Source: a phage
Length of the DNA stretch: 44,111 nucleotides
Strand: one strand, 5' to 3'
Sequence record: PZ379076.1
The notes beneath the pieces were generated by a model, which was given only the letters and a program-made list of their open reading frames with translations, was not told where the DNA came from and made no database searches. Below, one piece after another: positions 1 to 44,111 of this stretch. The translations under genes were made by a program, and so were the position numbers. How positions within the stretch are numbered: the first letter of the stretch is position 1; the number at the start of each line of letters is the position of its first letter.

Positions 1-173
1 AGGCACTGCGTTCTGGTGACGTCACGACTCTGCGGGCTAAGCTGGCGCTGTTCATCAACCAGAACGGCAAACCGATACTTGGACTGCGTCGTCGTACCGC
101 CGGTCGTCTGGCGCTGTTCGACGGTAAACCGTGGCAGGAGGCTGAGGCTATCGGGCGCGCGGTGAAAGGTTGA
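1..173 (+). CDS. endolysin (lysozyme-like), C-terminal part; 5' end is at the window end (43796-44111)
   Basis: Open phase ends TGA 171-173; translation ...GKPILGLRRRTAGRLALFDGKPWQEAEAIG fits the C-terminal G-L-x-RR-x-E-x-LF pattern of phage lysozymes; frame is continuous with 43796-44111 across the junction. Confidence 0.6.
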   Translation, partial: ALRSGDVTTLRAKLALFINQNGKPILGLRRRTAGRLALFDGKPWQEAEAIGRAVKG

Positions 174-239
174 CACATAAGACTAATCCGACGATACTTA
201 AATCACCTCCTGCTCCATCCCTCTGCTCTCCAGTTTTAT

Positions 240-268
240 CCCGGCCCTGACCCAGCCGGGATTTTTTT
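240..268 (+). terminator. rho-independent terminator after the lysis genes
   Basis: Stem cccggc (240-245) / gccggg (255-260), 9-nt loop, then a run of 7 T (262-268). Confidence 0.75.
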
Positions 269-290
269 ATCTATTTTCTGTGATGACTAG

Positions 291-319
291 TTGACTATTA
301 TCCTCGACCCTATTATATT
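291..319 (+). promoter_or_regulatory. sigma70-like promoter for the 354-2492 small-gene operon
   Basis: TTGACT (291-296), 17-nt spacer, TATATT (314-319); ATG at 354 lies ~30 nt downstream behind an aacgagaacggag leader. Confidence 0.55.
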
Positions 320-353
320 TACTTCATCGACAACGAGAACGGAGTAGAGAGAA

Positions 354-554
354 ATGGGCAACGTATCGACGATAGAAATAACCGAAGAACTCGAAGTTAA
401 ATGTATCGCATCAGCTATAATAGGGAATGGTTCGGTGGAAAAACTACAGATGAGGGCTGCTGCGGGCTACATACGCAGGGCTAATAGCGCGCAGACTGAT
501 GTTTTACGTAAACGTTACCTCGTGAAAGCGTTAGAAATACTGGAGAATAACTAA
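354..554 (+). CDS. hypothetical protein; shares a ~45-aa segment (GYIRRANSA-x-TD-x-LR) with the 41733-42491 protein
   Basis: 66-aa ORF in track; purine-rich leader; internal paralogy seen by eye. Confidence 0.6.
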   Translation: MGNVSTIEITEELEVKCIASAIIGNGSVEKLQMRAAAGYIRRANSAQTDVLRKRYLVKALEILENN

Positions 555-703
555 TGAAAATCACAGATATCGAAGCATTCAAAGACGCGCAACTGATGGC
601 GCGCATCGCAGTTAGTAACCTGAGCAACAGCATTCCAGCGGACGCGTTCTGGTTCGCTGCGATGCAGACACTTAAAGCAGCTTATGCAGGAGAGAAGAAA
701 TGA
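554..703 (+). CDS. hypothetical small protein (49 aa)
   Basis: ATG overlaps upstream stop (TAATG) and its stop overlaps the next start (ATGA); below track size cut-off. Confidence 0.45.
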   Translation: MKITDIEAFKDAQLMARIAVSNLSNSIPADAFWFAAMQTLKAAYAGEKK

Positions 704-897
704 AAGTTAAAGCCGCTAAAATTCTCTGGTTAGCCGCCCTTGACTATGTGACAGAGGGTAAAGTGTACGATGTGTACAACCCGACAGCTACTGGTTTCGG
801 TTATATAGACTCCGACGACGACTGCTGTATTTTCATAGACTTTGGTAACGATGAAGGTGATGGCTTCCACGGCGTTAAATGGGAGATTGTAGAATGA
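700..897 (+). CDS. hypothetical protein
   Basis: 65-aa ORF in track, ATGA-coupled on both sides. Confidence 0.55.
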   Translation: MKVKAAKILWLAALDYVTEGKVYDVYNPTATGFGYIDSDDDCCIFIDFGNDEGDGFHGVKWEIVE

Positions 898-1052
898 GCG
901 AACAAGGTCAAGTAAGCCAACCACTACGGGTAGGCCGTAAAGTCAGCCACACCCCGTTCCCGACACGCGAGGAACTGATGAAACGTAACAGTTTCCCTGG
1001 GCCGGACAAGAACAAGTATCTCAATCGCATGTGGGGAGAGCGTAAAGTATGA
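894..1052 (+). CDS. hypothetical small protein (52 aa)
   Basis: ATG 894 overlaps previous stop; stop overlaps ATG 1049; fills a gap in a tightly coupled operon. Confidence 0.45.
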   Translation: MSEQGQVSQPLRVGRKVSHTPFPTREELMKRNSFPGPDKNKYLNRMWGERKV

Positions 1053-1273
1053 CTAATAACGAATATGAAAAAGCATGCGTCGAATCCGCGACCGGTGAAT
1101 CTGAAATAGCGTGGATTGACACCCACATCGAACACCACTTACGGCAGGTGGATAATCTTATGGAACGCCGCCGTGAGCTGATTATCCGCTTCAACATGAA
1201 CAAGGGGCGCGCTATTTCTGACGATTTCGATGGGGATTACCGAAATGGCGATTTTTATGAGGGAGCCGAATAA
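1049..1273 (+). CDS. hypothetical protein
   Basis: 74-aa ORF in track, start/stop coupling. Confidence 0.55.
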   Translation: MTNNEYEKACVESATGESEIAWIDTHIEHHLRQVDNLMERRRELIIRFNMNKGRAISDDFDGDYRNGDFYEGAE

Positions 1274-1563
1274 TGCCTAAAATCACAATCGCGTCACTTG
1301 AGCGTCGTATTCTGGTCCTTGAGTCAGAGAAACAGACGTTAGGCGGGCAACTGTCAATTAACGGTGAGTTTCAACTGGAGGCGTTTAAGGAGTTACTGGC
1401 TATTAAGACGCAAGAACCGAACGTGTACGCGGGGTTGTTCGTCGGTGAAGACAGTTCTTCGCTGGCTTATTACAACACGGCAACCGCAGCTTCAAAGGAT
1501 GGGGCTGATGTGATAATCCCGCTGTACGACAATGTTGTCGGACCAGAAGATGAAAGCGCCTGA
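1273..1563 (+). CDS. hypothetical protein
   Basis: 96-aa ORF in track; TAATG overlap with upstream gene. Confidence 0.6.
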   Translation: MPKITIASLERRILVLESEKQTLGGQLSINGEFQLEAFKELLAIKTQEPNVYAGLFVGEDSSSLAYYNTATAASKDGADVIIPLYDNVVGPEDESA

Positions 1564-1732
1564 ACCGGTAGTTATTGATGGCGTCCTGTGGAAACCATAC
1601 TCGGTTAACCACATCGACGCCGACGGGAAGAAGTTCAGCTTCTACATTTTTGCAATTAGCCGTGAGCATGCTGCCTGTGTGGTCGATGATATACGAGAAA
1701 CGGCGTGGCTCGGTGATGAGATAGTGGGGTAA
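1532..1732 (+). CDS. hypothetical protein (alternative start ATG 1550)
   Basis: 66-aa ORF in track overlapping the end of the previous gene. Confidence 0.5.
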   Translation: MLSDQKMKAPEPVVIDGVLWKPYSVNHIDADGKKFSFYIFAISREHAACVVDDIRETAWLGDEIVG

Positions 1733-1736
1733 GAGT

Positions 1737-1820
1737 ATGAGTCTTGAGGTTGTTATTGGCCTGGTCGGTCTTAGTTACTTCATCGGACTATTGGTTGGGT
1801 TTCTGTGGGGCAGATACTAA
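1737..1820 (+). CDS. hypothetical 27-aa hydrophobic peptide
   Basis: ATG 1737, translation MSLEVVIGLVGLSYFIGLLVGFLWGRY is one predicted transmembrane helix; stop overlaps next ATG. Confidence 0.35.
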   Translation: MSLEVVIGLVGLSYFIGLLVGFLWGRY

Positions 1821-1990
1821 TGTTCAGTGACATCAACGCAGCAATCGAAGAGGCAATCTGGCGACGCTACAACGGCGAGCAGCAACGGCACTTCTGCCTG
1901 GTGCAACGCGGCAACATGGTCGCCGTAGTGCAGGACCGCGATAACAAATATCCGAATGCGATGTGGACGACGAGGAATTTCTTAGGATGA
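1820..1990 (+). CDS. hypothetical protein
   Basis: ATG 1820 within track ORF 1805-1990 (which opens on GTG); coupled to neighbours. Confidence 0.5.
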   Translation: MFSDINAAIEEAIWRRYNGEQQRHFCLVQRGNMVAVVQDRDNKYPNAMWTTRNFLG

Positions 1991-2223
1991 TTACCAGCAT
2001 TCCTAACCTTATTAAAGAATTTGGCACGATGGCGGAGACGTGCCGACAAACAGGCCTCAACGAAATGACGATTGCGAAGTACAGCAAAGACGTGAAATGC
2101 GAGCGCCATGTAATTTATAATAACCGCCTTATGACGCACGTTAAGACAAGCCCGGTGTTATTCACGCGCCGTGGTATCACTAAAACAGAGCAACGCATTG
2201 CGCGAGAGGAGAGCGGGGAATGA
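1987..2223 (+). CDS. hypothetical protein
   Basis: ATG 1987 (ATGA overlap) inside track ORF 1963-2223. Confidence 0.5.
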   Translation: MITSIPNLIKEFGTMAETCRQTGLNEMTIAKYSKDVKCERHVIYNNRLMTHVKTSPVLFTRRGITKTEQRIAREESGE

Positions 2224-2492
2224 TTGAATATGATAACTACCACATAAACCGGTGTGAGGCACTTGAATTTTTGTCCAGAAACTTCCACGATTTCCCAGAA
2301 CACATGCCTAATGTACGCGAAGTTGCGGAGGGTATTTCCGAGAACATATTCAAAGGCTGGCGATTCGTCGTTATTGATTCTGGTGAGTTGGTTTTCGCTG
2401 ATTGCCTTTCACCATGTATTCGTAAAATAGACCTTGAGGAATTTAATGCAACTTTTAGTCTTTCCGAATGCCTGGGTTATAGCGGTAGCTAA
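2220..2492 (+). CDS. hypothetical protein
   Basis: 90-aa ORF in track, ATGA overlap with upstream gene, last gene before a terminator. Confidence 0.6.
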   Translation: MIEYDNYHINRCEALEFLSRNFHDFPEHMPNVREVAEGISENIFKGWRFVVIDSGELVFADCLSPCIRKIDLEEFNATFSLSECLGYSGS

Positions 2493-2550
2493 CGACCATT
2501 ACGGCGGCGACGGTAAACGCGCGCCACGCCACGGCCTATATAACTGATAC

Positions 2551-2574
2551 AAGCCCTCTACGGAGGGCTTTTCT
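2551..2574 (+). terminator. rho-independent terminator
   Basis: Stem aagccctc (2551-2558) / gagggctt (2563-2570), loop tacg, then TTCT. Confidence 0.6.
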
Positions 2575-2609
2575 GTACATCCCGCCCAATCCCCTTATAT
2601 AATCCCTTT

Positions 2610-2651
2610 AGACGCGTAGGGCGCGTCTGGTGCGCTCTGATGGTCAGACGC
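2610..2651 (+). promoter_or_regulatory. inverted-repeat cluster at the 5' edge of terS (candidate packaging recognition site)
   Basis: AGACGCG (2610-2616) / CGCGTCT (2622-2628) perfect inverted repeat, plus a third CAGACGC at 2645-2651. Confidence 0.3.
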
Positions 2652-2668
2652 ATATGCAAGGGGATTCT

Positions 2669-3178
2669 ATGAAGCTGAAACTTAAGCAGCCATCGCCAGA
2701 GGTGGTACAAGCTGCACATGAAGAAGCTGTTAGCGCAAACCGTCGCCGTAAACGACCGCGCGGTAAACAGAGCCTTTATCAATCATCCCGTAATTCCGCC
2801 GCGTTGTGGGACCCGGGCTATTGCGATGCACTAATCGAGTTCTTCGACCGCACGTCGTGGGAGCTTGTGCCTACGTCTAAGGGTGACGAACGCCCGCTGA
2901 TTCAGGATAAACCACCGTCACTGGCCCGCTTCGCCTTACACATCGGAGTCACTATCCCGATTATTAAGCTTTGGCTGCGTGAGATTCCCGCATTTGCAGA
3001 AGCCTGGGAGACAGCACAGGCGCTGGAAGAGGCATACTTCACTGAAACGGGGGCCGCGGGCATCTCTGCTACGTTTGCTGCCGCGAAACTGGGCCTGAAT
3101 AAAACAGTTGTCGCCGAAGAAGTACGCGACGAGCCAATCAGCGAAGTAACAATTAAGGTGGTGTCCGGTGAACGTTAA
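2669..3178 (+). CDS. terminase small subunit (putative)
   Basis: ATG 2669 with AAGGGGA SD, inside track ORF 2630-3178; basic N-terminus, immediately upstream of and overlapping the large terminase gene. Confidence 0.6.
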   Translation: MKLKLKQPSPEVVQAAHEEAVSANRRRKRPRGKQSLYQSSRNSAALWDPGYCDALIEFFDRTSWELVPTSKGDERPLIQDKPPSLARFALHIGVTIPIIKLWLREIPAFAEAWETAQALEEAYFTETGAAGISATFAAAKLGLNKTVVAEEVRDEPISEVTIKVVSGER

Positions 3179-4439
3179 TATCACGGCAACGGAGCCGCAA
3201 GGCGCGTTTCTCGGTATGCATTGCAAGTTTCCGGCATTCGTAGCTGGCTTCGGTACGGGTAAATCCGAAGTTATGTGCAACTCTGCACTACTCGACAGCA
3301 TGGAAGGTGGTAGCGATTCTATCATCGCCATGTATGAGCCGACTTATGACCTGGTGCGCCTCATCCTTGCACCGCGTATGGAAGAAAAGCTCACCGACTG
3401 GGGTATCCGGTACAAATACAACAAGTCTGACAACATAATCTATACGTCTTCCGGACAATTTGGGGATTTTGTTCTGCGTACACTTGATAATCCAGCACGA
3501 ATCGTTGGCTACGAATCGTTTCGTGCGAAAATCGACGAGTTGGACACCCTTAACATGGAGCACGCCGAGCACGCGTGGAACAAAGTCATCGCCCGTAACC
3601 GCCAGTTGCCGCGGACATATAAACCTATTACACCGAAACCTGCTAATACCGTTTCCGTGTTCACTACCCCGGAAGGATTCCGTTTCGTACATGACCGCTG
3701 GGTAGTCAAAAAGAATCCAGGCTACGAGATGATTCAGGCGTCCACCCTGTCTAACCCGTTCCTGCCAGAAGATTATGTGCAGTCGTTACGCGACACATAC
3801 CCAGGTCAGTTGATTGACGCCTACATCAACGGCGAGTTCGTCAACCTGACGGCGGGGACTGTCTATTACGCCTATGACCGCAGGAAAAACAGCAGCCGCG
3901 AAACAATAAAACCAGGCGAGACTCTGTATATCGGGCAGGACTTTAACGTAGGCCACATGGCTAGTACAGTTTACGTGCAACGTGGCAAAGTCTGGCATGC
4001 AGTCGCCGAGTTGGTGGATATGTTCGATACGCCCGATGTGGTGAGAGCCGTAACAGAGCGCTGGAAAAGTAAGGGCCACTATATCGTTATGTACCCCGAC
4101 GCAAGCGGTAAAAACCGTAAAAGTAACAACGCCAGCACATCTGATATTGCCCAGTTACAGCAGGCCGGCTTCGAAGTGCGCGCTAAATCGACAAACCCAC
4201 CGGTTAAAGACCGCGTAGCGGCGATGAATAAGGCGCTTGAATCTGGTATGGTCATGATTAATGAACAGGCTTGCCCTGTTACCGCACGATGCCTGGAGCA
4301 ACAGGCTTACGACAAGAACGGCGAACCGGATAAATCAGGCGGTGTGGACCACCAGAATGATGGAACCACATACCCTATCGCGTATGAAATGCCGATTCGC
4401 AAACCAGTTATTAACGTCCCGGTGACTTTCGCACTTTAA
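3168..4439 (+). CDS. terminase large subunit
   Basis: 423 aa; Walker A-like GFGTGKS near the N-terminus; position between terS and portal. Confidence 0.85.
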   Translation: MNVNITATEPQGAFLGMHCKFPAFVAGFGTGKSEVMCNSALLDSMEGGSDSIIAMYEPTYDLVRLILAPRMEEKLTDWGIRYKYNKSDNIIYTSSGQFGDFVLRTLDNPARIVGYESFRAKIDELDTLNMEHAEHAWNKVIARNRQLPRTYKPITPKPANTVSVFTTPEGFRFVHDRWVVKKNPGYEMIQASTLSNPFLPEDYVQSLRDTYPGQLIDAYINGEFVNLTAGTVYYAYDRRKNSSRETIKPGETLYIGQDFNVGHMASTVYVQRGKVWHAVAELVDMFDTPDVVRAVTERWKSKGHYIVMYPDASGKNRKSNNASTSDIAQLQQAGFEVRAKSTNPPVKDRVAAMNKALESGMVMINEQACPVTARCLEQQAYDKNGEPDKSGGVDHQNDGTTYPIAYEMPIRKPVINVPVTFAL

Positions 4440-4451
4440 GAGGATTATTCA

Positions 4452-5933
4452 ATGTTAACTATGAACGGTCAGAATCAGGGTGTTAAGACAAAACACCGGG
4501 AATGGCTGCATCACTTCGATAAATGGCAGAAGGTACGCCACGCTCTTGAAGGCGACCTTATCCGCTATCTGCGCAACGTCGGGAAGAACGAGCCTGACCA
4601 GACCTACGCAGCACAGCGACAGGAAGAATACGAGAACGGCGCTATCTGCTACAATTTCACCAAACGCACGCTGGCGGGGATGACGGGGTCAGTGATGCGC
4701 AAAGACCCTGAGCAGATTATCCCGCCTGAACTTGAGTACCTGTTGCACAACGCTGACGGTTCAGGTGTCGGGCTGTGGCAGCACGCGCAGGATACGCTGA
4801 TGGAGATTAACTCGATAGGCCGTGGCGGGTTGCTGGTGGACGCCCCGGAAACAGCCGCAGCAACGGCGGCAGAGCAGAACGCGGGATTATTAAACCCGGT
4901 AATCGCATTCTATACCGCGGAGAACATTATCAACTGGAGACTCACCCGCATCGGTTCAGTGAACCGCGTGACGATGGTTGTATTGCGTGAGGCATGGGAA
5001 TACTCGGAACCAGGCGCTGAGTTTGAAACAAAATTCGGCGAGCAATACCGCGTCCTTGACCTGATTGACGGTCGCTACCGCCAGCGCATCTACCGCTTCG
5101 ATGCCGAAGGTGGCGCACAGGATGAAGTAATCGAAATCTTCCCGGAACTCGGCGAACAGTTGCGCGGTAAAATCCCGTTCACGTTCATTGGCGCAAGCAA
5201 CAACGACGCCACTATAGACGATGCGCCTTTACTGCCGTTAGCTGAGCTAAATATAGGACACTTCAGAAATTCGGCCGATGTGGAAGAGGCCAGCTTTATA
5301 GTAGGTCAACCGACACTGTTCATTGCCCCCGGCGAGAACATGAGCATGGAGCAGTGGAAAGAAGCCAACCCACACGGCATACGCATGGGGTCGCGTTCAG
5401 GCCACAACATCGGCTCCGGCGGAAATGCGTTTCTGGTTCAGGCGGCGGAAACTAACCTCGCCAAACAGAATATGCTGGATAAAGAGAATCAGGCCATCCA
5501 GATTGGCGCGCAGCTTATCACCCCGACGCAGCAAATCACCGCGGAATCGGCCCGCCTGCAACGCGGCGCCGACACGTCAGTCATGGCAACAATAGCACGT
5601 AATGTAAGCATGGCGTATACCGATGCGTTGCGCTGGGTTGCGGGTATGCTTGGGCTTAGTGAAGATACTGAGATTGAGTTCAAGCTGAATATGGAATTCT
5701 TCCTGCAACCTATGACAGCTCAGGACCGCGCTCAGTGGATGGCGGATATTAACGCTGGCCTGCTACCCGCCACCGCTTACTATGCTGCGTTGCGCAAGGC
5801 AGGTGTGACTGACTGGACAGATGAGGACATTCAGAACGCTATTGAAGACGCACCTCTGCCGTTGGGTTCTGTTGCTCAGGTAGCGGGAGAGATTCCGCAG
5901 TCGGCGCAGCAACAGGACACCACTCAGCAGTAA
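4452..5933 (+). CDS. portal protein (putative)
   Basis: 493 aa, directly after terL and before the head morphogenesis gene; assignment by size and position. Confidence 0.65.
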   Translation: MLTMNGQNQGVKTKHREWLHHFDKWQKVRHALEGDLIRYLRNVGKNEPDQTYAAQRQEEYENGAICYNFTKRTLAGMTGSVMRKDPEQIIPPELEYLLHNADGSGVGLWQHAQDTLMEINSIGRGGLLVDAPETAAATAAEQNAGLLNPVIAFYTAENIINWRLTRIGSVNRVTMVVLREAWEYSEPGAEFETKFGEQYRVLDLIDGRYRQRIYRFDAEGGAQDEVIEIFPELGEQLRGKIPFTFIGASNNDATIDDAPLLPLAELNIGHFRNSADVEEASFIVGQPTLFIAPGENMSMEQWKEANPHGIRMGSRSGHNIGSGGNAFLVQAAETNLAKQNMLDKENQAIQIGAQLITPTQQITAESARLQRGADTSVMATIARNVSMAYTDALRWVAGMLGLSEDTEIEFKLNMEFFLQPMTAQDRAQWMADINAGLLPATAYYAALRKAGVTDWTDEDIQNAIEDAPLPLGSVAQVAGEIPQSAQQQDTTQQ

Positions 5934-5943
5934 GTTCACCTAT

Positions 5944-5966
5944 AGCCCCGAAAGGGGCTTTCTTAT
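5944..5966 (+). terminator. stem-loop / weak terminator after portal
   Basis: agcccc (5944-5949) gaaa ggggct (5954-5959) followed by TTCTTAT. Confidence 0.4.
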
Positions 5967-5969
5967 AGT

Positions 5970-7046
5970 ATGCTATTAACTTTAGCGCCACAGGGTTTAT
6001 CTATGAGCTTACTTACATCCCTAATCAGCCATCAGATATGGCTGCAACGCACCGCATCCGGTGAGGTGAAAGACCTCACGCCGTTCATTCAGGAGATAAG
6101 GGATGAAATCAAACGGCAGGTGCTGTTATTCGGTGACGACGGTCGCAGCACTGCGCGACTGAATAAACTGTTACGCGACCTGGAAGAAGCACTAACCGGT
6201 ATTACGGGTGACTGGCAAACAAAGCTAACAGACGACCTTAAGGAACTGGCGGCGTACGAGGCTGAGTGGAACGTAAAGACACTGACCGCCAACGTAGACG
6301 CGGAATTTGTTACGCCTACCGCTGAGCAGGTATGGGCCGCTGCCGAGTTTCAACCATTATCATTGAGCGACAAGCCCGTTGATTTCACCAAGCTGATGTC
6401 TGGATGGGGCGAAACGGAAGTAGCACGTCTTGTAACTGGAGTTAAGATGGGCTTTGTGCAAGGTCAAACCACACGGCAGATTGTTAAGAATGTTGTTGGC
6501 GCTGGTGGACTAGCCGACATCTCAGAACGTAACGCGACTACGGTAATCCGCACCGCGCTGTCCCACGTATCCAACGAGGCCCGTAACGAGACGTACCGCC
6601 AGAACGACGACATCATCGAGAAGTACGAGTGGGTGTCAACGCTTGACAGCCGCACCAGTACGATTTGCAGGGTCAGAGACGGGATGACGTGGGAAATTGG
6701 TAAGGGGCCGATGCCCCCAGCCCATCCGAACTGCCGGTCGTGCACGGCTCCGGTAATCAGTTCCGAGTTCGACTTCCTCGATAAAGGCGCAAAACGCGCG
6801 GCTAAAGGCGCGGAAGGTGGCACTCAGGTAAGCGCAGACACCACTTACTACGAGTTCCTTAAACAACAACCGGCGTGGTTTCAGGACCAGGCGCTCGGCC
6901 CGGTGCGAGGTAAGATTTTCCGTAACAGCGGTATATCGCCGGAAGAGTTTCGCGTAATATCTGTAGATGGTTTCGGGAATCCGCTCACGCTTAAGCAGAT
7001 GGCGGAACTCGATAAACGTGTTGCTGATTATCTGAAAGGGGAATAA
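5970..7046 (+). CDS. head morphogenesis protein (Mu F / SPP1 gp7-like)
   Basis: 358 aa; motif VSTLDSRTSTICRVRDG...HPNCRSC typical of Mu-F-like minor head proteins; follows portal. Confidence 0.8.
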   Translation: MLLTLAPQGLSMSLLTSLISHQIWLQRTASGEVKDLTPFIQEIRDEIKRQVLLFGDDGRSTARLNKLLRDLEEALTGITGDWQTKLTDDLKELAAYEAEWNVKTLTANVDAEFVTPTAEQVWAAAEFQPLSLSDKPVDFTKLMSGWGETEVARLVTGVKMGFVQGQTTRQIVKNVVGAGGLADISERNATTVIRTALSHVSNEARNETYRQNDDIIEKYEWVSTLDSRTSTICRVRDGMTWEIGKGPMPPAHPNCRSCTAPVISSEFDFLDKGAKRAAKGAEGGTQVSADTTYYEFLKQQPAWFQDQALGPVRGKIFRNSGISPEEFRVISVDGFGNPLTLKQMAELDKRVADYLKGE

Positions 7047-7507
7047 TGATGGGCTTTTTCAAAGTAACTGACGTACCGTCTCGTCGCGTAGTCCAGTACG
7101 CCCGCGTGTCTGGCTCTGGCGAGAACGTGGTATTTATTGAGGACGAAAGTGTACTCGGTACACCGGTAGATGATATGCCGTTTGCAGATAAAACCGGTAT
7201 TGCGTTGCCCGCCGCTGGTATGCTTTATGAAATTCCGTATCTGGCGGACGCTGGTGACGTGTATTTCTCTGTGCAACCGAAAGACACTGAACTTACAGAT
7301 GGCAGCGCAACTATCACTGTCGAAGTTAAGGCGGGTAAAGCACCGTATGCTCTGACCTGGTACAAAGACGGTAAGGAAGTGGTAAACGCCCCGGAAGAGG
7401 CCTTGTCTCTGACGGTTAATGCAGTTGGTGAATACTTCGTTAAAGTTACCGATGCCGGTGGCGTAGAGGCCGTCAGTAAAGCGGCGAAGGTCGCTAAACC
7501 AGAATGA
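7046..7507 (+). CDS. Ig-like domain protein (possible capsid decoration)
   Basis: 153 aa; ...ALTWYKDGKEV...VKVTDAGG segment resembles bacterial Ig-like domains. Confidence 0.55.
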   Translation: MMGFFKVTDVPSRRVVQYARVSGSGENVVFIEDESVLGTPVDDMPFADKTGIALPAAGMLYEIPYLADAGDVYFSVQPKDTELTDGSATITVEVKAGKAPYALTWYKDGKEVVNAPEEALSLTVNAVGEYFVKVTDAGGVEAVSKAAKVAKPE

Positions 7508-7510
7508 TAA

Positions 7511-7537
7511 AAGGCCCCATTAAGGGGCCTTAGTTTT
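7511..7537. terminator. bidirectional rho-independent terminator
   Basis: Stem aaggcccc (7511-7518) / ggggcctt (7524-7531); T-run follows on plus strand and A-run precedes it (T-run on minus). Confidence 0.75.
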
Positions 7538-7740
7538 CAACGGAATCTTGTGTTTAAATCCTGCTCGTGGACGACCCTCAGAACAGTGTCATAATCCCCG
7601 TATCTTCCAGGTTCAAATATATCTAATGCCCTGTAAGCAGACATTGCGTCAGGGAAAACCTGCAGAACCTTTTTAACACGGCACAAGTCACCGTCGAACT
7701 CTTCATCGAACTCTTGAACTACTTCGCAAATTGCATACAT
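7537..7740 (-). CDS. hypothetical protein (lone minus-strand gene in the head region)
   Basis: 67-aa ORF in track; AGGAGG SD 6 nt before ATG; own promoter upstream and terminator downstream. Confidence 0.6.
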   Translation of the reverse strand: MYAICEVVQEFDEEFDGDLCRVKKVLQVFPDAMSAYRALDIFEPGRYGDYDTVLRVVHEQDLNTRFR

Positions 7741-7767
7741 TTTTCACCTCCTGCTTAAGTTAACTGA

Positions 7768-7796
7768 ATAGTACCCTATTATATTGGGGTGTGCAA
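7768..7796 (-). promoter_or_regulatory. promoter, TTGCAC-N17-TACTAT family
   Basis: Minus strand reads TTGCAC (7796-7791), 17-nt spacer with AATAG-N4-CTATT palindrome, TACTAT (7773-7768). Confidence 0.5.
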
Positions 7797-7862
7797 ACTA
7801 TTTATTTAATTATTCCAGTTATTCCGCTCAATTGTAAATGTTGGAATAAACTATTCGAATAG

Positions 7863-7891
7863 TTGACTTTTCACTAAAAATATGATAAGCT
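7863..7891 (+). promoter_or_regulatory. promoter of conserved element copy 1
   Basis: TTGACT (7863-7868), 17-nt spacer, TAAGCT (7886-7891); same arrangement at 39678-39706. Confidence 0.45.
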
Positions 7892-8000
7892 CCACCTGAG
7901 CTTGTGAAGTATGAACAAGCGACCGCGGCGCGGGCAGGTAACGGAGCGGGACGTAAGTCCTGAGTGTAGTTACGCTGACGCGTTCGGAAGGGCCATACTC
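7886..8000 (+). repeat. conserved ~115-nt element, copy 1 (candidate structured RNA or leader)
   Basis: First 43 nt identical to 39701-39743, then matching with two offsetting 1-nt indels through ...TTCGGAAGGGCCATA(C/A)TCTATTG; GCTTGT/ACAAGC stem 7900-7920. Confidence 0.85.
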
Positions 8001-8070
8001 TATTGCTTGTGTAAAAAGTAACGGGTTTACTGAGATTACGCCGTTTCTATGTTTAAATGATAAGGACTAG

Positions 8071-8099
8071 CGCCCCGCTTTAAGGCGGGGCTTTACTTA
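8071..8099 (+). terminator. hairpin plus U-rich tract (terminator or attenuator) before Rz
   Basis: Stem gccccgc (8072-8078) / gcggggc (8085-8091), then TTTACTTA; Rz ATG at 8116. Confidence 0.4.
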
Positions 8100-8115
8100 T
8101 CGAGAAAGGAGAAAC

Positions 8116-8502
8116 ATGAATCTTAAAGCAACCGTCGTAGCAGGAGCATGTTTCATCATCCTGGCTTACACACACGGCATTTATCAGTACCGCAGCGGCT
8201 GGCACGAAGGCCGCGCTAATCTCGTTTCGCAGCAACAGCAAAAAGCACAGGCTGAGTTAGCTAAGAAAACACAACGGCAGCAGCAGGACGAATCTAAGGC
8301 CGCCGCCGCCGATTCCAAAGGCAAGACGAAATCAGAGGTGATTACCCGTGAAGTCGTTAAGTACATTAAAACGCCTGGTCGCAGCGGGTGCGCTTTTGAC
8401 CCTGAGCGCGTGCAGCTCAAGTCCCGCGCCGTCGCAAACGCTAATTCCATTACCGGATACGACGATGATGCAGCCTCCGTGCAAACTGGCAGCGCCAAGT
8501 AG
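8116..8502 (+). CDS. Rz-like inner-membrane spanin
   Basis: 128 aa; N-terminal hydrophobic helix, Q/K-rich coiled-coil-like middle, and an overlapping lipoprotein gene in another frame. Confidence 0.65.
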   Translation: MNLKATVVAGACFIILAYTHGIYQYRSGWHEGRANLVSQQQQKAQAELAKKTQRQQQDESKAAAADSKGKTKSEVITREVVKYIKTPGRSGCAFDPERVQLKSRAVANANSITGYDDDAASVQTGSAK

Positions 8503-8611
8503 CGATGCTGACGAGGATTTGGCTATAGACGTTCAGAACGCCGAATGCGTGCGGCAACTGCGTCTGAAAGTATTCCAGTTGCAGGATTATGTGAGGAATA
8601 TTCTGGAATAG
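8348..8611 (+). CDS. Rz1-like outer-membrane lipoprotein spanin
   Basis: GTG start with GAGGTGA SD; signal peptide with lipobox LSAC, proline-rich mature part; starts inside Rz in another frame and runs past its stop. Confidence 0.65.
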   Translation: MKSLSTLKRLVAAGALLTLSACSSSPAPSQTLIPLPDTTMMQPPCKLAAPSSDADEDLAIDVQNAECVRQLRLKVFQLQDYVRNILE

Positions 8612-8693
8612 TTGCCTTGCATGTTGGAATAATTTATTCTTGACATGTAAATCCGGGTGGCCCGGGTTCCAACGTCCAGGGGACATACTGACT

Positions 8694-9398
8694 ATGAATC
8701 GTTTTTTACGTTATCCGTTCCAGGAAGAAGCTGGGGCAGAAGATAAAGCTGGTGGCGGTGACGCTCCTAAAATGTTCACCGCTGAAGAAGTTCAGGCGCT
8801 GATTGAGAAAGAAGTTGCCGGGCTTAAGGCTAATCAGGAAGCATTGTTGGCGGAGAAGAAAGAAGCCGCTCGCAAAGCAAAAGAGGCCGAAGAAGAACGG
8901 CAGCGCGCGCACCAGGAGGCGTTAAAAGCCGCTGGTAAGATGGATGAGTTCGAAAAGACGATTCGTAGCCAGTATGACCCGGTGTTAGCCGAGAAAGACG
9001 GTCGCATCTCCAGAATGGCAGAGCGTATCCTCGGCAGCGAACGTAAAGCGGTGCTAGGCTCTTTCGCGGGTGACTTTATTACCCCAGAAGCAGTGGACAT
9101 TCTTGCGCCGTTCGTTAAGACTGAGTTCGAAGGCGATGATGTGGTTACTAAGTTTGTTGGCGCAGACGGCAACGTAATCACGACTGACCCGGAACAGTTC
9201 CGCAAATACTTGCGAGAACACAAAGCGTTTTCACATTTGATTAAAGCAAATGCAGCTTCCGGCGGCGGGGCTTCCGGTAGCAAAGGCGGCGGGGCCGCAC
9301 CAGCGTTTAAAGACATGAGTGAAGCGGAGCGTATCGCTCTGTACGAATCGAACCCTGCCGAATTTGAACGGCAACTTAAAGCCCTGAGGAAAAAATAA
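8694..9398 (+). CDS. scaffolding protein (putative)
   Basis: ATG 8694 inside track ORF 8640-9398; charged helical composition; immediately upstream of the capsid gene. Confidence 0.55.
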   Translation: MNRFLRYPFQEEAGAEDKAGGGDAPKMFTAEEVQALIEKEVAGLKANQEALLAEKKEAARKAKEAEEERQRAHQEALKAAGKMDEFEKTIRSQYDPVLAEKDGRISRMAERILGSERKAVLGSFAGDFITPEAVDILAPFVKTEFEGDDVVTKFVGADGNVITTDPEQFRKYLREHKAFSHLIKANAASGGGASGSKGGGAAPAFKDMSEAERIALYESNPAEFERQLKALRKK

Positions 9399-10447
9399 TG
9401 GCAATTACTACTATCGGCGACATCGTAACTGGTAAAGAATCGGTAATCCTGTCCTACATGACAGAGGACCCGGTAGAGAAAACCGCGTTCTTCCAGTCCG
9501 GTATCCTTACCTCGACTCCGTATGCCGCCGCTATCGCAAACGGCCCGTCCAACAAAGCGGTCCTGCCGTACTGGAAAGCTATTGATACCTCTATCGAGCC
9601 GAACTACTCGAACGACGTATATCAGGACGTCGCCACCCCGCGTAACGTGCAAACCGGTGAGATGGATGTTCGCGTAGCTTACCTGAACGAAGGTTTTGGT
9701 CAGGCTGACCTGACGGTAGAACTGACCAGCCAGAATCCGCTGCAATCCGTGGCTTCCCGTCTGGATAACTTCTGGCAGCGTCAGGCACAACGCCGTCTTA
9801 TTGCTACCGCGCTCGGTCTGTACAATGATAACGTAGCGGCTACCGATGCGTACCACGAGCAGAACGACATGGTTATTGACGTGTCCGCTACTCTGGGCTT
9901 CGACTCCGGCGCGTTCATCGATGCTACCCAGACTATGGGCGATGCGCTGATGGGTAACGGTGGTGAAGTGCTTGGCGCTATCGCGATGCACAGCTTCGTT
10001 TATGCGCAGGCGCGTAAGCAGCAGCTTATCGACTTCATTCGCGACGCGGACAACAACACCATGTTCGCCACCTACCAGGGCTATCGTGTGATTGTTGACG
10101 ACAGCATGACCGTAGTCGGAACTGGCAACAGCCGTAAGTTCATCTCCATCATCTTCGGCAACGGTGCTATCGGTTACGGCGAAGGTTCTCCGTCAAACCC
10201 GCTGGAATACGAGCGCGAAGCGTCTCGCGGTAACGGTGGTGGTGTCGAAACCCTGTGGACCCGTAAGACCTGGTTGCTGCATCCGTTTGGTTACAGTTTC
10301 ACCAGCACTGTAATCACCGGCAACGGCACCGAGACTATCGCCCGCTCTGCTTCCTGGCAGGACCTGGCGAACGCTTCCAACTGGAACCGTGTGGTTGACC
10401 GTAAGCATGTACCGATTGCCTTCCTGGTAACTGGTGTCGGGGCTTAA
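9398..10447 (+). CDS. major capsid protein (HK97-fold type, putative)
   Basis: 349 aa after scaffold gene, followed by a strong terminator; assignment from size and synteny. Confidence 0.7.
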   Translation: MAITTIGDIVTGKESVILSYMTEDPVEKTAFFQSGILTSTPYAAAIANGPSNKAVLPYWKAIDTSIEPNYSNDVYQDVATPRNVQTGEMDVRVAYLNEGFGQADLTVELTSQNPLQSVASRLDNFWQRQAQRRLIATALGLYNDNVAATDAYHEQNDMVIDVSATLGFDSGAFIDATQTMGDALMGNGGEVLGAIAMHSFVYAQARKQQLIDFIRDADNNTMFATYQGYRVIVDDSMTVVGTGNSRKFISIIFGNGAIGYGEGSPSNPLEYEREASRGNGGGVETLWTRKTWLLHPFGYSFTSTVITGNGTETIARSASWQDLANASNWNRVVDRKHVPIAFLVTGVGA

Positions 10448-10463
10448 GGTTAAGATATAATCG

Positions 10464-10491
10464 AGAGGGACTTCGGTCCCTCTTTTCATTT
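10464..10491 (+). terminator. rho-independent terminator after the capsid gene
   Basis: Stem agagggac (10464-10471) / gtccctct (10476-10483), loop ttcg, then TTTCATTT. Confidence 0.7.
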
Positions 10492-10506
10492 ACTAAGAGG
10501 TAAATT

Positions 10507-10806
10507 ATGGCTAAGACCGGAAAAGGCTTGCCTCGCAGCCTTCAGAATGTCGACTTCGGCGACTTTGACATCCCAGTAACGCCGGCTACTACCAGCGTAG
10601 TTGGTGGGGTTAAAAAGTCAGCTACTGTAGCCGCCCCCGCGGCCATTACCGCTGCCGCCGGGTCGCAGTCCGCTGCGGACCCGACTAAGACCGAGTTCGA
10701 TGCCCTTGTAGCCGAGTACAACAAACTTCGAACTGATGTAACCGCGCTGCGCACTACCGTAGCAAATCTGTTGACTGCGCTTAAAAATGCAGGAACTGTA
10801 AGCTAA
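10507..10806 (+). CDS. hypothetical structural protein
   Basis: 99 aa; Ala/Thr-rich with C-terminal heptad-like segment; within head module. Confidence 0.55.
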   Translation: MAKTGKGLPRSLQNVDFGDFDIPVTPATTSVVGGVKKSATVAAPAAITAAAGSQSAADPTKTEFDALVAEYNKLRTDVTALRTTVANLLTALKNAGTVS

Positions 10807-10818
10807 AGGAGCTTAAAA

Positions 10819-11169
10819 ATGGTTGATGTAATCAAACGTCGTATTACTGGTGTTTCTGATGATTCTCCTGCCGATGGTCAGGTTGAAATCGATATGGCGA
10901 ATATCTCGCCCGCATCTTTTTCTACCGCACTTGCCGCTACCACTACCAAGTCTACGGGGCAGACGATGACTCTTACCGTAGCCGTAACTGGCGGTCTGGC
11001 CCCGTACACATACCAGTGGTACAAAGATAACAACGCTATCCCAGGCGCTACCGCCGCCACCTACGAGAAAACTTCGCTCGCTACTACCGATTCCGGTACG
11101 TATAAAGTGGTTGTCCACGATGTATATGGTAATATTATCTCCAGCAGCACCGTAGCAACTGTATCTTAA
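10819..11169 (+). CDS. Ig-like domain protein (Hoc-like decoration candidate)
   Basis: 116 aa; ...LTVAVTGGLAPYTYQWYKDNNAIPGATAATYEKTS...DSGTYKVVVHD resembles an Ig-like domain. Confidence 0.6.
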   Translation: MVDVIKRRITGVSDDSPADGQVEIDMANISPASFSTALAATTTKSTGQTMTLTVAVTGGLAPYTYQWYKDNNAIPGATAATYEKTSLATTDSGTYKVVVHDVYGNIISSSTVATVS

Positions 11170-11205
11170 TACCGCGGCCCTTCGGGGCCGTAATAAGGAA
11201 AGGTC

Positions 11206-11385
11206 ATGGCAGATAATTATGTAATCCGCGAAAAGTACACCCACGTTGATGTTGTTGACGGTCAGGTTATGCCCGTTCGCGGTGTTGTAGAAGCGGATGA
11301 ACTGGTAGCGGTTCAACCGGACAACGAAGAAGCGCACAACAACGGCGGTGGCACTAAGCGTCGCCGCCGTAAGTCAGAGGAATAA
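11206..11385 (+). CDS. hypothetical small protein (59 aa)
   Basis: ATG 11206 with GGAAAGG SD; basic tail GGGTKRRRRKSEE; below track size cut-off. Confidence 0.4.
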   Translation: MADNYVIREKYTHVDVVDGQVMPVRGVVEADELVAVQPDNEEAHNNGGGTKRRRRKSEE

Positions 11386-11388
11386 TTT

Positions 11389-11901
11389 ATGCCGCTAATC
11401 GTGGAAACTGGGGCAATCGTCCCGAATGCCGACAGTTACGTTAGTCTGGCTGACGCCCGCGCGTTAGCGGCTAATTATGGCCTGGAGCTACCGGAAGACG
11501 ATACTGCCACCGAAGTAGCCTTGCGCAACGGCGCTACTTATGTCGGGCTTGCAGAACCGCAGATGTGCGGCCGCCGTGTGTCCGCCGAGCAGTCCCTGGC
11601 GTACCCACGTACGGGAACAACACTAAACGGCTTCACCGTAGCTGATAATGTTATCCCACCGCAGTTAATCCGGGCGCAGGTAATCGCCGCTGTTACGTAT
11701 GGAGCGGGCACTGATGTTCGGGCTAACTCCGATGGACGTTCCGTGCAGACCGAGCGTGTAGAGGGTGCGGTAACAGTTACCTACTTCAACAACGGCAACA
11801 GCGGGGCCACAACCGCGATTACCGCCGCTGACGACGCCTTACGCCCGTTACTGTGTGGTGGTCTTAACAACGGCTTCTCATTTAATGTGTACCGGGGTTA
11901 A
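11389..11901 (+). CDS. hypothetical head-tail connector region protein
   Basis: 170-aa ORF in track between head and tail modules. Confidence 0.5.
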   Translation: MPLIVETGAIVPNADSYVSLADARALAANYGLELPEDDTATEVALRNGATYVGLAEPQMCGRRVSAEQSLAYPRTGTTLNGFTVADNVIPPQLIRAQVIAAVTYGAGTDVRANSDGRSVQTERVEGAVTVTYFNNGNSGATTAITAADDALRPLLCGGLNNGFSFNVYRG

Positions 11902-11903
11902 AA

Positions 11904-12518
11904 ATGGCGAAGACTAAATCAGAGATGTTTACTCTTATCGGCGCAAACCTCCCCGATAACACTACCGGGCTTATTACCCCAGCAGCGTTGCGCGAGGTAA
12001 TGACACAGATGGCTGACTCACCTATTTACGCCACTCCAGGTGTTAAAGAGGTTGAAGTTCTCCGTGCCGCGTCTACGGTAACCCAAGCGCCTACCGCGGT
12101 AGATACGGCATTGCAGTTAACTTTCGGTGCAGCTCAGGGTAGTGCATCCGACCCGGTAATGATTAATGCTGCGGGGCTGGTTACATTCAACACCGCCGGT
12201 AACTACGCCGTTCGCATCAAGTTACAGGCAGGCCGCACAGGTGCCAGCGGAACGTCAATCCTGCTATCACGTATTTTAGTAAACGGCGCTCAGTACGGCT
12301 CACCAGCCGCCACGAAACTGGTAAGCGCGGACACCACAATCCCGATTGAATCTCGCGTTGTTATTAACCCAACAGCAGGCCAGACTTTTGCCGTTCAGAT
12401 TATGCGGGATAGCGCCGGAAGCAACTTCGGCGGCGTATACCCGCAAGCGGCTACCGTAACCGCATGGGGTACAGCACCATCCGCGCTACTGGTTATCTCG
12501 AGACTGGAGGCCGCCTGA
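11904..12518 (+). CDS. hypothetical structural protein
   Basis: 204-aa ORF in track; stop overlaps next ATG. Confidence 0.55.
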   Translation: MAKTKSEMFTLIGANLPDNTTGLITPAALREVMTQMADSPIYATPGVKEVEVLRAASTVTQAPTAVDTALQLTFGAAQGSASDPVMINAAGLVTFNTAGNYAVRIKLQAGRTGASGTSILLSRILVNGAQYGSPAATKLVSADTTIPIESRVVINPTAGQTFAVQIMRDSAGSNFGGVYPQAATVTAWGTAPSALLVISRLEAA

Positions 12519-12877
12519 TGAGCACAGCTTTCAGTAAACGTATGCAAGGCGTAGGTACACGCCTGTTAACCAAATTCGGTAGCACGGTATCTCTGATTCG
12601 CGCTGGCTCGAAAGTGTGGGATGAAGTTCTCGGTGAGTACGTCTGGTCTGCGGATGAAGTGTTGCCGTTGAAGGCCGTTCCGGTTCCTGTTAATGCGGGT
12701 CTGGTGAACGGTACGACGATTCAGGCTGGTGACATGATTGTTAAAGCCGATTACAGCGTCGTTCCTAAGATGGAAGACAAAGTGCAATTCGGCGGCGAGC
12801 AATGGTCCGTCGTAGCCATTGAGAAGAAGGTGGTTAACGATGATGTTGTGTCCTACTTTATTCAGGTGAGAAAATGA
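12518..12877 (+). CDS. head-tail joining protein (putative)
   Basis: ATG 12518 (TGATG overlap) inside track ORF 12464-12877; neck-gene position. Confidence 0.45.
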   Translation: MSTAFSKRMQGVGTRLLTKFGSTVSLIRAGSKVWDEVLGEYVWSADEVLPLKAVPVPVNAGLVNGTTIQAGDMIVKADYSVVPKMEDKVQFGGEQWSVVAIEKKVVNDDVVSYFIQVRK

Positions 12878-13269
12878 GTTTCGCGCTGGACGTCTCTAAG
12901 TTCGTGGAAAAGGCGAAGAAGAACCCTGAGAAGGTGATGCGTCAGGTGTCTATCAAGCTGTTTTCCGCTATTATAAAGGCGAGTCCGGTAGATACTGGTC
13001 GGTTTCGCATGAACTGGATGGTATCTGGCGGTACTCCTGCTTCCGGGATTACGGATGCTACGGATAAATCAGGAAACACAGCAACCGGAAACGCTACAAG
13101 TTTCGTGCTGAAAGCCACCGACTGGCATGAGTTCACGCTGACAAATAACCTGCCGTATGCACAACGGCTGGAGTATGGCTGGTCGCAACAGGCCCCGCAA
13201 GGATTCGTCAGGACTAACGTGTCCCGCTTCCAGCAACTCATTAACGAAGAAGCTAGCAAGGTGAGATGA
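12874..13269 (+). CDS. neck / tail completion protein (HK97 gp10-like, putative)
   Basis: 131 aa; segment ...DTGRFRMNW...YAQRLEYGWSQQAPQGFV resembles the gp10 family pattern. Confidence 0.45.
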   Translation: MSFALDVSKFVEKAKKNPEKVMRQVSIKLFSAIIKASPVDTGRFRMNWMVSGGTPASGITDATDKSGNTATGNATSFVLKATDWHEFTLTNNLPYAQRLEYGWSQQAPQGFVRTNVSRFQQLINEEASKVR

Positions 13270-13682
13270 TGGGCTACTTTGAGGACTTAACAAAAGCGTT
13301 TGATGTGCCGCTGGTAGCCTTCGGAACCACCAACGGCATCAAGGTAGCGCTTGAAAACATCGACGCGCCGACGTCAACAGATACGCCGTATCTGGCAAGT
13401 TACATGTTGCTGGCGGATACCGAGCAGGCTGACTTATTCTTCACGGAACAACGCGCCGGTGTCTATCAGATAGACATTAACTACGCATCGGTGAAAGGTA
13501 GCGCGCCAATCAATAAAATGGCAGACTTACTTAACACGGCGTTTAAATCAGGTAAGGCATTTTCGCGTAACGACATCTGCGCCGAGGTTCAATCGGTTAG
13601 CCTGGGGCCGCTGATTGTAGAAAACGGATGGGCCAAACGACCATTGTCAATTAACTTTATTGCATTCACCAAGAGGCTGTGA
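13266..13682 (+). CDS. hypothetical tail protein (tail terminator position)
   Basis: 138-aa ORF in track, ATGA overlap, directly before the major tail gene. Confidence 0.45.
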   Translation: MMGYFEDLTKAFDVPLVAFGTTNGIKVALENIDAPTSTDTPYLASYMLLADTEQADLFFTEQRAGVYQIDINYASVKGSAPINKMADLLNTAFKSGKAFSRNDICAEVQSVSLGPLIVENGWAKRPLSINFIAFTKRL

Positions 13683-13684
13683 AT

Positions 13685-14851
13685 ATGGCTACAACTCCTT
13701 TTAAGGGCGCGAATACCGCGCAATTCTATGTGGCGGAAACTACCCCGGGCGTAACACCGGCTAACCCTGTCTGGTCGCCGTTGCGTAACACTGGCGGTGT
13801 TCCTGCCGTAACCCGCGATGCGCTGACTTCCAACGAACTAGACGGCAGCCGTGAAACTACATCCATCCGAACCGGTAACAAACAGGTTAGCGGGGAGTAC
13901 GCCATCGAACTTAGCTCTCGTAGCCAGGATGATTTCCTTGCGGGAGCGATGACTTCTACGTGGCAAGCTGGGGTAGAGATTACTGGCGCCGAAATTACGG
14001 TCGCCCCAGCAGGTAAAACATTCACCCGCGCTGCCGGTAGCTTCATTACTGACGGTGTAGAAGTTGGCGACCTTATTGCGTTCACCGACTTAACCGGCGA
14101 CAACGCAAAACCGTTTATCGTGACCGCGGTTTCCGCTCTGGTAGTTACGGGCGCAGGTATTCAGCACACGCTGACAGCAGAGACAGTAACCACTGACGCA
14201 AAAACTGGCGACAAGCTGGAAACCGGTAACGCGTGTAAGACGTTCTCCATCCTGACGTGGTTCAAGGGCCAGTGTGGTAACCCGGACGCGTACATGCTGA
14301 CCAAAGGTGTGGAAATCTCTGGCTTTACCGTAGAGCAGGCGGTTAACGCCATGGTCACCGGCAGCTTCCCGTTCATCGGCCTGAGTCAGGAGATTCTTAC
14401 CGCGCCGCCGTCTGGCTCTGATTTCTCTCAGGTTACGTTCACCGATGAGCCGTTCTCGTCGGTAGATGTGTCGGTGTTCGATGGCTCCACGCCGTTGCGT
14501 TGCGATACTCTCACCATCACCAACGACAACGGAGCTTCCGCGCAGTTCGAACTCGGTAACAGTAGCGTGGCGTTCGTCGAACGTGGACGCGCAGCTAACA
14601 CATTCTCTATCTCTGGCAAGCTGTACGACATGGCGATGATTCAGAAGTTTATCAACGAGCAGCAGGTAGAGATTAACTCTATTCTGGCAGGGGTAAACGG
14701 GGCTATGTCTTTCAGTTTGAAACGTGCAGAGCTTACGGCGGTTACACCTGAGATTGGTGGGCCTGAGTCAATCACTCAGTCCATTGAAGGCCAGGCTACC
14801 GGCAATCAGTACCAGTCGTCTATCGTAATTCAACGTATCACCTACGCATAA
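13685..14851 (+). CDS. major tail protein (putative)
   Basis: ATG 13685 with AAGAGG SD inside track ORF 13679-14851; large Thr/Gly-rich protein upstream of chaperones and tape measure; followed by strong terminator. Confidence 0.6.
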   Translation: MATTPFKGANTAQFYVAETTPGVTPANPVWSPLRNTGGVPAVTRDALTSNELDGSRETTSIRTGNKQVSGEYAIELSSRSQDDFLAGAMTSTWQAGVEITGAEITVAPAGKTFTRAAGSFITDGVEVGDLIAFTDLTGDNAKPFIVTAVSALVVTGAGIQHTLTAETVTTDAKTGDKLETGNACKTFSILTWFKGQCGNPDAYMLTKGVEISGFTVEQAVNAMVTGSFPFIGLSQEILTAPPSGSDFSQVTFTDEPFSSVDVSVFDGSTPLRCDTLTITNDNGASAQFELGNSSVAFVERGRAANTFSISGKLYDMAMIQKFINEQQVEINSILAGVNGAMSFSLKRAELTAVTPEIGGPESITQSIEGQATGNQYQSSIVIQRITYA

Positions 14852-14856
14852 AACTA

Positions 14857-14880
14857 AGGCCCCTTTCGGGGCCTTTTTCT
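14857..14880. terminator. bidirectional rho-independent terminator
   Basis: Stem aggcccc (14857-14863) / ggggcct (14868-14874), loop tttc, T-run after it; sits between convergent genes. Confidence 0.75.
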
Positions 14881-15434
14881 TACAAACCTAATTTTAAAGC
14901 AATGTCTATAACGTTCGATTTAACGTCACCCGGTATGATGTAGGTGTCGTAATCTTTTACACCACTAACATCGTACAGATAGCCACGGCTATCGCAGATG
15001 AACGTATAGCCGTCACGATGGAGGCGGACGATTCGCACGTCATGCCCCGCGGCGACGATAGGGGCAACTTCACTGGCGAATCCACCATCGGACACTACAA
15101 AAACTTCGTCGCCGTCAGGCAAGTTTTCAGCAAGATACTTACCGAAATAATCATCGCCGAATACCGGTTTAATGAATTGCTCAGAAATGGCAATCATTAA
15201 CCGGCGGCGGGACAACCCATTAAGAAAACCCTCGGGTTTTTCTTTCCGCGCCCGGTCGTCGTAGCCGTCGAGAAATTCGTGGTAAGCATCCTGGCCTAAC
15301 GCTGCCAAAGCAATATTGAACATTGGGTTCTTGAAACTGGTAGTTCCTTTCGCAAAGCCCATTTCTACCAGCGCCATAGCAAGCGTGTCTTTCCCGCAAC
15401 CCGCAGGGCCATTAAGAATAATTACCTTAGCCAT
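14880..15434 (-). CDS. P-loop nucleotide kinase (dNMP-kinase-like)
   Basis: 184 aa; Walker A GPAGCGKDT, a GKDT-type P-loop as in T4 gp1-type dNMP kinases. Confidence 0.65.
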   Translation of the reverse strand: MAKVIILNGPAGCGKDTLAMALVEMGFAKGTTSFKNPMFNIALAALGQDAYHEFLDGYDDRARKEKPEGFLNGLSRRRLMIAISEQFIKPVFGDDYFGKYLAENLPDGDEVFVVSDGGFASEVAPIVAAGHDVRIVRLHRDGYTFICDSRGYLYDVSGVKDYDTYIIPGDVKSNVIDIALKLGL

Positions 15435-15922
15435 TATTTATCGCTCCCGTGTGGTTTTAAGTGTGTAGAGTTCCCGTTACAGTCGTATTCGGTAACTGCG
15501 TGTGCGGTTATGCCGAGGTCACGGAAATGCTTTATTACCGCTGGGGAGTCGTCGAACGCACACAAGATTCTTTCCAGTCCGAAAGCACGCAACACCTCTT
15601 CTTTAATTACGATGTCTTTTCTGTTGTCGTGTTTGCTGCGCATGATTAGCGTGTCAAACCTAACGTTATTCTCTCGTAACCATTCGCGAGTCTCCTCCTC
15701 AGCGTCATCACTTCGCCCGGTAAGGATAATTATAGTAAGTCCGGAATGCCACAGTACGCTACACAAATGGATATTGTCGTATATCGGAGCGTCATCTTTG
15801 CAGGCCATGTTAAATGGCTTCCACGCCCACGTTTCTCCGTAGTTATCTTTTGGTAACAGGTGTAAGCGATGGGTACCGTCGGCCAATGTCCCGTCTAAAT
15901 CGAAAATTACAATATCTTTCAT
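15434..15922 (-). CDS. HAD-superfamily phosphatase (nucleotidase or 3'-phosphatase-like)
   Basis: 162 aa; N-terminal IFDLDGTLADG is HAD motif I. Confidence 0.7.
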   Translation of the reverse strand: MKDIVIFDLDGTLADGTHRLHLLPKDNYGETWAWKPFNMACKDDAPIYDNIHLCSVLWHSGLTIIILTGRSDDAEEETREWLRENNVRFDTLIMRSKHDNRKDIVIKEEVLRAFGLERILCAFDDSPAVIKHFRDLGITAHAVTEYDCNGNSTHLKPHGSDK

Positions 15923-17049
15923 CCCAGCATCTCCGGTGAAATAGTTAAACGTGCGACCTCGCCATATTCGGCGCTATAAGTAATTACATTTGCACTGCGG
16001 CCCGACATCCATCCGCCGCGAGAGGCGTAGGCGTCTTTAGCCGCTAAGGTGCGGTGTTGCTCAACAATCATGTTACGGCTTTCTACAATCTTCTGGTGGT
16101 GCAGATGGCCTACGTGGGCGTAGCTGTAAACACTCTCGCCGAACGCTTTACGGAACTTGGCAATCATAACCGGTTCGATAGCGTCGAATCGTGCTTTATG
16201 CCCGTGATGGAAGAACAGCGTCGTTTTGCCGTGTTGCACCATCTTGTAAACATCCGGCGACGTATCGACGAACACGCGCGGCTCATTGTCGTACAGCGTA
16301 CTGAACATCTCAGCCAACCAAATCATACCCGATTCGTCGTGATTCCCTTGCACGATAAGCAAGCGAACATTTTTATGCTTAACCAACGCCATATCAACGA
16401 CACGGCGGACCATACGAATCATGTAACGGACCAGTTTCTGATAGCGCGTGTCAGCGTCAAGGACATGACCGCTTGCGGGCGTAACGGCATCAAGACTATC
16501 GAAGTGCGCTAAGTCGCCAAGAAGATTGATAACCCCAGTACCGGCATCCGGTGCTTTCTGGAATGCTGCATCGAACCAACGAGAGAACAGGTCTTCCGCA
16601 ATCTTCATGTCCCAGTCGTCGCCACTCTCGTCGGCCCAGGCCAGCATACCGAGATGGAAATCGGATACAGTGTAAAGATTGAGCAGCTTATCGTCCCGTT
16701 TGGCACGAACGGCTTTAACAGGTGCAACGGGCGTAATCTCCGATTTCATGCCTTCGATCACGGCTTTCATCAATTCAACCTGACGTTCGGCGTCAGTGTC
16801 GGTCTTAACCCATTGCAACTTAGTGTTGCCGAACTCATCCACCAGTGACGACGTACCTTTAATCTTATAGCCGTCCGGGACAAGGTGGCTAACATCACGT
16901 CCGTGACCTACACCTTTCTTAGCCAGCTTCGCTTTACGGATACGAATTACGCGGTCTGAGATGCCGTATTTACGGGCGATGTCTACATTCTTCATTCCGG
17001 CGTTCAATTCTTCCTGTAACTGTTCGTCGGTTATTTTCTTCCGGGCCAT
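15919..17049 (-). CDS. calcineurin-like metallophosphoesterase with N-terminal HTH-like segment
   Basis: 376 aa; metal-binding motifs VSDFHLG, GDLAHFD, GNHDE, GHLHH in canonical order; N-terminal ~45 aa basic helix-turn-helix-like. Confidence 0.7.
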   Translation of the reverse strand: MARKKITDEQLQEELNAGMKNVDIARKYGISDRVIRIRKAKLAKKGVGHGRDVSHLVPDGYKIKGTSSLVDEFGNTKLQWVKTDTDAERQVELMKAVIEGMKSEITPVAPVKAVRAKRDDKLLNLYTVSDFHLGMLAWADESGDDWDMKIAEDLFSRWFDAAFQKAPDAGTGVINLLGDLAHFDSLDAVTPASGHVLDADTRYQKLVRYMIRMVRRVVDMALVKHKNVRLLIVQGNHDESGMIWLAEMFSTLYDNEPRVFVDTSPDVYKMVQHGKTTLFFHHGHKARFDAIEPVMIAKFRKAFGESVYSYAHVGHLHHQKIVESRNMIVEQHRTLAAKDAYASRGGWMSGRSANVITYSAEYGEVARLTISPEMLG

Positions 17050-17087
17050 GCTTACTTCCTCGTGTTTAGGATTTGTCTTATAGTAGC

Positions 17088-17279
17088 CTACTTCTCTTTC
17101 ACGTTCGAGTTACAAGCCCAGATTAAAATGAATACCCACGGCAACAGAACCCACCCGAGAAATAAGTTAGCCATGAATATCGCTAGCTTTGCTTTATGGT
17201 TTCGCATATGGGCCACAAAAAACGGGATAAAATAAACGCCTACAACAATAATTAAAAAGAACATAGCGATACCGGTCAT
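17088..17279 (-). CDS. small two-helix membrane protein (superinfection-immunity-like, putative)
   Basis: ATG 17279 with AGGAG SD (track ORF opens at 17306); two hydrophobic helices around HMRNHKAKLAIFMANLFLGW. Confidence 0.4.
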   Translation of the reverse strand: MTGIAMFFLIIVVGVYFIPFFVAHMRNHKAKLAIFMANLFLGWVLLPWVFILIWACNSNVKEK

Positions 17280-17321
17280 AACATAACTCCTGATTTGAGA
17301 TAACATCGTTGGTGTAAGTGA

Positions 17322-17350
17322 ATAGTACGCTATTATATCAGGGTGTGCAA
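17322..17350 (-). promoter_or_regulatory. promoter, TTGCAC-N17-TACTAT family (drives the minus-strand cassette)
   Basis: TTGCAC (17350-17345), 17-nt spacer with AATAG-N4-CTATT, TACTAT (17327-17322) on minus strand. Confidence 0.5.
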
Positions 17351-17457
17351 GTAGTATGTTAGAATAATTTTGCGCCTAGTGTCGCACACGAAAAGCGGGT
17401 GGTTCCCGTCTGGCGCATTTCCTTTAACCAGTAACCTCTTAACCAAAGGATTAAAGA

Positions 17458-17874
17458 ATGAAACTTTCTGATTTTTATTACGAAGCTGAAGCTGAAAAGG
17501 GTGCACGTATGCCGATACCATTAAAAGACGGTACCGATTCCGGGGAATGGCTTAATGTTGTTTCTCCTGAGGCAGACGTTGCCGTTAAGGCTATGCGCGC
17601 GTTCACCCTTGCATACCGGGCAGTGTTAGGGAAATTAAAACCGCTTCGTGATAAGTGCGAAGAGATGAAAGATTTCTCTGAATACAACCTGAAGATGGAA
17701 GACGCGGCGACGGACCTTAACCGTCAGTTAGCGGTTGAATTGGTTAACGGGTGGAGCCTTGACGACGAATTCAATAAAGAGAATCTGAACACACTCCTGA
17801 CGCAATATAAACGACTCGCGGAACTTGTTGTTGTGTTTCATAACGAACAACTGCACCAGCTACAGGAAAAGTAG
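17458..17874 (+). CDS. tail assembly chaperone (putative, G-like)
   Basis: 138 aa immediately upstream of the tape measure gene; AAAGGA SD. Confidence 0.5.
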   Translation: MKLSDFYYEAEAEKGARMPIPLKDGTDSGEWLNVVSPEADVAVKAMRAFTLAYRAVLGKLKPLRDKCEEMKDFSEYNLKMEDAATDLNRQLAVELVNGWSLDDEFNKENLNTLLTQYKRLAELVVVFHNEQLHQLQEK

Positions 17875-17879
17875 ACGCG

Positions 17880-18239
17880 TTGCTCCAGTTCGCCCGTTGG
17901 AACTTCATAACCCGCCACAAACGGCGGGAATTTGACAGTATCGCCGATGGGCATAAAGCCGCGCTAATTGCTATGGGGGTTATGCAAGACGCGCCGGACG
18001 CAACGCAGGCCACTGGGCCGGAATGCCCCCCTGAACTACTAACCACATTTGAGAAGTACAGGGAAATTAAATTCACCCGCCGAGTGGACGACGACGGCAT
18101 CAAGATGTACCCGCGCGAGCAATTACGATGGTCAGATTTAGTGGCGTACAGCACCGTTTCAGGCCAGAATATAGGGATGTTCGAATCTGACATCATCATG
18201 AGCTTAGACGCTATTTTCGAGGGTAGAAACGATGGCTGA
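17880..18239 (+). CDS. possible -1 frameshift extension of the tail assembly chaperone (T-like)
   Basis: -1 frame open from 17844, overlapping the last 10 codons of 17458-17874 which end ...CAG GAA AAG TAG; track ORF opens on TTG. Confidence 0.3.
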   Translation: MLQFARWNFITRHKRREFDSIADGHKAALIAMGVMQDAPDATQATGPECPPELLTTFEKYREIKFTRRVDDDGIKMYPREQLRWSDLVAYSTVSGQNIGMFESDIIMSLDAIFEGRNDG

Positions 18240-19647
18240 TGTAGCTAGTTTAGTCGTAAAAGTATCAGAGCAAGGCGCGAAAGCCACATCAGACCGTCTT
18301 GATAATCTTTCAAAGTCCGCAAAAGTAGCGGGGGCCGCCGTAGCAGGCCTCGCTTCTATCGTAGCGGCTACCGCGTATAAAGCCGCCCAAGAACTAGTTG
18401 ACTCACAGCGGCAACTGGACAAGATGTCCGCCAGTTTGAAGACCTTAACCGGAAGTACCCAAGGTGCTAAACAGGCGCTAAGTATCCTGCAAGATTTTGC
18501 ACGCGACACCCCATACGGACTGGAGCAGGCGGTGGAAGGCTTCCGTAAGCTGGTGGCCCTTGGCCTTACCCCATCCGAGGAGGCGTTGCGGTCCTACGGC
18601 AATACCGCATCGGCTATGGGTAAGGACCTTAATCAGATGATTGAGGCGGTAGCCGACGCCAGTACGTTTGAGTTCGAACGCCTCAAAGAATTCGGCATCA
18701 AAGCCAAGCAGAACAAAACCGACGTAGAGTTTACGTTCCAGGGAACGACAACCGTAGTTAAGAAAAGCGCTGCCGATATTGAGCAGTATTTACTTAACAT
18801 TGGTAACGTAAATTTTGCGGGGGCTATGGCTGACCAGGCCAACACCCTTAACGGCGCTATCGCGAGTGCCAGTGACTCATGGTCGCAGCTAAAAATGACG
18901 CTTGCCACCAGTCTTGATGTTGGCGCACTTGCTGAACCTATCAGGTATATCGATGACTTGATTCAGGAATTAAACGCGTCTGTTGCTTCCGGTGAATTAG
19001 CCGCTGAAATGCAGATGTGGGGGAACATCGCGTCGGAAGTAGGAAGCGCTATCGAGATGTCATTCGACGCTGCGTTTGGCTTTGTTGGCGATGCCATCAA
19101 CGGGCTTAATGAACTGTGGGATTTCAGCAGCAAGAGTATTACGGATAGCGGAGAACAAACGGCTACTACCATCGCTGAATCCGCCGCCGATGCGCTTGAC
19201 TTCATCGCGGAAGAGTTCACCGCGATGGAGAGATTCTTTGAAGATATGGTTAAAGGCGCGCAGGACGCGGGCCGTCTTGTACGAGCCGCTTTTACCCCCG
19301 GGGAATCAGTAGACGTAGCTAAAAATATCAACTTCCAGCTTGGCCTGGCTTTGGATACCCAGCGCGATGTCGCCGACGTTACGCGTAAAAGTTTCCGCGA
19401 ACAGGTAGAAGCTCAACAGGATATTGTAGCGTTAAAACGCGCGGCGTATGACATCGATAAGGAGTCCGCAAAAGCTGAGGGGTTAAACAAATTTAAGGTA
19501 ACCGGAACTGGCGGCGGTTCTGACGATGACGGGTCAGCCGCAAAAGCCGCTAAGAAAGCGGCGGACGCGTTCGAGCGCCAGAAAAAGCGGCGGAAGACTT
19601 CTACTATCAGTCAATCCATCTTAATGATGACGTATTTCAGAAAATAG
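18232..19647 (+). CDS. tail tape measure protein, N-terminal ~470 codons (frame broken near 19580)
   Basis: Long Ala/Gln/Glu-rich helical ORF after chaperone genes; ends 20 codons after an A5 run. Confidence 0.7.
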   Translation: MADVASLVVKVSEQGAKATSDRLDNLSKSAKVAGAAVAGLASIVAATAYKAAQELVDSQRQLDKMSASLKTLTGSTQGAKQALSILQDFARDTPYGLEQAVEGFRKLVALGLTPSEEALRSYGNTASAMGKDLNQMIEAVADASTFEFERLKEFGIKAKQNKTDVEFTFQGTTTVVKKSAADIEQYLLNIGNVNFAGAMADQANTLNGAIASASDSWSQLKMTLATSLDVGALAEPIRYIDDLIQELNASVASGELAAEMQMWGNIASEVGSAIEMSFDAAFGFVGDAINGLNELWDFSSKSITDSGEQTATTIAESAADALDFIAEEFTAMERFFEDMVKGAQDAGRLVRAAFTPGESVDVAKNINFQLGLALDTQRDVADVTRKSFREQVEAQQDIVALKRAAYDIDKESAKAEGLNKFKVTGTGGGSDDDGSAAKAAKKAADAFERQKKRRKTSTISQSILMMTYFRK

Positions 19648-20570
19648 AAGCTAACCAGGAAGAGCAACTGTCTAAGTTGCAGGACTTCTATAGCAATAAG
19701 CTTCTTAGCGACCAACAGTACGAAAACGCCAAGACGCAGATTATGTTATCCGCGGAACAGGCCCGCCAGGAAGAACTGGATAAGAAAAGGAAGGAGGCCC
19801 AGGAGAATCGGCAGAAAGGCGAGGATTTCATGGCTCAGATTATGGGTCAGAACGCCACCGAGCTTGAGCTTCTGGATATTCAGGAACAGCAGAAACTGGC
19901 AGTAGCCGATAAGTACCGTGAACAGGGTCTTATTAGCGAGAAGCAGTATCAGGCCACGCTTAACGCCATCAACGAGCAGTACGCAACCAAGCGAGCCGAT
20001 GCAACGGCAACCGCTTTCGGCAACATGGCGTCCAATATTGGGTCCGCGTTAGGGGAGGCATCCGGGGCTTATAAGGCGTTCGCTATTGTACAGGCCACGA
20101 TAGCCACGTACACCGCAGCTATTGAGGCGTACAAGTCAACGGCTGCTATCCCTGTTGTTGGCCCGTTCCTGGCCCCTGTAGCCGCTGCCGCTGCCGTTGG
20201 GGCTGGTATGGCGCAGATTTCCGCTATCAGGTCCGCGCGTGAACAGGGCGGTCAGTTATCAGCCGGGCAGGCTTCTACCATCGCTGAACGCGGTAAACCA
20301 GAAGTTATCATGCCCGCTGGCGCGTCGCGTGTACGCACAGCACAGCAGATGAAAGAAATTATGGGGCAAAACGGGTCTTCTTCCGGCCCGTCTAATGTTA
20401 CCATCGTAAACAACACGAGTTCTCAAATCGGCAACGTATCCACTGAGCAAGATGATGAAGGCCGTTTGCGAATCATCATCGAGGAGCAGGTGGCTGCCTC
20501 TTTGCAGAACAGCAACAGCAAGATTAGCAAGGCCCGCAAAGCCACAAGAAATGCGCCGGGGTTTAAATAA
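19554..20570 (+). CDS. tail tape measure protein, C-terminal part in the -1 frame
   Basis: -1 frame opens at 19554 and continues with the same composition to 20570 (track ORF 19677-20570); one extra A in the run at 19582-19586 would fuse both parts. Confidence 0.6.
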   Translation, partial: ESGGRVRAPEKAAEDFYYQSIHLNDDVFQKIEANQEEQLSKLQDFYSNKLLSDQQYENAKTQIMLSAEQARQEELDKKRKEAQENRQKGEDFMAQIMGQNATELELLDIQEQQKLAVADKYREQGLISEKQYQATLNAINEQYATKRADATATAFGNMASNIGSALGEASGAYKAFAIVQATIATYTAAIEAYKSTAAIPVVGPFLAPVAAAAAVGAGMAQISAIRSAREQGGQLSAGQASTIAERGKPEVIMPAGASRVRTAQQMKEIMGQNGSSSGPSNVTIVNNTSSQIGNVSTEQDDEGRLRIIIEEQVAASLQNSNSKISKARKATRNAPGFK

Positions 20571-21973
20571 TGAGCGACTTATATTTCCCACGTAGCCTTA
20601 AGCCAATTGTATCGAAAGGCTACTCAATGACCAGACGTAACAACGTCTGGAGTGTAGATTTAGCTGGTGGCGGTGTACGTCAGGGGCGCGACACGTATTA
20701 CGACGTGTTCCCTGTTAGCGTAACCCTGATTACATCCGCAATGGGGCGACAGGCGTTTCTGTCGTTCCTTGAGAAAGTCAATGGTGGTGCGTCAAGTTTC
20801 TGGATGGCGCACGACTTCGGCATGGGTATTGAGGACTATCAGGTATCCATTACGTCCACCATCGCAGAATCCACCGAAGACGGGATTAACTGGACAATTA
20901 CCTTCACGGCAACCGCCGAGAAATCGCCGTTCCAGAACCTTGAGAACCAGTGCCTGATTAACAATCTGCCGGATTTGTACGGTTGCTACGGGGATTGTCT
21001 GGGTAGTTTCCTAAAAATATACGCCAACTATGAGACGACGTTCCCGCGCATCTGGAGCAATGAAGGCCCCGCTGGGTATCCACCGATTAACCTTCTGGCG
21101 TCGACCCTTGATAGCCGCATTGTGTATGACGGGCCACAGGTCTATTACATCAACCGCAATGGTAATCTTGTACAGTCCGCCGCCAATGAATGGCCCCTTA
21201 CGTTTATTGACGGGGTTGCTGTTGGGCGTGTGCCGCCGGAAGACTCTACAACTAACCTCATAGCCTACTCGTCTGAATTTAGTAATTCTGCTTGGAGTAA
21301 GACGAGAGTTACCGTTTTGGCGTCTTCTACCGTAGCTCCTGACAATGGCACCGCCGATAAATTGGTAGCAACACCGGTAAACGGAGCGCACGTATTGACT
21401 CAACCAATAATACCAATTGGTGCGAGTGACTACTCTGTTAGCTTTTTCATTAAAACTGGTGGTCTGGGAAAATCTATTGTGCAAATAGGTACATTTTCAA
21501 GCCAGACCAACCCTAACCCAGTGAAGATTGACCTTGTCAGCGGAGTTATAACGTCGGCCAATGATTTAACAAGATGCGGGATACTACCTCTCTCAGATGA
21601 TTGGTATTTCGTCTGGACTTCATCAACAACAACTTCATCCCCGAGCAATATACTGGCGACGTGTCTTCTTGCAGACCAGTCCGGTAACACTACATTTACA
21701 GGAAATGATGTGGATGGCGTATACCTGTGGGGTGCAAAATTAGAAAAGTCAGCATATGCTACGTCGCCAATAATCACCAATTCGTCACCTGTAGCCCGGC
21801 CATCAGCATCCGCGAAAGTAACCATGAATAGGGCCGCAAGTATTGACATCACCTATTCCGATGGCACTGTGGTAAACGTTCCGTCTGTAGATGATTACGC
21901 GACTATCCCGCAGGCCAATTCTGCGTGGGGTAGTAAATATATCACTCGTATTGATTTTAATGTGGACGGTTAA
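20570..21973 (+). CDS. distal tail protein (lambda gpM-like N-terminus with long C-terminal extension)
   Basis: 467 aa; N-terminal ...DTYYDVFPVSVTL...FLSFLEKVNGGASSFWM resembles the minor tail protein M pattern. Confidence 0.5.
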   Translation: MSDLYFPRSLKPIVSKGYSMTRRNNVWSVDLAGGGVRQGRDTYYDVFPVSVTLITSAMGRQAFLSFLEKVNGGASSFWMAHDFGMGIEDYQVSITSTIAESTEDGINWTITFTATAEKSPFQNLENQCLINNLPDLYGCYGDCLGSFLKIYANYETTFPRIWSNEGPAGYPPINLLASTLDSRIVYDGPQVYYINRNGNLVQSAANEWPLTFIDGVAVGRVPPEDSTTNLIAYSSEFSNSAWSKTRVTVLASSTVAPDNGTADKLVATPVNGAHVLTQPIIPIGASDYSVSFFIKTGGLGKSIVQIGTFSSQTNPNPVKIDLVSGVITSANDLTRCGILPLSDDWYFVWTSSTTTSSPSNILATCLLADQSGNTTFTGNDVDGVYLWGAKLEKSAYATSPIITNSSPVARPSASAKVTMNRAASIDITYSDGTVVNVPSVDDYATIPQANSAWGSKYITRIDFNVDG

Positions 21974-21976
21974 CTT

Positions 21977-22492
21977 ATGAGCCAGGAATCAGTAGAAGCA
22001 GCCTATCGCCGTAAGCTGGCGTCTAACCCGGACGGCGAGATGGACTATATAACGTTGCAAATCAGTCACCCGTTGCTGTCAAAGACGTACTATCTTGTGC
22101 GCGGGCTACAGGAACTTACGGCAACGCTGGAGACGGGAGAAACAATCACGTTCGAACCTACTCCTATGGAAGCGTCGGGTGCGGCTAACAACAGTGATAT
22201 GGACCAGACGACGACATTTACTTTACCGGATATTCTCAATCAACTTGACGATGAGATGGATAAAATCCCGATGAGCAATACCGAGTTGCCGAAGTTCGTC
22301 TTCCGCCGTTACGTCAGCACCGACCTGTCTTACCCGGCGGATGGCCCTGTCGTGTACGAGTTACAGGCCATCAACCAGGAGAAGGGCGAGTTCTCTGCGG
22401 ATGTCGGTACACCTATGCTGAACCAACGAAGCACTGGTATACTGATGACACCTAAAGAGATACCGTTATTACGCGGCCTGTTGACTACATGA
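21977..22492 (+). CDS. minor tail protein (gpL position)
   Basis: 171-aa ORF in the M-L-K-I order typical of lambda-like tail tips. Confidence 0.45.
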   Translation: MSQESVEAAYRRKLASNPDGEMDYITLQISHPLLSKTYYLVRGLQELTATLETGETITFEPTPMEASGAANNSDMDQTTTFTLPDILNQLDDEMDKIPMSNTELPKFVFRRYVSTDLSYPADGPVVYELQAINQEKGEFSADVGTPMLNQRSTGILMTPKEIPLLRGLLTT

Positions 22493-22854
22493 ATATTAAC
22501 GACTACACGGGAATACCTTACGACTTTCGCAAACGTAATTGCTGGCATCACGTGCGCATTGTCCGCGCGGATGCCGGGTTAGAAACCCCAGCGTTCGACG
22601 TTGCAAGTCCAACGGCGATTAACGAAGCGTTCGACGAAGGACATCGCAACACGAAGGGACTTACAAAAATTGATAAGCCTGAAAACTTCTGTGCGGTGCT
22701 TATGGGGTATCGCCGCGGCGGTCGTATCGTGTGGCACGCAGGAGTTTACTTCGACGGGATGGTGAGCCATTGCGAGCTTGCTTCCCGTCAGGTACGGCTT
22801 GACAGGCTGGCGGATCTCAGAGACACGTACACGGAGATTGAATTTTGGCGATAA
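22489..22854 (+). CDS. tail assembly protein (gpK position, possible Cys/His peptidase)
   Basis: 121 aa; conserved Cys-His (NCWHH) near the N-terminus and His-Cys (SHCE) near the C-terminus; ATGA overlap. Confidence 0.4.
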   Translation: MNINDYTGIPYDFRKRNCWHHVRIVRADAGLETPAFDVASPTAINEAFDEGHRNTKGLTKIDKPENFCAVLMGYRRGGRIVWHAGVYFDGMVSHCELASRQVRLDRLADLRDTYTEIEFWR

Positions 22855-24332
22855 TCCTGCACTACACGCGAAACGCTGATGGCGCTTTCAACCGTACAAA
22901 ACACGTCGGGATGCCGATGGAGTTTGTCGTTAACCGTATCCCGGACGGCGTTCCGGTACGCGTCTATCTTGGCGAGATTGGTGATGATACTGATGTTACA
23001 GACGACTTCGACGCGCTCAAAGACGAGGACGCCGTGTACCACATTATTGAGGGCGCTGGCGGCGGCATTGGCGACGCCATCGGGAGTGTATTCAGTTTCA
23101 TCCTTAAGCCAATCGCCAAATTGTTCGGGCTAAACACAGCGGCTAACGCTAATTATTCCGCTACCAACAATCAGGCTACGTCGCCTAACAACAGTCTCAC
23201 CGACCGCTCAAACAAGCCACGACCTTATGAGCGTTCCTATGATATCTGCGGGACAGTGCAGACCATCCCCAATGACCTGATGCAGACATATAAGGTGTTT
23301 AATGCCGCGGGTGCGCTTATTGAATATGCGTACTATGACGCCGGTCGAGGGTATCTGCATATTGAGGAAGACGGTGTAACGGAGGCGGATACCCGAATCA
23401 GCGAGATAACTGGCTCGTCGGTGACGGTGTATCCCCCTTATACTTCGCCAAATAATACCAGCACCCCACAATTGCATATCGGCGACCCTATAGACCAGAA
23501 ATTGTACGTTACATTTAAAAACGCCGATGTCGATGGCGCTGTTCTTCCCGCACCTAATGACATCGCTATAGACGTGCAGGACTACACTGTCCAGCGGCAG
23601 GGAACAACAGGTGTTGTAATAGGCGATGACGCTGGTTTCGATGAGTTTTTGGCTGTCGGGGACCTGGCATATTTCGATAACGTATATGCGGACACAACTC
23701 CTGGGTCTTTAGGTAATGAGGTTAACTTAGACGGGAGGTACACTGTTCTTTCGGTTAGTGAAACCACCATTATTGTGGACGTCAGTACAAATCAATCAGT
23801 ATGGAACCAGCTAGGGGCGTCTGTGTGGTTTATAGGTGAAGAGGGTAACCATCTTATAGGCCCGGCGGACACTTACGCGGCTTCTCTCTCTGAATGGGCG
23901 TACATCACCCGCGGTACTGTCGACCGTGTTGTAGCCAATGTCGCCGCCAGCAACGGCATGTACAAATACAACGGCGACTATAACCGCGCTTCAGTGACAG
24001 TCGAACTGCAATACCAGATGGTAGATGAATTGAAACAGCCTGTAGGTGACATATTTACCGTACGAGGAACCGTAACAGGCCGGAACACGGATTACACAGG
24101 GATTACTCTTTACGGAAGTTTACCAACTGCTTCCAGATTCCGCGCCCGTATGCGTCGTGTTTCGGACACCGATAAAGATTTTGAAGGTACTGTTAGCGAC
24201 GAGGTTACTTTCACTAATCTGTATGGGCAGTCGCTGGACACAACCCCCACTACGGCAACCGTACTACCGTACACTGCGCCCGTAAACAAACCCCACGTGC
24301 AGCCGAGGTGTCCGAACCGGAACTGCGCATGA
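22845..24332 (+). CDS. tail tip protein with gpI-like N-terminal region
   Basis: 495 aa (TTG start in track); glycine-rich hydrophobic segment GAGGGIGDAIGSVFSFILKPIAKLFG as in lambda I-type proteins. Confidence 0.5.
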   Translation: MAIILHYTRNADGAFNRTKHVGMPMEFVVNRIPDGVPVRVYLGEIGDDTDVTDDFDALKDEDAVYHIIEGAGGGIGDAIGSVFSFILKPIAKLFGLNTAANANYSATNNQATSPNNSLTDRSNKPRPYERSYDICGTVQTIPNDLMQTYKVFNAAGALIEYAYYDAGRGYLHIEEDGVTEADTRISEITGSSVTVYPPYTSPNNTSTPQLHIGDPIDQKLYVTFKNADVDGAVLPAPNDIAIDVQDYTVQRQGTTGVVIGDDAGFDEFLAVGDLAYFDNVYADTTPGSLGNEVNLDGRYTVLSVSETTIIVDVSTNQSVWNQLGASVWFIGEEGNHLIGPADTYAASLSEWAYITRGTVDRVVANVAASNGMYKYNGDYNRASVTVELQYQMVDELKQPVGDIFTVRGTVTGRNTDYTGITLYGSLPTASRFRARMRRVSDTDKDFEGTVSDEVTFTNLYGQSLDTTPTTATVLPYTAPVNKPHVQPRCPNRNCA

Positions 24333-25411
24333 TTGCAACCGAGATGTGCTACAAATACTTAGGTAACGGCGTATTCGATACGGTAATGACACCGAACACT
24401 CAGGCCGTGCAGTCGCTAATCAGGCTGGCGCGTGACCCTGTGGTGGGTAATCTGGAACTGACAACGGCAAATATGGACAAGTTACTTGCCGTGCAGGAAG
24501 AAATTGAGTCGTATTTTGACAGTGAATTAGCCGGGCAGTTCTGCTACACATTCGACGACTACGACACAACCATGCAAGACATCGTTCAGACCATCGCGGA
24601 AGCCGTGTTTTGTACGGCATACCGTAAAGGTGCTGATATTATGCTGCGATTCGACCGTCCTGTTGCGGGGCCTGAGATGGTTTTCACCCACCGCAGCAAA
24701 ACGACCGGTACGGAGAAATGGACGCGCACGTTCAACGATTCGACAACCTACGATAGCCTGTCGTTCTCGTACATTGACCCGGATACAAACGTACAGGAGA
24801 CGATTTATATCCCGGAAGAACTCGGCGCGAACACCGAGGAGTACGAATCGAAGGGTGTACGTAACTATCAGCAAGCGTACTGGCTGGCGTGGCGTCGCTA
24901 CCAGCGCAACACGTTAAGTAAAGTTGTCGTAGAGTTCGAAGCTACCGAAGAAGGCGCTCTCGCTACTCCCGGCGGCGTAATCAGTGTGGTTAAAGGCTCG
25001 CGTATCGCGCCGCAGGATGGTTATGTTGTTGCCGTCAATGGCCTTACGCTGACGCTGTCTCAGCCTGTTACGTTTACTCCTGGTGATGACCATTCCATCA
25101 TCCTCAAGAAGCGCGACGGCTCTGTGCAGAGTATTTCTGTTATCAAAGGAAGCCACGACCGCGAAGTGATTATGCTCTCCGCGCCGGAGGAGGCAATCTA
25201 CACGGGGAATAGCGCACTAAAAACTGAGTTTTCATTCGGCAACGAAGCAAGGCATAATGCTCAGAAGATAGTTGTTTCTTCAATCGACCCCGGCGACGAC
25301 CGCACGGTCAAGATTACTGGTTACAACTATGACGACGGATTCTATAAATACGACGGCGTCGCGCCATACGGCAGCAGCTTCTCCGACGGATTCAGCAATG
25401 GTTTTAATTAA
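24329..25411 (+). CDS. tail tip / host specificity region protein (hypothetical)
   Basis: ATG 24329 overlaps the upstream TGA (ATGA); track ORF 24308-25411 opens on GTG. Confidence 0.5.
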   Translation: MIATEMCYKYLGNGVFDTVMTPNTQAVQSLIRLARDPVVGNLELTTANMDKLLAVQEEIESYFDSELAGQFCYTFDDYDTTMQDIVQTIAEAVFCTAYRKGADIMLRFDRPVAGPEMVFTHRSKTTGTEKWTRTFNDSTTYDSLSFSYIDPDTNVQETIYIPEELGANTEEYESKGVRNYQQAYWLAWRRYQRNTLSKVVVEFEATEEGALATPGGVISVVKGSRIAPQDGYVVAVNGLTLTLSQPVTFTPGDDHSIILKKRDGSVQSISVIKGSHDREVIMLSAPEEAIYTGNSALKTEFSFGNEARHNAQKIVVSSIDPGDDRTVKITGYNYDDGFYKYDGVAPYGSSFSDGFSNGFN

Positions 25412-25423
25412 AGAGGACTCTAT

Positions 25424-27409
25424 ATGTCAAGCGGATGCGGTGACGTTTTAAGCCTGGCGGATTTACAGACCGCCAAGAAACATCAGATTTTCGAGGCCGA
25501 GGTTATCACTGGCAAATCCCGCGGTGTAGCTACGGGTGCAGACATTGATTACGCAACAAATCAGGTTACCGGGCAGACGCAGAAGACGCTTCCTGCCGTG
25601 TTGCGCGACGCGGGTTTTTCTCCGGTGTCATGGGATTTCTCCACAGGCGGCACGTTAACCGTTAACGACCGGGACAAGGTGGTGTATGACCCTGTTAGCA
25701 AAACATGGTACTCGTACGCAGGTACGTTACCAGTTGTTGTCCCTGCATCGTTTAATCCAGTCGGTAACGCTAACTGGAAGCCGCAGACAGACCCAAATTT
25801 GCGTAATGATTTGGCGTCAAGTACCGCCGGTTTAGGGGCTTCACTGGTGTCTTTTTCCAACGGTAACACCGTTGAAACATTATCTGACGCGGAAGGTGCC
25901 AAGAACATAGGCAGTGGCGAAAGGAGTTTGCTTGCACGTAACAATGATATTAAGCATTCTGGCGACTTTTCTACCCTTCAAGCCGCGGTAGATGCGTCGT
26001 TAACTAAAAACGACTTAATTGTTTCTCCGGGTGAGTATACAGAAGCAATCACTCTGGGTAGTAAGCAGATAAAAGGTGTAGGTGGTGCTGCAATATTAAA
26101 ACCATCGGCAAACTATGCAAATACTGTACAGGTTAATTTATCCACCCCGCACTGGCAGTTTCGACACAGCGGTGGTTTTGCCGTAGATGGTACAGGTACA
26201 ACTGGGGCCGTAGGTATTAGTTTTGACCCGTCAGACCAATATTCCGGACGTCATAATTTTAGTGATTTATACATCCACAACATCAACAAGGCCATTCAGA
26301 AGCCTTCCGGGAACATCGGTAATACATGGAGAAATATTGGGGTATCTACGTGTGATTGGGGGTATTACGCGATTAGTGGCTCAGAGATGCATTGCGGGGC
26401 CGATACCCTCTACAATATCCACTTCGACGGCATCTCCACCTATGCCGTCTACCTAAACGGCACTGTCGATAACGGCGGGATAGGCGGATGGTGGCTTAAA
26501 GACTCCATTATTGAGGCTTCCGGAGGCGGCGGGATATATTTAAAAAGCAAATCAGGTGACTGCCCTACATCTCCATGCGGGGTATCCAATGTATGGACGG
26601 AAGCGATTGCAACATCATCGGCTGTTCAGGTAGACGGCGTGGCGCAAAAACCGCGAGTTCTCAAGTTGGTAGACACCGCGATATTCTTTGCTGAGTATTC
26701 TTATCTCAACAACATCGAGCTATCCAACTCCAACTTAGTAACTTATGGTTGCCGTTTTGACAACGCCGATGGTAATCAGGATATTGTAGTGGATGCACAA
26801 AGCACCATCGTAGCCCACGACGTGTATTTAAACGGCAGCTCTGGAAAGGACGTTATTGTAGAGTCTGTCGCGTCGCAATCCGCAACGATAGCCACTACAA
26901 ACTTGTCTCTACGAGGAAATTTAACAAGGGGACGAGTGTTTAATACGCCGACGGGGAATAAGTTAAAAGCTATCACATTTGACTCAGGTAGCCATAATTT
27001 TTCTGGTAGCGGTACCGTTAACGGTTCGACTGTATCTGACGGACTTCACGCCGCTACATGTACCGAATTTTCATTCCCTGGGTCCGGTTTATATGAAATG
27101 GTAGCGTCAAGAACGACACTTACATCCGGTAGATGGTACGTGTGGGGCGTCAACTCTCGCCTCCAATCAGGAACAGCAGATGTGAGTATAACGTTAGGTA
27201 TTACTATGGGTAGCGTTTATACTAAGTCTGGTGAGTGGATTAGCACATTTGGGGTGGGTAAAGCTTCCGCTAACGGTACTGTAGGTCTGTACGTCTCTAC
27301 TGGGGGAGGTTCAGGTGCTGTTATCAGATTTAGTGACTTCTTCATCGCTGAGTTTACGACGCAGGCTCAGGCTTTAGCTTTCGCTAACTCCCGAATGTCG
27401 TTGGCTTAA
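25424..27409 (+). CDS. tailspike / tail fibre with probable beta-helix (depolymerase-like) domain
   Basis: 661 aa; last tail gene; Gly/Asn/Ser/Thr-rich repeats typical of beta-helix receptor-binding proteins. Confidence 0.65.
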   Translation: MSSGCGDVLSLADLQTAKKHQIFEAEVITGKSRGVATGADIDYATNQVTGQTQKTLPAVLRDAGFSPVSWDFSTGGTLTVNDRDKVVYDPVSKTWYSYAGTLPVVVPASFNPVGNANWKPQTDPNLRNDLASSTAGLGASLVSFSNGNTVETLSDAEGAKNIGSGERSLLARNNDIKHSGDFSTLQAAVDASLTKNDLIVSPGEYTEAITLGSKQIKGVGGAAILKPSANYANTVQVNLSTPHWQFRHSGGFAVDGTGTTGAVGISFDPSDQYSGRHNFSDLYIHNINKAIQKPSGNIGNTWRNIGVSTCDWGYYAISGSEMHCGADTLYNIHFDGISTYAVYLNGTVDNGGIGGWWLKDSIIEASGGGGIYLKSKSGDCPTSPCGVSNVWTEAIATSSAVQVDGVAQKPRVLKLVDTAIFFAEYSYLNNIELSNSNLVTYGCRFDNADGNQDIVVDAQSTIVAHDVYLNGSSGKDVIVESVASQSATIATTNLSLRGNLTRGRVFNTPTGNKLKAITFDSGSHNFSGSGTVNGSTVSDGLHAATCTEFSFPGSGLYEMVASRTTLTSGRWYVWGVNSRLQSGTADVSITLGITMGSVYTKSGEWISTFGVGKASANGTVGLYVSTGGGSGAVIRFSDFFIAEFTTQAQALAFANSRMSLA

Positions 27410-27414
27410 AACTA

Positions 27415-27436
27415 AGGCCCCAAACGGGGCCTTTTC
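27415..27436. terminator. bidirectional rho-independent terminator
   Basis: Stem aggcccc (27415-27421) / ggggcct (27426-27432), loop aaac; T-rich on both sides; between convergent genes. Confidence 0.7.
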
Positions 27437-27437
27437 T

Positions 27438-27575
27438 CTACTCTTCTGATAACTTCTCCAGTACAAACGCCAGTTGCGCATTAGCGGCGTCTCTTTGCTG
27501 ACGTAGCCGCAGAACCTCTTCTTCGAGTTCCTTGATACGTTTTTGCAATGCCGGAATTGGGGCTATGATGTTCAT
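27438..27575 (-). CDS. hypothetical small coiled-coil protein (45 aa)
   Basis: ATG 27575 overlaps upstream stop (ATGA); translation MNIIAPIPALQKRIKELEEEVLRLRQQRDAANAQL...; below track cut-off. Confidence 0.4.
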   Translation of the reverse strand: MNIIAPIPALQKRIKELEEEVLRLRQQRDAANAQLAFVLEKLSEE

Positions 27576-28087
27576 CTGGTAAATTTCCTCGCAAGATACG
27601 TTATTTCTTCTTCACAAAGTTCATCAAGGTCGTTAGATACAAATCCTCTGGTGAATGTTTTGCTGAACTTTAATCCAGCTTTATCATTGTCGCCAGCGCA
27701 CACCCAGTCATACGGCAAAAGTGACATTTGCTGCCGTAGGTCTGTTGATATATTTGACCCCAGTGCGCTTACAGCATTGAACCCGCAATTCATCAAGGCT
27801 ACGGCTTTGAATATGCTTTCGGTAACAAATACCACCCCGCTTTCCGGCAAATACTCAAGCCCCCATAAACACGGCCTTGTTGTTCTGGTAAAGTACCGCG
27901 CGTCTTTAGGGTTTTTACAGTTCTTTTCGGCATGTGGTTTGTAATGCTGGTATCCGCGAAGCCTACCGTCAAACCCCCACAGGTAAAACGTAGCTACTCC
28001 AGGGGCTAAGACTACCTGGAGACGGTCAGCGTCAAACCCACGCGCCAGCAGATGAGCTTTAAGTAGAAACTCTTCGAAATCCATCAT
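27572..28087 (-). CDS. Toprim-domain protein (primase-like)
   Basis: 171 aa; ...VFVTESIFKAVALMNCGF...WVCAGDNDKAG gives the conserved Glu and DxD of the Toprim fold. Confidence 0.55.
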   Translation of the reverse strand: MMDFEEFLLKAHLLARGFDADRLQVVLAPGVATFYLWGFDGRLRGYQHYKPHAEKNCKNPKDARYFTRTTRPCLWGLEYLPESGVVFVTESIFKAVALMNCGFNAVSALGSNISTDLRQQMSLLPYDWVCAGDNDKAGLKFSKTFTRGFVSNDLDELCEEEITYLARKFTR

Positions 28088-29430
28088 TTCTTACCTCGTC
28101 TCTTCATGTAATTAAGCAACTCTTCCTGTACCGATTTCTTCTCGTCGGTACGCGCGGCGACAACCTCGTCCAGAGTGTCTTTAGCAACGATGTGATAAAG
28201 GAACACCGGGCGCTCGTGTCCTGCTTGCTTCTGGCGTACCGGGCCTATACGCTCGACAACCTGCAAATAGTGCTCAAGGTTCCAGCCTTGCGAGATGAAC
28301 GCCAGATGATGTCCGCCGTCCTGTAAATTCAAACCATGACCGGCTGACGCAGGATGTACGCATAGGATTTCGATTTCACCGCGGTTCCACGCTTCCATCT
28401 GCTTATTACCCTTAGCGCCTTTTGCAAACGCCTGGGCCTGCGGGAATCGCTTAAGGATGCGCTCCAGTTCGTGCTTAAACTGATAGGCCACCAGTAGCGG
28501 CGCTCCCTGTAACTCCTCCACAATGGACTCGAGCGCATCCAGTTTCGTGTCGTGCACTTTCTCCCAGTCTTTGGTCGCTTCGCCATCCGGCCCTGACACA
28601 TACACGGCACCAGATGCAATCTGCAAGCACTTTGAGGTCTTCGCCGCAGCGTTAGCCGCTTCAACTTCCCCGCTCTCCAGTTCTGCGAATAACTTCTCCT
28701 CCATATCTATGTACGCCTGACGCGCTTTCTTCGGCAGGTCTATTTCCACCGGTACGATAACAGGCGCTTCACAACCAAACCACTCGGCAGGGTCTATGGT
28801 CAGGCTGATGTCTTTCATCTTCTGATGAATCTCATTATCCGCACCCGGTCGTGCATGATACTCGCGGGCCATAGCCGATTTACCTTTCTGTACCGAGTTA
28901 AACCAGCGGTCGGTGAATGCTGTGTACGAAGAGCCGAGGCGCTCGCCAGCGTCGATAAACCAGTTCTGACCCCACAAGTCTTTGAGGCCGTTTGGTGACG
29001 GTGTGCCTGTCAGGTTGATGAAACGCTTAACCTTTCCGAACGCAACCTTGCTGAGCGCCTTTGCCCGCTTGCTACCACCCGAACGGCTGCGGAACGATTT
29101 AAGCTTCGTGCTTTCATCGGCAACGATAACCGTAAAAGGCCAGTCGTCTTTGCCGTAGTAGTCAATTAGCCACTCGATAACTTCGTAGTTAGTGCACACC
29201 ACGTTAGCATCTGACTCCAGCGCTGCGATGCGGCGCTTCTCCGAACCAGTTGCATCTACGACACGCAGACAAGGGAATTGCCATTTCTCTTGTTCAGCGG
29301 GCCACGTACCGGACGCAACACGTAACGGGGCAAGGATTAACACGCGGTCCTCTTCCGTAAGCTGCCCGTTGCGGAACAGGCGGTTGAGCACCCACATAGT
29401 GGAGGAGGTTTTACCTCCCCCATTCCGCAC
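28084..29430 (-). CDS. SNF2/SF2-family helicase, as called in this frame (N-terminus displaced by a frameshift)
   Basis: 448 aa; GGGKTS (motif I), VIVADESTKLK (DExx), LTGTPSPN (motif III), late HPASAGHGLNLQ; track ORF starts on GTG just downstream of a C5/G5 run. Confidence 0.8.
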   Translation of the reverse strand: MRNGGGKTSSTMWVLNRLFRNGQLTEEDRVLILAPLRVASGTWPAEQEKWQFPCLRVVDATGSEKRRIAALESDANVVCTNYEVIEWLIDYYGKDDWPFTVIVADESTKLKSFRSRSGGSKRAKALSKVAFGKVKRFINLTGTPSPNGLKDLWGQNWFIDAGERLGSSYTAFTDRWFNSVQKGKSAMAREYHARPGADNEIHQKMKDISLTIDPAEWFGCEAPVIVPVEIDLPKKARQAYIDMEEKLFAELESGEVEAANAAAKTSKCLQIASGAVYVSGPDGEATKDWEKVHDTKLDALESIVEELQGAPLLVAYQFKHELERILKRFPQAQAFAKGAKGNKQMEAWNRGEIEILCVHPASAGHGLNLQDGGHHLAFISQGWNLEHYLQVVERIGPVRQKQAGHERPVFLYHIVAKDTLDEVVAARTDEKKSVQEELLNYMKRRGKK

Positions 29431-29507
29431 CAGATATTACAGCGCGGGTGTTGCAGCATGAACGAAGTCATGAGCTTCTGGTACTCTCGACGGATAAATT
29501 TAGACAT
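29337..29507 (-). pseudogene. N-terminal fragment of the same helicase in the other frame
   Basis: ATG 29507, translation MSKFIRREYQKLMTSFMLQHPRCNIWCGMG... carries the Q-motif (REYQ) and the start of the P-loop; frames swap at the run 29417-29421. Confidence 0.55.
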
Positions 29508-29509
29508 GT

Positions 29510-29704
29510 TCAATCCTTAACGTAGAGTACCAGCTCTTTACGCCCGAACGCGGTAACGTTGCCTGTTACATCTTCGATAACCAGTTTACCGTTTGACTCG
29601 ACGAACACAGTATCAACGGCAACAGGCTGGCGGGTCTTAACGTTGAAAATCATGTCGCCAGGTACGATGTCACGTGCTGGTTTGCGGTCGTATTCGTGTT
29701 TCAT
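29510..29704 (-). CDS. hypothetical protein
   Basis: 64-aa ORF in track, first gene behind the promoter at 29738-29766. Confidence 0.55.
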   Translation of the reverse strand: MKHEYDRKPARDIVPGDMIFNVKTRQPVAVDTVFVESNGKLVIEDVTGNVTAFGRKELVLYVKD

Positions 29705-29734
29705 TTCTCAATTCCTTATATTGTTGGTGTAAGG

Positions 29735-30019
29735 CTAACTATAATAGTTCGCTATTAGGGTGTCAACCTGTTTGAACGAACCAACTACAAAAACATTTGC
29801 ACCACGCTTACGCATCCGCTCGTGCTCTCGTAACTGGTGCGGGTCAGGCTTCGTGCTTTCGTCTTTCTTCACCTCGACGAACCAGACGATGCCGCCAGGG
29901 AGAATTACCAGCAGGTCGGGAGCGCCGGAACGCCCCTCGTAGGAAAGTTTACGAACGAGGCCCCCAAGGGCCTCAAATCGCTCTTTTGCGTATTTCTGGA
30001 TGCGGCCCTCTTTAGTCAT
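29735..30019 (-). CDS. VRR-NUC-like PD-(D/E)xK nuclease
   Basis: ATG 30019 inside track ORF 29735-30199; ...GAPDLLVILPGGIVWFVEVKKDES...QLREHERM fits the D...E-V-K nuclease core. Confidence 0.55.
   Translation of the reverse strand: MTKEGRIQKYAKERFEALGGLVRKLSYEGRSGAPDLLVILPGGIVWFVEVKKDESTKPDPHQLREHERMRKRGANVFVVGSFKQVDTLIANYYS
29738..29766 (-). promoter_or_regulatory. strong sigma70-type promoter, TTGACA-N17-TATAGT family
   Basis: Minus strand TTGACA (29766-29761), 17-nt spacer with AATAG-N4-CTATT, TATAGT (29743-29738). Confidence 0.65.
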
Positions 30020-30168
30020 GACCGCAGCATCCAGGTAAGGAAAGCCCCGCCTAGAAGGGCAACACCGGCAAACTGAAAGAACAGGCCGTAACAGAACATA
30101 GCAGCTATTCCCGCACCGAGTAACAGTGCGAGCATGGTTACTATCGACCCGAATACAAACATTCTCAT
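30016..30168 (-). CDS. hypothetical 50-aa membrane peptide
   Basis: ATG 30168, translation MRMFVFGSIVTMLALLLGAGIAAMFCYGLFF...; GAGGGG SD; stop overlaps next start (ATGA). Confidence 0.35.
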   Translation of the reverse strand: MRMFVFGSIVTMLALLLGAGIAAMFCYGLFFQFAGVALLGGAFLTWMLRS

Positions 30169-30254
30169 AACACGCACCCCTCACGTTTGGTATGCTCAAT
30201 ACCGCAGCGCGGGCAGATTCGACAGTCTTCTTCGTAGAACCGGTAAATTTTCAT
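30165..30254 (-). CDS. hypothetical 29-aa Cys-rich peptide
   Basis: ATG 30254, translation MKIYRFYEEDCRICPRCGIEHTKREGCVL; ATGA-coupled on both sides. Confidence 0.3.
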   Translation of the reverse strand: MKIYRFYEEDCRICPRCGIEHTKREGCVL

Positions 30255-30382
30255 TCCAGCACCCACAGATAAATTGCGATGAACATACCCAATATGGCAA
30301 CCATCATGCCGTATTGACCCTCGTGACAGTAGACACCTGCGGCAAATCCCGCCAGTACCGCGATAATCAGTTTACTTAACAT
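30251..30382 (-). CDS. hypothetical 43-aa membrane peptide
   Basis: ATG 30382 with AGGAG SD, overlapping the last codons of the polymerase gene; translation MLSKLIIAVLAGFAAGVYCHEGQYGMMVAILGMFIAIYLWVLE. Confidence 0.35.
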   Translation of the reverse strand: MLSKLIIAVLAGFAAGVYCHEGQYGMMVAILGMFIAIYLWVLE

Positions 30383-32552
30383 AGCGTTTTAACTCCTGAC
30401 CTTCCGCTACAAGAGGGAACCCCTCCGCCCATTCTGGTAATTCGCACATCAATCGCTCAAGCTCTGCGACATTGTATTCCGGCGTATCTGGAGTTTCGCA
30501 GATAATCTCATCGTGGACATGAAGTACAATTGGATAACCGTTTGCTTCTACGTTCAGCAGCGCGTTGGCCAGCAAATCACGGCACAACGCCTGAGTGCAG
30601 TTTTCCACCAGTTTACCAGAGTAGGTGTACTGGAAGCCCCACTGCCGGGTTAACTGGTTTTCGCCCTGGTACTTGATGCGCACGTTAGTAGACACCTTTC
30701 CATCTTCGTCTGTCTCTTTCGACACACTTAATCCGACGCCCGGGTATGACATAACGCGACCCGACGGCAACGTCATGCGCAACCACCAGCCCGCGACTTT
30801 GTCGCCGTTGTTGTCTGTCTCTATGTTACGCGAAAACTTAACGCCTCGCGGTCCTGCGGTGAACTCTTTACCTGGATTGCGGATAGCGGCCATAGCTGCG
30901 TCTTCAATATCTCGCCAGAAAGCTACTGTTTCAGGGTGTGACTCTCGCCACATACGCTTGATAGCGTCACAGGTACGCCACACTTTCTTATCAAGAATAT
31001 ACGATGGTCGGTCATCCTTCTCCCCGGGTCGCGGCGGTCGCTTGGCTTCCTGAATACGTGCCCATTCATAGCCGCGTGCAGTAGCCGCCCAGATGTGGTC
31101 CGGGAAAGTACCGTCCATTGTTTTTGACATATCAACAAGGTCAAGTCCGAGGTTCTTAGCAAACTGAACGAAAGCGCCAACACCACCAGCGTAGCCGAGG
31201 CCAAGCTCGCAGGCTTTACCAATCTGGCGCAAGTCTTTGCGTTCCTTCTTAATGTAATCCGGCTCCATGCCGAACATCTTACCCGCGGTTACACAGTAAA
31301 TGTCCAGCCCGGCGCGGAACGTATCTAGCGCGGTTTCTTCGCCTGCCAGCCACGCAAGCCCCCGACCTTCAACGTTAGAGTAATCGGCAACGACAAACTT
31401 ATGCCCTGCTTCCGGTATGATGCAGCTACGAACGGTCGATGCCGTTAGCTTGGCCACATCGAAACGGCGATGGGCGCGACCCTTAAGTAACGCCGAAATG
31501 CCTTTATCCAGCTCATCATCGTGATAGTAACCGCGTGCCAGGTTCTGCGGCTGGAAGCCTTTACCGGCCCATCGCAGAGTACGCTTTGCCCCACCGTACT
31601 GGATACAACCGCGGCGTCGGTCGTCCGACGAGCGGCCTAACAGCAGCGGGTTATATTTCGTGGACGCTGTTGACGCGGCCCCGAGGCGCATTTCGATAAT
31701 CATCCGGGCGTCGTCCGGTAAATCATCATCTGCCAACAGGTCGTTAAGCGTCGACTTCTGTGCATTGTGTATGTGGTGCGCGGGCGCAAGTTCACGCAGA
31801 ATCGGAAGGAAGTCTTTACCGGTAAGCGAGCCGCCGTATTTACGTTGAGCTTCTTCCTGTAACTGTGCCTTGTGCTTCTCTACGGCTTCAATCGCGGCTT
31901 CCGCCAGTGCGACGTCAACCTTAAATCCGCGGTCGTTGATTAACTGGTCAAGTTCCAGTACACGGTCTTCGAACTCGGAGTTACCCCAACGCGGCAGCTT
32001 ATGGAAGACTTCACGCATCGCAGTGATGTCGCTCACGGCGTACCTGATGAACATCGCCCACTCGTCAGGGTGAGTTTCTGCGGTGTAGCGGCGGATTTTG
32101 TAGTTCTTCGGCGTCGGTTTAGAGAAACGCTTAATCAGAGCCTTGCCGCGTTTATCTTTCGCGTTGTCTGCAGACACGCCCAGCACTTCGCACAGCGCAT
32201 CAAGAGAACCCGGCAGCGCGTGACGGAACGCCCAAATCATAGTATCAATGGTGTTACTTACCGGAATATCAAAGTCCCAGCAGTGTTTCATGATTAGGCG
32301 ATCGAAAAGTCCACCGTTGTGCCACACCATCTTGATGCGGCTGTTGGGCTTAACAAGGCGGCGCAGTGCGCGGTGTAAATCCCCCGGCATGTCGCTGCCG
32401 TCGGTGCAATCCCATACCCGCACAGGTTCGTCGTCAAAAGCATATGTACAGATAAGCACTTCGGTTGACGGGTGTTCGGCGTAAGCGTAAGAACCGACTT
32501 TCTTCAAATCGGCTTCTGAGAATGTTTCAAAGTCTAAGAACAGGTAACTCAT
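30372..32552 (-). CDS. DNA polymerase, family A, with 3'-5' exonuclease domain
   Basis: 726 aa; Exo I FLDFETFS; polymerase motif A DYSNVEGR, motif B-like K...LGLGYAGG, motif C VHDE. Confidence 0.9.
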   Translation of the reverse strand: MSYLFLDFETFSEADLKKVGSYAYAEHPSTEVLICTYAFDDEPVRVWDCTDGSDMPGDLHRALRRLVKPNSRIKMVWHNGGLFDRLIMKHCWDFDIPVSNTIDTMIWAFRHALPGSLDALCEVLGVSADNAKDKRGKALIKRFSKPTPKNYKIRRYTAETHPDEWAMFIRYAVSDITAMREVFHKLPRWGNSEFEDRVLELDQLINDRGFKVDVALAEAAIEAVEKHKAQLQEEAQRKYGGSLTGKDFLPILRELAPAHHIHNAQKSTLNDLLADDDLPDDARMIIEMRLGAASTASTKYNPLLLGRSSDDRRRGCIQYGGAKRTLRWAGKGFQPQNLARGYYHDDELDKGISALLKGRAHRRFDVAKLTASTVRSCIIPEAGHKFVVADYSNVEGRGLAWLAGEETALDTFRAGLDIYCVTAGKMFGMEPDYIKKERKDLRQIGKACELGLGYAGGVGAFVQFAKNLGLDLVDMSKTMDGTFPDHIWAATARGYEWARIQEAKRPPRPGEKDDRPSYILDKKVWRTCDAIKRMWRESHPETVAFWRDIEDAAMAAIRNPGKEFTAGPRGVKFSRNIETDNNGDKVAGWWLRMTLPSGRVMSYPGVGLSVSKETDEDGKVSTNVRIKYQGENQLTRQWGFQYTYSGKLVENCTQALCRDLLANALLNVEANGYPIVLHVHDEIICETPDTPEYNVAELERLMCELPEWAEGFPLVAEGQELKRYVK

Positions 32553-32572
32553 TATTTTTGACCCCTAGTAAA

Positions 32573-32592
32573 AAGGCCCAATGAAGGGCCTT
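32573..32592 (-). terminator. rho-independent terminator between the SSB-like gene and the polymerase gene
   Basis: Stem aaggccc (32573-32579) / gggcctt (32586-32592); on the minus strand the stem is followed by TTTTAC; polymerase ATG only ~20 nt further. Confidence 0.55.
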
Positions 32593-32611
32593 AGTTAAAT
32601 TGATTCAGATA

Positions 32612-33238
32612 TTAGCGGCGGCGACGTTCGCGGCGCGGTGCTTCATCTTCTTCGTCGTCTTCCAGGTCATTGACGCTCGCAGCGACTTTAGAACCGCCGA
32701 ACGCTTTGCCTTCGCCAACGTATTTAATCGCCAGCAGGTTAACGCCGAGGACTTTGTATTTCTGGCTGAACCAGATTTCAACGCTTACGTTAGCTAAGCA
32801 TCCGCTGTAAACCTGTTCACCTTCAATCTGTTCACCGTCTACATTGAAGTCCTGTTCTACCTGAGTCTCACCTTTTTTAGAGGTTACAATCAGCGGCTGC
32901 TTCTGTGCCTTCGCTTTGAAGTAGAAGCCTTCCGGGAAGTCTTCAAACGGATTGTCACGCTCGGCAATGTCTTTAATCGCACATTTATCCATGTGCTTAC
33001 CTTCGCCGTAGTTGGACTTCATCCACTTCTCGGCGGCGGCTGCACCTAACGCTTCTTCAACTACAGCGTAAACGGTGTCGTAGAGCGCGTCGATTTGCGC
33101 GTGGTCGGACGGCAGGATAATAGTCGCGCTGTACTGACCTTTAGTGATTGAACCATCATCATTTTCACGGTCTTTTTCGCGTTCGAATACGTTAACCCAA
33201 GCAGTGTTTACTTTACGCAGATTTAATTTCAGTCCCAT
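32612..33238 (-). CDS. ssDNA-binding protein (DUF2815 / gp2.5-like, putative)
   Basis: 208 aa; acidic C-terminal tail DLEDDEEDE; sits between a DUF2800-like nuclease and a family A polymerase. Confidence 0.45.
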   Translation of the reverse strand: MGLKLNLRKVNTAWVNVFEREKDRENDDGSITKGQYSATIILPSDHAQIDALYDTVYAVVEEALGAAAAEKWMKSNYGEGKHMDKCAIKDIAERDNPFEDFPEGFYFKAKAQKQPLIVTSKKGETQVEQDFNVDGEQIEGEQVYSGCLANVSVEIWFSQKYKVLGVNLLAIKYVGEGKAFGGSKVAASVNDLEDDEEDEAPRRERRRR

Positions 33239-33293
33239 TTCTCGATTCCTCAGTTTTCAGTTTACTCCGGGAGCTGCCCGGCCAGTGATTAGA

Positions 33294-33322
33294 ACTATAA
33301 TAGCTAACTATTCAGGTGTCAA
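33294..33322 (-). promoter_or_regulatory. strong sigma70-type promoter, TTGACA-N17-TATAGT family
   Basis: Minus strand TTGACA (33322-33317), 17-nt spacer with AATAG-N4-CTATT, TATAGT (33299-33294). Confidence 0.65.
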
Positions 33323-33511
33323 ATAAAATTTCGCAATACGGACTATGTTCTCGAAATCATTCATATCAACGGGTTCGAATTCATCCTCCACATGGTTGTA
33401 TCGCACCATCGTGCCGTTCAGGAACGTAAACGATTCCGAATGGATATAACCGCCCCAGCGCCATATCATCACAAAATCTTTATCTGTGGGCATTTCATTT
33501 ACTTGAATCAT
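33308..33511 (-). CDS. hypothetical protein
   Basis: 67-aa ORF in track, coupled to the upstream nuclease gene. Confidence 0.5.
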   Translation of the reverse strand: MIQVNEMPTDKDFVMIWRWGGYIHSESFTFLNGTMVRYNHVEDEFEPVDMNDFENIVRIAKFYLTPE

Positions 33512-34749
33512 TATAAATCCTCCTCTGTTACCCTATTCCACTCAGGACGTTTGTCGTCTGCCGTTGCAACACATGGTGCGCCTGGCTTACGGGTAATGAA
33601 GTCTTTCAGTTCTTCTTCCGGTATGACTTTAACCGCTTCGGTTGGCGTCATGAGCACTTGCTTCATTAGCGCTATGCCATACTCGCCAGCCACTTTCTCT
33701 GCATCTTTCCACGCACGATTACCCGGGCGGCCTTCAACCAGCTTGTACCCCGGAACTTTCTTACCGGAATGCAACGCGGCAGCCATCGCTTTCTCAACCT
33801 TGTCGATGTGCTGGCGCAACAACGGCAACTTCTCATACTCAGCTACGAGTTGCTCCGGCGTAAGTTCCAGGGCAAAGTCGTCCTCCAGTTCTTCCGCCAG
33901 CACAGAGTTAACCGTCTTTGTACGCGCGGCGCACTGTTCAGAGAACCGGCACCACTGACAACCATCAACCGACGGCTTGAAGTCTGACGCTTTCAGGTTC
34001 TTCTTGCCACGGTGATAAGCATCAAGCGCTAACAGTGCGCGTTTCTGTGCGAACTTAGCGAACAGCTCCATACCTTCAACCGAGATGTCCCACTCCGACG
34101 CGCCGCCAGTGTACGGCTGGAAGATTACCAGACGAACAACTGTTATGTTATAACGTCTCTTGAGTCGGCGATAAACACCGAGAGCGTAAAGCATAAGCTG
34201 CTTGTTTTCTTTCGCTTCGACGCGATGCCGCCCGGTTTTCAGGTCGCCGATAATGAGCATGTGCTCGTCGGTGTTTGCCAGTTCCTGGACAGCAACGAGG
34301 TCAGCGGTTCCGAACGTCTCAACGCCTTCATACCCCGGATGCAATACCTCAGTAAGATTGACACGCATTTCCAGCTTGGCGTAAGTCGCTACGTCTATAA
34401 TCGCTTTGCAGTAGTCGGTGTACTTGCGCACCTGCTCAATCATGTCCGCCGTAATCAGTACCGCGCCTTTCATCGGGCTGATTAGCGCCTTAATCTGACC
34501 TTTGCCTTCATCCAGTACGTAAGCGCCGACTTCACGCTCCAACGGCAACGCAGTGCCGCGTATATAGGCGTTGAGATGGACCTCAGCTATGGTGTGCATG
34601 GCGGTTCCTAATACAGCGGCTTTACCCGACGTGTTAGGGGTATCTTTTTCACACGCCAGCGACGCAGCGCATGACAGCCACTTTTTAGCGCCTGACGGTG
34701 ACAGTAAGGCGTGTACATCATTATTGCCGCCTCGTTCTTTTAGAATCAT
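33511..34749 (-). CDS. PD-(D/E)xK nuclease (DUF2800 / Cas4-like, putative)
   Basis: 412 aa; ...TADLVAV...IIGDLKTGR...QLMLYA core plus Cys cluster (CQWCRF...C); GGAGGAGG SD. Confidence 0.6.
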   Translation of the reverse strand: MILKERGGNNDVHALLSPSGAKKWLSCAASLACEKDTPNTSGKAAVLGTAMHTIAEVHLNAYIRGTALPLEREVGAYVLDEGKGQIKALISPMKGAVLITADMIEQVRKYTDYCKAIIDVATYAKLEMRVNLTEVLHPGYEGVETFGTADLVAVQELANTDEHMLIIGDLKTGRHRVEAKENKQLMLYALGVYRRLKRRYNITVVRLVIFQPYTGGASEWDISVEGMELFAKFAQKRALLALDAYHRGKKNLKASDFKPSVDGCQWCRFSEQCAARTKTVNSVLAEELEDDFALELTPEQLVAEYEKLPLLRQHIDKVEKAMAAALHSGKKVPGYKLVEGRPGNRAWKDAEKVAGEYGIALMKQVLMTPTEAVKVIPEEELKDFITRKPGAPCVATADDKRPEWNRVTEEDL

Positions 34750-35006
34750 TATTTAGCCTCCTCCGGTAGTTCTGGTAAATACATCCAGTGTGTTATACCC
34801 ATCTCGATATACCGTTTCGTATATAACTGATTTCCGTTTTCATCCAGCCCAGCAGTAATGTCGTCGAAATAGTCCTGTATATGCACAAAATCAATTCCGC
34901 CTTCCGGGAACCCATTATCGTCACATTTACTTCCGTCTACTGAGCAAACTAAAACAGAATCATCTTTTTACTCTGGTAGTGCTTCGTTTACGCTAACCCA
35001 ATTCAT
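34749..35006 (-). pseudogene. DUF551-like gene interrupted by an in-frame TAA
   Basis: One frame reads MNWVSVNEALPE-TAA(34970-34968)-KDDSVLVCSVDG...GITHWMYLPELPEEAK; both halves match the intact paralog at 40745-40930. Confidence 0.5.
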
Positions 35007-35275
35007 ACCCTGTTATCCCACTGGTCAATTAAATGTCGTGTCTTATGGTCGCAGTGCATGGCCCACCCATACATCGACTCGAAGACATAAAAGTCAGGCT
35101 TGGCGAAAGTTGTGCGCTTAATCTGTGACACGTGACGGCCTATATCTTTAGGCCGTGGTACTTTTCCTAAGTACGCCATCTCTTCCATCTGGTGCGCACC
35201 GGACGGAGCACGCAATAGCCATAGCGCCTCTGTGTTATCCCGCCTGTCGACGGCTCGGTAGAGTTGGTAAATCAT
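35003..35275 (-). CDS. hypothetical protein
   Basis: 90-aa ORF in track; stop overlaps next start. Confidence 0.55.
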   Translation of the reverse strand: MIYQLYRAVDRRDNTEALWLLRAPSGAHQMEEMAYLGKVPRPKDIGRHVSQIKRTTFAKPDFYVFESMYGWAMHCDHKTRHLIDQWDNRV

Positions 35276-35318
35276 AATTCCGACCCTCAGTTAAAGCGGC
35301 CCGAAGGCCGCGAGATAG

Positions 35319-35819
35319 TTATTCTTCTTCGAAATACTTGTTCTTGATTGCTGTCAGGCGTTCCAGGTACTCAACCAGGTCTTCGTCTTTAATCGCGGCA
35401 ATCTTCATCTTCTTACCTGTGAACTCTTCCAGCAGTTCATCAGAATCATCGCACGCGGCATCGATAGGACCTTCATTAATTGCATCGTCGATGGCCTGAA
35501 TCTGGTCACGCAGAGACTTGTAATCGACTTCTTCTTTCTCTTCTTCCGGTTCTGGCGCAGGTTCCTCTACTTTAGCTTTACGCGGCTTGCGTTTTGGCTT
35601 CTCTTCCTCCGCCGGTTTAGTGTCAACTACGTCTTCACCTTCAACCGGGATTTCTTTTGTTGCTTCTTCAGCGCACTCAGCTACCGCTTCTTTGGTGTAC
35701 GATACCGTCTCTACTTCCAGCGGCGTGGCAACCTGAACAACTTGTTTCGCACTGTTCGCGGCAATCAGTTCGTGCGCAACTACGAAACGTTCCAGTAATA
35801 CTAAGAATTTCTCTAACAT
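35319..35819 (-). CDS. highly acidic hypothetical protein
   Basis: 166 aa with very high Glu/Asp content, e.g. PEPEEEKEEVDYKS and DDSDELLEE; early-region position. Confidence 0.6.
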   Translation of the reverse strand: MLEKFLVLLERFVVAHELIAANSAKQVVQVATPLEVETVSYTKEAVAECAEEATKEIPVEGEDVVDTKPAEEEKPKRKPRKAKVEEPAPEPEEEKEEVDYKSLRDQIQAIDDAINEGPIDAACDDSDELLEEFTGKKMKIAAIKDEDLVEYLERLTAIKNKYFEEE

Positions 35820-35843
35820 TATTTATTCTCCTGTTTATTTGAG

Positions 35844-36071
35844 TTACTCGCCGTCGCCTTCTGTAAGGCTATCGTCTATTAATTCAAATTTACCGTTTGG
35901 GTGTTGAATAGCTTCTTGCCCGCAATGGTCGCAGACAACAAGTTTATCGAACCCATCAAACTCGTCCCCGACTACGCAAGAAAGTACAAATTTATGTTTT
36001 GTGCACACTTCCTGCGATTCTCCGAAAATTGCTAGAAAACCTTTAGCTATGGCTCCCGTTATTGTGTTCAT
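35844..36071 (-). CDS. small Cys/His zinc-ribbon-like protein
   Basis: 75 aa; VCTKHKF...VVCDHCGQE, same C-x-H ... C-x2-C-G pattern as repeats in the 41733-42491 protein; first gene behind the 36100 promoter. Confidence 0.55.
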   Translation of the reverse strand: MNTITGAIAKGFLAIFGESQEVCTKHKFVLSCVVGDEFDGFDKLVVCDHCGQEAIQHPNGKFELIDDSLTEGDGE

Positions 36072-36099
36072 ATCCGCCCCTCTCGTTTGGTATGGGCTA

Positions 36100-36128
36100 A
36101 CTATAATAGCGAACTATTCACATGTCAA
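36100..36128 (-). promoter_or_regulatory. strong sigma70-type promoter, TTGACA-N17-TATAGT family
   Basis: Minus strand TTGACA (36128-36123), 17-nt spacer with AATAG-N4-CTATT, TATAGT (36105-36100). Confidence 0.65.
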
Positions 36129-36192
36129 TGGGCTTTTCTAAAATAATTAATATGGTACTATTCACATATCAACTGACTAAGGAGTAATTGAC

Positions 36193-36408
36193 ATGCAACC
36201 ATCTGAACTAGGTATCCGTGTAGAACAACGCCGTAAAGAACTCGGCATCTCCCAGCGCCGTTTGGCGGCCCTGACCGGCGTTTCCCAGGGCGCGATTAAC
36301 CAACTGGCACTTGGAGTAACTCAGGACGTCCGCCCGGCAACGCTGTTCAAACTGGCGGAAGTTCTGGAAGTAGACGCCAAGTGGCTGGCGTTAGGTGAAG
36401 GGGCTTAA
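36193..36408 (+). CDS. HTH transcriptional regulator (XRE / Cro-CI-like)
   Basis: 71 aa; ISQRRLAALTGVSQGAINQL is a helix-turn-helix signature; AAGGAG SD; only plus-strand gene in the minus-strand region. Confidence 0.7.
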   Translation: MQPSELGIRVEQRRKELGISQRRLAALTGVSQGAINQLALGVTQDVRPATLFKLAEVLEVDAKWLALGEGA

Positions 36409-36423
36409 AGCCCCTTTCTTTTT
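36398..36423 (+). terminator. rho-independent terminator after the HTH gene
   Basis: Near-palindrome aaggggctt / aagcccctt around the stop codon, then TTCTTTTTAT. Confidence 0.6.
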
Positions 36424-36736
36424 ATAGCAACTTATCGAGTTCTTCCAAATTCTTAATAGTGTGTTGCACGTTCAGGTACTGAATCCAGGCGAGAAACCAC
36501 GCACTTACAGGAAAACTTATAACAATAGTTATCGATATAATTAATTTGAAAAGGCACTTTATAATCTCTGCCAGCGTCATGTCTAAAATGTCTTTAAACT
36601 CCGCAAAAATCCCCGCTGCATACACACAAAAAGTCCACCAGTTGTTGCTTACAGCGGAAACACATGTCAGGTATGACGGGCGGTATCCTGCCTTCACTGC
36701 TTTAAACGGGTTATCTATAAAATCGTAAATATTCAT
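36422..36736 (-). CDS. hypothetical membrane protein
   Basis: 104 aa with two or three hydrophobic helices; ATGA overlap with upstream gene. Confidence 0.55.
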   Translation of the reverse strand: MNIYDFIDNPFKAVKAGYRPSYLTCVSAVSNNWWTFCVYAAGIFAEFKDILDMTLAEIIKCLFKLIISITIVISFPVSAWFLAWIQYLNVQHTIKNLEELDKLL

Positions 36737-38985
36737 TCCAAATCCTCCTCGGTCACTGTCAGCATTTCATTCGGCTCGTATATTGTCTTCGGAATCTTGT
36801 TATCTGTTATCATGGTGTTCAGTCTGTAACGGCCTGGGATTATCTGATTGTTTTCGTCAGTACCCGGAACAAGATACCCAGCCTCAACCATTTTCTTAAT
36901 CTTCCCGCGTTCTATGGCTTCTTTGGAGTTAAACGCCTTTGCGTTGGGGTCAGACTGCGCGAGCTTATTCGCTGCGGATACCGTGATGCCCTCGTTGCCG
37001 TTGTAGGTCCCCTCCGCCAGTTCAAACGCCGCGAGTATCGTGGCCTCGGAACTGTTGACGGCGTTCTCTATGGTTTTACGTACATTTTGTTTACCTTCGT
37101 TAGTTAACCCTTCTTCCCTCTCTTTCTCCTCGTCGGTCTTGAATGGCTCGAAGCCCCACGGCATCAATACAAGCGCCTTGTGCGGCTCAGGCAGGTCGAG
37201 GTTTACTATTGTGCCGTATTCCTCTGTGCTACCGAGGAACTCAACCGCGCGGTACTCTTTCGGCGGCGGTGCTTCACGGAACTGTACAGACTCCAGTACC
37301 ATGCCAACCGTCTTCTGTTGCGGACCGTGCTTAAATTTAGAGTGGTATACGTTTATCTGACGGTCGGTAGCGCGTTCGATTGTCAGTTCCACGTCGACAC
37401 CCGCATACAATGCTCCACTGCCGCGGGCTTTCTTTCCGCCCTTCGGAGTATGGTGAACGACACCGACAGCGGCTTTAGTTGCATCGCGCACTTCTTTCAG
37501 GATGGCGATAACTTTACCCATACCGATTGCCGTTGATGAACTGTTCTCGTCGAACTTATCAATCGTCAGGGCCAGCGTCTGGTTAAGGGTGTCGAAGGCA
37601 ACCATGCCAATAGGTTCATCCCCTGCGGTTTCGCGCATCCTGCGGATTAGAGCTGGAATTTTTTTATCACCATGCGTAGCGAGTATTTCGCCCATATCGA
37701 TGACATGTACATAATCTTTACCTTCCTCGCCATATTTAGCCGCGAGTGCATCAATACGTGTTCGTGTAGCTGCACCACCCTCGCCGTCAATATAGAAATG
37801 GTGGCAACGTTGGGTGTCAGCCCCCGCAAACCGGTACCCGGCGGCGCTCAGGTGCATCATCCCCAGCGTATAGAATGATTTGTACGTGCCGGATTCCCCG
37901 ACAATATCCCAGATACAATCCGACGGCATGTACCCCTCAACGACGAAATCAGCCTTTACCGGTTCTGGTAACTCGTCCTCTTCTTCAAGGTCTTCCAGCG
38001 TGCAAGTTACAGGCTCCTCGTTCTCTGTGCGGTGCAGTTCTTCAATCTCTTCATCCGGTAAATCAGGCAGAGCCGCACGAATGCTGTTAATACTGATAGG
38101 TTGCTTGTCTACGTTAAGCTCGTCTGGCAGGCCGCACATACGCAGGGCCAAATGCTGTCGGCGGTTAAGCTCGGTGCAAGCGCCGTTGTTTGTATGCTGG
38201 CACACAAAGCGCACTTCTTTACCATCAAGCATGATGCTTGTGGAGCCTTTGCCTGTATGCAGATGTTCGTTAGGGCATGGGACTTCGTACCCGCGCCCGG
38301 AAGATAAAGCGTCAAGGCCAAGCTCGGCTTCGCAGAAATGCGCTATATCAGCATTAAGCCCATACTCATCGGCGGCAAGTGTCTTAACTTCACGTTTACT
38401 CAACCCCATCTCTTCGGCTTTCTTGATGTACCGCTCGGCACGGATAACACGCCCTTCTGTAACCGTTATCTTTGACTCTCTATGTGGCAGATAGATAAGG
38501 CGGTTGCCGTCTTCCGTGCAGTGGTCACGCAAGGCTTCATCTATTTCTAACTCTGCACAAATAGCCCGTTGGACCATCCACGCGTCGTTAGAGTTAAACG
38601 GCGTGCGAGCCGGAACCAGAACGCGGAAGGCGTAATCACCGTTTTTACACACATGCTGATGCGATGCCGTTGTATGCAGAATATTGAAGAACGGTGCGTT
38701 CTTGAATTTGCGGGTAAGGTCGCGGTACTGAGTACGGTTGAGATGGTCAAAATCGAACTTAACCACACTGTCTTCCAGGATAGCGTTTTTACGGCGACCC
38801 CCAACAGGCGCAATAGCTTTCTGCTTAATCTTGGCAGCGTCGTACTCTTCCTTAGACCACGACGGATCCACGGATAAACGCTTCGATGTATCGCAGACAT
38901 ACTCCACAAACTGCTCGAGCGGCATCTCACGCGCTACAGGGTTTTTATCGAATGTGTTGCGCAGCGTTGCAAAAACAATATTCAT
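36733..38985 (-). CDS. primase / replicative helicase (RecA-like ATPase domain)
   Basis: 750 aa; Walker A GESGTYKS in the C-terminal half, Cys/His-rich N-terminal half; largest ORF of the replication region. Confidence 0.55.
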   Translation of the reverse strand: MNIVFATLRNTFDKNPVAREMPLEQFVEYVCDTSKRLSVDPSWSKEEYDAAKIKQKAIAPVGGRRKNAILEDSVVKFDFDHLNRTQYRDLTRKFKNAPFFNILHTTASHQHVCKNGDYAFRVLVPARTPFNSNDAWMVQRAICAELEIDEALRDHCTEDGNRLIYLPHRESKITVTEGRVIRAERYIKKAEEMGLSKREVKTLAADEYGLNADIAHFCEAELGLDALSSGRGYEVPCPNEHLHTGKGSTSIMLDGKEVRFVCQHTNNGACTELNRRQHLALRMCGLPDELNVDKQPISINSIRAALPDLPDEEIEELHRTENEEPVTCTLEDLEEEDELPEPVKADFVVEGYMPSDCIWDIVGESGTYKSFYTLGMMHLSAAGYRFAGADTQRCHHFYIDGEGGAATRTRIDALAAKYGEEGKDYVHVIDMGEILATHGDKKIPALIRRMRETAGDEPIGMVAFDTLNQTLALTIDKFDENSSSTAIGMGKVIAILKEVRDATKAAVGVVHHTPKGGKKARGSGALYAGVDVELTIERATDRQINVYHSKFKHGPQQKTVGMVLESVQFREAPPPKEYRAVEFLGSTEEYGTIVNLDLPEPHKALVLMPWGFEPFKTDEEKEREEGLTNEGKQNVRKTIENAVNSSEATILAAFELAEGTYNGNEGITVSAANKLAQSDPNAKAFNSKEAIERGKIKKMVEAGYLVPGTDENNQIIPGRYRLNTMITDNKIPKTIYEPNEMLTVTEEDLE

Positions 38986-39110
38986 TTCTTTTTCTCCGCA
39001 CGTTCTAAGGCTTCCTGCATACGGCGCATTGCGCGGTTCATCTTTACCGGTGCGAAGAAGTCAGCGCCGTGTTTCTGGCGGCGTAGCTGTGGAACTATTA
39101 ACTTTGTCAT
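38982..39110 (-). CDS. hypothetical small basic protein (42 aa)
   Basis: ATG 39110 with AAGGA SD; stop overlaps the primase/helicase ATG; below track cut-off. Confidence 0.4.
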   Translation of the reverse strand: MTKLIVPQLRRQKHGADFFAPVKMNRAMRRMQEALERAEKKK

Positions 39111-39150
39111 TGTATAATCCTTATGCTTACTTTGATGATTTGTACTTTAG

Positions 39151-39180
39151 CCCCGACGTTCTGGCGTTGGGGTTTCTTTT
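39151..39180 (+). terminator. plus-strand hairpin with T-run (orphan terminator)
   Basis: Stem ccccgacg (39151-39158) / cgttgggg (39165-39172) incl. one G-U pair, then TTTCTTTT; no plus-strand gene upstream. Confidence 0.35.
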
Positions 39181-39391
39181 ACTTAACGCCCGCAATCCAC
39201 GCACGCTCCGAAGCGTAGAAACGACACTTACTTAAAGCCTCGATTGGCATCTTAATAATGCGTGTCGGTTCCAACAAATGATTAGGCTTACATATTTCCG
39301 CATAGAATCCGCTGTCAGTAATTTCCGACGCAAACTTAAACCAGTATTTAACTTTACAGTTTTCAAAGTAACAACCCATACGCCCAATCAT
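39179..39391 (-). CDS. hypothetical protein
   Basis: 70-aa ORF in track, ATGA-coupled to the upstream HTH gene. Confidence 0.5.
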   Translation of the reverse strand: MIGRMGCYFENCKVKYWFKFASEITDSGFYAEICKPNHLLEPTRIIKMPIEALSKCRFYASERAWIAGVK

Positions 39392-39570
39392 TTCACGTTC
39401 TCCTTAATCCATGCTTCAACTTTATTACGGTCAAATGTTCCTGGTAAACGGCGACCCATAACCTTAATACAGCAATCAGGGAATTTACCGCTGCGCAACC
39501 AGTTATTAATTGTTTGACGTGTCACCCCGATACGTTCAGCCACTTCATTCTGTGTCATGTAATGCTGCAT
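39388..39570 (-). CDS. AlpA / excisionase-like HTH DNA-binding protein
   Basis: ATG 39570 with AGGAGA SD inside track ORF 39388-39642; MTQNEVAERIGVTRQTINNWLRSGKFP ... VEAWI matches the AlpA-type pattern. Confidence 0.6.
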   Translation of the reverse strand: MQHYMTQNEVAERIGVTRQTINNWLRSGKFPDCCIKVMGRRLPGTFDRNKVEAWIKENVK

Positions 39571-39677
39571 TTTTATATCTCCTGTTTGTTTGGTGAAAAC
39601 GAGTATAGGATAGCGTGAATGTAAAAGCAACCAAAACACCACACAAAGTTACTAATATACAAAAGATGCTAATGGTA

Positions 39678-39706
39678 TTGACTTTTACTAAGAAATGTGC
39701 TAAGCT
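39678..39706 (+). promoter_or_regulatory. promoter of conserved element copy 2
   Basis: TTGACT (39678-39683), 17-nt spacer, TAAGCT (39701-39706). Confidence 0.45.
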
Positions 39707-39815
39707 CCACCTGAGCTTGTGAAGTATGAACAAGCGACCGCGGTGCGGCAGGAAACGGAGCGGTGCGTCAGCACTGAGTGTAGTGTCGCTGCCTGCATTC
39801 GGAAGGGCCATAATC
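39701..39815 (+). repeat. conserved ~115-nt element, copy 2
   Basis: Matches 7886-8000; stem-loop GGUGC-gtca-GCACU at 39762-39775 replaces GGGAC-gtaa-GUCCU of copy 1. Confidence 0.85.
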
Positions 39816-39907
39816 TATTGTAAATCCCGTCTAAATAACCCAAGTCACTAATAATTAAAAGTTTCTATAGTTGCCGTAAGCAAGGTAGAGAGTACTTCAC
39901 TCCGCTG

Positions 39908-39927
39908 GGGTGGGCTAAAGCCCACCC
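39908..39927 (+). other. GC-rich hairpin downstream of copy 2
   Basis: gggtgggc (39908-39915) taaa gcccaccc (39920-39927); weak T-rich tract ~13 nt later. Confidence 0.4.
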
Positions 39928-39986
39928 GCTGCGTTGCGTACTCTTTAAAGAAACAAAAGAATCACAACGGCAACGTAACTATTATC

Positions 39987-40015
39987 TTGCACACCCCAAC
40001 ATAATAGGATACTAT
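39987..40015 (+). promoter_or_regulatory. promoter, TTGCAC-N17-TACTAT family
   Basis: TTGCAC (39987-39992), 17-nt spacer with AATAG-N4-CTATT, TACTAT (40010-40015); acgagacagaggag leader before ATG. Confidence 0.5.
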
Positions 40016-40043
40016 TCACTTATCGGAACGAGACAGAGGAGTG

Positions 40044-40235
40044 ATGGTTATGTTTAAGAAGGGTCAGTTGGTTAAAACAAAACGCGGCGGACAGTACGTA
40101 ATAGTTACCCAGAATGAGGATGAATACAGTACCGCTGTAGACGTATGGGGTCTTGTACGAAAGAAACATGGTTACGCTTTCAGAGATAATTTAACACTCA
40201 TCGGCAACAATTTTAAATTCAAAGGGGTGAAGTGA
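40044..40235 (+). CDS. hypothetical protein
   Basis: ATG 40044 inside track ORF 40041-40235; AGAGGAG SD. Confidence 0.55.
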   Translation: MVMFKKGQLVKTKRGGQYVIVTQNEDEYSTAVDVWGLVRKKHGYAFRDNLTLIGNNFKFKGVK

Positions 40236-40438
40236 TGGAAGAATTATTTGAAGAACTGAAACACCATAGACTAGAGAAGGTGCATTTCCAGGTAAACAGA
40301 TACGAGGTTGTTTTATTAGACAGCCCGACTATTTCTTCCGGGACATATGAGCTCTTGCTAAAAGTTTTACGTGCGCTAAGGACGGCATCGAATCATGATG
40401 CCCGTGCCTACGACTCCGAGGGAGGTTGCCGCAAATGA
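40235..40438 (+). CDS. hypothetical protein
   Basis: ATG 40235 (TGATG overlap) inside track ORF 40232-40438. Confidence 0.5.
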   Translation: MEELFEELKHHRLEKVHFQVNRYEVVLLDSPTISSGTYELLLKVLRALRTASNHDARAYDSEGGCRK

Positions 40439-40590
40439 AAATTCGAATAACTGACCGCAGGCTTATAGATTTCGGTATCTCGGTAGGTGATGTTTTTCTG
40501 GCGTTCAGCAGCAACCATTATGGTTTTATGATTGAGTACAAAGGGTCATTATTGTTCGTGTATCGGGATGAATGCGAGGTTCTGGTATGA
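40435..40590 (+). CDS. hypothetical small protein (51 aa)
   Basis: ATGA overlaps on both sides; below track cut-off. Confidence 0.4.
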   Translation: MKIRITDRRLIDFGISVGDVFLAFSSNHYGFMIEYKGSLLFVYRDECEVLV

Positions 40591-40748
40591 GAGAAGCATT
40601 CGAACGGTGGGCCATCGTCGAGGGTCTGCCGGTTAATAAGGGTTCGAAGAAAGAGTACCTGAACGTTAAGACGCGTCTCGCGTGGCGGGCGTGGAAAGCT
40701 GGTGCGAATGTAATGGCTGGCGCATTTGAGAAGAGAGGCGATTTATGA
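40587..40748 (+). CDS. hypothetical small protein (53 aa)
   Basis: ATGA overlaps on both sides; translation MREAFERWAIVEGLPVNKGSKKEYLNVKTRLAWRAWKAG... Confidence 0.4.
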   Translation: MREAFERWAIVEGLPVNKGSKKEYLNVKTRLAWRAWKAGANVMAGAFEKRGDL

Positions 40749-40930
40749 GCAAGTGGATTAAGTGTAGTGAGCGGATGCCGGAGCCTTATGAATACGTTCT
40801 TGTAACTGATTGTTTTGTTGGCTGTGAGGTTATGCGTGTTAATTCAGATGGCTACTGGGGGCCCGCAAAGAGTTTATATCACGGAGATATAACGCACTGG
40901 ATGCCGTTACCTGAGCCGCCGGAGGTGTGA
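40745..40930 (+). CDS. DUF551-like small protein
   Basis: 61 aa; MSKWIKCSERMPEP...VLV...THWMPLPEPPEV shows the W-x3-(K/N)-x3-(M/L)PE start and THWM-x-LPE-x-P end. Confidence 0.6.
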   Translation: MSKWIKCSERMPEPYEYVLVTDCFVGCEVMRVNSDGYWGPAKSLYHGDITHWMPLPEPPEV

Positions 40931-40962
40931 TGTTCAATAGTTTGGGATTTTACTGAGTGACT

Positions 40963-40996
40963 TACGCTGCTACACAGCAGCGTACAACTTTAACTT
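40963..40996 (+). terminator. stem-loop / putative terminator after the DUF551 gene
   Basis: Perfect 9-bp stem tacgctgct (40963-40971) / agcagcgta (40976-40984), loop acac, then caacTTTaacTT; second 7-bp hairpin at 40997-41018. Confidence 0.4.
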
Positions 40997-41242
40997 AGTG
41001 TCGTCAAAAAGCGACACTTTCACCAAACGCAACAATCGAAGCGACTATTGCAGGAGATGCAACAATGAAACTGAACGACATCGTAACCTGGGCCGGTAGA
41101 AACGGAGAAAAGCGATTCTGACTTATTGTCGCATCAAACGGCAACAAGTATCGGGTTATGCGATGGCGTCAGTGGGCACGACGGCCGAGGTACTACTGGA
41201 TTCGCGGTGAACGATTATCTTTAAAACACCAATAAAATTTAC

Positions 41243-41271
41243 TTGCACACTAAGATAGAATAGGCTACTAT
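41243..41271 (+). promoter_or_regulatory. promoter, TTGCAC-N17-TACTAT family
   Basis: TTGCAC (41243-41248), 17-nt spacer with AATAG-N4-CTATT, TACTAT (41266-41271); aaacgagaggagaga leader. Confidence 0.5.
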
Positions 41272-41301
41272 TCATTTACACAAACGAGAGGAGAGACAGA
41301 G

Positions 41302-41451
41302 ATGGTTACTTTGATGATTATGGAGTTCGAAAACAGTACCGCGACTTATCGCGAGATGACTATGGCGCAGGCGTACCACCTGGCCTCAAACGGCAATTTC
41401 TACAAGGCTCAAATCATCAATGAGTTCGGGGTAATTGACTATGAATTTTAG
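41302..41451 (+). CDS. hypothetical small protein (49 aa)
   Basis: ATG 41302 after GAGGAGAGA leader; below track cut-off. Confidence 0.45.
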   Translation: MVTLMIMEFENSTATYREMTMAQAYHLASNGNFYKAQIINEFGVIDYEF

Positions 41452-41713
41452 AAGCTACACCGTGACCGTTGATTTTGAGGGGTTGGAGTTGCCCCTCCCT
41501 AACAACTACAGGTATATAACTCGTGACCGTTTCGGGTTTATTCAGGGGTGGCGTAACAAACCAACAGACACTGAGTTCGGGATGTCTGGTGGAGAAGAGT
41601 TGCCAATCACTTTCGGGCATCAGAGCGGCCTTGAAGAACTTAAAACGGTGATTCGTAAGTATCGCCGCCGCGGTAATACCGGCCTTATAGCAATAACAGG
41701 CGCTGTTGAATAA
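41441..41713 (+). CDS. hypothetical protein
   Basis: ATG 41441 inside track ORF 41435-41713, overlapping the upstream gene end. Confidence 0.5.
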   Translation: MNFRSYTVTVDFEGLELPLPNNYRYITRDRFGFIQGWRNKPTDTEFGMSGGEELPITFGHQSGLEELKTVIRKYRRRGNTGLIAITGAVE

Positions 41714-41732
41714 ACGAGAGGAGAGAAAGAAG

Positions 41733-42491
41733 ATGAACAACAAAAACGAAGTATTCGAGTACCTGATTGACCAACTACGGCAGCAGCTACCAGTTGTAGA
41801 TGTAATGGGTGAAATCAAACGGTGGAGTATTGACCGTAGTATTGCTGGCCGCGGTAACTATACAGACGAGGAAAATGCCGTAATAGATGCCTATATCGGC
41901 CTGGAGCACAGCCCGTACAAGCAACAGTGCGAAGACCTGGCACACGAGGTGCAGTCACTTAAAAACCAGTTACGCGATGCGTCGGCGCAGATTAAGGAAC
42001 TAACCTGTGCGCTGGATTGCGTTGAAAAGGAGGTTATGTGTCTTCGTTCAATCGTTAACCTGGGCCCTAAAGGCGCGATTGGGTACATCCGGCGGGCAAA
42101 TAGTGCAATGACTGACACCCTGCGCCGCCAATACCTTAGCAAAGCACTTGAGGAACTCGGATGTAAGGATGCGCCAGAACAATCCGGTTGCCGTAAAGAG
42201 GGTGCACAGGAGTGCGAGCACTCATGGATTATTATGCCTGGTAGCGAGCTTTGTTCTAAATGTGGTAAACGTGAGTGGGATGACGCGGAATATAAACCGA
42301 AAAACGATACACAGGAATGCGAGCACGATTGGGTTCTTGATGAAAAGGGTGACTACTTCGTTTGTTATAAGTGTGGAAGGCAGGAAGCGGAATTGAACGC
42401 TTGTCGGCACACCAATACCGTTGGTTTGCGTAAGGGCTTTGCACCTGGTTTTACTAAAAAGTGTCTTGATTGTGGGGCTAAACTTAAATGA
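41733..42491 (+). CDS. hypothetical protein with tandem Cys/His zinc-ribbon-like repeats
   Basis: ATG 41733 after aaacgagaggagaga leader (track ORF opens at 41706); repeats QECEHSWI...CSKCGKRE and QECEHDWV...CYKCGRQE; contains the GYIRRANSA segment shared with 354-554. Confidence 0.6.
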   Translation: MNNKNEVFEYLIDQLRQQLPVVDVMGEIKRWSIDRSIAGRGNYTDEENAVIDAYIGLEHSPYKQQCEDLAHEVQSLKNQLRDASAQIKELTCALDCVEKEVMCLRSIVNLGPKGAIGYIRRANSAMTDTLRRQYLSKALEELGCKDAPEQSGCRKEGAQECEHSWIIMPGSELCSKCGKREWDDAEYKPKNDTQECEHDWVLDEKGDYFVCYKCGRQEAELNACRHTNTVGLRKGFAPGFTKKCLDCGAKLK

Positions 42492-42691
42492 CCAGCATCT
42501 TATTTATCTGGGTATTGTCCGCAGGCCAGATGCAACTCGCAGCATCGGAAACGTTTTACTCGATGGAGGCGTGCCAGTCAGCGGCACGCGCTGCAGAGAA
42601 CGCGCACTTTCTGTTTCAGGGCGACAAGCCCAACGATTCAGAGGTACGCGCTATCTGCTCACCTAAGAGACTTGGTAAACAGGAGAAGTGA
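42488..42691 (+). CDS. hypothetical small protein with N-terminal signal-like segment
   Basis: 67 aa; N-terminal MTSILFIWVLSAGQMQLAAS is hydrophobic; ATGA overlap. Confidence 0.5.
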   Translation: MTSILFIWVLSAGQMQLAASETFYSMEACQSAARAAENAHFLFQGDKPNDSEVRAICSPKRLGKQEK

Positions 42692-42693
42692 TT

Positions 42694-42876
42694 ATGGTGC
42701 AGAGATATACCTACGACCAGATATTCGGGTTTACTCCTGATGTTGAGGGCGTGTTAGTGCTTTACGAAGATTACGCGAAACTTGAAGCTGAGTTACAGAA
42801 ATACAAAGACCAGTACCCTGATTACGTCGAGTGCGCGAACTGTGGGTCGGTTACACATGTGGAGGGGGTGGAGTGA
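42694..42876 (+). CDS. hypothetical protein
   Basis: ATG 42694 with AGGAGAAG SD inside track ORF 42688-42876; CANCGS motif. Confidence 0.5.
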   Translation: MVQRYTYDQIFGFTPDVEGVLVLYEDYAKLEAELQKYKDQYPDYVECANCGSVTHVEGVE

Positions 42877-43169
42877 TGTCGTTAGCAACTGACATCCTGA
42901 AACGAAGCGGCCTTGCGCCGCTGTCACCGAGAGCGAAGACACGTATACACAAGCGTCGCCGTAACGTGCTGTACCCAGAGATACAAGAACGGCGTAAAGC
43001 TATCCGCGCCTGTGGATTCCAGAACGGAAAGGCCGTGAATCTAGGAGAGTTTAAAACACAGGAACGCGCGGCAATCGCTAATCGGTTATTTAATTACTGG
43101 AAATCGTTGGGATACGATGATATTCCATCGAAACCGCAGAGACGACAATACATCTGGCGTCATAAATAA
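42876..43169 (+). CDS. hypothetical basic protein
   Basis: ATG 42876 (TGATG overlap) inside track ORF 42831-43169. Confidence 0.5.
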   Translation: MSLATDILKRSGLAPLSPRAKTRIHKRRRNVLYPEIQERRKAIRACGFQNGKAVNLGEFKTQERAAIANRLFNYWKSLGYDDIPSKPQRRQYIWRHK

Positions 43170-43199
43170 ACCGTTATTAAGATAATTCCTAACCGTGCT

Positions 43200-43239
43200 A
43201 TCCTCCAGTTACTGCATACTTAATACGCACCTGGAGGAT
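43200..43239 (+). promoter_or_regulatory. stem-loop sequestering the SD of the holin-like gene
   Basis: 9-bp stem atcctccag (43200-43208) / ctggaggat (43231-43239), 22-nt loop; 3' arm contains GGAGGA, 6 nt before the TTG start at 43245. Confidence 0.45.
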
Positions 43240-43244
43240 TCATC

Positions 43245-43553
43245 TTGGATAAATTTACTGAAACAGTGACGGGGTGGCTTCTCGCTGCCGCACTGGTCGG
43301 TGGATTGGTCGGACTAAGACAACATAAAAAGTCTATATCCGGGCCGATTGACGGACTGGTATTTCTTCTCACCGGCTTCGCGTGCGCCATTTTCGGCGCA
43401 CCTCTTGCCGCTCAATGGTTTGGTATTACTGGCGAGCGCGAGATAGCTGGCCTCGGATTCATCATTGCCATTCTCTGGATGCCAATTTATTCCCGTCTCT
43501 CTGGCATTGTCGCCGGAGAATACATCGCACGTCGCGGAGGTGGTAATGAATGA
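43245..43553 (+). CDS. holin-like membrane protein (three predicted TM helices)
   Basis: 102 aa, TTG start; three hydrophobic helices and charged C-terminus; two genes upstream of the lysozyme. Confidence 0.55.
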   Translation: MDKFTETVTGWLLAAALVGGLVGLRQHKKSISGPIDGLVFLLTGFACAIFGAPLAAQWFGITGEREIAGLGFIIAILWMPIYSRLSGIVAGEYIARRGGGNE

Positions 43554-43818
43554 GTTATTCTGGTTTGGTGGTATGCTCGCAATCGGGAGCACATCGCTGT
43601 TTAACGTATACCACCCCAGCGTAGATGATGGCCTGTTCGGGCGTGTGCTTTATATTCTGACTGCTATTGTCTGCGCCGCCGGATGTATCCACCTGTTACA
43701 GGGCAGCATGTCACCTACGTTGCCTGAGACATTAATCACTTTAGTTGCGCTGCGCCAGATTCGTCAGGCGTGGCTGTCGTACGGAGGACATAAGCGTGTC
43801 TCGAAACATTTCAGATAA
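43546..43818 (+). CDS. second small membrane protein of the lysis cassette (holin/antiholin candidate)
   Basis: ATG 43546 inside track ORF 43465-43818; two hydrophobic helices; overlaps neighbours. Confidence 0.45.
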   Translation: MNELFWFGGMLAIGSTSLFNVYHPSVDDGLFGRVLYILTAIVCAAGCIHLLQGSMSPTLPETLITLVALRQIRQAWLSYGGHKRVSKHFR

Positions 43819-44111
43819 TGGGTTGCATTTCACCGCAGCGTTTGAGGGGTTCCGCGGAACTGCGTATCGTGCTACGCCAAATGAGAAGTACCTGACTATT
43901 GGGTACGGTCATTATGGGCCAGACGTAACGCCAGGCAAGACCATCACCCCGGGACAAGGCCTCCTGTTACTGAATCGTGATATGGCTAAGGCCGTAGCTG
44001 CGGTTGACGCAGCAGCACACCATTCATTGACACAGGCACAGTTCGACGCAGTGTGCGACCTGGTGTATAACGCGGGTGCCGGTGTGATTGCGGCTACTAC
44101 TGGCACAGGTA
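43796..44111 (+). CDS. endolysin (lysozyme-like), N-terminal part; 3' end at window positions 1-173
   Basis: GTG 43796 with GGAGGA SD; translation ...AAFEGFRGTAYRATPNEKYLTIGYGHYG... resembles the catalytic E...TIGYGH region of phage lysozymes; runs off the window end in frame with 1-173. Confidence 0.7.
   Translation, partial: MSRNISDNGLHFTAAFEGFRGTAYRATPNEKYLTIGYGHYGPDVTPGKTITPGQGLLLLNRDMAKAVAAVDAAAHHSLTQAQFDAVCDLVYNAGAGVIAATTGTG

What the first reader, a model, noticed from the sequence alone, without database searches (positions are those of the whole stretch)
43796..44111. Window ends are contiguous: lysozyme gene wraps from the right end into the left end
The ORF starting at GTG 43796 runs off the window end after 316 nt; positions 1-173 are an open frame in the matching phase (last base 44111 plus bases 1-2 form a codon) ending TGA 171-173. 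The joined 162-aa product has lysozyme-like motifs at both ends. The window is therefore most likely a full circular or circularly permuted genome opened inside the endolysin gene.
Basis: partly seen in the sequence, partly recalled or inferred. Interest (0 to 1): 0.5.

Follow-up and report, generated by a model that had tools for sequence, protein, structure and literature searches.

The report
Endolysin gene split by arbitrary genome opening
The two ends of this sequence join seamlessly inside an ordinary, already well-studied phage lysozyme gene, so the window is a complete E. coli phage (Kagunavirus) genome that assembly software happened to cut open at that spot, which is a bookkeeping artefact and not new biology.

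Summary
GTG 43796..44111 (316 nt) plus 1..173 reads as one 489-nt frame of 162 codons plus TGA, with junction codon A|AG = Lys106.

- **Product:** it is a full-length GH24/T4-type phage lysozyme (Pfam PF00959, 94 bits). It is 93% identical, without gaps, to the solved endolysin mtEC340M (PDB 8HP8). It has the same length as EC340 of phage PBEC131, an experimentally active enzyme.
- **Junction:** the joined DNA matches one uninterrupted stretch in 105 deposited phage genomes, at 99.6% in Escherichia phage vB_EcoS-22664BS2 (Kagunavirus). In whole-genome alignments, window 44111→1 maps to adjacent bases of two independently assembled relatives. No base is missing or duplicated.
- **Completeness:** the whole window is a collinear rotation of those genomes.

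This is a unit-length Kagunavirus genome opened arbitrarily inside the endolysin gene. Literature on the genus points to headful (pac) packaging, meaning circularly permuted virion DNA, but that cannot be shown without reads.

Interest is low. The gene, its family and the genome type are all known.

Two things were noticed in passing. Three single-base homopolymer deletions break essential genes, so the window is probably a draft-quality assembly. A two-copy, highly conserved structured RNA candidate that is absent from Rfam heads the operon that ends in this endolysin.

The parts
43796..44111 (+). Endolysin gene, 5' part: GTG start, codons 1-105 and the first base of codon 106. Contains the catalytic Glu17.
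   Evidence: PF00959 hit on this fragment alone at 2.9e-21. The same start and span are annotated as lysin/endolysin in MZ234010 (817-1305) and MZ576217.
1..173 (+). Endolysin gene, 3' part: the last two bases of codon 106, codons 107-162, and stop TGA 171-173.
   Evidence: This fragment alone matches 8HP8 residues 107-161 at E=5.7e-30.
43782..43787 (+). Shine-Dalgarno-like GGAGGA, 8 nt upstream of the GTG start.
   Evidence: Read directly from the sequence.
43245..43553 (+). Holin-like protein 1 (102 aa, hydrophobic segments).
   Evidence: PHROG 2359 holin at 9.2e-31. Hydropathy. Annotated as holin-like class II in MZ576217.
43546..43818 (+). Holin-like protein 2 (90 aa). Its 3' end overlaps the endolysin start by 23 nt.
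   Evidence: PHROG 2508 holin at 2.9e-33. Hydropathy. Annotated as holin-like class I in MZ576217.
238..270 (+). Terminator-like hairpin (8-bp G+C-rich stem 238-245/255-262, 9-nt loop) followed by a T7 run. Probable end of the transcription unit that carries the lysis cassette.
   Evidence: RNA fold gives -13.8 kcal/mol, z = -2.9. The consensus scan did not call it because its loop limit is 8 nt.
291..319 (+). Sigma-70-like promoter (TTGACT-17-TATATT) ahead of the next block of small + strand genes.
   Evidence: 10 of 12 matches. This is a consensus match only.
2630..3178 (+). Terminase small subunit. This is the usual location of a pac site in headful phages, about 2.6 kb from the window break.
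   Evidence: PHROG 3064 terminase at 2.1e-74. Annotated as terminase small subunit in MZ576217. The pac location is an inference from P22-type phages.
3168..4439 (+). Terminase large subunit.
   Evidence: Pfam Terminase_6N and Terminase_6C. Weak, sub-threshold PBSX-family TIGR01547 match. The K1G/K1H-type TerL clusters with headful packagers (PMC5582158).
8116..8611 (+). Rz-like spanin pair (8116-8502 and the partly overlapping 8468-8611). This is the remaining lysis function, encoded about 8 kb from the holin-endolysin cassette.
   Evidence: PHROG 2536 at 1.2e-54 and PHROG 5672 at 1.1e-30. Annotated as putative spanins in MZ576217.

Best explanation
The window is one complete, unit-length genome of a virulent E. 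coli siphovirus of the genus Kagunavirus (Guernseyvirinae). It was assembled as a circle and then written out from an arbitrary position that falls in codon 106 of the endolysin gene. In the real genome the gene is intact.

The gene encodes a 162-aa single-domain, soluble GH24 (T4-lysozyme-type) muramidase with no signal-anchor (SAR) segment. It is the last gene of a holin-holin-endolysin cassette, followed by a terminator. As in canonical holin-endolysin lysis, it should accumulate in the cytoplasm and reach the murein when the holins permeabilise the inner membrane. The spanins encoded elsewhere would then disrupt the outer membrane.

The sequence closes on itself most probably because virion DNA is packaged by a headful (pac) mechanism from concatemers. 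That gives terminally redundant, circularly permuted linear molecules with no unique ends.

Shown here: the contiguity of the ends, the identity and completeness of the gene, and the completeness and collinearity of the genome. Inferred: the lysis mechanism (from close homologues) and the packaging mode (from literature on relatives).
For: - **Joined frame:** 162 aa plus stop.
- **Family:** PF00959 at 94 bits against a cut-off of 22.3, spanning the junction at residues 15-138.
- **Closest solved structure:** 150 of 161 residues identical to PDB 8HP8 with no gap. EC340 of phage PBEC131 is also 162 aa and is active in a zymogram (PMC8886149).
- **Catalytic residue:** Glu17 aligns with T4 lysozyme Glu11.
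- **No SAR segment:** maximum 19-residue hydropathy in the first 30 aa is 0.03.
- **Junction in other genomes:** 119 phage records match the joined gene and 105 cover at least 80% in one place, the best at 99.6%.
- **Seamless junction and full collinear rotation** against MZ234010 and MZ576217.
- **Ungapped alignment across the junction** and an exact 56-mer in an IMG/VR contig.
- **No end repeat or long internal duplication**.
- **Length differences from relatives** are explained by accessory-gene indels far from the junction.
- **Record start points differ:** the lysin lies at positions 361 to 42434 in related records, on both strands.
- **Neighbouring genes:** holins upstream and spanins elsewhere, and a terminator-like hairpin downstream.
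- **Packaging:** K1G/K1H TerL groups with headful phages (PMC5582158). PhageTerm found no termini in Kagunavirus fBC-Eco01 (PMC9825357). A pac mechanism is predicted for the Guernseyvirinae-like phage Shashou (PMC6776780).
Against: - No reads are available, so closure is shown by homology to relatives and not by junction-spanning reads from this sample.
- The window carries no terminal repeat that would document circular closure by the assembler.
- The packaging mode is inferred from relatives. The window's TerL has no hit to any solved terminase and only a sub-threshold PBSX-family match.
- The T4 lysozyme Asp20 equivalent appears to be Ala26 in a 26%-identity alignment, so the classical Glu-Asp-Thr triad is not fully reproduced. 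The close homologue EC340 is nevertheless enzymatically active.
Confidence: 0.95

Rival explanations
1. The window ends are the true physical ends of a linear virion genome with fixed termini inside the endolysin gene. The gene would then be reconstituted only after the injected DNA circularises or forms concatemers.
For: Nothing positive. The window has unique ends and no reads are available to exclude it directly.
Against: - There is no terminal repeat or cohesive-end-like feature at the ends.
- More than 100 relatives carry the gene intact in the interior of their records.
- Termini were not detected in a Kagunavirus by PhageTerm, and the TerL clade is of headful type.
- In headful phages pac sites usually lie in or near terS, which is 2.6 kb away (inference).
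- The break falls in mid-codon of a conserved gene.
Confidence: 0.02
2. The window is an incomplete contig. Sequence is missing (or duplicated) at the break and the in-frame fit of the two ends is fortuitous.
For: Frame continuity alone would occur by chance at roughly 20% of positions in this genome. The window is 1.0-1.2 kb shorter than the two closest relatives.
Against: - The junction maps to adjacent bases in two relatives and aligns without gaps in a third.
- The protein aligns residue for residue with 8HP8 across the junction.
- The length differences are located at accessory-gene indels elsewhere, for example relatives' 31003-31686 and 7045-7499 in MZ234010.
- All functional modules are present.
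Confidence: 0.01
3. The molecule is physically circular in the sampled material, as a replicative intermediate or plasmid-like episome, and is not circularly permuted linear virion DNA.
For: A unit-length sequence that closes on itself is equally compatible with a true circle. The sample type is unknown.
Against: - All close relatives are isolated virulent siphoviruses with linear dsDNA.
- Terminase and portal genes are present.
- No plasmid-type functions were noticed in the relatives' annotation. I did not search for them specifically.
Confidence: 0.02

Closest known systems
Endolysin EC340 of E. coli phage PBEC131 (engineered form mtEC340M, PDB 8HP8; LNT113)
   Same: Same length (162 aa). 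93% identity to the engineered form over 161 residues without gaps. Single PF00959 lysozyme domain with no cell-wall-binding domain.
   Different: 11 substitutions relative to mtEC340M, which itself carries seven engineered changes. The activity of this particular allele is untested.
Lysin of Escherichia phage vB_EcoS-22664BS2 (MZ234010, CDS 817-1305) and the endolysins of other Kagunavirus genomes
   Same: 99.6% nucleotide identity over all 489 nt. Same GTG start, same overlap with the upstream holin, and the same downstream intergenic region.
   Different: In those records the gene lies inside the record. Here the record is opened within it. The rest of the genome is only about 87-97% identical in its main aligned blocks and is mosaic in its accessory genes.
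T4 lysozyme (gpe) / GH24 family, including P22 gp19
   Same: Same fold family by Pfam and PDB sequence searches. Catalytic Glu (T4 E11 = Glu17) and Thr26-equivalent (Thr34) are conserved. It is a soluble, holin-dependent enzyme.
   Different: Only 26% identity to T4 lysozyme. The Asp20 position aligns with Ala26 and there is a 2-residue insertion before the TIGYGH motif.
Circularly permuted, terminally redundant genomes of headful-packaging phages (P22, SPP1, T4 type)
   Same: The unit-length sequence closes on itself with no unique ends. Relatives are deposited with many different start points. The TerL clade groups with headful packagers and PhageTerm finds no fixed termini.
   Different: Packaging was not examined experimentally or in reads for this genome. 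No pac site was identified.

Membership tests
Pfam PF00959 / GH24 phage lysozyme | Domain match above the curated gathering score over essentially the whole profile | tested here: met
   94 bits against 22.3. Residues 15-138 match profile positions 2-122 of 125.
Pfam PF00959 / GH24 phage lysozyme | Catalytic glutamate (T4 lysozyme Glu11) | tested here: met
   Glu17 aligns with Glu11 in BLASTP against T4 lysozyme.
Pfam PF00959 / GH24 phage lysozyme | Asp20 and Thr26 of the classical Glu-8-Asp/Cys-5-Thr triad | tested here: inconclusive
   Thr34 aligns with Thr26, but Ala26 aligns with Asp20 and there is a 2-residue insertion in between. The alignment has only 26% identity. The same residues occur in the active homologue EC340/8HP8.
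Pfam PF00959 / GH24 phage lysozyme | Muralytic (muramidase) activity | not testable with these tools
   Only the homologue EC340 has been shown to be active, by zymogram (PMC8886149).
Canonical (holin-dependent, cytoplasmic) endolysin as opposed to SAR endolysin | No N-terminal signal-anchor-release or transmembrane segment, and adjacent holin gene(s) | tested here: met
   Maximum 19-residue Kyte-Doolittle mean within the first 30 aa is 0.03. Two PHROG holins lie immediately upstream.
Genus Kagunavirus (Guernseyvirinae) | Genome-wide nucleotide similarity of at least about 70% to members of the genus (ICTV genus criterion, from my own knowledge) and a shared gene order | tested here: met
   93% of the window aligns to MZ234010, with its main blocks at 87-97% identity, fully collinear after rotation. 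The closest records are all classified as Kagunavirus.
Complete genome that closes on itself (circular map) | The two ends are adjacent in the biological sequence with no gap or overlap | tested here: met
   Adjacent bases in two relatives. Ungapped alignment and an exact 56-mer in a third. Gap-free protein alignment across the junction.
Complete genome that closes on itself (circular map) | Junction-spanning reads from the same sample | not testable with these tools
Headful (pac) packaging, circularly permuted virion DNA | Terminase large subunit belonging to a headful clade | tested here: inconclusive
   Only generic Terminase_6N/6C matches, a sub-threshold PBSX-family match and no PDB relative. 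The assignment rests on published trees for K1G/K1H (PMC5582158).
Headful (pac) packaging, circularly permuted virion DNA | No fixed termini in read-start analysis, or a submolar pac fragment in digests | not testable with these tools
   Reported only for relatives: no termini in fBC-Eco01 and a pac prediction for Shashou.

The most novel reading that the evidence does not exclude
For the finding itself, the only unusual reading is that the virion has fixed ends inside the endolysin gene, so that lysis-gene expression depends on circularisation. I put that at 2% or less.

The most novel thing the evidence leaves open lies just outside the finding. The + strand block of genes that ends in this wrapped endolysin begins about 4.4 kb upstream, directly after a roughly 119-nt structured RNA candidate (39706-39824). 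I infer from gene orientation alone that this block is one transcription unit. A second copy (7891-8009) precedes the spanin and structural genes.

The element is not in Rfam. It is at least 95% conserved across Kagunavirus and Jerseyvirus despite 60-80% genome identity. It shows compensatory base changes. Copy A is followed by a terminator-like hairpin.

It could be an undescribed cis-acting regulatory RNA, for example a put-like antiterminator or a pair of sRNAs, that times late or lysis gene expression in Guernseyvirinae. The probability given is for 'a real, functional and so far undescribed RNA element'. The antitermination mechanism specifically is much less certain, at about 0.15.
Probability: 0.5. 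Interest if true: 0.55.

Novelty: already known. Interest (0 to 1): 0.08.

Why it matters
In practical terms, the sequence should be treated as a complete, circularly closing Kagunavirus genome. It should be re-opened at a conventional point, such as the terminase genes, before annotation. Otherwise gene callers will miss or truncate the endolysin, which is a therapeutically relevant enzyme (the EC340/LNT113 family), and the genome may be wrongly judged incomplete. Biologically it adds nothing new, because the gene, its lysis cassette and the genome type are all documented. The draft-quality signals (three homopolymer frameshifts) matter for anyone who reuses the sequence. The conserved two-copy RNA element is the only lead of wider interest.

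Tried and rejected
- **Exact-protein look-up:** I had no exact-protein proxy for junction-spanning reads and used an exact 56-nt junction search in IMG/VR instead.
- **Terminator scan:** the consensus scan found no terminator in 1-700. The hairpin at 238-262 has a 9-nt loop, outside the scan's rule, and was confirmed by folding.
- **Weak or empty protein searches:** Pfam gave nothing for the holins, spanins or TerS, and PHROGs resolved them. TerL has no relative among solved structures, and NCBIfam gave only a sub-threshold PBSX match. I therefore could not assign the packaging class myself.
- **C-terminal fragment:** the 56-aa fragment alone has no Pfam hit. It is recognisable only through the close homologue 8HP8.
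- **Terminal repeat:** none was found in the window.
- **The window's own record:** its best matches in the phage collection cover 84-98% of the stretches queried at 93-96% identity, so no near-identical record is there. IMG/VR holds only related contigs.
- **tRNAs:** none.
- **RNA side lead:**
  - There is no Rfam match at E of 1 or below.
  - It is absent from 5,426 complete E. coli genomes.
  - Only one true copy turned up among GTDB species genomes, on a 6-kb contig of a Bacillota MAG that may be a mis-binned phage contig. The two weak Pseudonocardiaceae hits are probably chance.
  - No paper among the best-ranked results of the literature search connects these phages with a non-coding RNA or antitermination.
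- **Possible fourth frameshift:** a frame change at 42692-42694 was rejected, because relatives annotate two separate genes there.

Full report
**1. The observation**

The right end of the window carries GTG at 43796, preceded by GGAGGA at 43782-43787. An open frame runs 316 nt from there to base 44111. 316 = 3 x 105 + 1, so the last base (A) needs two more bases. Bases 1-2 are AG, giving AAG (Lys). The same phase stays open to TGA at 171-173. The joined frame is 489 nt, or 162 codons plus stop. Every coordinate in the finding is correct.

Frame continuity by itself is not remarkable. 21.6% of + strand positions in this coding-dense window begin a stop-free run of at least 57 codons, against 7.8% after shuffling. 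The case rests on homology.

**2. What the joined gene is**

The joined protein matches Pfam PF00959 (Phage_lysozyme) at 94 bits against a gathering score of 22.3. The match covers residues 15-138, which is profile positions 2-122 of 125, so the domain spans the junction at residue 106.

Against the PDB, the top hit is endolysin mtEC340M (8HP8). It aligns residues 1-161 to 1-161 at E=2.6e-97 with no gap, and 150 of 161 residues are identical. More distant hits are other phage lysozymes, including P22 lysozyme 2ANV.

Taken separately:
- The N-terminal 105 residues give a truncated PF00959 hit over profile positions 2-86.
- The C-terminal 56 residues have no Pfam hit of their own, but they match 8HP8 residues 107-161 at E=5.7e-30.

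The two pieces are therefore the consecutive, non-overlapping parts of one protein.

EC340, the parent of mtEC340M, is a 162-aa endolysin of E. coli phage PBEC131. It has a single lysozyme domain, no cell-wall-binding domain and demonstrated zymogram activity (PMC8886149).

Glu17 aligns with the catalytic Glu11 of T4 lysozyme, and Thr34 aligns with Thr26. The Asp20 position aligns with Ala26, in an alignment of only 26% identity. The N-terminus is not hydrophobic, so this is not a SAR endolysin.

**3. Contiguity of the ends and completeness of the genome**

- The joined 489 nt match 119 phage records. In 105 of them a single place covers at least 80% of the query, and the best is 99.6% over 100% in Escherichia phage vB_EcoS-22664BS2 (MZ234010, Kagunavirus).
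- That record and MZ576217 annotate the same 489-nt span as lysin or endolysin, preceded by two holin-like genes.
- In whole-genome blastn, window 42991-44111 aligns to MZ234010 12-1132 and window 1-5911 aligns to 1133-7044. In MZ576217 the corresponding junction is 41848|41849. No base is missing or duplicated at the junction.
- The rest of the window is a collinear rotation of both genomes. 93% of it aligns to MZ234010 and 89% to MZ576217. The unaligned segments are paired with unaligned segments of similar position in the relatives, which indicates mosaic accessory genes.
- The window is about 1 kb shorter than these relatives. This is explained by accessory insertions in the relatives far from the junction, for example MZ234010 31003-31686 and 7045-7499.
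- An IMG/VR contig of 44,829 bp contains the exact 56-nt junction sequence in its interior. It aligns across the junction over 1,390 nt with no gaps.
- The window has no terminal repeat and no long internal duplication.

**4. Genomic context and mechanism**

Upstream of the endolysin lie two holin-family genes:
- 43245-43553 (PHROG 2359).
- 43546-43818 (PHROG 2508), which overlaps the endolysin start by 23 nt.

Both have strongly hydrophobic segments.

Downstream, at 238-262, is an 8-bp G+C-rich hairpin followed by a T7 run (-13.8 kcal/mol, z = -2.9). A sigma-70-like promoter follows at 291-319, ahead of a block of small genes leading to terS (2630-3178) and terL (3168-4439).

The spanin pair lies at 8116-8611, inside the structural module.

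The inferred mechanism is the canonical holin-endolysin-spanin pathway. This rests on established knowledge and on the close homologue, not on a test performed here.

**5. Why the sequence closes on itself**

All close relatives are isolated, virulent siphoviruses of the genus Kagunavirus.

- In published terminase trees, the K1G/K1H-type large terminase groups with headful packagers (PMC5582158).
- PhageTerm found no obvious termini in Kagunavirus fBC-Eco01 (PMC9825357).
- PhageTerm predicts a pac mechanism for the Guernseyvirinae-like phage Shashou (PMC6776780).
- The endolysin gene lies at very different positions and on both strands in related records, so depositors open these genomes wherever convenient. 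Many open at terL.
- MZ234010 still carries an exact 51-nt overlap between its two ends, which is a typical residue of a circular assembly path.

My own attempt to classify the window's TerL gave only generic results. The packaging mode therefore remains an inference from the literature. The break point, in mid-codon of a conserved gene and 2.6 kb from terS, has no features of a physical end.

**6. Verdict on the finding**

The feature is an artefact of where a circular assembly was linearised.

- The endolysin is 99.6% identical at the nucleotide level to a deposited gene, and it belongs to a structurally and biochemically characterised family.
- The genome as a whole is a further member of a well-sampled genus. 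Its best matches cover 84-98% of the two stretches queried at about 93-96% identity.
- Interest is low.
- The practical consequence is that the genome should be rotated before annotation.

**7. Things noticed in passing**

(a) *Homopolymer frameshifts.* Three single-base deletions relative to both relatives fall in short nucleotide runs:
- About 19583, GG to G next to an A5 run.
- About 24247, C6 to C5.
- About 29420, C6 to C5.

They split the tape-measure gene, the J-like tail gene and the helicase gene. Such breaks would be lethal in a real phage. They look like homopolymer sequencing errors, consistent with a draft assembly.

(b) *A two-copy structured RNA candidate.* A roughly 119-nt element occurs at 7891-8009 and 39706-39824. 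Each copy follows a TTGACT-N17-TAAGCT promoter-like site with an upstream TGn.
- Copy A is at least 95% identical in nearly all of the 181 phage records that match it, including Salmonella Jerseyvirus phages. Most Salmonella-phage genomes are only 60-80% identical to the window overall.
- Five sequence variants each fold on their own into the same architecture. This is an invariant hairpin plus a long irregular hairpin with conserved internal loops and a fully compensated variable tip.
- A covariance model finds 60 copies in the 55 sources searched. Both complete relatives (MZ234010 and MZ576217) and the window carry two each.
- 96.2% of cells are paired, against 28-42% when partners are slid. 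Seven pairs show changes on both sides, against 1-2 when slid. The covariation score is 0.186, against 0.038 or less. The caveats are that the alignment was fitted to the model and that the lineages are few.
- There is no Rfam match at E of 1 or below.
- It is absent from 5,426 complete E. coli genomes.
- Only one further true copy was found in GTDB species genomes, on a short contig that may itself be phage DNA.
- Copy A is followed by a terminator-like hairpin (8072-8091) and then the spanin and structural genes.
- Copy B precedes the unbroken run of + strand genes that ends with the holins, this endolysin and the terminator at 238-262.

A put-like cis-antiterminator or an sRNA pair are possible functions. 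Neither was tested.

(c) *Rfam hit.* Rfam int-alpA RNA (RF02996) matches 17369-17433 just above its gathering score.

(d) *Other repeats.* Minus-strand promoter-like 34-nt repeats lie at 29733, 33289 and 36095. Twin terminator-like hairpins lie at 14846-14877 and 27404-27435.

Noticed in passing
window 7891-8009 and 39706-39824 (+), with promoter-like sites from 7863 and 39678: A two-copy structured RNA candidate of about 119 nt. It has an invariant hairpin plus a long hairpin with compensatory changes. Copy A is at least 95% conserved across Kagunavirus and Salmonella Jerseyvirus phages. It is not in Rfam and is absent from E. coli genomes. Copy A precedes a terminator-like hairpin and the spanin and structural genes. 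Copy B precedes the + strand gene block that ends in the holin-endolysin cassette. It may be a cis-antiterminator or an sRNA pair.
   Followed up: partly
window ~19583, ~24247, ~29420: Three 1-nt deletions in short nucleotide runs, relative to two relatives, split the tape-measure gene (18232-19647 / 19677-20570), the J-like tail gene (22845-24332 / 24308-25411) and the helicase gene (minus strand, 28084-29430 plus the upstream piece). These are most likely homopolymer sequencing errors in a draft assembly.
   Followed up: yes
window 17369-17433 (+): Rfam int-alpA RNA (RF02996) match at 36.6 bits, just above the gathering score of 35.8, next to the short divergently oriented ORFs at 17333-17521 (-) and 17458-17874 (+).
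   Followed up: no
window 8116-8502 and 8468-8611 (+): The Rz-like spanin pair is encoded inside the structural-gene module, about 8 kb from the holin-endolysin cassette, so the lysis genes are split between two transcription units.
   Followed up: partly
L003 (MZ234010.1) 1-51 and 45126-45176: The deposited record of the closest relative ends with an exact 51-nt copy of its own start. This is probably a leftover assembly overlap, in which case its true unit length would be 45,125 bp.
   Followed up: yes
window 29733-29766, 33289-33322, 36095-36128; 14846-14877 and 27404-27435: There is a repeated 34-nt motif that reads as a TTGACA...TATAGT-type promoter on the minus strand, ahead of the replication-gene blocks. 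There are also two near-identical G+C-rich hairpins with T/A runs on both sides, which look like bidirectional terminators, close to the ends of the long + strand ORFs 13679-14851 and 25424-27409.
   Followed up: no
PHROG 33703 (matches residues 86-161 of the joined endolysin): The best PHROG hit is a 76-position 'endolysin' family that covers only the C-terminal half of the protein. This suggests that truncated or split copies of this gene exist in other deposited phage genomes.
   Followed up: no
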